From contig OX597817.1 of the NCBI GenBank assembly GCA_951406725.2, positions 93,806,001 to 93,870,000 of the forward strand: 64,000 nucleotides of DNA, in the 5' to 3' direction. Both the position numbers and the translations under genes were made by a program. The notes below the pieces were generated by a model that did no database searches, was not told where the DNA came from, and was given only the letters and a program-made list of their open reading frames with translations. Origin of the DNA: Octopus vulgaris. Taxonomy: Eukaryota. Shown here piece after piece: positions 1 through 64,000 of the stretch (the stretch's first letter is position 1; each line of letters begins with the position of its first letter).

Positions 1-6
1 ATTACA

Positions 7-1528
7 ATGGAGGACATAAAAATGGCACAAGATTTGTTGAGAAAGGAGGGGAACAGTGTTTTCCTCAACACACCTCAACAACTCACACAAGAAACAAGCA
101 AAAGAACAATCTTTTATAAAGTCTTCGAAAAGAAAACTAAAAGATTGTTTAACGCCACACCACAACAGTTGGAGATGGCTCTGAAGCCCATTTGGGGCCA
201 GAAGAGCTATGTGACAAGAGGGAAGCGATTTGGAACCGTGGAGGTTCGCTTCCCAACAGAGGAGCTTGCAAGGGCAAACGCCATTTCGCCCTTGCAAAAT
301 GAACATTTGTTCCTCGTCCCGACGTACCTCGGGCGTAAGGTACAAAAAATAACCATAAGCACAATACCCCCCGAACAGAAAATCTCATGGCTAGTGGCGG
401 CTGTCCTCTATGGCATAGAGGACACTGCCACTATTCTGAATGTTCGGAGGGTACGAGAAAAGAACTGGTCAGGCATGGGTATTCAACTGCTGGTACAGAT
501 CCAGCAGGAAAACATCAATGCCATACCTGACTTTGTCATCTTGCTGGATGGGACCAGGCTAAATGTTATTGTAGAGGGGCGAAAGCCAAAATGTTTCCTC
601 TGCAGTAGCGAAAGCCACCTAAAAAGGGACTGCCCCATTCAAAAAAAGAGAATGGAGGAGTATAGCAAGAGGCAGCAGCAACAACAACAACAACAACAAC
701 AACACAAGCAACAACAACAGAAACAACAAAAACAGCAAGAAAAACCAAAGGCTGCCACACCACCAACACCATCACCAACACCAGCACCAAGACGAACAAC
801 ACCACCTCCAACAACAACAACCACCACCAAACCAACACCGACAACCACCACCAAACCAACACCGACACCAGTACCTCGAAGGTCGACAGCAGCGACATCA
901 ACAGTAACAGGAGCAGCGGCACCACCGATACCGGCGGAACCTAAAACTTTTCGTCCTGCTACTGAAGCAGACCCCTCAACCATTCCTTTGCCGGATGAAG
1001 AGATCTCGGATTGTGCGAGCTCGGATTCCAACAAAGGAGAATGGAATATAGTACCTCCAAAAAAGAAAAGGAGGAAAAAAACAAAAAGTTTTACAGGGGA
1101 AGCACGAACAAATAGTACTTCCCAACATCAACAACAACATCAACAACAACACACACTCACAACAACAAACAACAACAACAACACTTTCGACACCACTACT
1201 GCCACTACCACAGACACAAACAAACACAGACACAATTACAGACACGATTACAGCAGTGAATACAAGAAACCAGGAACTGGTTGAGTATTTGAAAAACAAA
1301 ACAAGCACAAACATTACAGATTTCATAATACCTACACACAACACACCACCAGCACACATTCTCACAATAAAAATAAACAAAACAGTGTACAATGAAATAA
1401 AACAAATATTCCCTAACGATGTGGGATCGTTAGGGAAAAGTTTCTCTCAGAAACTTTACAAAAATATTATTGAAGCACCCGTGCAAAAGCACAAGGGAGC
1501 CACCCCCACCACCAACAACAGTAAGTAG
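7..1528 (+). CDS. ORF1 gag-like nucleic-acid-binding protein (partial; +1 frameshift in A-run near 1075-1085)
   Basis: C-X2-C-X4-H-X4-C knuckle CFLCSSESHLKRDC, poly-Q, Pro/Thr-rich linker and basic PPKKKRRKK. ORFs 7..1284 and 1256..1528 join into one protein when compared with the other copies. Confidence 0.85.
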
Positions 1529-1565
1529 AGCCTTTTTTCTCCTTTTTTTCCCTAATTCTTGAGAC

Positions 1566-4500
1566 ATGGCAAATCTTAGAATCGGTTGCTTGAATGTGAG
1601 AGGCCTCGGGTCACCTTGGAAACAGGGTCACCTGTTAAACGACCTGAGGTTTCATGATGTGGATATAGCAGCCATCAGTGAAACCAGGCTCTCCGACCCG
1701 CAGGAACTCGCAGCCCTTTTCGGCGGATACGAGATATTTCTATCTCCGTGTCGGCCGGGAGCGGGCGGTGGTGGTACTGCGGTGTTGTTTCGGAAGGGCC
1801 TGGACCTGAAAATAAGAACAGTCTTCTTGGATCCGGAAGGTAAGTTGGTGGTCCTCGACGTGGACGGTAGTGACGGCGGTGCTTTCAGACTGCTGGCTGC
1901 CTACGCTCCGACAGGAGCAGGGCAGTCGGATTATTTCAAACGTCTGGAAGTTTTCCTGGGAACGTCACGCACTCTAGTACTAGTTGGGGATTGGAACGCT
2001 GTCTTAGACGAACGTTTCGATCGGGTGGGCAGGGGAGCGTCTGTTAGGAGAGGGGGTGGGTGCAAGAGCCTCGCCAACCTACTCGGCCGCTTTCAGCTGT
2101 CCGACAGGTTTCGACTAGACAACCCGAATGTGCCAATGTGGACTTGGACAAACCGCATCGGGTCGTCTAGATCGTACTTAGATAGAGTGTTTTGTAGGCC
2201 AGCGGATAAGGACAGCGTAGGGTGTCCACAATTCCACCTAGTCGAATATACGGACCACAAATTAGTGATCTGTACGGTCGACTTAGATAGGCTACATAGA
2301 CAGGGACCCGGCTACTGGAAGCTGAACGCGTCGTTAACGGCGTGCAAAGCTTACAGAGACCGGATTAGTTTACTAGTTAAGCGGGCGCTCACGGGGGCAA
2401 TCATCAACAACAACTGGTGGTTTGCCCTCAAGAGAGCAATTAGAGTAGAGTCGATTAGGTATAGTAAGACTCTAGCTATTGAACGTAGGAAGAGAGAGCG
2501 GGATTTAGTTAAGAAACTAGACGAGGCTCTTGACACTGGCATCGCGACCGACGTGTTGGCGGCAAGGTTGGCCCTCGACCAACACTTCGACGCCAAACAC
2601 GAAGGCTGCGTTGTCAGAGCTAAGGCACGTTCGCTAAGCGGGGAGGGGACTAGAGCCGCTCGATGGGCCCGCGTGGCGGAGGCGAAGCGAGGCAACAGAG
2701 CAACCATTCGGTCTTTGGTGGACCAGAACGGGCGCGAGGTTACCCAACCGAAGCAGATGTGTACGGTACTTCAGCGGCACTTTGCTCAACTGTTTGGGAC
2801 GAGCGGTGGAACGGACACCAACGGTACAGACTTCGGTGTGTACCTGGACGGACTGCCGCAACTCTCGGACAGCGAGGCAGAGTGCTGCGAAGGACCGATA
2901 TCTGCCTGGGAAGTACAGGAAGCGATGAAGAGTTGCACGAGAGGTAGATCGCCGGGTTTGGATGGTCTGCCCTACGAGCTTTACTTTTCAATGCCAGACT
3001 TGTTTGCGGACCTGTTGGCAAACGTCTACTGCAACTGGCAGCAAAACGGGAGAATTCCTGCTTTTGTCTGTCGAGGGGTGGTGGCTTTGCTAAAGAAGGA
3101 CCCAAACAAGGGGGACGTTATAGGCAATTTCCGGCCCATCACTCTGCTCAATGCAGAGTTGAAGATTTTGGCCAAGGTGCTAGCCAAGAGATTGGCGCTT
3201 GTCGTGGACAAGCTGGTCGGCGGGACGCAGACATGCGCCGTGCCGACCAGGTCGATACACGACAACCTCCATCTCATGCGCTACATCATAGAGAGGGTGG
3301 GTAACGACGCTGGCGCGGGTGGGGCTTTGATCAACTTGGATCAGAGTAAAGCCTTCGATAGGGTCGACCATCGGTACCTGGCAGCTGTCCTCAAGGCAGC
3401 CGGCTTCGGTCCAGTCTTCCGCGGGTGGATCGCTGCTTTATACAGCAACATCTGCTCGGTGATACGGGTGAACGGTCACCTTTCGGAACCGTTCGACATC
3501 TCGCGTTCGGTCCGCCAAGGATGCCCTCTCTCCTCCCTCTTGTACATTTTGACTCTCGAGCCATTACTGCGCAAGTTGGAGGCTTTGAGGGGCATCCCGC
3601 GCGATCTAGGAGGCGGAAACAGCGTGTCTGCTTATGCCGACGACGTCACCGTGGTGGTGTCGAGCCACAGGCACATTGGCCTGATTGGCGAGACGCTAAA
3701 CCAGTACGAAGCGGTGACAGGGGCAAAGATTAACGCGGAAAAGTCTGTGGGCTTGCAACTGGGCACCTGGAGAGGCAAGCCCATGCCGTCCAACAGCGTC
3801 GTAGGGCGCTGGACAGACGGACCCGTTAAACTGCTCGGGGTCTGGTTCGGTCCGGACCTCCAGGTGGATAAGAACTGGGAAGAGGTGACGAGCAGGGTGG
3901 CACGTCTCACCCAGAAATGGGCCGAGAGGAAGCTGTCCCTGAAAGGTCGAGCGGAGGTGGCGAATGCGTACATCGCATCCGTCATCTATTACCGCTTGAC
4001 CGTCGTCCCTTGTCCCGACCGCTGGTTGGCCAAGCTGGTACACCTGCTCTTCGACTTTTTGTGGAAGGGTCAGGTGCCACTGGTCAGGCGATCCATCTGC
4101 TGTCAACGACCGCTGAACGGAGGCCTTGGAATGCCGTGGTTGCTGTTGCGCAGACATGCGCTCAGGCTGCGGCATCTCAAGCGCTTCCTAGACGGTGAAC
4201 AGGTGTGGTCGTCTTTTGTCAGACGCGATTTTCCGCAGCTCGTCTCTTTGACGGAGCTGCAGACCTGGATCAAACGTAGACCGAGAAAGGGCGCTTGGCA
4301 CCTCGAGTGCCGTCAAGCCCTCTCCGCCCTCCACCAGGCGGGCAATGCGGTCGGTTACAGCTCCACTCTAGCGTTCTATAGAGGGTTAGTGGAGGAAAAA
4401 TGCGACGACGTTCTCGGGGAAACTCTAGGCGTTGAAGACGACGAACTGAGCGGTCTGTTCGGGAGGACTTTCGGGCCGGGGCCGATGGATAATTTCCAGA

Positions 4501-5000
4501 GGTCTCTCGCCTGGCAGTGCTACCGAGGGGCTCTGCCTGTTCGAGATAAACTCTACCGGCACGGAAGTGCCGTCAGCCGGGCCTGCCCGAGGTGTTGCCA
4601 GGACGACGAAACCGTTCTGCACGCACTCGTCCAGTGCCCGAGTATTGCTGAAATATGGGTTTATGTCGAACAGCTACTGTCACGTGTAGGACGGATCCGA
4701 CTATCGGCCGAATCCATAGTGAAGATTGCCCCGCCGACCTCCTTTAACAAGGAGGGCGAGGCCGTTTTCTTGTGCCTTGTGGCTGTGGCGAAAGAAGTCG
4801 TGTGGTGGACTCGTTTGAAAGGGCTAAAGTCAGACACTTTCCTCTTTGGTCAAGGCCTCATCAACTTTTTCAAGTTTCACTTGAAAAGGAAGATGAGGTT
4901 AGAGAGGAAAGTGCTGTCCGATAGCAAGTTTTATGAAAGGTGGGTGAATTGTGCGAGACTGGCCTGTATAAATGGACCAGTTCTCAGGTTTCGCCTGTGA
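1566..5000 (+). CDS. ORF2: AP-like endonuclease + reverse transcriptase + C-terminal Cys/His zinc motif, 1144 aa, intact
   Basis: APE motifs LNVRG, SET, GDWN, YLDRVF and TDHK; PGYWKLN linker; RT motifs SPGLDG, FRPITLLN, DQSKAFDRVDH, RQGCPLS and YADD; C-terminal CPRC...ETVLHALVQC. Confidence 0.96.
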   Translation: MANLRIGCLNVRGLGSPWKQGHLLNDLRFHDVDIAAISETRLSDPQELAALFGGYEIFLSPCRPGAGGGGTAVLFRKGLDLKIRTVFLDPEGKLVVLDVDGSDGGAFRLLAAYAPTGAGQSDYFKRLEVFLGTSRTLVLVGDWNAVLDERFDRVGRGASVRRGGGCKSLANLLGRFQLSDRFRLDNPNVPMWTWTNRIGSSRSYLDRVFCRPADKDSVGCPQFHLVEYTDHKLVICTVDLDRLHRQGPGYWKLNASLTACKAYRDRISLLVKRALTGAIINNNWWFALKRAIRVESIRYSKTLAIERRKRERDLVKKLDEALDTGIATDVLAARLALDQHFDAKHEGCVVRAKARSLSGEGTRAARWARVAEAKRGNRATIRSLVDQNGREVTQPKQMCTVLQRHFAQLFGTSGGTDTNGTDFGVYLDGLPQLSDSEAECCEGPISAWEVQEAMKSCTRGRSPGLDGLPYELYFSMPDLFADLLANVYCNWQQNGRIPAFVCRGVVALLKKDPNKGDVIGNFRPITLLNAELKILAKVLAKRLALVVDKLVGGTQTCAVPTRSIHDNLHLMRYIIERVGNDAGAGGALINLDQSKAFDRVDHRYLAAVLKAAGFGPVFRGWIAALYSNICSVIRVNGHLSEPFDISRSVRQGCPLSSLLYILTLEPLLRKLEALRGIPRDLGGGNSVSAYADDVTVVVSSHRHIGLIGETLNQYEAVTGAKINAEKSVGLQLGTWRGKPMPSNSVVGRWTDGPVKLLGVWFGPDLQVDKNWEEVTSRVARLTQKWAERKLSLKGRAEVANAYIASVIYYRLTVVPCPDRWLAKLVHLLFDFLWKGQVPLVRRSICCQRPLNGGLGMPWLLLRRHALRLRHLKRFLDGEQVWSSFVRRDFPQLVSLTELQTWIKRRPRKGAWHLECRQALSALHQAGNAVGYSSTLAFYRGLVEEKCDDVLGETLGVEDDELSGLFGRTFGPGPMDNFQRSLAWQCYRGALPVRDKLYRHGSAVSRACPRCCQDDETVLHALVQCPSIAEIWVYVEQLLSRVGRIRLSAESIVKIAPPTSFNKEGEAVFLCLVAVAKEVVWWTRLKGLKSDTFLFGQGLINFFKFHLKRKMRLERKVLSDSKFYERWVNCARLACINGPVLRFRL

Positions 5001-5299
5001 TTTCAAAGAAAAAGGTAATGTAAAAGGAGAAGAAAGGGGACTCTCTACACCCCCTTTTTTGACCAGGCTCCCGTTGGCTTTTGTAGGGTTTTTTCCACCG
5101 GGAACATTTCGAGACGTCTCCCCCTTTTGGGAGTTTTTCATTGTTGAATTTTATAAGTTGTTATAAAGATTTTTACTCGATGTTTTTAAAAAAACGGCAA
5201 AACCCTTTGTAAACTTTCGTCCTGTCTTGTCCCTTTATGTAATCATGCGTGTCAGCCCTTGTGGCCAATAAAAAAGAATTGATTATTATTATTATTATT

Positions 5300-5320
5300 C
5301 CTTCCGACGCCGATGGACGT
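5300..5320 (+). promoter_or_regulatory. Putative internal Pol II core promoter (DPE-like GGACGT) at element 5' end; recurs at every unit start
   Basis: GGACGT lies 15 nt after the first C in young copies (5315-5320) and in the diverged copy (30011-30016), although the 10 intervening nt differ. It matches the DPE consensus RGWYV. Confidence 0.5.
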
Positions 5321-5518
5321 ACGTGAATCAGCTCTGTGAGTTTTGTGCCAATTTTGTTGGAAATTTTTTAATAAGCTTGAATATTTTTTAATATTTTTGT
5401 AGCCAAACCGACCGGCTTCTTGCGGAGCTCGTCGGTTGGGCGAAATTTTGCCCCATTCGGGGTGAAATTACTGTCTATCCTTTTGAAATTGACATTTTTT
5501 GCACACACACATTACAAA

Positions 5519-7395
5519 ATGGCACTAAAACGAGCTGCTGGCTCTTCCTCCTTCTTGCAACACCCCCTACAAGAACAAAAAAAATAACGTCACGGGTTAC
5601 GTACAACCCATTTCAGGCCGTAAAAGGCAACAAAGCTCCTCCTTCCGAACCGGAGAGCACGCGCTCGGTTCAAAAGGAGAATGCATGCCAGGACGTCGCG
5701 TTCGACGTCACTCTTGATTTCCCCCTCTGCCTTCAACAAGTGATGCTGTACCGAAGGGGAGGTAAAGAAAATTATAACAGACACAAACACAGACAAGAAC
5801 CAACAAAAAACTGTAAAAGCTTCTAACGATTTTGCTTCTGCTGCGAAGCAAATTTCGGAAGATGTAGAAATTACAATGGAGGACATAAAAATGGCACAAG
5901 ATTTGTTGAGAAAGGAGGGGAACAGTGTTTTCCTCAACACACCTCAACAACTCACACAAGAAACAAGCAAAAGAACAATCTTTTATAAAGTCTTCGAAAA
6001 GAAAACTAAAAGATTGTTTAACGCCACACCACAACAGTTGGAGATGGCTCTGAAGCCCATTTGGGGCCAGAAGAGCTATGTGACAAGAGGGAAGCGATTT
6101 GGAACCGTGGAGGTTCGCTTCCCAACAGAGGAGCTTGCAAGGGCAAACGCCATTTCGCCCTTGCAAAATGAACATTTGTTCCTCGTCCCGACGTACCTCG
6201 GGCGTAAGGTACAAAAAATAACCATAAGCACAATACCCCCCGAACAGAAAATCTCATGGCTAGTGGCGGCTGTCCTCTATGGCATAGAGGACACTGCCAC
6301 TATTCTGAATGTTCGGAGGGTACGAGAAAAGAACTGGTCAGGCATGGGTATTCAACTGCTGGTACAGATCCAGCAGGAAAACATCAATGCCATACCTGAC
6401 TTTGTCATCTTGCTGGATGGGACCAGGCTAAATGTTATTGTAGAGGGGCGAAAGCCAAAATGTTTCCTCTGCAGTAGCGAAAGCCACCTAAAAAGGGACT
6501 GCCCCATTCAAAAAAAGAGAATGGAGGAGTATAGCAAGAGGCAGCAGCAACAACAACAACAACAACAACAACACAAGCAACAACAACAGAAACAACAAAA
6601 ACAGCAAGAAAAACCAAAGGCTGCCACACCACCAACACCATCACCAACACCAGCACCAAGACGAACAACACCACCTCCAACAACAACAACCACCACCAAA
6701 CCAACACCGACAACCACCACCAAACCAACACCGACACCAGTACCTCGAAGGTCGACAGCAGCGACATCAACAGTAACAGGAGCAGCGGCACCACCGATAC
6801 CGGCGGAACCTAAACTTTTCGTCCTGCTACTGAAGCAGACCCCTCAACCATTCCTTTGCCGGATGAAGAGATCTCGGATTGTGCGAGCTCGGATTCCAAC
6901 AAAGGAGAATGGAATATAGTACCTCCAAAAAAGAAAAGGAGGAAAAAACAAAAAGTTTTACAGGGGAAGCACGAACAAATAGTACTTCCCAACATCAACA
7001 ACAACATCAACAACAACACACACTCACAACAACAAACAACAACAACAACACTTTCGACACCACTACTGCCACTACCACAGACACAAACAAACACAGACAC
7101 AATTACAGACACGATTACAGCAGTGAATACAAGAAACCAGGAACTGGTTGAGTATTTGAAAAACAAAACAAGCACAAACATTACAGATTTCATAATACCT
7201 ACACACAACACACCACCAGCACACATTCTCACAATAAAAATAAACAAAACAGTGTACAATGAAATAAAACAAATATTCCCTAACGATGTGGGATCGTTAG
7301 GGAAAAGTTTCTCTCAGAAACTTTACAAAAATAATATTGAAGCACCCGTGCAAAAGCACAAGGGAGCCACCCCCACCACCAACAACAGTAAGTAG
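5519..7395 (+). CDS. ORF1 (consensus ~625 aa from MALKRAAG...), broken by homopolymer indels
   Basis: ATG at 5519 in AAAATGG context, also present in the old copy (MAMKRPVG). Pieces from different copies tile a single frame through the CCHC knuckle to ...TTNNSK*. Confidence 0.75.
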
Positions 7396-7435
7396 AGCCT
7401 TTTTTCTCCTTTTTTTTTCCCCTAACTTTTGAAAC

Positions 7436-10400
7436 ATGGCAAATCTTAGAATCGGTTGCTTGAATGTGAGAGGCCTCGGGTCACCTTGGAAACAGGGTCA
7501 CCTGTTAAACGACCTGAGGTTTCATGATGTGGATGTAGCAGCCATCAGTGAAACCAGGCTCTCCGACCCGCAGGAACTCGCAGCCCTTTTCGGCGGATAC
7601 GAGATATTTCTATCTCCGTGTCGGCCGGGAGCGGGCGGTGGTGGTACTGCGGTGTTGTTTCGGAAGGGCCTGGACCTGAAAATAAGGACAGTCTTCTTGG
7701 ATCCGGAAGGTAAGTTGGTGGTCCTCGACGTGGACGGTAGTGACGGCGGTGCTTTCAGACTGCTGGCTGCCTACGCTCCGACAGGAGCAGGGCAGTCGGA
7801 TTATTTCAAACGTCTGGAAGTTTTCCTGGGAACGTCACGCACTCTAGTACTAGTTGGGGATTGGAACGCTGTCTTAGACGAACGTTTCGATCGGGTGGGC
7901 AGGGGAGCGTCTGTTAGGAGAGGGGGTGGGTGCAAGAGCCTCGCCAACCTACTCGGCCGCTTTCAGCTGTCCGACAGGTTTCGACTAGACAACCCGAATG
8001 TGCCAATGTGGACTTGGACAAACCGCATCGGGTCGTCTAGATCGTACTTAGATAGAGTGTTTTGTAGGCCAGCGGATAAGGACAGCGTAGGGTGTCCACA
8101 ATTCCACCTAGTCGAATATACGGACCACAAATTAGTGATCTGTACGGTCGACTTAGATAGGCTACATAGACAGGGACCCGGCTACTGGAAGCTGAACGCG
8201 TCGTTAACGGCGTGCAAAGCTTACAGAGACCGGATTAGTTTACTAGTTAAGCGGGCGCTCACGGGGGCAATCATCAACAACAACTGGTGGTTTGCCCTCA
8301 AGAGAGCAATTAGAGTAGAGTCGATTAGGTATAGTAAGACTCTAGCTATTGAACGTAGGAAGAGAGAGCGGGATTTAGTTAAGAAACTAGACGAGGCTCT
8401 TGACACTGGCATCGCGACCGACGTGTTGGCGGCAAGGTTGGCCCTCGACCAACACTTCGACGCCAAACACGAAGGCTGCGTTGTCAGAGCTAAGGCACGT
8501 TCGCTAAGCGGGGAGGGGACTAGAGCCGCTCGATGGGCCCGCGTGGCGGAGGCGAAGCGAGGCAACAGAGCAACCATTCGGTCTTTGGTGGACCAGAACG
8601 GGCGCGAGGTTACCCAACCGAAGCAGATGTGTACGGTACTTCAGCGGCACTTTGCTCAACTGTTTGGGACGAGCGGTGGAACGGACACCAACGGTACAGA
8701 CTTCGGTGTGTACCTGGACGGACTGCCGCAACTCTCGGACAGCGAGGCAGAGTGCTGCGAAGGACCGATATCTGCCTGGGAAGTACAGGAAGCGATGAAG
8801 AGTTGCACGAGAGGTAGATCGCCGGGTTTGGATGGTCTGCCCTACGAGCTTTACTTTTCAATGCCAGACTTGTTTGCGGACCTGTTGGCAAACGTCTACT
8901 GCAACTGGCAGCAAAACGGGAGAATTCCTGCTTTTGTCTGTCGAGGGGTGGTGGCTTTGCTAAAGAAGGACCCAAACAAGGGGGACGTTATAGGCAATTT
9001 CCGGCCCATCACTCTGCTCAATGCAGAGTTGAAGATTTTGGCCAAGGTGCTAGCCAAGAGATTGGCGCTTGTCGTGGACAAGCTGGTCGGCGGGACGCAG
9101 ACATGCGCCGTGCCGACCAGGTCGATACACGACAACCTCCATCTCATGCGCTACATCATAGAGAGGGTGGGTAACGACGCTGGCGCGGGTGGGGCTTTGA
9201 TCAACTTGGATCAGAGTAAAGCCTTCGATAGGGTCGACCATCGGTACCTGGCAGCTGTCCTCAAGGCAGCCGGCTTCGGTCCAGTCTTCCGCGGGTGGAT
9301 CGCTGCTTTATACAGCAACATCTGCTCGGTGATACGGGTGAACGGTCACCTTTCGGAACCGTTCGACATCTCGCGTTCGGTCCGCCAAGGATGCCCTCTC
9401 TCCTCCCTCTTGTACATTTTGACTCTCGAGCCATTACTGCGCAAGTTGGAGGCTTTGAGGGGCATCCCGCGCGATCTAGGAGGCGGAAACAGCGTGTCTG
9501 CTTATGCCGACGACGTCACCGTGGTGGTGTCGAGCCACAGGCACATTGGCCTGATTGGCGAGACGCTAAACCAGTACGAAGCGGTGACAGGGGCAAAGAT
9601 TAACGCGGAAAAGTCTGTGGGCTTGCAACTGGGCACCTGGAGAGGCAAGCCCATGCCGTCCAACAGCGTCGTAGGGCGCTGGACAGACGGACCCGTTAAA
9701 CTGCTCGGGGTCTGGTTCGGTCCGGACCTCCAGGTGGATAAGAACTGGGAAGAGGTGACGAGCAGGGTGGCACGTCTCACCCAGAAATGGGCCGAGAGGA
9801 AGCTGTCCCTGAAAGGTCGAGCGGAGGTGGCGAATGCGTACATCGCATCCGTCATCTATTACCGCTTGACCGTCGTCCCTTGTCCCGACCGCTGGTTGGC
9901 CAAGCTGGTACGCCTGCTCTTCGACTTTTTGTGGAAGGGTCAGGTGCCACTGGTCAGGCGATCCATCTGCTGTCAACGACCGCTGAACGGAGGCCTTGGA
10001 ATGCCGTGGTTGCTGTTGCGCAGACATGCGCTCAGGCTGCGGCATCTCAAGCGCTTCCTAGACGGTGAACAGGTGTGGTCGTCTTTTGTCAGACGCGATT
10101 TTCCGCAGCTCGTCTCTTTGACGGAGCTGCAGACCTGGATCAAACGTAGACCGAGAAAGGGCGCTTGGCACCTCGAGTGCCGTCAAGCCCTCTCCGCCCT
10201 CCACCAGGCGGGCAATGCGGTCGGTTACAGCTCCACTCTAGCGTTCTATAGAGGGTTAGTGGAGGAAAAATGCGACGACGTTCTCGGGGAAACTCTAGGC
10301 GTTGAAGACGACGAACTGAGCGGTCTGTTCGGGAGGACTTTCGGGCCGGGGCCGATGGATAATTTCCAGAGGTCTCTCGCCTGGCAGTGCTACCGAGGGG

Positions 10401-10870
10401 CTCTGCCTGTTCGAGATAAACTCTACCGGCACGGAAGTGCCGTCAGCCGGGCCTGCCCGAGGTGTTGCCAGGACGACGAAACCGTTCTGCACGCACTCGT
10501 CCAGTGCCCGAGTATTGCTGAAATATGGGTTTATGTCGAACAGCTACTGTCACGTGTAGGACGGATCCGACTATCGGCCGAATCCATAGTGAAGATTGCC
10601 CCGCCGACCTCCTTTAACAAGGAGGGCGAGGCCGTTTTCTTGTGCCTTGTGGCTGTGGCGAAAGAAGTCGTGTGGTGGACTCGTTTGAAAGGGCTAAAGT
10701 CAGACACTTTCCTCTTTGGTCAAGGCCTCATCAACTTTTTCAAGTTTCACTTGAAAAGGAAGATGAGGTTAGAGAGGAAAGTGCTGTCCGATAGCAAGTT
10801 TTATGAAAGGTGGGTGAATTGTGCGAGACTGGCCTGTATAAATGGACCAGTTCTCAGGTTTCGCCTGTGA
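7436..10870 (+). CDS. ORF2 APE-RT, 1144 aa, intact
   Basis: Same motifs as copy 1. Differs at I34V and one H/R position. Confidence 0.96.
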   Translation: MANLRIGCLNVRGLGSPWKQGHLLNDLRFHDVDVAAISETRLSDPQELAALFGGYEIFLSPCRPGAGGGGTAVLFRKGLDLKIRTVFLDPEGKLVVLDVDGSDGGAFRLLAAYAPTGAGQSDYFKRLEVFLGTSRTLVLVGDWNAVLDERFDRVGRGASVRRGGGCKSLANLLGRFQLSDRFRLDNPNVPMWTWTNRIGSSRSYLDRVFCRPADKDSVGCPQFHLVEYTDHKLVICTVDLDRLHRQGPGYWKLNASLTACKAYRDRISLLVKRALTGAIINNNWWFALKRAIRVESIRYSKTLAIERRKRERDLVKKLDEALDTGIATDVLAARLALDQHFDAKHEGCVVRAKARSLSGEGTRAARWARVAEAKRGNRATIRSLVDQNGREVTQPKQMCTVLQRHFAQLFGTSGGTDTNGTDFGVYLDGLPQLSDSEAECCEGPISAWEVQEAMKSCTRGRSPGLDGLPYELYFSMPDLFADLLANVYCNWQQNGRIPAFVCRGVVALLKKDPNKGDVIGNFRPITLLNAELKILAKVLAKRLALVVDKLVGGTQTCAVPTRSIHDNLHLMRYIIERVGNDAGAGGALINLDQSKAFDRVDHRYLAAVLKAAGFGPVFRGWIAALYSNICSVIRVNGHLSEPFDISRSVRQGCPLSSLLYILTLEPLLRKLEALRGIPRDLGGGNSVSAYADDVTVVVSSHRHIGLIGETLNQYEAVTGAKINAEKSVGLQLGTWRGKPMPSNSVVGRWTDGPVKLLGVWFGPDLQVDKNWEEVTSRVARLTQKWAERKLSLKGRAEVANAYIASVIYYRLTVVPCPDRWLAKLVRLLFDFLWKGQVPLVRRSICCQRPLNGGLGMPWLLLRRHALRLRHLKRFLDGEQVWSSFVRRDFPQLVSLTELQTWIKRRPRKGAWHLECRQALSALHQAGNAVGYSSTLAFYRGLVEEKCDDVLGETLGVEDDELSGLFGRTFGPGPMDNFQRSLAWQCYRGALPVRDKLYRHGSAVSRACPRCCQDDETVLHALVQCPSIAEIWVYVEQLLSRVGRIRLSAESIVKIAPPTSFNKEGEAVFLCLVAVAKEVVWWTRLKGLKSDTFLFGQGLINFFKFHLKRKMRLERKVLSDSKFYERWVNCARLACINGPVLRFRL

Positions 10871-11384
10871 TTTCAAAGAAAAAGGTAATGTAAAAGGAGA
10901 AGAAAGGGGACTCTCTACACCCCCTTTTTTGACCAGGCTCCCGTTGGCTTTTGTAGGGTTTTTTCCACCAGGAACCTTTCGAGACGTCTCCCCCTTTTGG
11001 GAGTTTTTCATTGTTGAATTTTATAAGTTGTTATAAAGATTTTTACTCGATGTTTTTAAAAAAACGGCAAAACCCTTTGTAAACTTTCGTCCTGTCTTGT
11101 CCCTTTATGTAATCATGCGTGTCAGCCCTTGTGGCCAATAAAAAAGAATTGATTATTATTATTATTCCTTCCGACGCCGATGGACGTACGTGAATCAGCT
11201 CCGTGAGTTTGACACCAATTTTATTGGAAATTTTTGATAAGTTTGAATATTTTTTAATATTTTTGTAGCCAAACCGACCGGCTTCTTGCGGAGCTCGTCG
11301 GTTGGGCGAAATTTTGCCCCATTCGGGGTGAAATTACTGTCTATCCTTTTGAAATTGACATTTTTTGCACACACACATTACAAA

Positions 11385-13267
11385 ATGGCACTGAAACGAG
11401 CTGCTGGCTCTTCCCTCCTTCTTGCAACACCCCCCTACAAGAACAAAAAAAAATAACGTCACGGGTTACGTACAACCCATTTCAGGCCGTAAAAGGCAAC
11501 AAAGCTCCTCCTTCCGAACCGGAGAGCACGCGCTCGGTTCAAAAGGAGAATGCATGCCAGGACGTCGCGTTCGACGTCACTCTTGATTTCCCCCCTCTGC
11601 CTTCAACAAGTGATGCTGTACCGAAGGGGGAGGTAAAGAAAATTATAACAGACACAAACACAGACAAGAACCAACAAAAAACTGTAAAAGCTTCTAACGA
11701 TTTTGCTTCTGCTGCGAAGCAAATTTCGGAAGATGTAGAAATTACAATGGAGGACATAAAAATGGCACAAGATTTGTTGAGAAAGGAGGGGAACAGTGTT
11801 TTCCTCAACACACCTCAACAACTCACACAAGAAACAAGCAAAAGAACAATCTTTTATAAAGTCTTCGAAAAGAAAACTAAAAGATTGTTTAACGCCACAC
11901 CACAACAGTTGGAGATGGCTCTGAAGCCCATTTGGGGCCAGAAGAGCTATGTGACAAGAGGGAAGCGATTTGGAACCGTGGAGGTTCGCTTCCCAACAGA
12001 GGAGCTTGCAAGGGCGAACGCCATTTCGCCCTTGCAAAATGAACATTTGTTCCTCGTCCCGACGTACCTCGGGCGTAAGGTACAAAAAATAACTATAAGC
12101 ACAATACCCCCGAACAGAAAATCTCATGGCTAGTGGCGGCTGTCCTCTATGGCATAGAGGACACTGCCACTATTCTGAATGTTCGGAGGGTACGAGAAAA
12201 GAACTGGTCAGGCATGGGTATTCAACTGCTGGTACAGATCCAGCAGGAAAACATCAATGCCATACCTGACTTTGTCATCTTGCTGGATGGGACCAGGCTA
12301 AATGTTATTGTAGAGGGGCGAAAGCCAAAATGTTTCCTCTGCAGTAGCGAAAGCCACCTAAAAAGGGACTGCCCCATTCAAAAAAAGAGAATGGAGGAGT
12401 ATAGCAAGAGGCAGCAGCAACAACAACAACAACAACAACAACAACAAGCAACAACAACAGAAACAACAAAAACAGCAAGAAAAACCAAAGGCTGCCACAC
12501 CACCAACACCATCACCAACACCAGCACCAAGACGAACAACACCACCTCCAACAACAACAACCACCACCAAACCAACACCGACAACCACCACCAAACCAAC
12601 ACCGACACCAGTACCTCGAAGGTCGACAGCAGCGACATCAACAGTAACAGGAGCAGCGGCACCACCGATACCGGCGGAACCTAAAACTTTTCGTCCTGCT
12701 ACTGAAGCAGACCCCTCAACCATTCCTTTGCCGGATGAAGAGATCTCGGATTGTGCGAGCTCGGATTCCAACAAAGGAGAATGGAATATAGTACCTCCAA
12801 AAAAGAAAAGGAGGAAAAAACAAAAAGTTTTACAGGGGAAGCACGAACAAATAGTACTTCCCAACATCAACAACAACATCAACAACAACACACACTCACA
12901 ACAACAAACAACAACAACAACACTTTCGACACCACTACTGCCACTACCACAGACACAAACAAACACAGACACAATTACAGACACGATTACAGCAGTGAAT
13001 ACAAGAAACCAGGAACTGGTTGAGTATTTGAAAAACAAAACAAGCACAAACATTACAGATTTCATAATACCTACACACAACACACCACCAGCACACATTC
13101 TCACAATAAAAATAAACAAAACAGTGTACAATGAAATAAAACAAATATTCCCTAACGATGTGGGATCGTTAGGGAAAAGTTTCTCTCAGAAACTTTACAA
13201 AAATATTATTGAAGCACCCGTGCAAAAGCACAAGGGAGCCACCCCCACCACCAACAACAGTAAGTAG
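11385..13267 (+). CDS. ORF1, frameshifted at homopolymer/CAA-repeat sites
   Basis: ORF pieces 11747..12133, 12133..12684 and 12728..13267 match consensus ORF1. Confidence 0.75.
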
Positions 13268-13304
13268 AGCCTTTTTTCTCCTTTTTTTTCCTAATTCTTG
13301 AGAC

Positions 13305-16300
13305 ATGGCAAATCTTAGAATCGGTTGCTTGAATGTGAGAGGCCTCGGGTCACCTTGGAAACAGGGTCACCTGTTAAACGACCTGAGGTTTCATGATGTG
13401 GATATAGCAGCCATCAGTGAAACCAGGCTCTCCGACCCGCAGGAACTCGCAGCCCTTTTCGGCGGATACGAGATATTTCTATCTCCGTGTCGGCCGGGAG
13501 CGGGCGGTGGTGGTACTGCGGTGTTGTTTCGGAAGGGCCTGGACCTGAAAATAAGAACAGTCTTCTTGGATCCGGAAGGTAAGTTGGTGGTCCTCGACGT
13601 GGACGGTAGTGACGGCGGTGCTTTCAGACTGCTGGCTGCCTACGCTCCGACAGGAGCAGGGCAGTCGGATTATTTCAAACGTCTGGAAGTTTTCCTGGGA
13701 ACGTCACGCACTCTAGTACTAGTTGGGGATTGGAACGCTGTCTTAGACGAACGTTTCGATCGGGTGGGCAGGGGAGCGTCTGTTAGGAGAGGGGGTGGGT
13801 GCAAGAGCCTCGCCAACCTACTCGGCCGCTTTCAGCTGTCCGACAGGTTTCGACTAGACAACCCGAATGTGCCAATGTGGACTTGGACAAACCGCATCGG
13901 GTCGTCTAGATCGTACTTAGATAGAGTGTTTTGTAGGCCAGCGGATAAGGACAGCGTAGGGTGTCCACAATTCCACCTAGTCGAATATACGGACCACAAA
14001 TTAGTGATCTGTACGGTCGACTTAGATAGGCTACATAGACAGGGACCCGGCTACTGGAAGCTGAACGCGTCGTTAACGGCGTGCAAAGCTTACAGAGACC
14101 GGATTAGTTTACTAGTTAAGCGGGCGCTCACGGGGGCAATCATCAACAACAACTGGTGGTTTGCCCTCAAGAGAGCAATTAGAGTAGAGTCGATTAGGTA
14201 TAGTAAGACTCTAGCTATTGAACGTAGGAAGAGAGAGCGGGATTTAGTTAAGAAACTAGACGAGGCTCTTGACACTGGCATCGCGACCGACGTGTTGGCG
14301 GCAAGGTTGGCCCTCGACCAACACTTCGACGCCAAACACGAAGGCTGCGTTGTCAGAGCTAAGGCACGTTCGCTAAGCGGGGAGGGGACTAGAGCCGCTC
14401 GATGGGCCCGCGTGGCGGAGGCGAAGCGAGGCAACAGAGCAACCATTCGGTCTTTGGTGGACCAGAACGGGCGCGAGGTTACCCAACCGAAGCAGATGTG
14501 TACGGTACTTCAGCGGCACTTTGCTCAACTGTTTGGGACGAGCGGTGGAACGGACACCAACGGTACAGACTTCGGTGTGTACCTGGACGGACTGCCGCAA
14601 CTCTCGGACAGCGAGGCAGAGTGCTGCGAAGGACCGATATCTGCCTGGGAAGTACAGGAAGCGATGAAGAGTTGCACGAGAGGTAGATCGCCGGGTTTGG
14701 ATGGTCTGCCCTACGAGCTTTACTTTTCAATGCCAGACTTGTTTGCGGACCTGTTGGCAAACGTCTACTGCAACTGGCAGCAAAACGGGAGAATTCCTGC
14801 TTTTGTCTGTCGAGGGGTGGTGGCTTTGCTAAAGAAGGACCCAAACAAGGGGGACGTTATAGGGAATTTCCGGCCCATCACTCTGCTCAATGCAGAGTTG
14901 AAGATTTTGGCCAAGGTGCTAGCCAAGAGATTGGCGCTTGTCGTGGACAAGCTGGTCGGCGGGACGCAGACATGCGCCGTGCCGACCAGGTCGATACACG
15001 ACAACCTCCATCTCATGCGCTACATCATAGAGAGGGTGGGTAACGACGCTGGCGCGGGTGGGGCTTTGATCAACTTGGATCAGAGTAAAGCCTTCGATAG
15101 GGTCGACCATCGGTACCTGGCAGCTGTCCTCAAGGCAGCCGGCTTCGGTCCAGTCTTCCGCGGGTGGATCGCTGCTTTATACAGCAACATCTGCTCGGTG
15201 ATACGGGTGAACGGTCACCTTTCGGAACCGTTCGACATCTCGCGTTCGGTCCGCCAAGGATGCCCTCTCTCCTCCCTCTTGTACATTTTGACTCTCGAGC
15301 CATTACTGCGCAAGTTGGAGGCTTTGAGGGGCATCCCGCGCGATCTAGGAGGCGGAAACAGCGTGTCTGCTTATGCCGACGACGTCACCGTGGTGGTGTC
15401 GAGCCACAGGCACATTGGCCTGATTGGCGAGACGCTAAACCAGTACGAAGCGGTGACAGGGGCAAAGATTAACGCGGAAAAGTCTGTGGGCTTGCAACTG
15501 GGCACCTGGAGAGGCAAGCCCATGCCGTCCAACAGCGTCGTAGGGCGCTGGACAGACGGACCCGTTAAACTGCTCGGGGTCTGGTTCGGTCCGGACCTCC
15601 AGGTGGATAAGAACTGGGAAGAGGTGACGAGCAGGGTGGCACGTCTCACCCAGAAATGGGCCGAGAGGAAGCTGTCCCTGAAAGGTCGAGCGGAGGTGGC
15701 GAATGCGTACATCGCATCCGTCATCTATTACCGCTTGACCGTCGTCCCTTGTCCCGACCGCTGGTTGGCCAAGCTGGTACACCTGCTCTTCGACTTTTTG
15801 TGGAAGGGTCAGGTGCCACTGGTCAGGCGATCCATCTGCTGTCAACGACCGCTGAACGGAGGCCTTGGAATGCCGTGGTTGCTGTTGCGCAGACATGCGC
15901 TCAGGCTGCGGCATCTCAAGCGCTTCCTAGACGGTGAACAGGTGTGGTCGTCTTTTGTCAGACGCGATTTTCCGCAGCTCGTCTCTTTGACGGAGCTGCA
16001 GACCTGGATCAAACGTAGACCGAGAAAGGGCGCTTGGCACCTCGAGTGCCGTCAAGCCCTCTCCGCCCTCCACCAGGCGGGCAATGCGGTCGGTTACAGC
16101 TCCACTCTAGCGTTCTATAGAGGGTTAGTGGAGGAAAAATGCGACGACGTTCTCGGGGAAACTCTAGGCGTTGAAGACGACGAACTGAGCGGTCTGTTCG
16201 GGAGGACTTTCGGGCCGGGGCCGATGGATAATTTCCAGAGGTCTCTCGCCTGGCAGTGCTACCGAGGGGCTCTGCCTGTTCGAGATAAACTCTACCGGCA

Positions 16301-16739
16301 CGGAAGTGCCGTCAGCCGGGCCTGCCCGAGGTGTTGCCAGGACGACGAAACCGTTCTGCACGCACTCGTCCAGTGCCCGAGTATTGCTGAAATATGGGTT
16401 TATGTCGAACAGCTACTGTCACGTGTAGGACGGATCCGACTATCGGCCGAATCCATAGTGAAGATTGCCCCGCCGACCTCCTTTAACAAGGAGGGCGAGG
16501 CCGTTTTCTTGTGCCTTGTGGCTGTGGCGAAAGAAGTCGTGTGGTGGACTCGTTTGAAAGGGCTAAAGTCAGACACTTTCCTCTTTGGTCAAGGCCTCAT
16601 CAACTTTTTCAAGTTTCACTTGAAAAGGAAGATGAGGTTAGAGAGGAAAGTGCTGTCCGATAGCAAGTTTTATGAAAGGTGGGTGAATTGTGCGAGACTG
16701 GCCTGTATAAATGGACCAGTTCTCAGGTTTCGCCTGTGA
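13305..16739 (+). CDS. ORF2 APE-RT, 1144 aa, intact
   Basis: Same motifs as copy 1. Confidence 0.96.
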   Translation: MANLRIGCLNVRGLGSPWKQGHLLNDLRFHDVDIAAISETRLSDPQELAALFGGYEIFLSPCRPGAGGGGTAVLFRKGLDLKIRTVFLDPEGKLVVLDVDGSDGGAFRLLAAYAPTGAGQSDYFKRLEVFLGTSRTLVLVGDWNAVLDERFDRVGRGASVRRGGGCKSLANLLGRFQLSDRFRLDNPNVPMWTWTNRIGSSRSYLDRVFCRPADKDSVGCPQFHLVEYTDHKLVICTVDLDRLHRQGPGYWKLNASLTACKAYRDRISLLVKRALTGAIINNNWWFALKRAIRVESIRYSKTLAIERRKRERDLVKKLDEALDTGIATDVLAARLALDQHFDAKHEGCVVRAKARSLSGEGTRAARWARVAEAKRGNRATIRSLVDQNGREVTQPKQMCTVLQRHFAQLFGTSGGTDTNGTDFGVYLDGLPQLSDSEAECCEGPISAWEVQEAMKSCTRGRSPGLDGLPYELYFSMPDLFADLLANVYCNWQQNGRIPAFVCRGVVALLKKDPNKGDVIGNFRPITLLNAELKILAKVLAKRLALVVDKLVGGTQTCAVPTRSIHDNLHLMRYIIERVGNDAGAGGALINLDQSKAFDRVDHRYLAAVLKAAGFGPVFRGWIAALYSNICSVIRVNGHLSEPFDISRSVRQGCPLSSLLYILTLEPLLRKLEALRGIPRDLGGGNSVSAYADDVTVVVSSHRHIGLIGETLNQYEAVTGAKINAEKSVGLQLGTWRGKPMPSNSVVGRWTDGPVKLLGVWFGPDLQVDKNWEEVTSRVARLTQKWAERKLSLKGRAEVANAYIASVIYYRLTVVPCPDRWLAKLVHLLFDFLWKGQVPLVRRSICCQRPLNGGLGMPWLLLRRHALRLRHLKRFLDGEQVWSSFVRRDFPQLVSLTELQTWIKRRPRKGAWHLECRQALSALHQAGNAVGYSSTLAFYRGLVEEKCDDVLGETLGVEDDELSGLFGRTFGPGPMDNFQRSLAWQCYRGALPVRDKLYRHGSAVSRACPRCCQDDETVLHALVQCPSIAEIWVYVEQLLSRVGRIRLSAESIVKIAPPTSFNKEGEAVFLCLVAVAKEVVWWTRLKGLKSDTFLFGQGLINFFKFHLKRKMRLERKVLSDSKFYERWVNCARLACINGPVLRFRL

Positions 16740-17257
16740 TTTCAAAGAAAAAGGTAATGTAAAAGGAGAAGAAAGGGGACTCTCTACACCCCCTTTTTTT
16801 GACCAGGCTCCCGTTGGCTTTTGTAGGGTTTTTTCCACCGGGAACATTTTCGAGACGTCTCCCCCTTTTGGGAGTTTTTCATTGTTGAATTTTATAAGTT
16901 GTTATAAAGATTTTTACTCGATGTTTTTAAAAAACGGACAAAACCCTTTGTAACCTTTCGTCCTGTCTTGTCCCTTTATGTAATCATGCGTGTCAGCCCT
17001 TGTGGCCAATAAAAAAATTGATTATTATTATTATTATTCCTTCCGACGCCGATGGACGTACGTGAATCAGCTCTGTGAGTTTTGTGCCAATTTCATTGGA
17101 AATTTTTTAATAAGCTTGAATATTTTTTAATATTTTTGTAGCCAAACCGACCGGCTTCTTGCGGAGCTCGTCGGTTGGGCGAAATTTTGCCCCATTCGGG
17201 GTGAAATTACTGTCTATCCTTTTGAAATTGACATTTTTTGCACACACACATTACAAA

Positions 17258-19134
17258 ATGGCACTAAAACGAGCTGCTGGCTCTTCCCTCCTTCTTGCAA
17301 CACCCCCTACAAGAACAAAAAAAATAACGTCACGGGTTACGTACAACCCATTTCAGGCCGTAAAAGGCAACAAAGCTCCTCCTTCCGAACCGGAGAGCAC
17401 GCGCTCGGTTCAAAAGGAGAATGCATGCCAGGACGTCGCGTTCGACGTCACTCTTGATTTCCCCCCTCTGCCTTCAACAAGTGATGCTGTACCGAAGGGG
17501 AGGTAAAGAAAATTATAACAGACACAAACACAGACAAGAACCAACAAAAAACTGTAAAAGCTTCTAACGATTTTGCTTCTGCTGCGAAGCAAATTTCGGA
17601 AGATGTAGAAATTACAATGGAGGACATAAAAATGGCACAAGATTTGTTGAGAAAGGAGGGGAACAGTGTTTTCCTCAACACACCTCAACAACTCACACAA
17701 GAAACAAGCAAAAGAACAATCTTTTATAAAGTCTTCGAAAAGAAAACTAAAAGATTGTTTAACGCCACACCACAACAGTTGGAGATGGCTCTGAAGCCCA
17801 TTTGGGGCCAGAAGAGCTATGTGACAAGAGGAAGCGATTTGGAACCGTGGAGGTTCGCTTCCCAACAGAGGAGCTTGCAAGGGCAAACGCCATTTCGCCC
17901 TTGCAAAATGAACATTTGTTCCTCGTCCCGACGTACCTCGGGCGTAAGGTACAAAAAATAACCATAAGCACAATACCCCCCGAACAGAAAATCTCATGGC
18001 TAGTGGCGGCTGTCCTCTATGGCATAGAGGACACTGCCACTATTCTGAATGTTCGGAGGGTACGAGAAAAGAACTGGTCAGGCATGGGTATTCAACTGCT
18101 GGTACAGATCCAGCAGGAAAACATCAATGCCATACCTGACTTTGTCATCTTGCTGGATGGGACCAGGCTAAATGTTATTGTAGAGGGGCGAAAGCCAAAA
18201 TGTTTCCTCTGCAGTAGCGAAAGCCACCTAAAAGGGACTGCCCCATTCAAAAAAAGAGAATGGAGGAGTATAGCAAGAGGCAGCAGCAACAACAACAACA
18301 ACAACAACAACACAAGCAACAACAACAGAAACAACAAAAACAGCAAGAAAAACCAAAGGCTGCCACACCACCAACACCATCACCAACACCAGCACCAAGA
18401 CGAACAACACCACCTCCAACAACAACAACCACCACCAAACCAACACCGACAACCACCACCAAACCAACACCGACACCAGTACCTCGAAGGTCGACAGCAG
18501 CGACATCAACAGTAACAGGAGCAGCGGCACCACCGATACCGGCGGAACCAAAACTTTTCGTCCTGCTACTGAAGCAGACCCCTCAACCATTCCTTTGCCG
18601 GATGAAGAGATCTCGGATTGTGCGAGCTCTGATTCCAACAAAGGAGAATGGAATATAGTACCTCCAAAAAAGAAAAGGAGGAAAAAACAAAAAGTTTTAC
18701 AGGGGAAGCACGAACAAATAGTACTTCCCAACATCAACAACAACATCAACAACAACACACACTCACAACAACAAACAACAACAACAACACTTTCGACACC
18801 ACTACTGCCACTACCACAGACACAAACAAACACAGACACAATTACAGACACGATTACAGCAGTGAATACAAGAAACCAGGAACTGGTTGAGTATTTGAAA
18901 AACAAAACAAGCACAAACATTACAGATTTCATAATACCTACACACAACACACCACCAGCACACATTCTCACAATAAAAATAAACAAAACAGTGTACAATG
19001 AAATAAAACAAATATTCCCTAACGATGTGGGATCGTTAGGGAAAAGTTTCTCTCAGAAACTTTACAAAAATATTATTGAAGCACCCGTGCAAAAGCACAA
19101 GGGAGCCACCCCCACCACCAACAACAGTAAGTAG
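17258..19134 (+). CDS. ORF1, several single-base indels
   Basis: Fragments 17159..17506, 17617..17961, 17802..18515, 18260..18658 and 18595..19134 tile ORF1. Confidence 0.7.
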
Positions 19135-19172
19135 AGCCTTTTTTCTCCTTTTTTTTCCCTAACTTTTGAAAC

Positions 19173-22100
19173 ATGGCAAATCTTAGAATCGGTTGCTTGA
19201 ATGTGAGAGGCCTCGGGTCACCTTGGAAACAGGGTCACCTGTTAAACGACCTGAGGTTTCATGATGTGGATGTAGCAGCCATCAGTGAAACCAGGCTCTC
19301 CGACCCGCAGGAACTCGCAGCCCTTTTCGGCGGATACGAGATATTTCTATCTCCGTGTCGGCCGGGAGCGGGCGGTGGTGGTACTGCGGTGTTGTTTCGG
19401 AAGGGCCTGGACCTGAAAATAAGGACAGTCTTCTTGGATCCGGAAGGTAAGTTGGTGGTCCTCGACGTGGACGGTAGTGACGGCGGTGCTTTCAGACTGC
19501 TGGCTGCCTACGCTCCGACAGGAGCAGGGCAGTCGGATTATTTCAAACGTCTGGAAGTTTTCCTGGGAACGTCACGCACTCTAGTACTAGTTGGGGATTG
19601 GAACGCTGTCTTAGACGAACGTTTCGATCGGGTGGGCAGGGGAGCGTCTGATAGGAGAGGGGAGGGTGCAAGAGCCTCGCCAACCTACTCGGCCGCTTTC
19701 AGCTGTCCGACAGGTTTCGACTAGACAACCCGAATGTGCCAATGTGGACTTGGACAAACCGCATCGGGTCGTCTAGATCGTACTTAGATAGAGTGTTTTG
19801 TAGGCCAGCGGATAAGGACAGCGTAGGGTGTCCACAATTCCACCTAGTCGAATATACGGACCACAAATTAGTGATCTGTACGGTCGACTTAGATAGGCTA
19901 CATAGACAGGGACCCGGCTACTGGAAGCTGAACGCGTCGTTAACGGCGTGCAAAGCTTACAGAGACCGGATTAGTTTACTAGTTAAGCGGGCGCTCACGG
20001 GGGCAATCATCAACAACAACTGGTGGTTTGCCCTCAAGAGAGCAATTAGAGTAGAGTCGATTAGGTATAGTAAGACTCTAGCTATTGAACGTAGGAAGAG
20101 AGAGCGGGATTTAGTTAAGAAACTAGACGAGGCTCTTGACACTGGCATCGCGACCGACGTGTTGGCGGCAAGGTTGGCCCTCGACCAACACTTCGACGCC
20201 AAACACGAAGGCTGCGTTGTCAGAGCTAAGGCACGTTCGCTAAGCGGGGAGGGGACTAGAGCCGCTCGATGGGCCCGCGTGGCGGAGGCGAAGCGAGGCA
20301 ACAGAGCAACCATTCGGTCTTTGGTGGACCAGAACGGGCGCGAGGTTACCCAACCGAAGCAGATGTGTACGGTGCTTCAGCGGCACTTTGCTCAACTGTT
20401 TGGGACGAGCGGTGGAACGGACACCAACGGTACAGACTTCGGTGTGTACCTGGACGGACTGCCGCAACTCTCGGACAGCGAGGCAGAGTGCTGCGAAGGA
20501 CCGATATCTGCCTGGGAAGTACAGGAAGCGATGAAGAGTTGCACGAGAGGTAGATCGCCGGGTTTGGATGGTCTGCCCTACGAGCTTTACTTTTCAATGC
20601 CAGACTTGTTTGCGGACCTGTTGGCAAACGTCTACTGCAACTGGCAGCAAAACGGGAGAATTCCTGCTTTTGTCTGTCGAGGGGTGGTGGCTTTGCTAAA
20701 GAAGGACCCAAACAAGGGGGACGTTATAGGCAATTTCCGGCCCATCACTCTGCTCAATGCAGAGTTGAAGATTTTGGCCAAGGTGCTAGCCAAGAGATTG
20801 GCGCTTGTCGTGGACAAGCTGGTCGGCGGGACGCAGACATGCGCCGTGCCGACCAGGTCGATACACGACAACCTCCATCTCATGCGCTACATCATAGAGA
20901 GGGTGGGTAACGACGCTGGCGCGGGTGGGGCTTTGATCAACTTGGATCAGAGTAAAGCCTTCGATAGGGTCGACCATCGGTACCTGGCAGCTGTCCTCAA
21001 GGCAGCCGGCTTCGGTCCAGTCTTCCGCGGGTGGATCGCTGCTTTATACAGCAACATCTGCTCGGTGATACGGGTGAACGGTCACCTTTCGGAACCGTTC
21101 GACATCTCGCGTTCGGTCCGCCAAGGATGCCCTCTCTCCTCCCTCTTGTACATTTTGACTCTCGAGCCATTACTGCGCAAGTTGGAGGCTTTGAGGGGCA
21201 TCCCGCGCGATCTAGGAGGCGGAAACAGCGTGTCTGCTTATGCCGACGACGTCACCGTGGTGGTGTCGAGCCACAGGCACATTGGCCTGATTGGCGAGAC
21301 GCTAAACCAGTACGAAGCGGTGACAGGGGCAAAGATTAACGCGGAAAAGTCTGTGGGCTTGCAACTGGGCACCTGGAGAGGCAAGCCCATGCCGTCCAAC
21401 AGCGTCGTAGGGCGCTGGACAGACGGACCCGTTAAACTGCTCGGGGTCTGGTTCGGTCCGGACCTCCAGGTGGATAAGAACTGGGAAGAGGTGACGAGCA
21501 GGGTGGCACGTCTCACCCAGAAATGGGCCGAGAGGAAGCTGTCCCTGAAAGGTCGAGCGGAGGTGGCGAATGCGTACATCGCATCCGTCATCTATTACCG
21601 CTTGACCGTCGTCCCTTGTCCCGACCGCTGGTTGGCCAAGCTGGTACACCTGCTCTTCGACTTTTTGTGGAAGGGTCAGGTGCCACTGGTCAGGCGATCC
21701 ATCTGCTGTCAACGACCGCTGAACGGAGGCCTTGGAATGCCGTGGTTGCTGTTGCGCAGACATGCGCTCAGGCTGCGGCATCTCAAGCGCTTCCTAGACG
21801 GTGAACAGGTGTGGTCGTCTTTTGTCAGACGCGATTTTCCGCAGCTCGTCTCTTTGACGGAGCTGCAGACCTGGATCAAACGTAGACCGAGAAAGGGCGC
21901 TTGGCACCTCGAGTGCCGTCAAGCCCTCTCCGCCCTCCACCAGGCGGGCAATGCGGTCGGTTACAGCTCCACTCTAGCGTTCTATAGAGGGTTAGTGGAG
22001 GAAAAATGCGACGACGTTCTCGGGGAAACTCTAGGCGTTGAAGACGACGAACTGAGCGGTCTGTTCGGGAGGACTTTCGGGCCGGGGCCGATGGATAATT

Positions 22101-22606
22101 TCCAGAGGTCTCTCGCCTGGCAGTGCTACCGAGGGGCTCTGCCTGTTCGAGATAAACTCTACCGGCACGGAAGTGCCGTCAGCCGGGCCTGCCCGAGGTG
22201 TTGCCAGGACGACGAAACCGTTCTGCACGCACTCGTCCAGTGCCCGAGTATTGCTGAAATATGGGTTTATGTCGAACAGCTACTGTCACGTGTAGGACGG
22301 ATCCGACTATCGGCCGAATCCATAGTGAAGATTGCCCCGCCGACCTCCTTTAACAAGGAGGGCGAGGCCGTTTTCTTGTGCCTTGTGGCTGTGGCGAAAG
22401 AAGTCGTGTGGTGGACTCGTTTGAAAGGGCTAAAGTCAGACACTTTCCTCTTTGGTCAAGGCCTCATCAACTTTTTCAAGTTTCACTTGAAAAGGAAGAT
22501 GAGGTTAGAGAGGAAAGTGCTGTCCGATAGCAAGTTTTATGAAAGGTGGGTGAATTGTGCGAGACTGGCCTGTATAAATGGACCAGTTCTCAGGTTTCGC
22601 CTGTGA
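19173..22606 (+). CDS. ORF2 APE-RT with one frameshift in a G-run near 19660
   Basis: 183-aa and 956-aa pieces; break at GGAGAGGGGAGGG, possibly a consensus error. Confidence 0.9.
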
Positions 22607-23122
22607 TTTCAAAGAAAAAGGTAATGTAAAAGGAGAAGAAAGGGGACTCTCTACACCCCCTTTTTTGACCAGGCTCCCGTTGGCTTTTGTAGGGTTTTTT
22701 CCACCGGGAACATTTCGAGACGTCTCCCCCTTTTGGGAGTTTTTCATTGTTGAATTTTATAAGTTGTTATAAAGATTTTTACTCGATGTTTTTAAAAAAA
22801 CGGCAAAACCCTTTGTAAACTTTCGTCCTGTCTTGTCCCTTTATGTAATCATGCGTGTCAGCCCTTGTGGCCAATAAAAAAGAATTGATTATTATTATTA
22901 TTCCTTCCGACGCCGATGGACGTACGTGAATCAGCTCTGTGAGTTTTGTGCCAATTTTATTGGAAATTTTTTAATAAGCTTGAATATTTTTTAATATTTT
23001 TGTAGCCAAACCGACCGGCTTCTTGCGGAGCTCGTCGGTTGGGCGAAATTTTGCCCCATTCGGGGTGAAATTGCTGTCTATCCTTTTGAAATTGACATTT
23101 TTTGCACACACATATTTACAAA

Positions 23123-24154
23123 ATGGCACTGAAACGAGCTGCTGGCTCTTCCCTCCTTCTTGCAACACCCCCTACAAGAACAAAAAAAAATAACGTCACG
23201 GGTTACGTACAACCCATTTCAGGCCGTAAAAGGCAACAAAGCTCCTCCTTCCGAACCGGAGAGCACGCGCTCGGTTCAAAAGGAGAATGCATGCCAGGAC
23301 GTCGCGTTCGACGTCACTCTTGATTTCCCCCTCTGCCTTCAACAAGTGATGCTGTACCGAAGGGGGAGGTAAAGAAAATTATAACAGACACAAACACAGA
23401 CAAGAACCAACAAAAAACTGTAAAAGCTTCTAACGATTTTGCTTCTGCTGCGAAGCAAATTTCGGAAGATGTAGAAATTACAATGGAGGACATAAAAATG
23501 GCACAAGATTTGTTGAGAAAGGAGGGGAACAGTGTTTTCCTCAACACACCTCAACAACTCACACAAGAAACAAGCAAAAGAACAATCTTTTATAAAGTCT
23601 TCGAAAAGAAAACTAAAAGATTGTTTAACGCCACACCACAACAGTTGGAGATGGCTCTGAAGCCCATTTGGGGCCAGAAGAGCTATGTGACAAGAGGGAA
23701 GCGATTTGGAACCGTGGAGGTTCGCTTCCCAACAGAGGAGCTTGCAAGGGCGAACGCCATTTCGCCCTTGCAAAATGAACATTTGTTCCTCGTCCCGACG
23801 TACCTCGGGCGTAAGGTACAAAAAATAACTATAAGCACAATACCCCCGAACAGAAAATCTCATGGCTAGTGGCGGCTGTCCTCTATGGCATAGAGGACAC
23901 TGCCACTATTCTGAATGTTCGGAGGGTACGAGAAAAGAACTGGTCAGGCATGGGTATTCAACTGCTGGTACAGATCCAGCAGGAAAACATCAATGCCATA
24001 CCTGACTTTGTCATCTTGCTGGATGGGACCAGGCTAAATGTTATTGTAGAGGGGCGAAAGCCAAAATGTTTCCTCTGCAGTAGCGAAAGCCACCTAAAAA
24101 GGGACTGCCCCATTCAAAAAAAGAGAATGGAGGAGTATAGCAAGAGGCAGCAGC

Positions 24155-24189
<35 letters not shown>

Positions 24190-25008
24190 GCAACAACAAC
24201 AGAAACAACAAAAACAGCAAGAAAAACCAAAGGCTGCCACACCACCAACACCATCACCAACACCAGCACCAAGACGAACAACACCACCTCCAACAACAAC
24301 AACCACCACCAAACCAACACCGACAACCACCACCAAACCAACACCGACACCAGTACCTCGAAGGTCGACAGCAGCGACATCAACAGTAACAGGAGCAGCG
24401 GCACCACCGATACCGGTGGAACCAGAAACTTTTCGTCCTGCTACTGAAGCAGACCCCTCAACCATTCCTTTGCCGGATGAAGAGATCGGATTGTGCGAGC
24501 TCTGATTCCAACAAAGGAGAATGGAATATAGTGCCTCCAAAGAAGAAAAGGAGGAAGAAACAAAAAGATTTACAGGGGAAGCACGAACAAATAGTACTTC
24601 CCAACATCAACAACAACAAACAACAACACACACTCACAACAACAAACAACAACAACACTTTCGACACCACTACTGCCACTACCACAGACACAAACAAACA
24701 CAGACACAATTACAGACACGATTACAGCAGTGAATACAAAGAAACCAGGAACTGGTTGAGTATTTGAAAAACAAAACTAGTACAAACATTACAGATTTCA
24801 TCATACCTACACAAAACACACCACCAGCACACATTCTCACAATAAAAATAAATGCAAAACAGTGTACATATGAAAAATCAAACAAATATTCCCTAACGAT
24901 GTGGGATCGCTAGGGAAAAGTTTCTCGAAGAAACTTTACAAAAACATTATTGAAGCACCCGTGCAAAAGCACAAGGGAGCCACCCCCACCACCAACAACA
25001 GTAAGTAG
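23123..25008 (+). CDS. ORF1, multiple indels
   Basis: Fragments match consensus ORF1, including the CCHC knuckle. Confidence 0.7.
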
Positions 25009-25047
25009 AGCCTTTTTTCTCCTTTTTTTTTCCCTAACTTTTGAAAC

Positions 25048-28000
25048 ATGGCAAATCTTAGAATCGGTTGCTTGAATGTGAGAGGCCTCGGGTCACCTTG
25101 GAAACAGGGTCACCTGTTAAACGACCTGAGGTTTCATGATGTGGATGTAGCAGCCATCAGTGAAACCAGGCTCTCCGACCCGCAGGAACTCGCAGCCCTT
25201 TTCGGCGGATACGAGATATTTCTATCTCCGTGTCGGCCGGGAGCGGGCGGTGGTGGTACTGCGGTGTTGTTTCGGAAGGGCCTGGACCTGAAAATAAGGA
25301 CAGTCTTCTTGGATCCGGAAGGTAAGTTGGTGGTCCTCGACGTCGACGGTAGTGACGGCGGTGCTTTCAGACTGCTGGCTGCCTACGCTCCGACAGGAGC
25401 AGGGCAGTCGGATTATTTCAAACGTCTGGAAGTTTTCCTGGGAACGTCACGCACTCTAGTACTAGTTGGGGATTGGAACGCTGTCTTAGACGAACGTTTC
25501 GATCGGGTGGGCAGGGGAGCGTCTGATAGGAGAGGGGGGGGTGCAAGAGCCTCGCCAACCTACTCGGCCGCTTTCAGCTGTCCGACAGGTTTCGACTAGA
25601 CAACCCGAATGTGCCAATGTGGACTTGGACAAACCGCATCGGGTCGTCTAGATCGTACTTAGATAGAGTGTTTTGTAGGCCAGCGGATAAGGACAGCGTA
25701 GGGTGTCCACAATTCCACCTAGTCGAATATACGGACCACAAATTAGTGATCTGTACGGTCGACTTAGATAGGCTACATAGACAGGGACCCGGCTACTGGA
25801 AGCTGAACGCGTCGTTAACGGCGTGCAAAGCTTACAGAGACCGGATTAGTTTACTAGTTAAGCGGGCGCTCACGGGGGCAATCATCAACAACAACTGGTG
25901 GTTTGCCCTCAAGAGAGCAATTAGAGTAGAGTCGATTAGGTATAGTAAGACTCTAGCTATTGAACGTAGGAAGAGAGAGCGGGATTTAGTTAAGAAACTA
26001 GACGAGGCTCTTGACACTGGCATCGCGACCGACGTGTTGGCGGCAAGGTTGGCCCTCGACCAACACTTCGACGCCAAACACGAAGGCTGCGTTGTCAGAG
26101 CTAAGGCACGTTCGCTAAGCGGGGAGGGGACTAGAGCCGCTCGATGGGCCCGCGTGGCGGAGGCGAAGCGAGGCAACAGAGCAACCATTCGGTCTTTGGT
26201 GGACCAGAACGGGCGCGAGGTTACCCAACCGAAGCAGATGTGTACGGTGCTTCAGCGGCACTTTGCTCAACTGTTTGGGACGAGCGGTGGAACGGACACC
26301 AACGGTACAGACTTCGGTGTGTACCTGGACGGACTGCCGCAACTCTCGGACAGCGAGGCAGAGTGCTGCGAAGGACCGATATCTGCCTGGGAAGTACAGG
26401 AAGCGATGAAGAGTTGCACGAGAGGTAGATCGCCGGGTTTGGATGGTCTGCCCTACGAGCTTTACTTTTCAATGCCAGACTTGTTTGCGGACCTGTTGGC
26501 AAACGTCTACTGCAACTGGCAGCAAAACGGGAGAATTCCTGCTTTTGTCTGTCGAGGGGTGGTGGCTTTGCTAAAGAAGGACCCAAACAAGGGGGACGTT
26601 ATAGGGAATTTCCGGCCCATCACTCTGCTCAATGCAGAGTTGAAGATTTTGGCCAAGGTGCTAGCCAAGAGATTGGCGCTTGTCGTGGACAAGCTGGTCG
26701 GCGGGACGCAGACATGCGCCGTGCCGACCAGGTCGATACACGACAACCTCCATCTCATGCGCTACATCATAGAGAGGGTGGGTAACGACGCTGGCGCGGG
26801 TGGGGCTTTGATCAACTTGGATCAGAGTAAAGCCTTCGATAGGGTCGACCATCGGTACCTGGCAGCTGTCCTCAAGGCAGCCGGCTTCGGTCCAGTCTTC
26901 CGCGGGTGGATCGCTGCTTTATACAGCAACATCTGCTCGGTGATACGGGTGAACGGTCACCTTTCGGAACCGTTCGACATCTCGCGTTCGGTCCGCCAAG
27001 GATGCCCTCTCTCCTCCCTCTTGTACATTTTGACTCTCGAGCCATTACTGCGCAAGTTGGAGGCTTTGAGGGGTATCCCGCGCGATCTAGGAGGCGGAAA
27101 CAGCGTGTCTGCTTATGCCGACGACGTCACCGTGGTGGTGTCGAGCCACAGGCACATTGGCCTGATTGGCGAGACGCTAAACCAGTACGAAGCGGTGACA
27201 GGGGCAAAGATTAACGCGGAAAAGTCTGTGGGCTTGCAACTGGGCACCTGGAGAGGCAAGCCCATGCCGTCCAACAGCGTCGTAGGGCGCTGGACAGACG
27301 GACCCGTTAAACTGCTCGGGGTCTGGTTCGGTCCGGACCTCCAGGTGGATAAGAACTGGGAAGAGGTGACGAGCAGGGTGGCACGTCTCACCCAGAAATG
27401 GGCCGAGAGGAAGCTGTCCCTGAAAGGTCGAGCGGAGGTGGCGAATGCGTACATCGCATCCGTCATCTATTACCGCTTGACCGTCGTCCCTTGTCCCGAC
27501 CGCTGGTTGGCCAAGCTGGTACGCCTGCTCTTCGACTTTTTGTGGAAGGGTCAGGTGCCACTGGTCAGGCGATCCATCTGCTGTCAACGACCGCTGAACG
27601 GAGGCCTTGGAATGCCGTGGTTGCTGTTGCGCAGACATGCGCTCAGGCTACGGCATCTCAAGCGCTTCCTAGACGGTGAACAGGTGTGGTCGTCTTTTGT
27701 CAGACGCGATTTTCCGCAGCTCGTCTCTTTGACGGAGCTGCAGACCTGGATCAAACGTAGACCGAGAAAGGGCGCTTGGCACCTCGAGTGCCGTCAAGCC
27801 CTCTCCGCCCTCCACCAGGCGGGCAATGCGGTCGGTTACAGCTCCACTCTAGCGTTCTATAGAGGGTTAGTGGAGGAAAAATGCGACGACGTTCTCGGGG
27901 AAACTCTAGGCGTTGAAGATGATGAACTGTGCGGTCTGTTCGGGAGGACTTTCGGGCCGGGGCCGATGGATAATTTCCAGAGGTCTCTCGCTTGGCAGTG

Positions 28001-28481
28001 CTACCGAGAGGCTCTGCCTGTTCGAGATAAACTCTACCGGCACGGAAGTGCCGTCAGCCGGGCCTGCCCGAGGTGTTGCCAGGACGATGAAACCGTTCTG
28101 CACGCACTCGTTCAGTGCCCGAGTATTGCTGAAATATGGGTTTATGTCGAACAGCTACTGTCACGTGTAGGACGGATCCGACTATCGGCCGAATCCATAG
28201 TGAAGATTGCCCCGCCGACCTCCTTTAACAAGGAGGGCGAGGCCGTTTTCTTGTGCCTTGTGGCTGTGGCGAAAGAAGTTGTGTGGTGGACTCGTTTGAA
28301 AGGGCTAAAGTCAGACACTTTCCTCTTTGGTCAAGGCCTCATCAACTTTTTCAAGTTTCACTTGAAAAGGAAGATGAGGTTAGAGAGGAAAGTGCTGTCC
28401 GATAGCAAGTTTTATGAAAGGTGGGTGAATTGTGCGAGACTGGCCTGTATAAATGGACCAGTTCTCAGGTTTCGCCTGTGA
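25048..28481 (+). CDS. ORF2 APE-RT with one frameshift in a G-run near 25535
   Basis: 183-aa and 956-aa pieces with all catalytic motifs. Confidence 0.9.
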
Positions 28482-28771
28482 TTTCAAAGAAAAAGGTAAT
28501 GTAAAAGGAGAAGAAAGGGGACTCTCTACACCCCCTTTTTTTGACCAGGCTCCCGTTGGCTTTTGTAGGGTTTTTTCCACCAGGAACCTTTCGAAACGTC
28601 TCCCCCTTTTGGGAGTTTTTCATTGTTGAATTTTATAAGTTGTTATAAAGATTTTTACTCGATGTTTTAAAAAAACGGCAAAACCCTTTGTAACCTTTCG
28701 TCCTGTCTTGTCCCTTTATGTAATCATGCGTGTCAGCCCTTGTGGCCAATAAAAAAGAATTGATTATTATT

Positions 28772-29995
28772 CCTTCCGACGCCGATGGACGTACGTGAAT
28801 CAGCTCCGTGAATTTGACACCAATTTCATTGGAAATCATTTGATAAGTTTGAATATTTTTAAATATTTTTGTAGCCAAACCGACCGGCTTCTTGCGGAGC
28901 TCGTCGGTTGGGCGAAATTTTGCCCCATTCGGGGTGAAATTACTGTCTATCCTTTTGAAATTGACATTTTTTGCACACACACATTACAAAATGGCACTGA
29001 AACGAGCTGCTGGCTCTTCCTCCTTCTTGCAACACCCCCTACAAGAACAAAAAAAAATAACGTCACGGGTTACGTACAACCCATTTCAAGCCGTAAAAGG
29101 CAACAAAGATCCTCCTTCCGAACCGGAGAGCACGCGCTCGGTTCAAAAGGAGAATGCATGCCAGGACGTCGCGTTCGACGTCACTCTTGATTTCCCCCTC
29201 TGCCTTCAACAAGTGATGCTGTACCGAAGGGGGAGGTAAAGAAACTTGTAACAGACACAAACACAGACAAGAACCAACAAAAAACTGTAAAAGCTTCTAA
29301 CGATTTTGCTTCTGCTGCGAAGCAAATTTCGGAAGATGTAGAAATTACAATGGAGGACATAAAAATGGCACAAGATTTGTTGAGAAAGGAGGGGAACAGT
29401 GTTTTCCTCAACACACCTCAACAACTCACACAAGAGACAAACAAAAGAACAATCTTTTATAAAGTCTTCGAAAAGAAAACTAAAAGATTGTTTAACGCCA
29501 CACCACAACAGTTGGAGATGNNNNNNNNNNNNNNNNNNNNNNNNNNNNNNNNNNNNNNNNNNNNNNNNNNNNNNNNNNNNNNNNNNNNNNNNNNNNNNNN
29601 NNNNNNNNNNNNNNNNNNNNGGCAGGTTTTGTGAAGGGTGGGTGAATTGTGCGAGACTGGCCTGTATAAATGGACCAGTTCTCAGGTTTCGCCTGTGATT
29701 TCAAAAAAAAGGTAATGTAAAAGGAGAAGAAAGGGGACTCTCTACACCCCCTTTTTTTGACCAGGCTCCCGTTGGCTTTTGTAGGGTTTTTTCCACCGGG
29801 AACATTTCGAGACGTCTCCCCCTTTTGGGAGTTTTTCATTGTTTTTAATAATCATTGTTTAAAGTTTTTTACACGGATTTTTTAACAAACGGACAAAACC
29901 CTTTGTAACCTTTCGTCCTGTCTTGTCCCTTTATGTAATCATGCGTGTCAGCCCTTGTGGCCAATAAAAAAGAATTGATTATTATTATTATTATT
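28772..29995 (+). mobile_element. Tx1-clade element(s): 5' end of one copy and 3' end of a copy, separated by an assembly gap
   Basis: 5' UTR and ORF1 start to 29520, N100 at 29521-29620, then ORF2 C-terminus, 3' UTR and (ATT)6. Confidence 0.9.
29521..29620. other. Assembly gap (100 N) inside the array; true copy number unknown
   Basis: Run of 100 n. Confidence 0.99.
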
Positions 29996-30215
29996 CCTTC
30001 TCGAGAGGACGGACGTGTGTAAAGCTGCTCCGTAAGTTTTCTGCCAATTTGATTGGAAATTTCTGTAAAAGTTTTTATATTTTTCGATATTTATGTGGCT
30101 AAGCCAACTAACTTCTAGCGGAGCTAGTTGGCTCGGCAAAATTTTACCCCATTGGGGGTAAAATTACTGTTTGAACTTTACAATTGCAAAAATTTTACAA
30201 ACATTTTAAAACAAA

Positions 30216-32129
30216 ATGGCTATGAAGAGACCAGTCGGCTGTTCCCTTATACCATGAATACCCCCTCCACAACACACACATCACCAAACACGGTTCCAAA
30301 CCGCCCACTTCGCGCCATAAAAGGCAACAAAAATTTTCCTTTCGAAGCAGTAAGCACGTGCAGCGTTCGAAAGGAGAAAGAAAATAAGGACGTCACTTTC
30401 GACGTCATTGAAGATTTCCCTCCTCTTCCCTCCACCAATGCTCCGTTACCGGAGAAGGAGGGAAGAAAAAGCGTTCCAAATAAAAGTGACAACGATGGCG
30501 TCACCTTTGACGTCATCGAAGATTTTCCTTCTCTTCCCTCCACCAGTGCTCCAGTACCGGAGAAGGAGGGAAAGAAAATGACCAGCAACCACACTGACAC
30601 CACCACCAGCAACAACAGTGAAAGCCATCGTAGCAATTTCGCCTCCATTGCAAAACAAAGCTCGGAGGAAGTAAACATTACGATGGAGGAAATCAAAAGC
30701 GCAAAGGAGTTGTTGAGGAAAGAGGGGAACAGTGTTTTCCTCAATACACCTCAACAACTCATACATGACACTAACAAAAAGACAATATTTTACAAGGTTT
30801 TCGACAGAAAAAACAAAAAAACTAATTAACGCAACACCACAGCAATTTGAAATAGCTCTAAAGCCCATATGGGGCAAAAAGAGCTATGTCACCAGAGGAA
30901 AGCGTTTCGGAACCGTGGAGGTTCGTTTCCCAACAGAGGAGGATGCAAGGGAGCATGCCATTTCGCCCTTGCAAAATGAAAATTTGTTACTCGTTCCAAC
31001 GTACCTCGGGCGGAGAGTAACGAAAATAAAAATCGACCTAGTCCCCCCCCGAACTAAATATATCATGGTTGGTGGCGGCTGTCATCTATGACATAGAGGA
31101 CACTGCCACTATTCTGGATGTACGGAGAGTGAGGAAAAAACTTGTCAGGTATGGGAGTTCAACTGCTGGTACAAATCCAGCAGGAAAACATTAATGCCAT
31201 ACCTGACTCGGTAAATTTTCCGGACGGCACCAGGCTGCACGTTGCTGTGGAGGGGCGAAAGCCAAAATGCTACCTCTGCAGGAGTGAAAGCCACCTTAAA
31301 AGGGACTGCTCCATTTACAAGAAAAGAATGGAGGCAGACGGCAAGAGAGCAGCAGCAACAACAACAACAGAAACAACAACAGCACGAAACACCACCAACA
31401 CCATCACCACCACCACGACGAACGACACCACCTCCAACAACCACCAAACCAACACCAACCCCAACACCAAGAAAAACAACAACAAAAAAGGAAGAAGAAT
31501 CACCGACACCGTTACCATCATCAACAGATACAGCAACACCACCGCTACCAACAGAACCAACAATTTTTCGCCCTGCTGCTGAAGCGGACCCGACAGCCAT
31601 CCCCTTTCCGGATCAGGACAGCTCGGATTGTGCGAGCACAGATGCCGAGAAAGGTGAATGGCACACAGTGCCTTCGAAGAAGAAGAGGAGGAAGAAGCAA
31701 AAAGAAGACACACAGGGGAAGCACAAACAAATAGGGCTTCCCAACATCAACAACAACAACAACAGCAGACACACTCACAACAACAAACACCAACACTTTC
31801 GACACCACTACTGCCACTGCCACACACACCAACACACACAGACACGATTACAGCCATAAACACAAAAAAATGAAAAACTGGTTTCATATATAAAAGACAA
31901 CACAAGCACAAACATTACAGATTTCATAATACCTACACACAACACTCCACCAGCACACATTCTCACCATTAAAATTAACCAAAAGACATACAGTGACATA
32001 AAACAGAAATTCCCTAACGATGTCGGATCGCTAGGGAGAAGTTTCTCAAAGAAACTTTATAAAAATATTGTGGAAACACCCGTGCAAAAGCACAAGGGAG
32101 CCAACCCCACCACCAACAACAGTAAGTAG
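30216..32129 (+). pseudogene. ORF1 of old copy, frameshifted
   Basis: CYLCRSESHLKRDC knuckle, PSKKKRRKK, ends PTTNNSK*. Several indels. Confidence 0.8.
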
Positions 32130-32167
32130 AGCCTTTTTCTCCTTTTATTTTTTGTCACCTTTGAAAC

Positions 32168-35100
32168 ATGGCAAAACTTAGAATCGGTTGCTTGAATGTG
32201 AGAGGCCTCGGGTCACCTTGGAAACAGGGTCACCTGTTAAACGACCTGAGGTTTCATGATGTGGATGTAGCAGCCATTAGTGAAACCAGGCTCTCCGACC
32301 CGCAGGAACTCGCAGCCCTTTTCGGCGGATACGAGATCTTTCTATCTCCGTGTCAGCCGGGAGCGGGCGGTGGTGGTACTGCAGTGTTGTTTCTGAAGGG
32401 CCTGGACTTGAAAATAAGGACAGTCTTCCTGGATCCGGAAGGTAAGTTGGTGGTCCTCGACGTAGACGGTAGTGACGGTGGTGCTTTAAGACTGCTGGCT
32501 GCCTACACTCCGACAGGAGCAGGGCAGTCGGATTATTTCAAACGTCTGGAAGTTTTCCTGGGAACGTCACGCACTCTAGTGCTAGTTGGGGATTGGAACG
32601 CTGTCTTAGACGAACGTTTCGATCGGGTGGGCAGGGGAGCATCTGATAGGAGAGGGGGGTGCAAGAGACTCGCCAACCTACTCGGGCGCTTTCAGCTGTC
32701 CAACAGGTTTCGACTAGACAACCCGAATGTGTCAATGTGGACTTGGACCAATCGCATCGGGTCGTCTAGATCGTACTTAGATAGAGTGTTTTGTAGACCA
32801 GCGGATAAGGACAGCATAGGGTGTCCACAATTCCACATAGTCGACTACACGGACCACAAATTCGTGATCTGTACAGTCGACTTAGATAAGCTACATAGAC
32901 AGGGACCCGGCTACTGAAAGCTGAACGCGTCGTTAACGGCGTGCAAAGCTTACAGAGACCGGATTAGTTTACCAGTTAAGCGGGCGCTCACGGGGGCTAT
33001 CATCAACAACAACTGGTGGTTTGCCCTCAAGAGAGCAATTAGAGTAGAGTCGATTAGGTTTAGTAAGACTCTAGGTATTGAACGTAGGAAGAGAGAGCGG
33101 GATTTAGTTAAGAAACTAGACGAGGCTCTTGAGACTGGCATCGCGACCGACGTTTTGGCGGCAAGGTTGGCCCTCGACCAACACTTTGACACCAAACACG
33201 AAGGCTGCGTTGTCAGAGCTAAGGCACGTTCGCTAAGCGAGGAGGGGACTAGAGCCGCTCGATGGGCCCGCGTGGCGGAGGCGAAGCGAGGCAACAAAGC
33301 AACCATTCGGTCTTTGGTGGACCAGAACGGGCGCGAGGTTACCGAACCGAAGCAGATGTGTGCGGTGTTTCAGCGGCGCTTTGCTCAACTGTTTGGGACG
33401 AGCGGTGGAACGGACAACGGTACAGACTTTGGTGTGTACCTGGACGGCCTGCCGCAACTCTCGGACAGCGAGGCAGAGTGCTGCGAAGGACGAAGAGTTG
33501 CACGAGAGGTAGATCGCCGGGTTTGGATGGTCTGCCCTACGAGCTTTACACTTCAATGCCAGACTTGTTTGCGGGCCTGTTGGCAAACGTCTACTGCAAC
33601 TGGCAGCAAAACGGGAGAATTCTTGCTTTTGTCTGTCGAGGGGTGGTGGCTTTGCTGAGAAAGGATCCAAACAAGGGGAACATTATAGGGAATTTTCGGC
33701 CCATCACTCTGCTCAATGCAGAGTTGAAGATTTTGGCCAAGGTGCTAGCCAAGAGATTGGCGCTTGTCGTGGACAAGCTGGTTGGCAAGATGCAGACATG
33801 CGCCGTGCCGACCAGGTCGATACACGACAACCTCCATCTCATGCGCTACATCATAGAGAGGGTGGGTAACGAAGCTGGCGTGGGTGGGGCTTTGACCAAT
33901 TTAGATCAGAGTAAAGCCTTCGATAGGGTCGACCATCGGTACCTGGCAGCTGTTCTCAAGGCAGCTGGCTGCAGTCCAGTCTTCCGCGGGTGGATCACTG
34001 CTTTATACTGCAATGTCTGCTCGGTGATACGGGTGAACTGTCACCTTTTGGAACCGTTTGACATCTCGCGTTCGGTCCGCCAAGGGTGCCCTATCTCCTC
34101 CCTCTGGTACATATTGACTCACGAGCCATTACTGCGCAAGTTGGAGGCTTTGAGGGGTATCCCGCGCGATCTAGGAGATGGAAACAGCGTGTCTGCCTAT
34201 GCCGACGAGGTCACCGTGATGGTGTCGAGCCACAGGCACATTGGCCGGATTGGCGAGACGCTAAACGAGTACGAAGCGGTGACAGGGGTAAAGACTAACG
34301 CGGAAAAGTCTGTGGGCTTGCAACTGGACACCTGGAGAGGCAAGACCATGCCGTCCAACAGCGTCGTAGGGCGCTGGACAGATGGACCCGTTAAACTGTT
34401 CGGGGTCTGTTTCGGTCCGTACCTCCAGGTGGATAAAAACTGGGAAGAAGTGACGAGCAGGATGGCACGTATCACCCAGAAATGGGCCGAGAGGAAGCTG
34501 TCCGTGAATGGTCGAGCGGAGGTGGCGAATGCGTACATCGCATCCGTCATCTATTACCGCTTAACCGTCGTCCCTTGTCCCGACCACTGGTTGGCCAAGA
34601 TGGTACGCCTTCTCTTCGACTTTTTGTGGAAGGGTCAGGTACCACTGGTCAGGCGATCCATCTGCTGTCAACGACCGCTGAACGGAGGCCTTGGCATGCC
34701 GTGGTTACTGATGCGCAGACATGCGCCCAGGCTGCAAATCTCAAGCGTTTCCTAGACGGTGAACAGGGGTCGTCTTTTGTCAGACGCGACTTTCCGCAGC
34801 TCGTCTCCTTGACAGAGCTGCAGACCTGGATCAAACGTAGACCGAGAAAGGGCGCTTGGCACCACGAGTGCCGTCAAGCTCTCTCCGCCCTCCGCCAAGC
34901 GGGCAATGCGATCTGCGATCGGTTTTAGTTCCACTCTAGCGTTCTATAGAGGGTTAACTCTAGGCGTTGATGATAACGAACTGAGCGGTCTGTTCGGAAG
35001 GACTTTCGGGCCGGGGCTAATGGATAATTTCCAGACGTCGCTCGCCTGGCAGTGCTACCGAGGGGCTCTGCCTGTTCGGGATAAACTCTACCGGCACGGA

Positions 35101-35411
35101 AGTGCCGTCAGCCGGGTCTGCCCGAGGTGTTGCCAGGACGACGAACCGTTCTGCACACACTCGTCCAGTGCCCGAATATTGCTGAACTATGGGTTTATGT
35201 CGAACAGCTACTGTCACGTATAGGACGGATCCAGCTATCAGCTGAATCCATAGTGAAGATTGCCCCGCCGACCTCCTTCAACAAGTTACAGTTGAAAAGG
35301 AAGATGAGGTTAGAGAGGAGAATGCTATCTGATAGCAAGTTTTCTGAAAGGTGGGTGAATTGTGCAAGAATGGCCAGTGTAAATGGACCAATTCTCAGGT
35401 TTCACCTGTAA
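32168..35411 (+). pseudogene. ORF2 of old copy, inactivated
   Basis: TGG>TGA at 32915-32917, YADD>YADE, and deletions near 33490, 34955 and 35285. Confidence 0.9.
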
Positions 35412-35691
35412 TTGAAAAAGGTATTATTAAAGGAGAAAGGGGCTCTCTACCCACCTTCTGACCAGGCTTCCGTGGCTTTTATGGGTTTTTCCACGTGAGA
35501 CCTTTTCTTTTTTCGTAACGCCTCCCCCTATTGGGAGTTTTTCGTTGTTATATTTTCGTTGTTAAACTGCCTTTTTACTCGATTGTTTCAAAAACCGACA
35601 AAACCTTTTGTAACCTTTTGTCCTGTTTTGTCCCTTTATGTTTTCTAATCATATTTGTCAGCCCTTGTGGCCAATAAAAAGAATTAATTAA

Positions 35692-38600
35692 TGCTCTGAT
35701 GGTTACTGTATTGAAAGTGTTCTGCATAGGATGTGTGCAGTGCCTAGTAGCGCAATTTTTTGTATGTTATATGTGTTTGTAAGTCCTGGTGTTTTTGTTA
35801 TGTATTTGTCTGAATAATTTTTATCATGCCTAATGCACCTACTATGATAGGAATTGTTTCTGTTTTTAGATTCCACATTCTGGTTACCTCTATTTCCAGG
35901 TCTTTGTATTTTGAAAGTTTCTCCATTTCTTTTAGAGACACGTTGTCATCTGCCGGTATTGATACATCAATTAGAAAGCATTTTTTTTCTTCATGATTTC
36001 TGACAACTATATCTGGTCTGTTGGCCTTAATTTCTCTATCTGTGTGTATCGGCATATCCCAGAGTATGGTTGCTTTCTCATTTTCTGTGACCTTTTCTGG
36101 TGTGTGCCTATACCATCTTTTTTCTGTTGTTATTCCATAATGTTGGCATAGCTTCCAGTGTATGTAGGTTCCAACTCTGTCATGTCTGTGAATATATTCC
36201 TTCTTAGCCAGGAATGGGCAGCCAGAGATAATATGATTTATTGTTTCTTGTCCATCTCCACATATTCTGCAGTTACTTGTTATATTTCTTTTCATTACAT
36301 GTTTTTGGTAATTTCTGGTGGGGAGGCTTTGGTCTTGTGCTGCAATTAAAAATCCCTCTGTCTCTGCTTTGAGTCCTGAGCTTCTCAACCATTGCTGGGA
36401 TTTTTCTTTGTCTATTTCTTTTGCGTTTAGTTTAGTCCACTATTTACCATGAAGGGGCTTTTCTTGCCATCGTTTTATCATGGTTCTTTGCTGTTCTATT
36501 TTTAGTTTGGATTTCATTTGTTTTATAGCTTTTGTTGTTTTCTTCTTCTTCTTCTTCTTCTTCTTCTTCTTCTTCTTCTTCTTCTTCTTCTTCTTCTTCT
36601 TCTTCTTCTTCTTCTTCTTCTTCTTCTTCTTCTTCTCCTTCTTCATATTTATTAGGTGGTATGATTTCTTGTTTGTATTTGTCAGCTTCCTTAAATATTG
36701 AGAACAGTTTTTTGTTTTGCTCGTGTTTTGCCGCTATTTGTATCAGTTTTCCTTCCTTCTGAAGTAGATATTTTTGAAGTCCTATGGTGGTTATTTTATT
36801 GTAGTTTTCCAGCTGTATAAGGCCTCTACCACCTTTTATACGTTGTATATATAGTCTTTCTATGTCAGATTTTGGGTGATGCATTCTAGATCCTGTCATT
36901 ATTTTTCTTGTTTTCCTATCTATTTTGGTCAGTTCATTTAGTGTCCAGTAAAGTATATTGTAACTGGTACGGCTAAAGTGTTAATACCTATTATCTTGTT
37001 TTTAGCATTGAGCTCTGTTTTTAGTATTGATCTAACTCGTCTATAATATTCTTTTTTTATTTTCTCTTTCATTTGTGTGTGTTGTGTCTCATCTAGTTCA
37101 TGAATTCCTAAGTATTTGTAAGTTTGGCTTTGGTCTAATTCTTTTATTTCATTGGTTTTATCTAGTGTGATGTTGCTACTATTAACTATTTTTCCTCTTT
37201 TCAGGGTTACTTTGGCGCATTTTTCTAATCCAAATTTCATATCTATTTCTTTGGTAAATCCATGAACTGTCTTTAATAGTGTTTCCAGCTGTTTGTCATT
37301 TGCAGCGTATAGTTTTAGGTCATCTATATATAAAAGGTGGCTGATCGTTTTGCCGTAACATTTATATCCGCATCCAGTTCTATTTAGCATATCAGATAGA
37401 GGTGACAGTGCTAAGCAGAAAAGGAGTGGAAAGAGCGTGTCTCCCTGGAATATTCCTCTTCTAATGGGGATGGCTTTGGTTTTCATGAGTCCCTCTTTTG
37501 TTTGGAGCTGTAGCACTGTTTGCCATTTATTCATAGAGTGCCCTATGAATTTTATAATTGTTGGCGCTACTTTGTTAATGGCTAGTGTTTCGAGGATCCA
37601 TGTGTGGGGGATGCTATCAAACGCCTTTTTGTAGTCGATCCAGGCCATACTGAGGCCTTTCTTCTTTCTGTGGCTGTCTTCAGTTATGGCTTTATTAATC
37701 ATTAGTTGATTTTTACAGCCATATGAGCCTTTGCGGCATCCTTTCTGCTCTTCTGGAAACAGGTTGTTTTCGTCAAGGTGCTTGTTCAGCCTTTGCGATG
37801 TCACTGCAGTAAATGCCTTGTACATTGTAGGGAGATAGGTTATTGGTCTGTAGTTTTCTGGTTTTGCTGTCTCATTTGATTTGGGAATTAAGATGGTTTT
37901 CCTTCGTGAGCCATTCAGGCATTGTCTCTGGCTCTGCTAGTATGTTGTTAAAGTTTTCAGCCAGCTTTTTGTGCATTCCTGTTAGATATTTCAACCAGAA
38001 GTTGGGGATCTTGTCATGCCCAGGTGCCTTCCAGTTGCTTAGTCTTTGCAGTGCCTGGGTGGCCTCTTCAGTTGTTATGGGGGTCCAAAGTTGCTCAGAT
38101 GCTGAGTTTGTTGTTTTAATACTCCTTTTTTTTAGTTGATCGTTCGCCGACCATATTTCTCTCCAGAATTCTTCCACTTCTTCTGCCGTTGGTGCTGCAG
38201 TGATTTCTATTTTATTTTTGCCAAGTTCTTGGTAGAACTTTTGGGATTGGAGTTGAACTTTTTGTTTTGTTCAAAGAAGCGCTGGCGTTTCTCGTACCGG
38301 CGGATCCTTTGTGCTTTGGCAAGGATATCTTGCTTCGGCTTTTCTTTTATCTCAAGTACATCTTTTTCTGTGATGTTATATTTGCGGAGTATTTTTGTTT
38401 TCTTTTTGTTGCTCAGTAGCGTTGATTGTCTACTGATTTTATTAAGAATCGACAGATCTTTTCTCCTTTTTTGTATTTTGTTTTGGATGTTATTTACCCA
38501 CAGGGTTTGTTTGGGTGGTGGTACTCCTGTTTGGATGGGTTTGAGTGAGAATCCAGCTTCTTTTGTGGCTGCAGTGGCTGCTGCGTATACTAAGTCATTT

Positions 38601-39510
38601 AGCTCAGTGATATCGCTTTTCGTTTCAGTGGCTATTAGTTCCGTGACGGCTAGGTTTATGCTGTTTATAATTGGAGTTGTTGTTTAGTCTATTTTGATTT
38701 TTGGGAGGTATGGTCGGTGGTCCATTTTGAGCTCTGTGGTTTTCAGGTCTTTGACTATTTTACTTTTTATATTATCATAATAATTAGGCTCCCCTTCGTT
38801 GTTTCCAGGTTTTAGATTTGTGTCGCTTTCTTTCTTATTTATATGTTTGTTTGCTGTGTTTTGGCTTGCTGTTTGTCGTGTATTATTATGCATCCTTACG
38901 GTCTGGGTTTGTTGTTTTTTGTTTACATCGTGTTTTACTGTTTCAGTGTTTATATTATTGGGCATTGTTGTGTGGCTTCTATCTACATTTTCCTGGTGTA
39001 TTTTTTCTTTTAGATGTTCTATTTCTATTTCTGATATGTTTTTGCGTTGAGAATGTATCTTCGTACGTTAGCTAGCTTATTAGGGTTCATTGCTGTATCC
39101 AAGTCTATATTTATGTTATTTTCCTTCCATATTTTATATGTATGTGTTGTTGTGTTTTCATTTTTTGGGTAGAGCACTGCTGTGAAGTATGCGTGTAGGA
39201 TAGAAATGTATTCCTCACGTGTCCATTTATGTCTTTTGGGTTTTATTTGCGGGACATGAGGAACAACGTCCGGCCCATTATTTTGATGGTCGTCATTTTC
39301 GTAGGGTACCGGTCCGTTCATTTCTGTTGTCACATTGTTTTGCACATGTAGTTTTTCGTACATTCTGTGTTGTAAGTTGTAAGTTGTAAGTTGTACGTAC
39401 TTCCCGATTGTTATTCTTGGGTTGAATAATATCGGTGGTATTTAATTTCTTCGTAGTTCCTTTGTGCATGGTGTTTGGGGTCGGGGATGATCTGGTGTTG
39501 ATGGATCGTA
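35692..39510 (-). mobile_element. R4/Dong-clade non-LTR retrotransposon (RT + restriction-like endonuclease), near full length, frameshifted
   Basis: N-terminal KWTREEY; RT GIFQGD..PLLF and YIDDLKL; CRICGDGQETINHIISGC knuckle; RHD and RPDIV..D..K..KY RLE motifs. Stop at 35703-35705. 5' end abuts (TAA)n. Confidence 0.9.
36541..36634. repeat. (TTC)n microsatellite inside the Dong ORF (poly-Glu on the element strand)
   Basis: About 31 TTC units. Confidence 0.95.
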
Positions 39511-39552
39511 ATGTTATTATTATTATTATTATTATTATTATCATTATTATTA

Positions 39553-39616
<64 letters not shown>

Positions 39617-39621
39617 CATTA

Positions 39622-39667
<46 letters not shown>

Positions 39668-39674
39668 CATTATT

Positions 39675-39728
<54 letters not shown>

Positions 39729-39753
39729 GTTGTTGTTGTTGTTGTTGTTATTA

Positions 39754-39827
<74 letters not shown>

Positions 39828-39879
39828 GTTATTATTATTATTATTATTGTTATTATTATCATTATCATTATTATTATTA

Positions 39880-39926
<47 letters not shown>

Positions 39927-39927
39927 G
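39511..39927. repeat. Compound (ATT/ATC/GTT)n microsatellite, ~415 bp
   Basis: Read directly from sequence. Confidence 0.97.
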
Positions 39928-40882
39928 AATGAAAGAGCAAAGCACGCCATCAAAGTGACTCTTAGATACAAATATACGAAGCCCAGTGTATCCATCATGA
40001 CTACTCCTCTGATAAGTGTACACCAGGCACATGCAACACAACCATATGTGCGCGACATTGTGGTCTCATATCAAGATAAACAGCGCATGACCTTGCAAGT
40101 GGGGCCCAGTTAAAGTTTTCTTCAGGTCGAGTAGCCCACCCCGCTCAAAATATCCCTGAATAAGGTTTGTTTAAAAATGATGAACGGAACAGCCATGTTC
40201 CCAGAGGGGAATTATTTAAAGTCCAAAGAATTCCTCTAAACACATGGCTATGATGCTCCCCCACTGATCTTGCTCGTGACCAGTGGTGCACATATTGTCA
40301 ACTACTTAAGAACAAACTCAGCTGGTCAAGGTGAAGCAACTGCAAACAAATATATGATATTAAGCAGAATATTTGCTTGCAGCTCATCTTTTACACCAAG
40401 ATGAAACATGTACATGATAACACTTCCAATCAGTTATGATCAGATGCCACGAGAACATTACCTTGTACTGCATCAGGGCATTTATTATTATTATTGCACG
40501 ACATGGTGATCTTATATCAAGATAAACAGGTGGAGCCCAGTTAGAATTTTCTTCAGTTTGAGTAGCCCATCCCACCCAAAAGGCTCCTGAGTAAGGTTTG
40601 TTTAAGGATGATGAATGAAACACCCATGTTTCCTATGATGAATTATACAAATCCCTAAAAAAGTCCTCTCAACACATGGCTATTATGTTCTCCACTACTA
40701 CCGCTTGTGATCACAGATGCACATATTGTCATCCACCAAGGGAGATGCTCAACTGGTCAAGATCAAACAACTGATAAGAAAATCTGTGGTATTGAGCAGA
40801 ATATTTGCTGTAGCCCATCTTTTATATACCAGGACAAAACATGTAGTTGATAACACTTCCAATCAGTTAAGATCAGAAGCCA
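39928..40882 (+). repeat. Two diverged head-to-tail copies of a non-coding interspersed repeat (~39928-40495 and truncated ~40496-40882)
   Basis: Shared blocks ATATCAAGATAAACAG, GAGTAGCCCA, TAAGGTTTGTTTAA, GCAGAATATTTGCT and GATAACACTTCCAATCAGTTA. Bounded by ATT/AAT tracts. Strand is uncertain. Confidence 0.75.
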
Positions 40883-41100
<218 letters not shown>

Positions 41101-41104
<4 letters not shown>

Positions 41105-43525
41105 GTTGGAAGTTCATGTTGGCGTTATGCCTAGGGTGCTATATATTTGGTTTTGTACATAGTGTTGTTCTAGAGAATGTTTAAGAAACCATAAAAAAAT
41201 CATGTTTGTTTTTAAATTTGAGATTACATAGAAAGTATTTTGCGTAGGATATGAGCAGTTCCCATGGGCACTATCTTTTGAATTTCTGCAATTTTGGGGT
41301 TTCCTGGTATCTGAGCTAGGTAGCAATCAGCCCCCTTTGCTATCATTCCCAGGGCATCTATGACAACAGGTATTCTTTTAGTCTTCAGGTTCCACATTTT
41401 GCTCATTTCTATTTCAAGATCTCTATACTTGCTTGGTTTTTGGTAGGTCTTGACAGATACTTTTATATCGGTTGGGACAGTCATATCCATGAGGAGGCAT
41501 GATTTTCGTCTGAAGTCTTTCAAAATGATGTCTAGCCTATTTACATCTATCTTTCTATCAGTTTGAATGGTGAAGTTCCAGAGGAGTGAGATGTAATCAT
41601 TTTCAAGCACTGGAGGTGTTTTGTGTTCCCACCAGTTTTTATCATGGGGCAAGTCCAGGTTTTTGCAAATTACCCAGTGAATATATTGTGCAGCTCTATC
41701 ATGCCTGTTGAGATACTCTGTAGGCGCTAGAAGACTGCACTTGGAGACAACATGATCAATGGTTTCATTTTGTTGTTGAAATACACGACATGTTGGGCTA
41801 CTGCCGTTCTTTAATACGTTGGCCTGGTAGAAGACCTTGTGGGTAAGTATTGATCTTGGGCTGCTATGATAAACCCTTCTGTTTCAGATTTTAAGCCAGA
41901 AGCCATTAGCCATTGATGGGTAAGTGTTTTGTCAACATCGGCATTATTCGCTCTCTTTGGGTATTTGCCATTAAGAGGTTTTTCTTGCCACTTATCAGTC
42001 AGAATATCTAAGGCAGCAGTTTTAGCACAGGTTTTCATGCGTTTAACTTTTTCTGCGCTTGTTTCTCGTATGTCTAATTCCGGAATTTATTGTATTTGGA
42101 ATTCACTTAGATATTCCTTTGCCTGTTTTGTTACTGAGTATGATGCTTTCTTATTTCCATGTTTTGAGACAAGTTTTAACATCTAGTCCCCAGAGTTTTT
42201 CAGGTATGTGTCTAGGCCAATTGTGGCAATCCTCATTGTTAATCTCAGTTGTAAAAGTCCACGGCCTCCCTCTTTTCTTGGCATATAAAGTCATTCTACA
42301 TCTGCCTTAGGGTGGTGCATTCTATGCATTGTCAACAGTTTTTGTATTTTTCTGTCAAGATTACATATTTCAGTAATTGACCAGTTAATGATATTGAAAC
42401 TATAAGTCACGACTTGTATGGCTAAAGCATACTTTGCTCTCACCCTGCGATAGCATTCTCTCCTGATCCTTTCCTTCATCATTGAATGCCTGATTCCTTC
42501 CCCTTCAAGTATCCCTAGGTATTTGTAGCTGTCCGCTGGTTCTAAATCGTTTATGACATTCTGCTTCTCAAGGTTTACGTTAGATGTTCCTATCATTTTT
42601 CCTTTGATAAAGGTAGCTTTTGAACATTTATCGAAGCCAAACTGCATTCTGATGTCATCACTGAATTGTTTAACAATTGCTGGTCATTTTTTGCAAAGAG
42701 CTTTAAATCATCCATGTAAATGTGATGATTTATACCTTTATCAAACATTTTATAACCGTACTGTGCATCATTGAGCAATTTTGAGAGAGGTATTGAGGCT
42801 AGAGAAAAGAGGAGTGGTGATAGTGAGTCACCCTGGAAAATGCCACATGAAATTCTTACATCCCCAGCATTTAGAGATTCATTGTCACTGTTCAAAGTCA
42901 GTGTGGTTCTCCATGATCTCATACTTACTGACAAAAAGTTTCGCAGAGTAGGAGCTATTTTATACATTTCCAGACATTTCTTAATCCAACTATGTGGTAG
43001 GCTATCAAAAGCTTTTTTTATAGCCTATTCAGGCTATTGGCAAATTTTTGTGTCGTTGTGACAATCTTCTAAGATCATCTTATTGATGAGTAACTGGTCT
43101 TTACGACCATAGGATCCACGTTTACATCTTTTTTTCTCATTAGGGAATATGCTGCGTTCTATTAAAAAACTATAGGTATATTCAGTCAGGACAGATGTTA
43201 GCATTTTATAAGTGTTGTTAAGCAGGTTTATGGGTCTATAATTCTTTGGTTCATTTGTTTCTTCATTTTTTGGAAGATGGAATGTTAAACCATTAACTAG
43301 CCAAAAGGGCATCATACAAAACTTCGTTGTAAAGTTCTGTTAGCAGTTCATGGCTCTCAGGGAAGGCATTCAACCACAAGTTAGGAATTTTATCCTTTCC
43401 TGGAAACTTCTATATGCTTGATCTCCTGAGAGCAGATCTTATATCTTCTACCTTGATATCCTTCCACTTTTGCTCCTCTAAGGAGTGTAAGTCTGTACAT
43501 ATTCTGTCAATCCAAGGGGCCTTTT
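41101..43525 (-). mobile_element. R4/Dong element, 5'-truncated, degenerate
   Basis: GIFQGDSLSPLLF, YMDDLKLF, SGLKSETEGFIIAAQDQ, TDRKIDVNRLDII and KYRDLEIE motifs in fragmented ORFs. Confidence 0.88.
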
Positions 43526-43572
43526 CTTCATCATCATCATCATCATCGTCGTTGTTGTCGTTGTTGTTGTTG

Positions 43573-43611
<39 letters not shown>
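43526..43611. repeat. Compound (TCA)(GTT)(ATT)n microsatellite
   Basis: Read directly from sequence. Confidence 0.95.
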
Positions 43612-43612
<1 letters not shown>

Positions 43613-43614
43613 TT

Positions 43615-44775
43615 CATCTACTACCGCCTCTCCATCGTGCCCTGTCTCAGTTGGAGTCGAACCAAACTGGAGCGCCTACTATTCCGCTTTCCGTGGAAGT
43701 GACGCGTTCCAATGGTCAGGAGCTCCATTTGCTGCTAACACTCGCTAAATAGATGGCTGGACATGCCGTGGCTATTGATGCGCAGACATGCGTTGAGCTT
43801 GTGGCATCTCCAGCTCTTCTTATACGGTGAGCTGGTGTGGTCGCTATATGTCAGATGCAATTTCCCATAGCTTGCCTTTTTGCCTAAGCTGTAGAGCTGG
43901 ATCAAGGGTAGACCGAGGAAGGACTCCTGGCACCTAGAGTGTCGCCAGGCGCTCACACTCTTCTGTCAGCTGGGCAATGCGGTCAATGGAAATTCTACAA
44001 TGGCGTTCTATAGCGGGTTAATGGCGGGTAAGTGCGACGACGTTCTCGGGGGGACTGGGCATCGACAAGAACGAGTTGGTTGATTTGTTCCGGAGAACTT
44101 CGGACCGGGGCCTATGGATAATTTCCAGAAATCCTTGACCTGGCAGTGCTACCGAGTGGGGGATACTACCTGTTCGAGATAAACGCTACAGTCAACCGAG
44201 CTTGCCCGAGATGCGCGCTGAGTGACGAAACCGTTCTGCAGGCTCTCGTCCAATGCTCGAGAATTTCTGACTCGGGTGTAAGACGAATCCGGTTATCGGC
44301 TGAGTCCGTTGTGAGGGTATCCCCTTGGCTGTTTTTCTTTGTCTGGTGGCCTTAGCGAAAGAGGTTGTGTGGTGGACCAGGTTGAAAGGGCTGAAGACAT
44401 ACTTTCCTCTTTAAACAAGTCCTCATCAACATTTGTAAATTTCACTTGAAAAGTAAAGTGAGGGTGGAGAGTGAAGTTCTTTCTCCTAGCTATTTTGTCA
44501 AAAGGTGGGTGAATGTCGCAAGACAGTGAATGGGCCTACTTTAAGTGTGCGTCTGTAGACAAAGCAGAAAGGGCACTGGTGGTCTGGTGATCAGGACTGC
44601 TGTAGACTTGTGGGGTTTTCACGAGCAGTCCTAGGAGGTTTCCCTCTTTTGGGGAATTTCCTTGTTATATTCGATTATTGGTTTTTACCCGACTTTCAAT
44701 AACCCCACATTGTATTTGTCCTGTGTTGTCCATAATGTTTTTTTTATGTAAACACTTTGCGGTTAATAAATACAT
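43615..44775 (+). mobile_element. 5'-truncated, decayed Tx1 element of a related family (ORF2 C-terminus + 3' UTR)
   Basis: Aligns by eye to array ORF2 from IYYRL through MPWLLMRRHA, GPMDNFQ and RACPRC..DETVL. Ends AATAAA then (ATT)n. Confidence 0.88.
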
Positions 44776-44788
44776 CATTATTCTCATA

Positions 44789-44932
<144 letters not shown>

Positions 44933-45605
44933 TACTTTTGATCTGCATGTTTGTTACAGTCACCTGCCGAGACATACCCAGTGTCCTGGGCGAGTGAAGG
45001 ATAAGAGATGTTACATTATGACTGAAAGCTTGGGAGAGGAAGTAGTGAAATACCTTCATGTACTACAACACAGACATTTTAATGTATAGGGTTTTTCTGA
45101 GGACGCGGGCAGTACTTGTCATCTGCGTACTACATTGCCTACAAAGTTTCTCCATGAAATTCAAGTTTGTACTATGAGGTTATTGTTTGGGTTGAGTTGG
45201 GCTGTATAGAAAGAGACGCACGCGCGCGTCTATATTCCTCTCTATTCCATTTTATGCATTTTGCTTTAGGTGATGTTTTTGGTGGCGTCACTACAGATCT
45301 AGGGTTAGGGTTATCCTGGATCTGGTTAACTAGTAGATGTTTTTTTATTTGTGAGTTTGTTCCCGCAGCAGTCGTTTCGACCCCAGTCTGACTCCTCATT
45401 GAGTAACGTGGTCCTTGTCATTAAAGCATTAACAGTAATAATAGGAGACCGGCCTGTTTGTTCAGAGTTGACTTTTGATCTGACACTGCTTCTTTGTTCT
45501 TCGAATGGATATATTTATCATACCGTAGGCTGGTAGATCGGAAATCGCCTCTATTTTTTTGTGGTAGCAATGTTTCCGAGCATAACTGTTTGGATATGTT
45601 TTAAA
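44933..45605 (-). mobile_element. Internally deleted Dong derivative (N-terminal region joined to ORF end + 3' UTR)
   Basis: KCIKWNREEY resembles the Dong N-terminal KRHKWTREEY. 45050-45130 (minus) matches 58330-58400, and 44933-45035 (minus) matches 60366-60472. Confidence 0.65.
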
Positions 45606-45608
45606 CAG

Positions 45609-45712
45609 TCTTCTTCTTCTTCTTCTTCTTCTTCTTCTTCTTCTTCTTCTTCTTCTTCTTCTTCTTCTTCTTCTTCTTCTTCTTCTTCTTCTTCTTCTTC
45701 TTCTTCTTCTTC
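45609..45712. repeat. (TTC)n microsatellite
   Basis: Read directly from sequence. Confidence 0.97.
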
Positions 45713-45721
45713 TCATTATTA

Positions 45722-46960
45722 TTACTTATTGCCTTTGCACAGCTTCTAACTCTGGAAATGTATTACGGTGCCAGCTGTTCACTACCAGTGAATTGAGGTA
45801 ACACTCCTTATTTTTTCAGCACCATCTGGAGTATTCAAGCGGTTCCAAGCAGTGCTGTTTTCTACAAGTGATCCACCCTTATTGCAGCCCTTATTTGTTC
45901 CATGTACTTCTCAAGATTTTTACTCACTGCTCCCAGGGCTCCGACAATTATTGGTACTACTACCATCTTTTTCATTGACCACAACTGCTTAACCTCCCAA
46001 GCTAACCTGTCATATCTATCGATTGCTTCCTTATCACATACCTTGTTGTCAGCTGGGCATGCTATATCTATGATTCGGCATCGTTTGCTTTCTTTCTCAA
46101 TTAACACCATGCCTGGTTTCCTATTCTCTATTTCATGGTCGCACTGAATCATAAAATCCCATAGGATCCCTGCATTATCATTTTCAATGATATCTTCGGG
46201 TTCATGTTCGTATCAATTTTTTGCTGTCAAATCCATACTTGTTGCAAAGTGTTCAATGGACAAGCCTTGCTATATTGTCATGATGTCTCTTATATTCTTT
46301 CTTGGCTAGTGGCGTACATTGACTGGTAATATACCATACGGTTTCACCATTTTGACCCCAAATTCTGTAATTATCACTTTCTGATGTGTTGTCTATTCTG
46401 CATTTGATGTAATTGATTCTTAATGCCTGCTCTTAGGTAGCACAGAGATTATAGTCCCCGTTTCCGGTTTTAAATCACTCTTAGTCATCCATAGGCATCT
46501 TTTTTTTTCTGTCTGTCTTATTTTCAACATCCCTATGAAATTGTCCATGCATTCTTTTCTTTATCCACCTATTTTCAATTTCATTCATTCTCAAGTGCTT
46601 GCACAGTACATTATCTTTGCAATCTTCCATCCTACAAAAGTCTGACCCTCTTACTTCCAATAATAGTGGTTCTGTGGCATTTTTACATATTGTGCTATGC
46701 TGTTTTCTTCTGCTCTAATGCTCTGTTCGCATCCAATCAGTCCTCTTCCCCCTCTTTTTCTTGGTACATACAGTCTGTTTGTGTCACTTGTTGGATAGAG
46801 TATCCCATATCTAGTCAGTAACTTCCTTATCTTTCTGACTAAGTTGTTTAGTTCATCTACTGTCCATACGATTACCCTCGCTCCATATCCTAGTAGTGAA
46901 ACTGCTCAGGTGTTGATAGCGTCAATTTCAAACCTGGTTTCTTATTCCTAAGGTATTTTT
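45722..46960 (-). mobile_element. R4/Dong element 3' portion, degenerate
   Basis: IQCDHEIENRKPGMVL..IIDIACPAD..YDRL..VPIIVGALG RLE region. TAA tail at its 3' end and (TAA)n at its 5' flank. Confidence 0.85.
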
Positions 46961-46963
46961 CGA

Positions 46964-46964
<1 letters not shown>

Positions 46965-47033
<69 letters not shown>

Positions 47034-47057
47034 GCTATTGTTATTGTTCAACAACAA

Positions 47058-47088
<31 letters not shown>

Positions 47089-47090
47089 GA
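46965..47090. repeat. (ATT)n followed by (CAA)n microsatellite
   Basis: Read directly from sequence. Confidence 0.95.
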
Positions 47091-47217
47091 CAGTAAATTT
47101 TTCTGTCATTATTATTATTATTCCTAACCACGTAAACAAATCAACACCGGTTGTCAAGCGGTGATGCAGGACAAACACATACATCCCCTATGTTTCTGTG
47201 TGTTTGTGCATTGGTGC

Positions 47218-47268
<51 letters not shown>

Positions 47269-47439
47269 TTCGATGCGCATGGTATTTTATTACGGCGCCG
47301 CCGTGACTTACAATCCTGTAAATAATAATAATTAAAGCTTATGATGATCACCGTGCAATGACTAAGGAAAATAGTCTAATAAAGGGGCATGTAAGCCCTC
47401 GACAGAAAAAAAGAAGGCTTCCCTAACCAGTTTCCTTTT

Positions 47440-47568
47440 AATAAATCCACCTACAAGGATTTGGTCAGCTCGTGACTAGAGGAGATGACACTTGCACAAG
47501 GTGCCATGCAGTCGGACTGAACTGGAGATGTGTGATTGGGAAGGAAACTTCTTACCACACAGTCACGC
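47440..47568 (-). mobile_element. tRNA-derived SINE, 5' part
   Basis: Minus strand reads GGCGTGACTGTGTGGTAAGAAG...CCAGTTCAGTCCGACTGCATGGCACCTTG, with A-box-like and B-box-like motifs. Resembles octopus SINE heads as I recall them. Confidence 0.65.
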
Positions 47569-48315
47569 CACGGATATTTTCTACAGAAAATATCTCGTAC
47601 TGATATAGTTAAAAAAGAATCCGAATTTTATGACTGCATTGCTGTTGAAAAATGAAATCAAAACCCGAATAGGCGTTCGCAACACATTCCCTACACAGTC
47701 TTCATTGATAATCTGTTCCTGTAGAAATTCAATGACATTATCATGATAGATGTCATTCATTATGAATGTGACATTGAGACATTGAGACATTGAGACATTG
47801 ATGTTCATGCTTAGTAAAAGATCGAAAGAATTATCACAACCGAAAATTAATTTTGACTTTTAATTTGTCATTTCTTAAAGTCCGCAGTGAATTGTCCGAT
47901 AATTAGCTACTAGACAGCATTCATCTTCAACGATCTTACGAACCAGAACTTATCCATAATATAAACAGATGGAACGAAAGTAACTAAATGCTACATGGTA
48001 TTTTATTTAAAGGTATTATGTATGAAAAGACGTGTTAATAAATAATGCACACGTATCTATTGCAGTTGAGACGGATATAGAAGTTAACTTTAAAAAAAGA
48101 ACACTTCGTATGGCTAGAAATAGAAATCACATTAGACGGAATTATAATTGACGTAACGGGAAGCTAAGGATTTCTTTTGCACAACTTGGGTTATTCCCTT
48201 AAATCCTACTAATTATTATCTTAAATATTCTCTCCAGCACATTCACGTCTTTTGGACTACTTTTGAACTTTTGAAACCTGATTTAACAGATTTTTCCATA
48301 TTTTCCTTCTACACG

Positions 48316-48319
<4 letters not shown>

Positions 48320-48387
<68 letters not shown>

Positions 48388-48432
48388 ACATACATACAAA
48401 CACACACCACACACACATACACATACACACAG

Positions 48433-48463
<31 letters not shown>
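48320..48463. repeat. (CA)n microsatellite
   Basis: Read directly from sequence. Confidence 0.95.
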
Positions 48464-48464
<1 letters not shown>

Positions 48465-48989
48465 TTTACTATTTGTTTATATATGACTTCAGAAGAAACT
48501 TAACGTGTCAGTTATTGAGATAACCATTCAATAGATATTAAGTGCTTATCGTTAAACGTCCTTGAAAATAACCTAATTTTAACTTTTCTACGTACAAACA
48601 TACATACGTACATATTGGTAATTGTACACACAAACACACAAGTATATGTGCATATATATATTTATATATACGTATACATCCACACATATATGTTTTTTAC
48701 GCACGTTATGTATAAAACATCGAACAATGAAGGATTACTCAATGCATTTCAATGAAAGATCACATTTATCATACAAGGAAAAGCTTGACATTGACTTTAA
48801 ACTTTCAATGGTAGTTGGCTTCGTTAGAGAGTATGTGTGTGTGTGTTTGTGACTTCGTGAGTGTGTGTGTCTGTATGTGTGTGCCTCTATGTTTGTGTGT
48901 ATGAGTATATACATATATAGTTGAAATTTACAGAAAAACAAAAGACAAATCAGGTGTATAAACAAGCAGGTATATATATATAATTTCAT

Positions 48990-49053
48990 AAATAAAATAT
49001 ATGCATACATACATACATATATGTACGTACCTACATCTATATGTATATATACA

Positions 49054-49117
<64 letters not shown>

Positions 49118-49454
49118 TACAGGACACCACAAATAAACGTAGAACACAACGAGAAACGAATGCTTTTACGCCCTGTTCTTGTCACTTTTTTTCTTTCCTT
49201 GTTTTACCCCTCTGCAAAAGAATTTTGCAGGTAGGACTGTTTCGACCGGATCGTGTTCTGTCCTTACCTTCGAAACACGCATTGAGTCGAACCAGGAATA
49301 GCTGATGAAGAGGAATATTCCTTGTATTGTTTGTCTTGTACTGTTTTTTCGTTGTTAAAAAAAGTCCGTTTCCTAGTTTGTTTTTATGTTTTCGTTTCTC
49401 GTTGTGTTCTACGTTTATTTGTGGTGTCCTGTACTCATATATATATATATATAA

Positions 49455-49512
<58 letters not shown>

Positions 49513-49745
49513 CATGTATATATACATATAGATGTAGGCACGTACATATAATGTATGTATGCATATATTTTATTTATTAAATTATTATATGACTGAGAAC
49601 CGTCGTCTCGTTTCTTTTCTTCAAGTAAGTTTTTATATATAATTATGACGCGAACTCTCTAACCCTTTACATGACCTTTCCTTCCTTCCAGTCTGTCTTC
49701 TTCGTTACCTGTCTCTCTCCTTTTTATTTTTCACCCTTTCTGGTT

Positions 49746-49782
<37 letters not shown>

Positions 49783-50237
49783 TCCTCATCTCTCTCACTG
49801 CTAAGTAGACTACTAACTTTCTTTTGCTCGCAGCAACACCGACTTTTTCTTGAGCTCCGAATTTTTCCATCGTCTAGGCTTTAAAAAAAAACCCTCAATG
49901 TTGGTTTCATTGTCCTGTTTTTATTCTTTATGTGTACTGTATTTTTATTTGTATTGCTTTTACATCCTGTTCTTGTCACTTTTTTTCTTTCCTTGTTTTA
50001 CCCCTCTGCAAAAGAATTTTATTTAATTCTTTTGCAGAAAGGATTGCTTCGACCGGATCGTGTTCTGTCCTTACCTTCGAAACACGCATTGAGTCTAACC
50101 AAGGACAGCTGAGGAAGGGGAATATTCCTTGTATTGTTTGTCTTGTACTTTTTTCGTTGTTAAAAAAAGTCCTTTCCTAGTTTGTTTTTATGTTTTCGTT
50201 TCTCGTTGTGTTCTACGTTTATTTGTGGTGTCCTGTA

Positions 50238-50293
<56 letters not shown>

Positions 50294-50416
50294 TGTATAT
50301 ATACATATAGATGTAGGTACGTACATATATGTATGTATGTATGCATATATTTTATTAATTAAATTATTATATGACTGAGCGCCCTCGCGTCGTTTCGTTT
50401 CTTTTCTCCAAGTAAG

Positions 50417-50419
<3 letters not shown>
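48990..50419. repeat. Inverted + direct repeat block: 48990-49160 is the reverse complement of 49391-49575; 49161-49630 is repeated at 49955-50419
   Basis: GAGTACAGGACACCACAAATAAACGTAGAACACAACGAGAAACGAA against its reverse complement, present twice downstream. Confidence 0.85.
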
Positions 50420-50479
<60 letters not shown>

Positions 50480-50834
50480 CATCAGCCAGGAGGCTCCCTA
50501 AACTCCAGGACGGAAGCTGTGATGAGTTGACCACATTTTCGGAAATTTTTGCTTCAAAATTGGAAAACCTACCTATCAAGCGAAGGAAGACTACTCGCCT
50601 GGCCATAATTTTTTCAGAGGAATATTTCTTCAACTATCATCGGCGTTCTTGTGTTTTTTTAAAAAAAAACATTGTTTGTAGAGAACACTTATCGTTTAGA
50701 GAAATTGAAGATATGTATAGTTCGCGGTAGATATGAATCCAATGCCTTTTTTCTAAAACTTACTTTACACACACACACACACATATAGGTATGTATGTAT
50801 ATACACATATACATACATAATACATAATACATAC

Positions 50835-50922
<88 letters not shown>

Positions 50923-51047
50923 ATATATATGTTATATTTCGGAATGGTCATTTTGCCAGTTTAGCCAATAAAATCACACGCACTATATATTTGGTGTTAC
51001 TTTGCTTCAGCGTTATTTATTTTTTACATTAATCTTAATCTTATTTC

Positions 51048-51092
51048 GGCCAGAGTTCTTTCGTCACACTCCTGTGACCGCATCAGTGGTCC
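51048..51092 (-). ncRNA. Degenerate minimal type I hammerhead ribozyme-like motif (Penelope-like)
   Basis: Minus strand GGACCA-CUGAUGCG-GUCACA(GGAG)UGUGAC-GAAA-GAA-CUC-UGGCC, with a 6-bp stem II and stem I pairing. The core has C in place of A9. Confidence 0.5.
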
Positions 51093-51293
51093 TTTGTTTT
51101 CTTCTTTCTTATTTGTGTCTCTCCTTACTAACCGTCAGCCATTTTGTATTTCTTTTGTATGTCTTCATTTGCGCATGCTTATATCTCTATGTGCGTCTAT
51201 GTTTATTTAGTGTGTGGGGGGGATGCCTCTAATATTTGTATCTTCTGTTTATATACGTTCATGTAATTTGTTTTTGTTGTTGTTGTTTTTGTT

Positions 51294-51369
<76 letters not shown>

Positions 51370-51372
51370 ACG

Positions 51373-52008
51373 AAAATAAGCAACACGATATCCTGAGGTG
51401 ATGCAGTACGATCGTTTCAAATGGCTCCATTTAACTGAACAATGCAATCATTATATCAATTTAAACACAAAGCTATCCTCAGTTGCATAAATAAATAGAT
51501 GTAATTTTTTAATCAGTCAGACACATTAATACAAGTTTACTTAAATACTCTAATAGAATAAGAAGACAAAGTCCATACTGCCACCGCTTCAGCTTAGAAT
51601 TTACTAGACATCACGAAAAAAATTGGGGGAGGGGGTCATAGCTTGTAACGGATTTTGGTTCAGTTTTAATTTATTAGTCTTGTTCATCAATTACCAAATT
51701 TAAGACTAGAGGATCGTGTCTGTTAGGAAAGGGCAGGAGAGAGTTGACAGAACATAGTGGGTATAGTAAAAAAACTTATTAAGATTCTCGATAAGTTTTA
51801 TGATCCCAACAAAATTTTTTCCTGGTGTCTAGTAAAGTCTAAGCTGAAGTGGTGGCAGCATGTCTTCTTACTCTATTAGAGTATTTAAGTAAAATTATAT
51901 TTAAGTAAAATTATATTAATATTGATATAAAGATTGCATTGTTCAATTAAATGGAGCCACTTGAAACGGTCGTATTGCATCACTTCTGGATATCCTGTTG
52001 CTTATTTT
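51373..52008. mobile_element. Foldback/MITE-like element with long imperfect terminal inverted repeats
   Basis: 51373-51460 pairs with 51920-52008 and 51530-51630 pairs with 51800-51900. No ORF. Confidence 0.75.
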
Positions 52009-52106
52009 GATTTTATTCACCTTATTTTGAGTTGTACGGATAATACCGCACTAATTTTTGGTGCTTGCACTTAGGTAACTAATTCAACTGAATCTCAAAT
52101 ATTTTG

Positions 52107-52153
<47 letters not shown>

Positions 52154-52195
52154 CATACATACATACATACATACATAATACACACACACACACAT

Positions 52196-52235
<40 letters not shown>

Positions 52236-52251
52236 CAGACATGTATACATG

Positions 52252-53978
<1,727 letters not shown>

Positions 53979-54006
53979 TATATATATATATATATATACA
54001 CACACA

Positions 54007-55202
54007 GAGACATACAGGAAGTAAATAAATACCTTTAATTTTCAAAAAATTTCTCATCTAAGCGTCTTAAAATGTTTTCAGCGGTATACCATGCCACGCA
54101 GAAAAAATTCAGCAGAACTGTCAGACTTTCAAAGAGGTCGTATTTTTGGGCAATCTGAGGCTGCACCTAGCCAGCGAAAAATTGCCGAAAATCTTCAAAT
54201 TCCTCATGCTACTGTTAATAGGATTATAGTGCAATTCAAAAGCCAAGGAAAAGAATCAACAGATTCTCCTCCCGGACGGCATGGGCCTTCGGAAAGGAAG
54301 CTTCGCTGTTTGAAGAGAATTGAGGAAAACGAACCCCGTTTGAAGGCTTCTGGCATTGCAAAACGGCTAGAAATTAGTCCAAGAATGTGTGTTGCATATC
54401 TGCATAAGCTTGGGTATTATGGACGAGCAGCTAGACGAAAACCTCTCCTTCAACCAATTAATTTCATGAAAAGAAAGAAATGGGCTAAGGAGATGTCAGA
54501 AAAATCCAATTCAGTTTAGGATAGAGTGATTTTCTCAGATGAATCCAGATTTGCATTATTTTCAGACAGTGGATATGTTTGGGTCTGGAGGCTTCCCAAA
54601 CAAGAATTTTAATTGAAACGACTCCAACCAACTGTGAAACATAGCGGTATCTCTTTAATGGTAAAGGAAACAGTCACCAGCAATGGTCGTTGTCAGCTGG
54701 TCGAATGTGTTGAAACCATGAACTCTGAAAAATACATCGAAATACTTAAGCAAGGATTACTTCCGATGTATTCACACGATAACATAATAAAAAATAAGTT
54801 TTTATTCATGGAAGATGGGGCTCTATGCCACATATCGAAACGAAATCACCAATGGCTGAATGAAAATGGGATCAAAAAGCTTCCTTGGCCGAGCCAATCT
54901 CCTGACATGGACCTAATTGAAAATCTTTGGAGAATACTAGATAGAGCTATACGAAAAACTCGACAGAAACCTAAATCTAAAGATGAATTGTTTCGATTGT
55001 TGCATGAAAGGTGGGTAGAAATTCCACAAAGCTCATGAGTTCAATGCCAAAAAGAGTTTCTGAATTAAAAACTGCAAAGGGAATGTCAACTAAATGCTAA
55101 AGTATGTTGTCCTACCTATCGATTACATTTCAATTGTTCGCTTTGCGTATTAAATAAAAGATTTTAAAAATTATAGGTGTCTATTTACTTCTTGCATGTC
55201 TG
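54007..55202 (+). mobile_element. Second Tc1 element with short degenerate TIRs
   Basis: Left GACATACAGGAAGTAAATAAATACCT is an imperfect inverted match to right AGGTGTCTATTTACTTCTTGCATGTC. Confidence 0.8.
54091..55099 (+). pseudogene. Tc1 transposase pseudogene
   Basis: [28 protein letters not shown] and WPSQSPDMDLIENLW. In-frame stops at ~54519 and ~54612. Confidence 0.9.
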
Positions 55203-55525
55203 TGCATATATGAATAAGATTTAAGGTGAAAAAGTACAGAAATCTTGTTTGTGTTGATAAAGGTTATTACAATATGTAAAGAGTCGACAGGTTTCGCTAA
55301 TCACGACTCAATGTTATGAAATCATAAGTTTTTGATTTAATTTTGCGTAGAAGCAGGTATTATACAATTATGCAGTTATACAGAAGAGTAGAGCCCAAGG
55401 GGAGATAATCAGTGAATATAATGTTTTTACCTAAAGAGTTAATCAGTGGATATAATATGTCTTAGCTAGGGGGAGGTAAATCTTTTTTCCTTTTTTTCTG
55501 TTTTTTTTTTTATATGTGAAGTTCA

Positions 55526-55610
55526 CTATATATTCATGTTAAGTTCTGGTTTGTATTTTTCAATAAATGTAGGCTCTTTATTTAGTCGTTTTGAGTCCTT
55601 TCCATGCATT
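55526..55610 (-). pseudogene. Possible GIY-YIG endonuclease C-terminal remnant (Penelope-like element)
   Basis: RLNKEPTFIEKYKPELN resembles the terminal E..I....P.LN motif of PLE GIY-YIG domains. The match is very short. Confidence 0.4.
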
Positions 55611-55786
55611 GACATAGTAGGAATATTGTGAATTGTGGTTGACGTTTTATATATTGATAGATAAATAGAGAGATAGACAGATATGTACATAGATAGACAG
55701 ATACATCGGTGGATAGATAGATGGATAGATACACACACACATATGTACTTAGTAGCTTGCACTATATATACGTGTATATCTATATC

Positions 55787-56023
<237 letters not shown>

Positions 56024-56159
56024 ATTAGAGAAAGTGAGAGAAAGATGAGAGAGTGTGTGTGTTTGTGTGTATGTACTTACGTATATACAGTATTTCTGTA
56101 TTTTCTTATTTTACAGCTCTCATTTTTGGTGGGTATTCCAGGAGTAATATTACATTTCC

Positions 56160-56825
56160 AGACTACAAGGAAGCTTGCAAATTCGCAAGGGAACTTGGCA
56201 TTAACCCTGAATTAGATGAAGAACCTGAAACTACTACTACCAAACAAGTAAAAAGGATCAAGCAGACTGCAAAAAAGAATGGGTAGAAACAAATTGAGGA
56301 CCAGTGGAGCCTGAAGCCCCAACACGGACAGTATATTCTTTGAAGTCGAAATGCTGATGTAGACCAAGCAACAACCCATCAGTGACTGAAAAGCTTAAGA
56401 CTGAAAGCAGAGACTGAAGGTTTCATATTGGCGGCATCAGTTCAAAGCTTGCTTATTAGAAACTTCCAGGCTAACATACTTCCTCACATTTAATTTAATT
56501 TATAAAACTTTTCTCTTACTTTTCCCGGTCTCTTTTTAGCATTCTGGTCCGAATCCGAAGAATCTGCAAGGCATTTACTTAATTCCAATTTCCGTAGCAT
56601 TAAGTAGATGAGAATCAAATATTCCTGGCCAGAGCGAATAGGTGCCAGATATTCTGGGAAATGCTGGGAGAGCAGCAGACTAATTTCCTCTTGTGTGCCA
56701 ATCCTTTTTGAATCCGGATCTAAGTATCACCTTTATTATTAGACCTCGTGGTACGTTTGTCCCAGTCCTACATTCATTTACATAGGCTAATAAACTCCCT
56801 TCCAAACTCTCTTTCTTTCTTTCTC

Positions 56826-56865
<40 letters not shown>

Positions 56866-57013
56866 TATTTCTTTCTCCCTCCCCGACCTATGCAAACACA
56901 TACACACATACACTCATGAATCCCTACTCCTCTCTGTCTGTCTGTCTGTCTGTCTCTCTCTCACATATAAATACTTGTATACATTTACACAGACTTACCA
57001 ATTCTCTCTCCTA

Positions 57014-57066
<53 letters not shown>

Positions 57067-58432
57067 ATACACACACTCACACACAAACATTCGTTCGCAT
57101 ATACGTACATGAAATTTTTAAAAATAATATATTCGCACGTGCACATGTCAATTTGAACACTTATGCATACTCACACACATATCTTCAATCATTAAAAAAA
57201 TTATCTTTTTCTCAATCCTTTGGCTGCAGCCATGCTGGATTCGGAGTTGAAGGGTTTTAGTCGAAGGAATAGACTCCAGTGCTTATTTATTTTTTAAAAG
57301 TCTGATACTTATTCCATTGGTCTCTGTTGCTGAATCACTAAGTTTCGGAGACGTATGTATGTATGTATGTATGTATGTATGTATGTATGTATGTATGTAT
57401 GTATGTATGTATGTATGTATGTATGTATGTGCATATACGTATTGATAGATATGTACCAATCATATGATAACTTTACATTATATTTCAGATTGAGCCTCCC
57501 TACTCCATCTAAACAAACAGGTACAAAACTATATGCACTTATTTTTTGAAAGCTTCACAATTTCCCAAGAGCAAAGCATTACACAACTTTACATTTAGCT
57601 TTACTTTAAATATACATGTGTCTCTTTCTATATACTAAGCTGGTAATCTACTATTAAACTGGCGCAAAAATCAACAACCCATCAGTGACTGAAAAGCTTA
57701 AGACTGAAAGCAGAGACTGAAGGTTTCCTATTGGCAGCATAATATCAAAGATTGCTTATCAGAAATCTCCAGGCTAATATACTTCTAAACGGTTCTGACC
57801 TTAAATGCAGATTCTGCAACACATTTGACGAAACAATAGACCATCACGTTTCGGGATATCCTGAGATGACACCGAACGAATACAAAACTCACAACGATAG
57901 GGTAGGGCAGTATTTACATTGGAAAATATGTAAACACTACAAAATCGGCATTCCTGCTTACTGGTATGAACATCATCCTGAGCCAGTCGCTGAAGATAAA
58001 AATGTCGCTATCTTCTGGAATTTCCCAGTCAACACCAACAGTCAACATCCAGGTTAATCGGCCAGACATAGTTATTAAAGACAGGGAAGAAAATACTTGC
58101 AGACTAATAGATGTAAGTGTTCCCACAGATAAAAATATATCTGTAAAGGAATTTGACAAATTAAGTAAATATAAGGACCTGGAAATTGAAATACAAAAGA
58201 TGTGGCATCTTAAAGCAAGAAATGTTCCTGTTATTGTAGGCGCCCTACGTATGATAAAAAAGAGGAATGTCAGATACATCTAGACAACATCCCAGGAGAA
58301 CCATGTCTCAGAGAAATCCAAAAGATTGTGCTGACAAGTACTACCCATTTCCTTACAAAAACCCTATCAATTTAAATGTCTGTGTTGTATTACATGAACA
58401 TATTTCGCAACTGCTTCTGCCACTTCCCCTCC
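56160..58432 (+). mobile_element. R4/Dong 3' portion in two pieces (56160-56482 and 57672-58432); remainder of 3' UTR at 60366-60472
   Basis: LKAETEGF, CRFCNTFDETIDH, HNDRVGQYLHW and NRPDIVI..IDVSVP..KLSKYKDLEIE. Confidence 0.85.
57215..57355 (-). mobile_element. SINE body/tail fragment
   Basis: Minus strand TACGTCTCCGAAACTTAG...CGACTAAAACCC...CCAGCATGGCTGCAG resembles a recurrent octopus SINE body. Recalled, not searched. Confidence 0.5.
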
Positions 58433-58689
58433 TGTTATATCCTTATGGATAAACGAATACACTGCAACAATGTAATAACAATATTATCGAAAAAGACGGC
58501 AGTAACCACATGGAACGTAACAACAATCTTTTAAAAACCAACAATCCAACACGCTAACTCGAAATGTAAACTTTGAACTCCAGCTTTGAACTATCATCAC
58601 ACGAACTATGGAACTAGAACGTTGATTTTATTCAAACCACAAGGGTTATAGAAAGAAGGGGCAATACACGGGACAAATGGGGTCGGGGA

Positions 58690-60235
58690 CTTATCGAATG
58701 ATATTACCAAAAAAAGTGAACCTAGGAAATATTTCGTCAACAAACGGAGACCACACCCGTTCAAAGTTCAGGTAGAGCCAGAGATGACTCAACCTCAGCG
58801 CATGCCTTCGCATCTTTAGCCACAACACCCTAACCCACCCTTTAGCAGCTGTTGGTAGTAGATAGAGCGCCTTACAAGAGGCCACCTACCCTCCCACAAG
58901 AAGTGAAAGAGCATGCGTTACAACTTGTTTAGCCACGAATCGGGGCACGGCACGACGGTTAGGCGATAGCTAATGGCAGATGTGATAAACACATTTGCCC
59001 CCTCCGCCCTCCCTATCAGGGATAGCCTCTGCCCAGACCAGGTCTGAGTTATGGACGTAACCTCGCTCCAATTCATCTTCATCTGGAGGTCTGGACCAAA
59101 CCACACTCCAAGCATTCTCACCGGACCCTCTGTCCAGAGTCCGACATGGATGGCATCGACTTGCCTCGCCAGGTACCGAGCTGCAAGCCGACCAACTTAT
59201 CCCGGTTAATTCTAGCTCCTGCCACCGCTCCGTAATCCTTTAGGGCCTCACCTAGCCTCTGTAGGTCCTGGTCCCTGGATACGATGACAGTGACATCGAC
59301 CGTATATGCTGTGACTGACTTTCCATATCCTAGATCTTGTGGGTCCCCACTCATCGCCTCCAATCTTCGCAGTTGTGTCTCGAGAGCCAATATATACAGC
59401 AAAGACTGCACAAACCTGACGAACTGAACGTTCGATATTGAACGGTTCCGAAAAGAAACAGTTTACCCAAACTACCGACTTAATGTTGCTATATAAAGCG
59501 TTGATTCAGCCGTGGAATGTCGGGCAAACACCGGCCGCCTCGAGGACCTCCGCCAGATACCGATGGTCTACCCTATCAAAGGCTTTCGATTGGTCTAAGT
59601 GGACCAGCGCCCTACTCTTGCCAGGAATCCTATTTACTCTTTCTAAGGTATAGCGTATAAGGTGGAGATTATCGTGTATGGTCCTGCCGGGGATGGCGCA
59701 GGTTTGTACCTACCCGACGATACAATCCATGACTTTCACCAACCTTTTTGCTAAAACCTTGGCCAGAATCTTCAACTCTGCGTTAAGTAGAGTGATAGGC
59801 CTAAAGTTGTCAATTACGCCCCCCTTGTTTGGGTCCTTTCTGATCAGTACCACCACTCCCTGGCTCACAGGCGCAGGAATACTCCCGTTCCGCTGCCAGT
59901 TATTGAAGACACAGGCCAGTAAGTGCCCAAACAAGTCTGGCATAGTATAGTACAAGTCATAGGGGAGACCATCGCGACCTAGTGACCTGTTCCCACTGCA
60001 CTTCGATAATGCCTCCTCCACTTTCGCAGCTGTGAGCGGCCCTTCACAGCACTCCGCATCCCTCCCCGAGAGGCGTGGTATACCGGCAAGGAAGTCCGTG
60101 AAGTCCTTCCTACGCTCCGGCACCTTGCCCCCACCCCGAAACAGTCCTGCGAAATGCTCGTGTAAAGCCGTACACATTTCCTCGGTTTCAAGTTACCGTT
60201 CCCCTGTTGGTTTGTCAAAGATCTTAATGTGGCAT
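58690..60235 (-). mobile_element. Decayed internal fragment of a Tx1 ORF2 (related family)
   Basis: DGLPYDLY, NFRPITLLNAELKILAKVLAKRL, DQSKAFDRVDHRYL, GLQLGTWRGK, GVWFGPDLQ and YRLTVVPCPD are shared with the array ORF2. Confidence 0.9.
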
Positions 60236-60502
60236 TAATGCCACGTTGAGACTCTACAACGCGAGCTCATCCGGCAAAATTCCTCACTTACTCAGACCGC
60301 TACTATTTATATGTAGTGGTCCAGTCCATTCTCGTCAGGGTGTGTCGTACTCTCGCACAACAACACCCCAAGCTTTCAGTCATACTGTAACATCTCTTAT
60401 CTTTTACTCGCCCTAGGATGCTGTGTGTTTCACGGCAAGTGATTGTAACACACATGCAGATTAAAAGTAAATAACAATAATGATAATAACTTTTTTATTT
60501 TA

Positions 60503-60690
60503 GTACAAATTCGCAATTTTGAGGGGAAGAGAAAGTCGATTACCTGTTCAACTGGTACATATTTTAAAAGTTCAAAAGCGTGAAAGTAAAAGTTGACCTC
60601 GTCGGGATTAGAAATCAAAACGTAATGAGTCAGAAAAAAAAACTGTAAGGTATTTTCTCTGACGCTCTAATGATCTGCTAATCCACAGCC
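60503..60690 (-). mobile_element. Degenerate tRNA-derived SINE
   Basis: Minus strand GGCTGTGGATTAGCAGATCATTAGAGCGTC...TACGTTTTGATTTCTAATCCCGACGAGGTCAACTTT resembles a SINE head and core. Confidence 0.5.
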
Positions 60691-60985
60691 TTCATCATTT
60701 TATTTTTTTACTTTGTTACTAGGCAGCATTGATGAAGGAGACATTACAAGCGGTGGTAGGGCAGAACGTGGAATCGATTGTGAGAGAAAAAGCCTTTCAG
60801 GATTAATACATTAACGGAACGTAAATGAAAACCTTTCTCTTTTCTCTCTTTATTTTCCCCCCACCTCTTTCTCTTTTCTAATGTAACATTTAAATTTGCT
60901 GCTGTCTCTCTCTTTTCTTCCAGAAATTCTTAACGAGCCCTAAGAGCATATTTCTTCTATTCCTTTTTTACATTGTATTTTATTA

Positions 60986-61829
60986 CTAGCAGAATTGCCC
61001 GGCGTTGCTCGGGGCTGAATTGCTTGAAAGTACTGTTAATGATTGCACTGAATTATGATGATTATTCAGGCAAATATTGATATAAGTTTACGGTGGGAGA
61101 TAAGGACTTAACGATCAAACGTGTGCCATTGCATTGTTTTGGGGGAACCAAATTTCTGATGAGCATTATAGGGGCACCAACTTTAAGTTTGAGAAAGTGT
61201 GGTGGTAGTCCGGGGTGCTCAAAGGAATTGAGTACCTCTATTGGATAGTTGATGACGTCCTCTGGGTCAGGAGTTGTATCGATAGACTGATATACATAGA
61301 CTTCCCCAGGAATGAGTTTTAGCATTTCATCATTAATATGGTGAACAGTTTTATTCCTCGGGGCCAGTATAGCCTTTTTGCCAATCCAATCCATATTCTG
61401 ATAATTAGCTTGTAGATCTGGGAACACTGCATCTCTGAGATCAGAAGGCGTCTTAACAATGGTACAAATGGAATCGATGGCAATATTACCATTTTCATCC
61501 CCTGGTATTTTGCCTTCGCCAAGTGCAAGGAGGGTGTGAGGAAATGCTGCTGATGTGATATTACGTCGCATATGAGCACGCATATTGGTGTGAAGTTTGA
61601 GAGTTACTTCCCTTTATTAAAAAAAATATGCATTAAAATGGAAAAAATGATGGTAAATTATTTGTAAAATCGTAGACTCATCGTAGACGCGCGCTAATAC
61701 CCAGAAGGGCTCGATATGAATCACGACTATAAGATACCCGGTTTTGGTTAAACTGCATCGCAAAATGTGGGAGTAGTTAGGAATCTAAATCGGAGTAGAC
61801 AGACACACAACCTTTCTTTTATATATAAA
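60986..61829 (-). mobile_element. Non-autonomous Helitron carrying a PIF1-helicase fragment
   Basis: Minus-strand 3' end CCCGAGCAACGCCGGG hairpin + CTAG. 5' end resembles TC-TATATAAAAG. Internal helicase piece present. Confidence 0.85.
61062..61600 (-). pseudogene. PIF1-family helicase fragment (Helitron RepHel)
   Basis: LHTNMRA, AILAPRN..V..IN, YPIEVLNS..PGLPPH.LKLKVGAPIMLIRNL and CNGTRL. Confidence 0.92.
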
Positions 61830-61830
61830 T

Positions 61831-62513
61831 ATTTTCGTCCTAAAAAACTTTGTATGGATTGAATGGTTACCTCTATGGAAATATATACACGCACATTATA
61901 CATACATGTGTGTATAGATGAATATATAAATACATTTAAATATCTATATACACTTTTGGGCGATCTTTCTGTTTCTTAGAGATAACTTTAGATCTTATTT
62001 TCGTCCTAAAAAACTTTGTATGGAGTGAATGGTTACCTCTATGGAAATATATACACACACGTTATACATACATGTGTGCATAGATGAATATATAAATGCA
62101 TTTATATATCTATATACACTTTTGGGCGATATTTGTGCTACTTAGAGATGACTTTAGATCTAATTTTCGCCCTAAAAAACTTTGTGCGGAGTGAATGGTT
62201 ACGTCTATGGGAATATACACACACACATTATACATACATCTGTGTATAGATGAATATATAAATACATTTAAATATCTATATACACTTTTGGGTGATCTTT
62301 CTGCTACTTGGATATACTTTAGATCTTATATTCGTCCTAAAAAACTTTGTATGGAGTGAAAGGTTACCTCTATGGAAATATATACACACACATTATACAT
62401 ACATCTGTGTATAGATGAATATATAAATACGTTTAAATATCTATATACACTTTTGTGCGATCTTTCTGCTACTTGGATATACTTTAGATCTTATATTCGT
62501 CCTAAAAAACTTT
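61831..62513. repeat. Tandem repeat, ~4.1 copies of a 165-166-bp unit
   Basis: TTCG(T/C)CCTAAAAAACTTT recurs at 61834, 62000, 62166, 62331 and 62496. Confidence 0.95.
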
Positions 62514-62531
62514 CCTGTCACACACTCACAC

Positions 62532-62567
<36 letters not shown>

Positions 62568-63236
62568 CCTCACTCACACACACGCACACACACACACACA
62601 CGTTAGCTTACAATTTTATTTATATATTTGCGTGTCTATGTGTGTAAAGAGGAAGTGGGAATGCAGAGTGAAAGAGTGAAATGGTAAAATATTTAGTTTT
62701 CTCGAATTTTTTCTGAAATGGTGGTGAAATTGAAAGAAATTTTGTATGCCATGACCGAATGGAAGTACTTTGAAAAATCATAGGTAAACTCTAATTGAAG
62801 AAATTGTGTGAGGAGTAAATCGTTATGTATTTATTTGTTTCTGTTTGCTGTGTTGTTTTTTTTTGAGTAGTGGTTTAAGGTCCACTTCTCTCGTTTTATA
62901 TAAATACTTTCACTTTAATCGTTGCACACTTGCAAAAAGAAAGGAGGAGAAATTAGGGTGATAGCATGAGTGAAGCATTTCGCTCCGTTTTTGTGTGTGT
63001 GCGTGTGTGTGTGCTGTAGCCCACACTAAGAAAAGCACTTCACTTACACACCACAATGTGAGTTTTCTCGAAATTTTGCTTAATTGGGGTTGAAATTTGA
63101 AAAACTGGACCTGGCACGACCCGATGTATTCTACTCTTAAAAATGCTAGGTAAATTGTAATTGAAGAAATCCTATATTGTAGATTTCTATAAGAGACAAA
63201 GGGAGGCAGATAAAATCTGCCTTTTATAATAAGAGA

Positions 63237-63594
63237 CTAGCAGTATCGCCCGGCGTTGCTCGGGTTTGTTTCGACCCGCTGGAATTGTAATTTTGAAAAG
63301 TAAAAATTTTGTGAACATTTTTCTGGTCGAAATACACCGAAAAGTGGCGACACAGCAGTGAAAAAATCGTAAAAAATAGGGATTTTCATAGAAAAAAGCA
63401 ACTTTTTGATGTAAATAATTTTTGGTGTTAACATGGTCCGATTTGAATTTTATGTTCTACGGAAGGAAGAGCAACCCTTCTTCTATCATACTCTCAATTT
63501 TGGTCAACTTGCGCCGCAGGGTCTCGGAGGAGATAGTGTTAGTTGAAGGTTACCAAACGTGGCGCACACAGACAACTTCAGCTTTATATAGAGA
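63237..63594 (-). mobile_element. Short non-autonomous Helitron
   Basis: Minus strand begins TCTCTATATAAAG and ends CCCGAGCAACGCCGGGCGATACTGCTAG. Confidence 0.8.
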
Positions 63595-63702
63595 TAACAC
63601 ACACTCATTAATACACATACATAGACACACACACACACATGTATGTATGGATGTATATATGTACATCTGTCCACTTCTTGCAATATTTTTATCATTCACT
63701 TC

Positions 63703-63742
<40 letters not shown>

Positions 63743-64000
63743 TATTAGCTTACAATTTCTTTCTGTCAACAATTGACAACAGAAGTACGCTCGCCAATTA
63801 ATACTACCAAAATTTAACGACAGAAAGTAAATTAAAAACCAATTTACCTTTTCTGCATTGTTATGGCAATTTCTACTGTCGGTGTGTTTTTGCAAATGTG
63901 TTCGAATGATAAGTGAGTTGTGTTTGGCGCCTTTTTTACTAATAACAAACACACACGTGTTTGTATGTAGTTGTTTGAAACGATTGTGTTTGTCACTGTC

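Follow-up and report, generated by a model that had tools for sequence, protein, structure and literature searches.

A head-to-tail array of L1-group LINEs in Octopus vulgaris with ATT repeats and a candidate downstream promoter element at its junctions

Results

The array and its neighbors

The DNA analyzed here is a 64,000-nucleotide stretch of the Octopus vulgaris genome (assembly GCA_951406725.2, contig OX597817.1, positions 93,806,001 to 93,870,000, forward strand; "the window" below), and its positions 1-35690 are a head-to-tail array of a 5.87-kb element. Table 1 lists the features of the array and of the DNA to its right. The young units of the array differ from one another by 8-55 substitutions, and the old copy that follows them is 88% identical to them overall and 71% identical across the first 744 nt. 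In this 5' part (5300-6050 versus 29996-30750) there has been either quicker divergence or replacement. The six element heads are preceded, in order, by 6, 5, 6, 5, 3 and 6 ATT units. An assembly artefact is rejected as the whole explanation of the array, since the units differ by the substitutions given above and an independent contig bridges a junction (below). Single-base indels are partly assembly errors, because an extra C at 5546 that is absent from unit u1 is present in contigs of all four sequencing runs compared, and for the same reason the 3-unit ATT run ahead of the head at 28772 may also be an error.

Table 1. Positions of the array, its junction features and the neighboring elements in the window
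Feature	Position	Strand	Remarks
Young array, head-to-tail	1-29520	+	Heads at 5300, 11167, 17039, 22903 and 28772; extends past window start
AATAAA	5267-5272	+	Close to the 3' end of the upstream element
(ATT)6 junction run	5282-5299	+	Contains predicted +1; probably 3' tail of upstream copy plus target-site remnant
TCT-like polypyrimidine initiator candidate, at C5300	5298-5305	+	YYCTTTYY 7/8; consensus from PMC5580651
u1, single full array unit	5300-11166	+	
CCTTC	5300-5304	+	At element boundary; exactly conserved young/old
N10 spacer	5305-5314	+	MTE-register match within its own shuffles (P 0.21 young, 0.78 old)
DPE-like GGACGT	5315-5320	+	RGWCGTKY 7/8 across 5315-5322
5' UTR hairpin 1	5402-5441	+	16 pairs, 2 changed on both sides young versus old
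5' UTR hairpin 2	5444-5469	+	11 pairs, all kept
ORF1 region	5519-7395	+	Start ATG 5519; frameshifted in assembly; single weak CCHC knuckle
ORF2	7433-10870	+	1145 aa; APE endonuclease, RT and zf-RVT
N gap closing young array	29521-29620		
Young-type tail before old head	29621-29995	+	94-96% identical to other young tails; terminal (ATT)6
Old copy	29996-35690	+	3' end with a single ATT unit; RGWCGTKY 8/8 at 30011
R4/Dong-like LINE	35691-39513	-	Between old copy's tail and long ATT run
ATT/TTA microsatellite	39514-39926	+	~137 units; probably the original right flank of the array
(ATT)11	43578-43610	+	Directly 5' of truncated relative
5'-truncated relative	43612-44776	+	60% aa identity in best segment; ATT runs on both sides

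The element has an ORF1 followed by an ORF2 with an N-terminal APE endonuclease, an RT and a C-terminal cysteine-rich motif, which is the arrangement of the L1 group, and judged by its sequence the array element is an L1-group LINE. The closest solved structure to ORF2 is human LINE-1 ORF2 (E 2e-51), while R2 gives E 2e-22. The zf-CCHC match in ORF1 (E 0.053) is short of the cut-off, and no ORF1 similarity was found in the 59 homologues in which it was sought. We take the element to be Tx1-like within this group; the RT tree, built from 26 of 27 chosen rows, includes no row labelled Tx1, and in it P0001 lies within a 97/97 clade of eight rows, the other seven of which are unnamed.

The 5' UTR (folding z -3.3 and -3.9) contains two adjacent predicted hairpins. 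In the comparison of young with old (30098-30165), 53 of 54 cells are paired, two pairs being changed on both sides and four on one; with only two distinct sequences this covariation is not significant (126 of 500 shuffles). The hairpins are possibly a translation or packaging signal.

Several other elements lie in the window. The minus-strand LINE next to the old copy presumably belongs to the R4/Dong type, judging from its domain pattern, and its ORF contains, in frame, a (TTC)35 microsatellite (36540-36644) that reads as poly-Glu. Degraded R4/Dong-like copies are present at 41227-43285 (minus), 45925-46875 (minus) and 57656-58372 (plus), the last being interrupted near its 3' end by an L1-like fragment (58640-60340). 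There is also a Tc1-type transposase ORF of 351 codons at 52621-53676 (minus) with inverted repeats at 52332-52575 and 53756-53998, and a 166-bp tandem repeat at 61830-62513 (4 copies, 92% alike).

A conserved motif at the element heads

The sequence CCTTC-N10-GGACGT is found six times in the window, always on the plus strand and always at one of the six element heads. The ATT run, the CCTTC, the spacer, the GGACGT and the old head have the positions given in Table 1. The coordinates in the initial annotation of this DNA (5282-5320 for the young junction, GGACGT from 5315) are right, as is its statement that the N10 has diverged (3 of 10 positions match between young and old). It had also stressed that the spacing of CCTTC and GGACGT is exactly kept between young and old copies. 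That spacing is real, but its conservation is no more than chance would give: no gap is needed to align the first 200 nt of the young 5' UTR with those of the old one (145 of 200 positions identical, 0 indels), so that the conserved spacing has no evidential weight, and GGACGT is one among 13 identical runs of at least 5 nt in these 200 nt, several of which are longer.

The RGWYV 5-mer by which the GGACGT had been recognized as DPE-like is present in the element at about 21 sites per kb on each strand. GGACGT is the sole RGWYV match common to the young and old heads in 200 nt, and the DPE consensus RGWYV(T) / DSWYVY is matched at all six heads. (Published papers are cited here by PMC accession.) The Drosophila LINEs Doc, F, G, I and jockey carry the downstream element RGWCGTKY near +29 to +36 (PMC1636488), and Penelope has RGACGTGY (PMC2377424); this same 8-nt motif is present here near the 5' end, with 8/8 positions matched in the old head and 7/8 in the young head. 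Of 3000 whole-UTR shuffles, 1.4% (young) and 1.2% (old) placed RGWCGT within the first 40 nt, and these shares rose to 6.4% and 12.1%, respectively, when just the GC-richer first 40 nt were shuffled. An RGWCGTKY match of 8/8, as in the old head, arose in 0.4% of whole-UTR and 2.8% of local shuffles, and one of at least 7/8, as in the young head, in 12.5% and 21.5%. Because the motif was picked after the fact, all these figures make the match look stronger than it is. As a control, a second RGWCGT at 5691 (unit position 392, in the ORF1 region) is kept in both young and old copies, so a match of this kind can persist outside the head as well.

On sequence grounds, GGACGT appears modestly more than a chance match and a fair promoter lead. 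Its reading as a DPE is reasonable, with a better match to RGWCGTKY than the initial annotation saw, but it is a candidate whose initiator is weak (below). The DPE requires exact spacing from the Inr, and promoter classes with Inr+DPE have been reported throughout the set of animals studied (PMC8384218); in annelid CAGE data, promoters with the DPE motif did not stand out in any feature, and the element might lack a function there (PMC7854359).

Candidate transcription starts

If the DPE is placed at +28, +1 is A5288 in the young copy and A29984 in the old copy, exactly as had been counted before. A +29 register was rejected; it puts a T at +1 in five of six heads. The Inr-like TTATT that had been proposed around this position fares less well: the predicted +1 is the A of TTATTA at five of six heads, but the initiator score in the DPE register is mediocre there (TCAKTY 4/6, YYANWYY 6/7), and at the head at 28772, with its 3-unit ATT run, the match fails, +1 being T28760, outside the run (TCAKTY 1/6, YYANWYY 2/7). 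By simple arithmetic an arbitrary start point within an ATT run has 1-in-3 odds of being an A. The optional MTE/Bridge element (consensuses from PMC4581360 and PMC5580651) scores 9/11 and 7/11 in this register, values that are equalled by 21% and 78% of N10 shuffles.

As a judgement rather than a computed value, we consider A5288 to be the single likeliest start, although with somewhat less than an even chance of being correct; dispersed, upstream, read-through or other starts are jointly a little less probable than this, and a start at C5300/5301 is less probable again.

The ATT run as tail and target

Among the loose ends listed for run X3, tails continue in ATT and then pass into unrelated DNA, so the ATT run at the junctions is partly tail. 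The 5'-truncated relative starts at most 3 nt past (ATT)11 (rough chance 0.004), and because a truncated copy cannot bring such a run from its transcript start, the (ATT)11 is best read as target DNA. The contention that the composite promoter is formed only at junctions finds no support, since here ATT precedes a copy that has no family tail upstream of it. From these sequences, ATT/TAA microsatellites appear to be the insertion sites of the element family, so that upstream ATT would be expected in solo copies too. Two of the three L1-like insertion loci in this one microsatellite-rich window are in ATT; the third, a more distant L1-like relative on the minus strand at 58640-60340, is not. 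LINEs have been classed as microsatellite-specific when the target repeat is found in >20% of flanks (PMC4494074).

The single ATT unit at the 3' side of the old copy abuts the 3' end of the minus-strand R4/Dong-like LINE, whose other end meets the ~137 ATT units. Dong elements target TAA repeats (PMC3812793), and the simplest reading is therefore that the old copy and the R4/Dong-like LINE share one microsatellite. Each of the two ATT-flanked L1-like insertions (35690, 44933) meets the 3' end of an R4/Dong-like element on the other strand, which suggests that different LINE families share TAA/ATT microsatellites.

No tRNA or Rfam target was found at the junctions. The 80 metagenome loci that hold relatives (mostly 23-37% identity in the best segment) have no DNA similarity to the head or tail, no run of at least 4 ATT/TAA units and no terminal redundancy, and the viral contigs searched contain 0 relatives. 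The sole genome-contig match (L081) was discarded as a 21-nt chance match in a bacterial MAG.

Block copying and contigs across the junction

Two variants are common to the tails of u1 and u4, and six are common to the heads next to these tails, those of u2 and u5; the unit bodies are mosaics. Since tail variants are linked to next-head variants across junctions, junction-spanning blocks have been copied, and the five young junctions are therefore not five independent events; there are about two independent examples. The copying is explained most simply by unequal exchange or conversion, and read-through RNA could yield the same tail-head linkage. LINE tandems have been described as arising in two steps, from a double insertion at one target and a later unequal exchange (PMC5932611).

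Four of 24 sequencing runs were compared; all 24 consist of contigs, which show no starts, and of the 20 sources behind them none is on record as RNA, 14 being guessed to be so. Run X3, whose RNA origin is such a guess, has a 251-nt contig that crosses the junction (5198-5445), which places the junction in a second data set as well, and if X3 is indeed RNA the contig would be a read-through transcript. The X3 depth over 5308-5409 equals that of the single contig joining tail to head. Run X17 (organism C) matches 5304-5454 apart from a single difference, and a second organism label thus has the young head too. Tail depth is greater than head depth in all four runs, most so in X3, X15 and X17, a difference that must be read with the caveat that contig depth cannot rank gene parts. 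For one X3 loose end before 5281 it is ambiguous which head it belongs to.

Discussion

A model for the array

From the array anatomy, the motifs, the ATT on both sides of the truncated relative and the block copying, we infer targeting, an order of events and promoter function as follows. The array would be the product of an ATT-targeting, L1-group, Tx1-like LINE with an internal 5' promoter that was amplified in tandem, an explanation to which we give slightly better than even chances. The LINE would end in (ATT)n and insert by preference into (ATT)n/(TAA)n microsatellites; a head-to-tail pair would result when another insertion hit the ATT run ahead of a full-length copy, unequal exchange or conversion would then have multiplied the junction, and the 3-6 ATT units at each junction would be tail plus target remnant. 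The first 20-40 nt of the element would contain an internal Pol II promoter, active in any full-length copy that has landed in ATT, whether alone or in tandem. If +1 is A5288, the RNA would open with four AUU units and the 12 nt of ATT would be inherited by every new full-length copy, in which case the promoter would be nearly self-contained rather than junction-born. Against this explanation, the window has no solo full-length copy, the 3' side of the old copy has just one ATT unit and the third L1-like locus lies outside ATT; the weak initiator with its failure at 28772, the MTE result, the annelid data and the X3 contig across the junction also count against it.

A more ambitious version, in which targeting, promoter and tandem formation are coupled, seems to us rather unlikely. 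In it the target microsatellite would itself be the LINE's initiator: the DPE would set +1 twelve bases into the ATT, and the RNA would both begin and end with AUU, a redundancy resembling a miniature LTR R region. This terminal redundancy would prime reverse transcription at ATT targets, the cDNA end would anneal to ATT and give seamless 5' joining, and the enzyme could jump from the head of one RNA to the tail of another and so make head-to-tail chains.

Alternative explanations

The alternative that survives best, although we regard it as no better than a minority candidate, is that transcription starts at the boundary, at C5300/5301, on a TCT-like polypyrimidine initiator, with GGACGT at +16 being factor-binding or incidental and the ATT merely tail and target. 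YYCTTTYY is matched at 7/8 positions at the first C of both heads (C5300, C29996), CCTTC is conserved exactly at the boundary, most non-LTR elements begin at their very 5' end (PMC1636488), and such a start also fits the 3-unit junction at 28772. However, 7/8 matches to YYCTTTYY are plentiful (they occur at 121 of the unit's 11720 positions), the TCT initiator is rare outside translation genes and does not function with a DPE (PMC5580651), and the 8/8 RGWCGTKY match is left unexplained.

It is doubtful, and somewhat more so, that the motif is a chance match in a GC-richer, indel-poor head whose true promoter is elsewhere or dispersed. The frequency of RGWCGT in local shuffles (6-12%), the ordinariness of a 6-nt run at 72% background identity (13 runs of at least 5 nt) and the after-the-fact selection of the motif all favor this view; it has greater difficulty with GGACGT being the only shared RGWYV in 200 nt, with its survival beside an N10 that matches at 3/10 positions and with the 8/8 match in the old head.

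Less probable still is a pseudo-LTR or read-through arrangement of the HeT-A/Penelope kind, in which RNA from the neighbor's 3' UTR or from host DNA runs through the junction. The linkage of tail variants with the next head at two junctions and the X3 contig across 5198-5445 are what it predicts, and it has precedents in HeT-A and Penelope (PMC1636488, PMC2377424), but the RNA status of X3 is guessed, contigs show no starts, and DNA-level exchange accounts for the linkage equally well. In addition, the tail ahead of the old head is young-type rather than its own, and no ribozyme or other Rfam family was found at threshold: the window has 0 Rfam hits at gathering score, 5' HDV-like ribozymes included, a search by which divergent folds could be missed, and the region 5000-5600 has four sub-threshold, unrelated Rfam hits.

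The strict form of the initial annotation, in which the promoter exists at tandem junctions only and the initiator comes from the upstream neighbor's tail alone, is very improbable: all six heads seen do sit at junctions, the X3 depth over 5308-5409 does match that of the sole tail-head contig and +1 is an A at five of six heads, but ATT lies ahead of the truncated relative without an upstream family tail, a start at 5288 would place 4 ATT units in every new full-length copy, and the block-copied young junctions reduce the sample to about two independent examples.

Comparison with known elements

Under the model that we favor, an ATT-targeting LINE with an internal promoter, each ingredient is already known. 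In the Drosophila LINEs the motif is at about +29 to +36 of the element, whereas here, in another LINE group and host and recognized by sequence alone, it is 16 nt from the first non-repeat base, and it is for this reason that +1 would fall in the simple repeat. The Kibi (TC)n, Koshi (TTC)n and crocodilian (TTCC)n/(TTTC)n Tx1 families resemble the present element in being L1-group LINEs with APE and RT that are flanked by one type of microsatellite, and tandem insertions around the target duplication have been reported for the Tx1-mobilized SINEU-3 (PMC4494074, PMC3812793). The accessible parts of these two papers give an (ATT)n/(TAA)n target, seen here at 2 loci only, just for Dong. The Drosophila R1 array likewise consists of full-length head-to-tail LINEs that are separated by target and were then amplified (PMC5932611); the R1 target is rDNA, while that of the present array is a microsatellite.

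The tandem promoters of HeT-A and Penelope share with this locus the head-to-tail order and a start upstream of the element boundary (PMC1636488, PMC2377424), and HeT-A had been offered as a loose analogy. The comparison breaks down in that HeT-A starts at -31 to -93, within the neighbor's own element-specific 3' UTR (PMC1636488), whereas here the upstream contribution would be just 12 nt of simple repeat for which any ATT run would be sufficient; the candidate motif is in the downstream head, and ATT is not neighbor-specific. In R2, a target-matching 5' stretch on the RNA anneals to give precise 5' junctions, with which the precise junctions at 6/6 heads here may be compared; R2 gains that stretch by rDNA co-transcription and an HDV-like ribozyme (PMC11331408), and no Rfam family reaches threshold here. 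R2 would be a closer analogy than HeT-A if the A5288 start is right. For SART1, too, it has been proposed that RNA ends of repeat-like sequence anneal to a repeat target (PMC7265360).

The L1-Tx1, Dong-R4 and Tc1 groups are given as recently active in octopus (PMC13282606), and the present family may already be included in the supplement of that paper or in its Zenodo repeat library. Within the literature searched, a scope that lies outside Repbase and subscription papers, there was no report of a target-supplied initiator or of an ATT-targeting Tx1-like family.

Should transcription start at CCTTC, this would be a microsatellite-targeting LINE array of the ordinary kind, in which ATT is a Tx1-like target that has possibly gone unreported. 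If the start is in the ATT run, the core promoter of this LINE would be completed by the repeat that it targets. There would then be a simple reason for the maintained choice of target, in that copies outside ATT would be silent or weaker, and DPE-type LINE promoters would be extended to the L1/Tx1 group, providing a natural test of the DPE outside insects.
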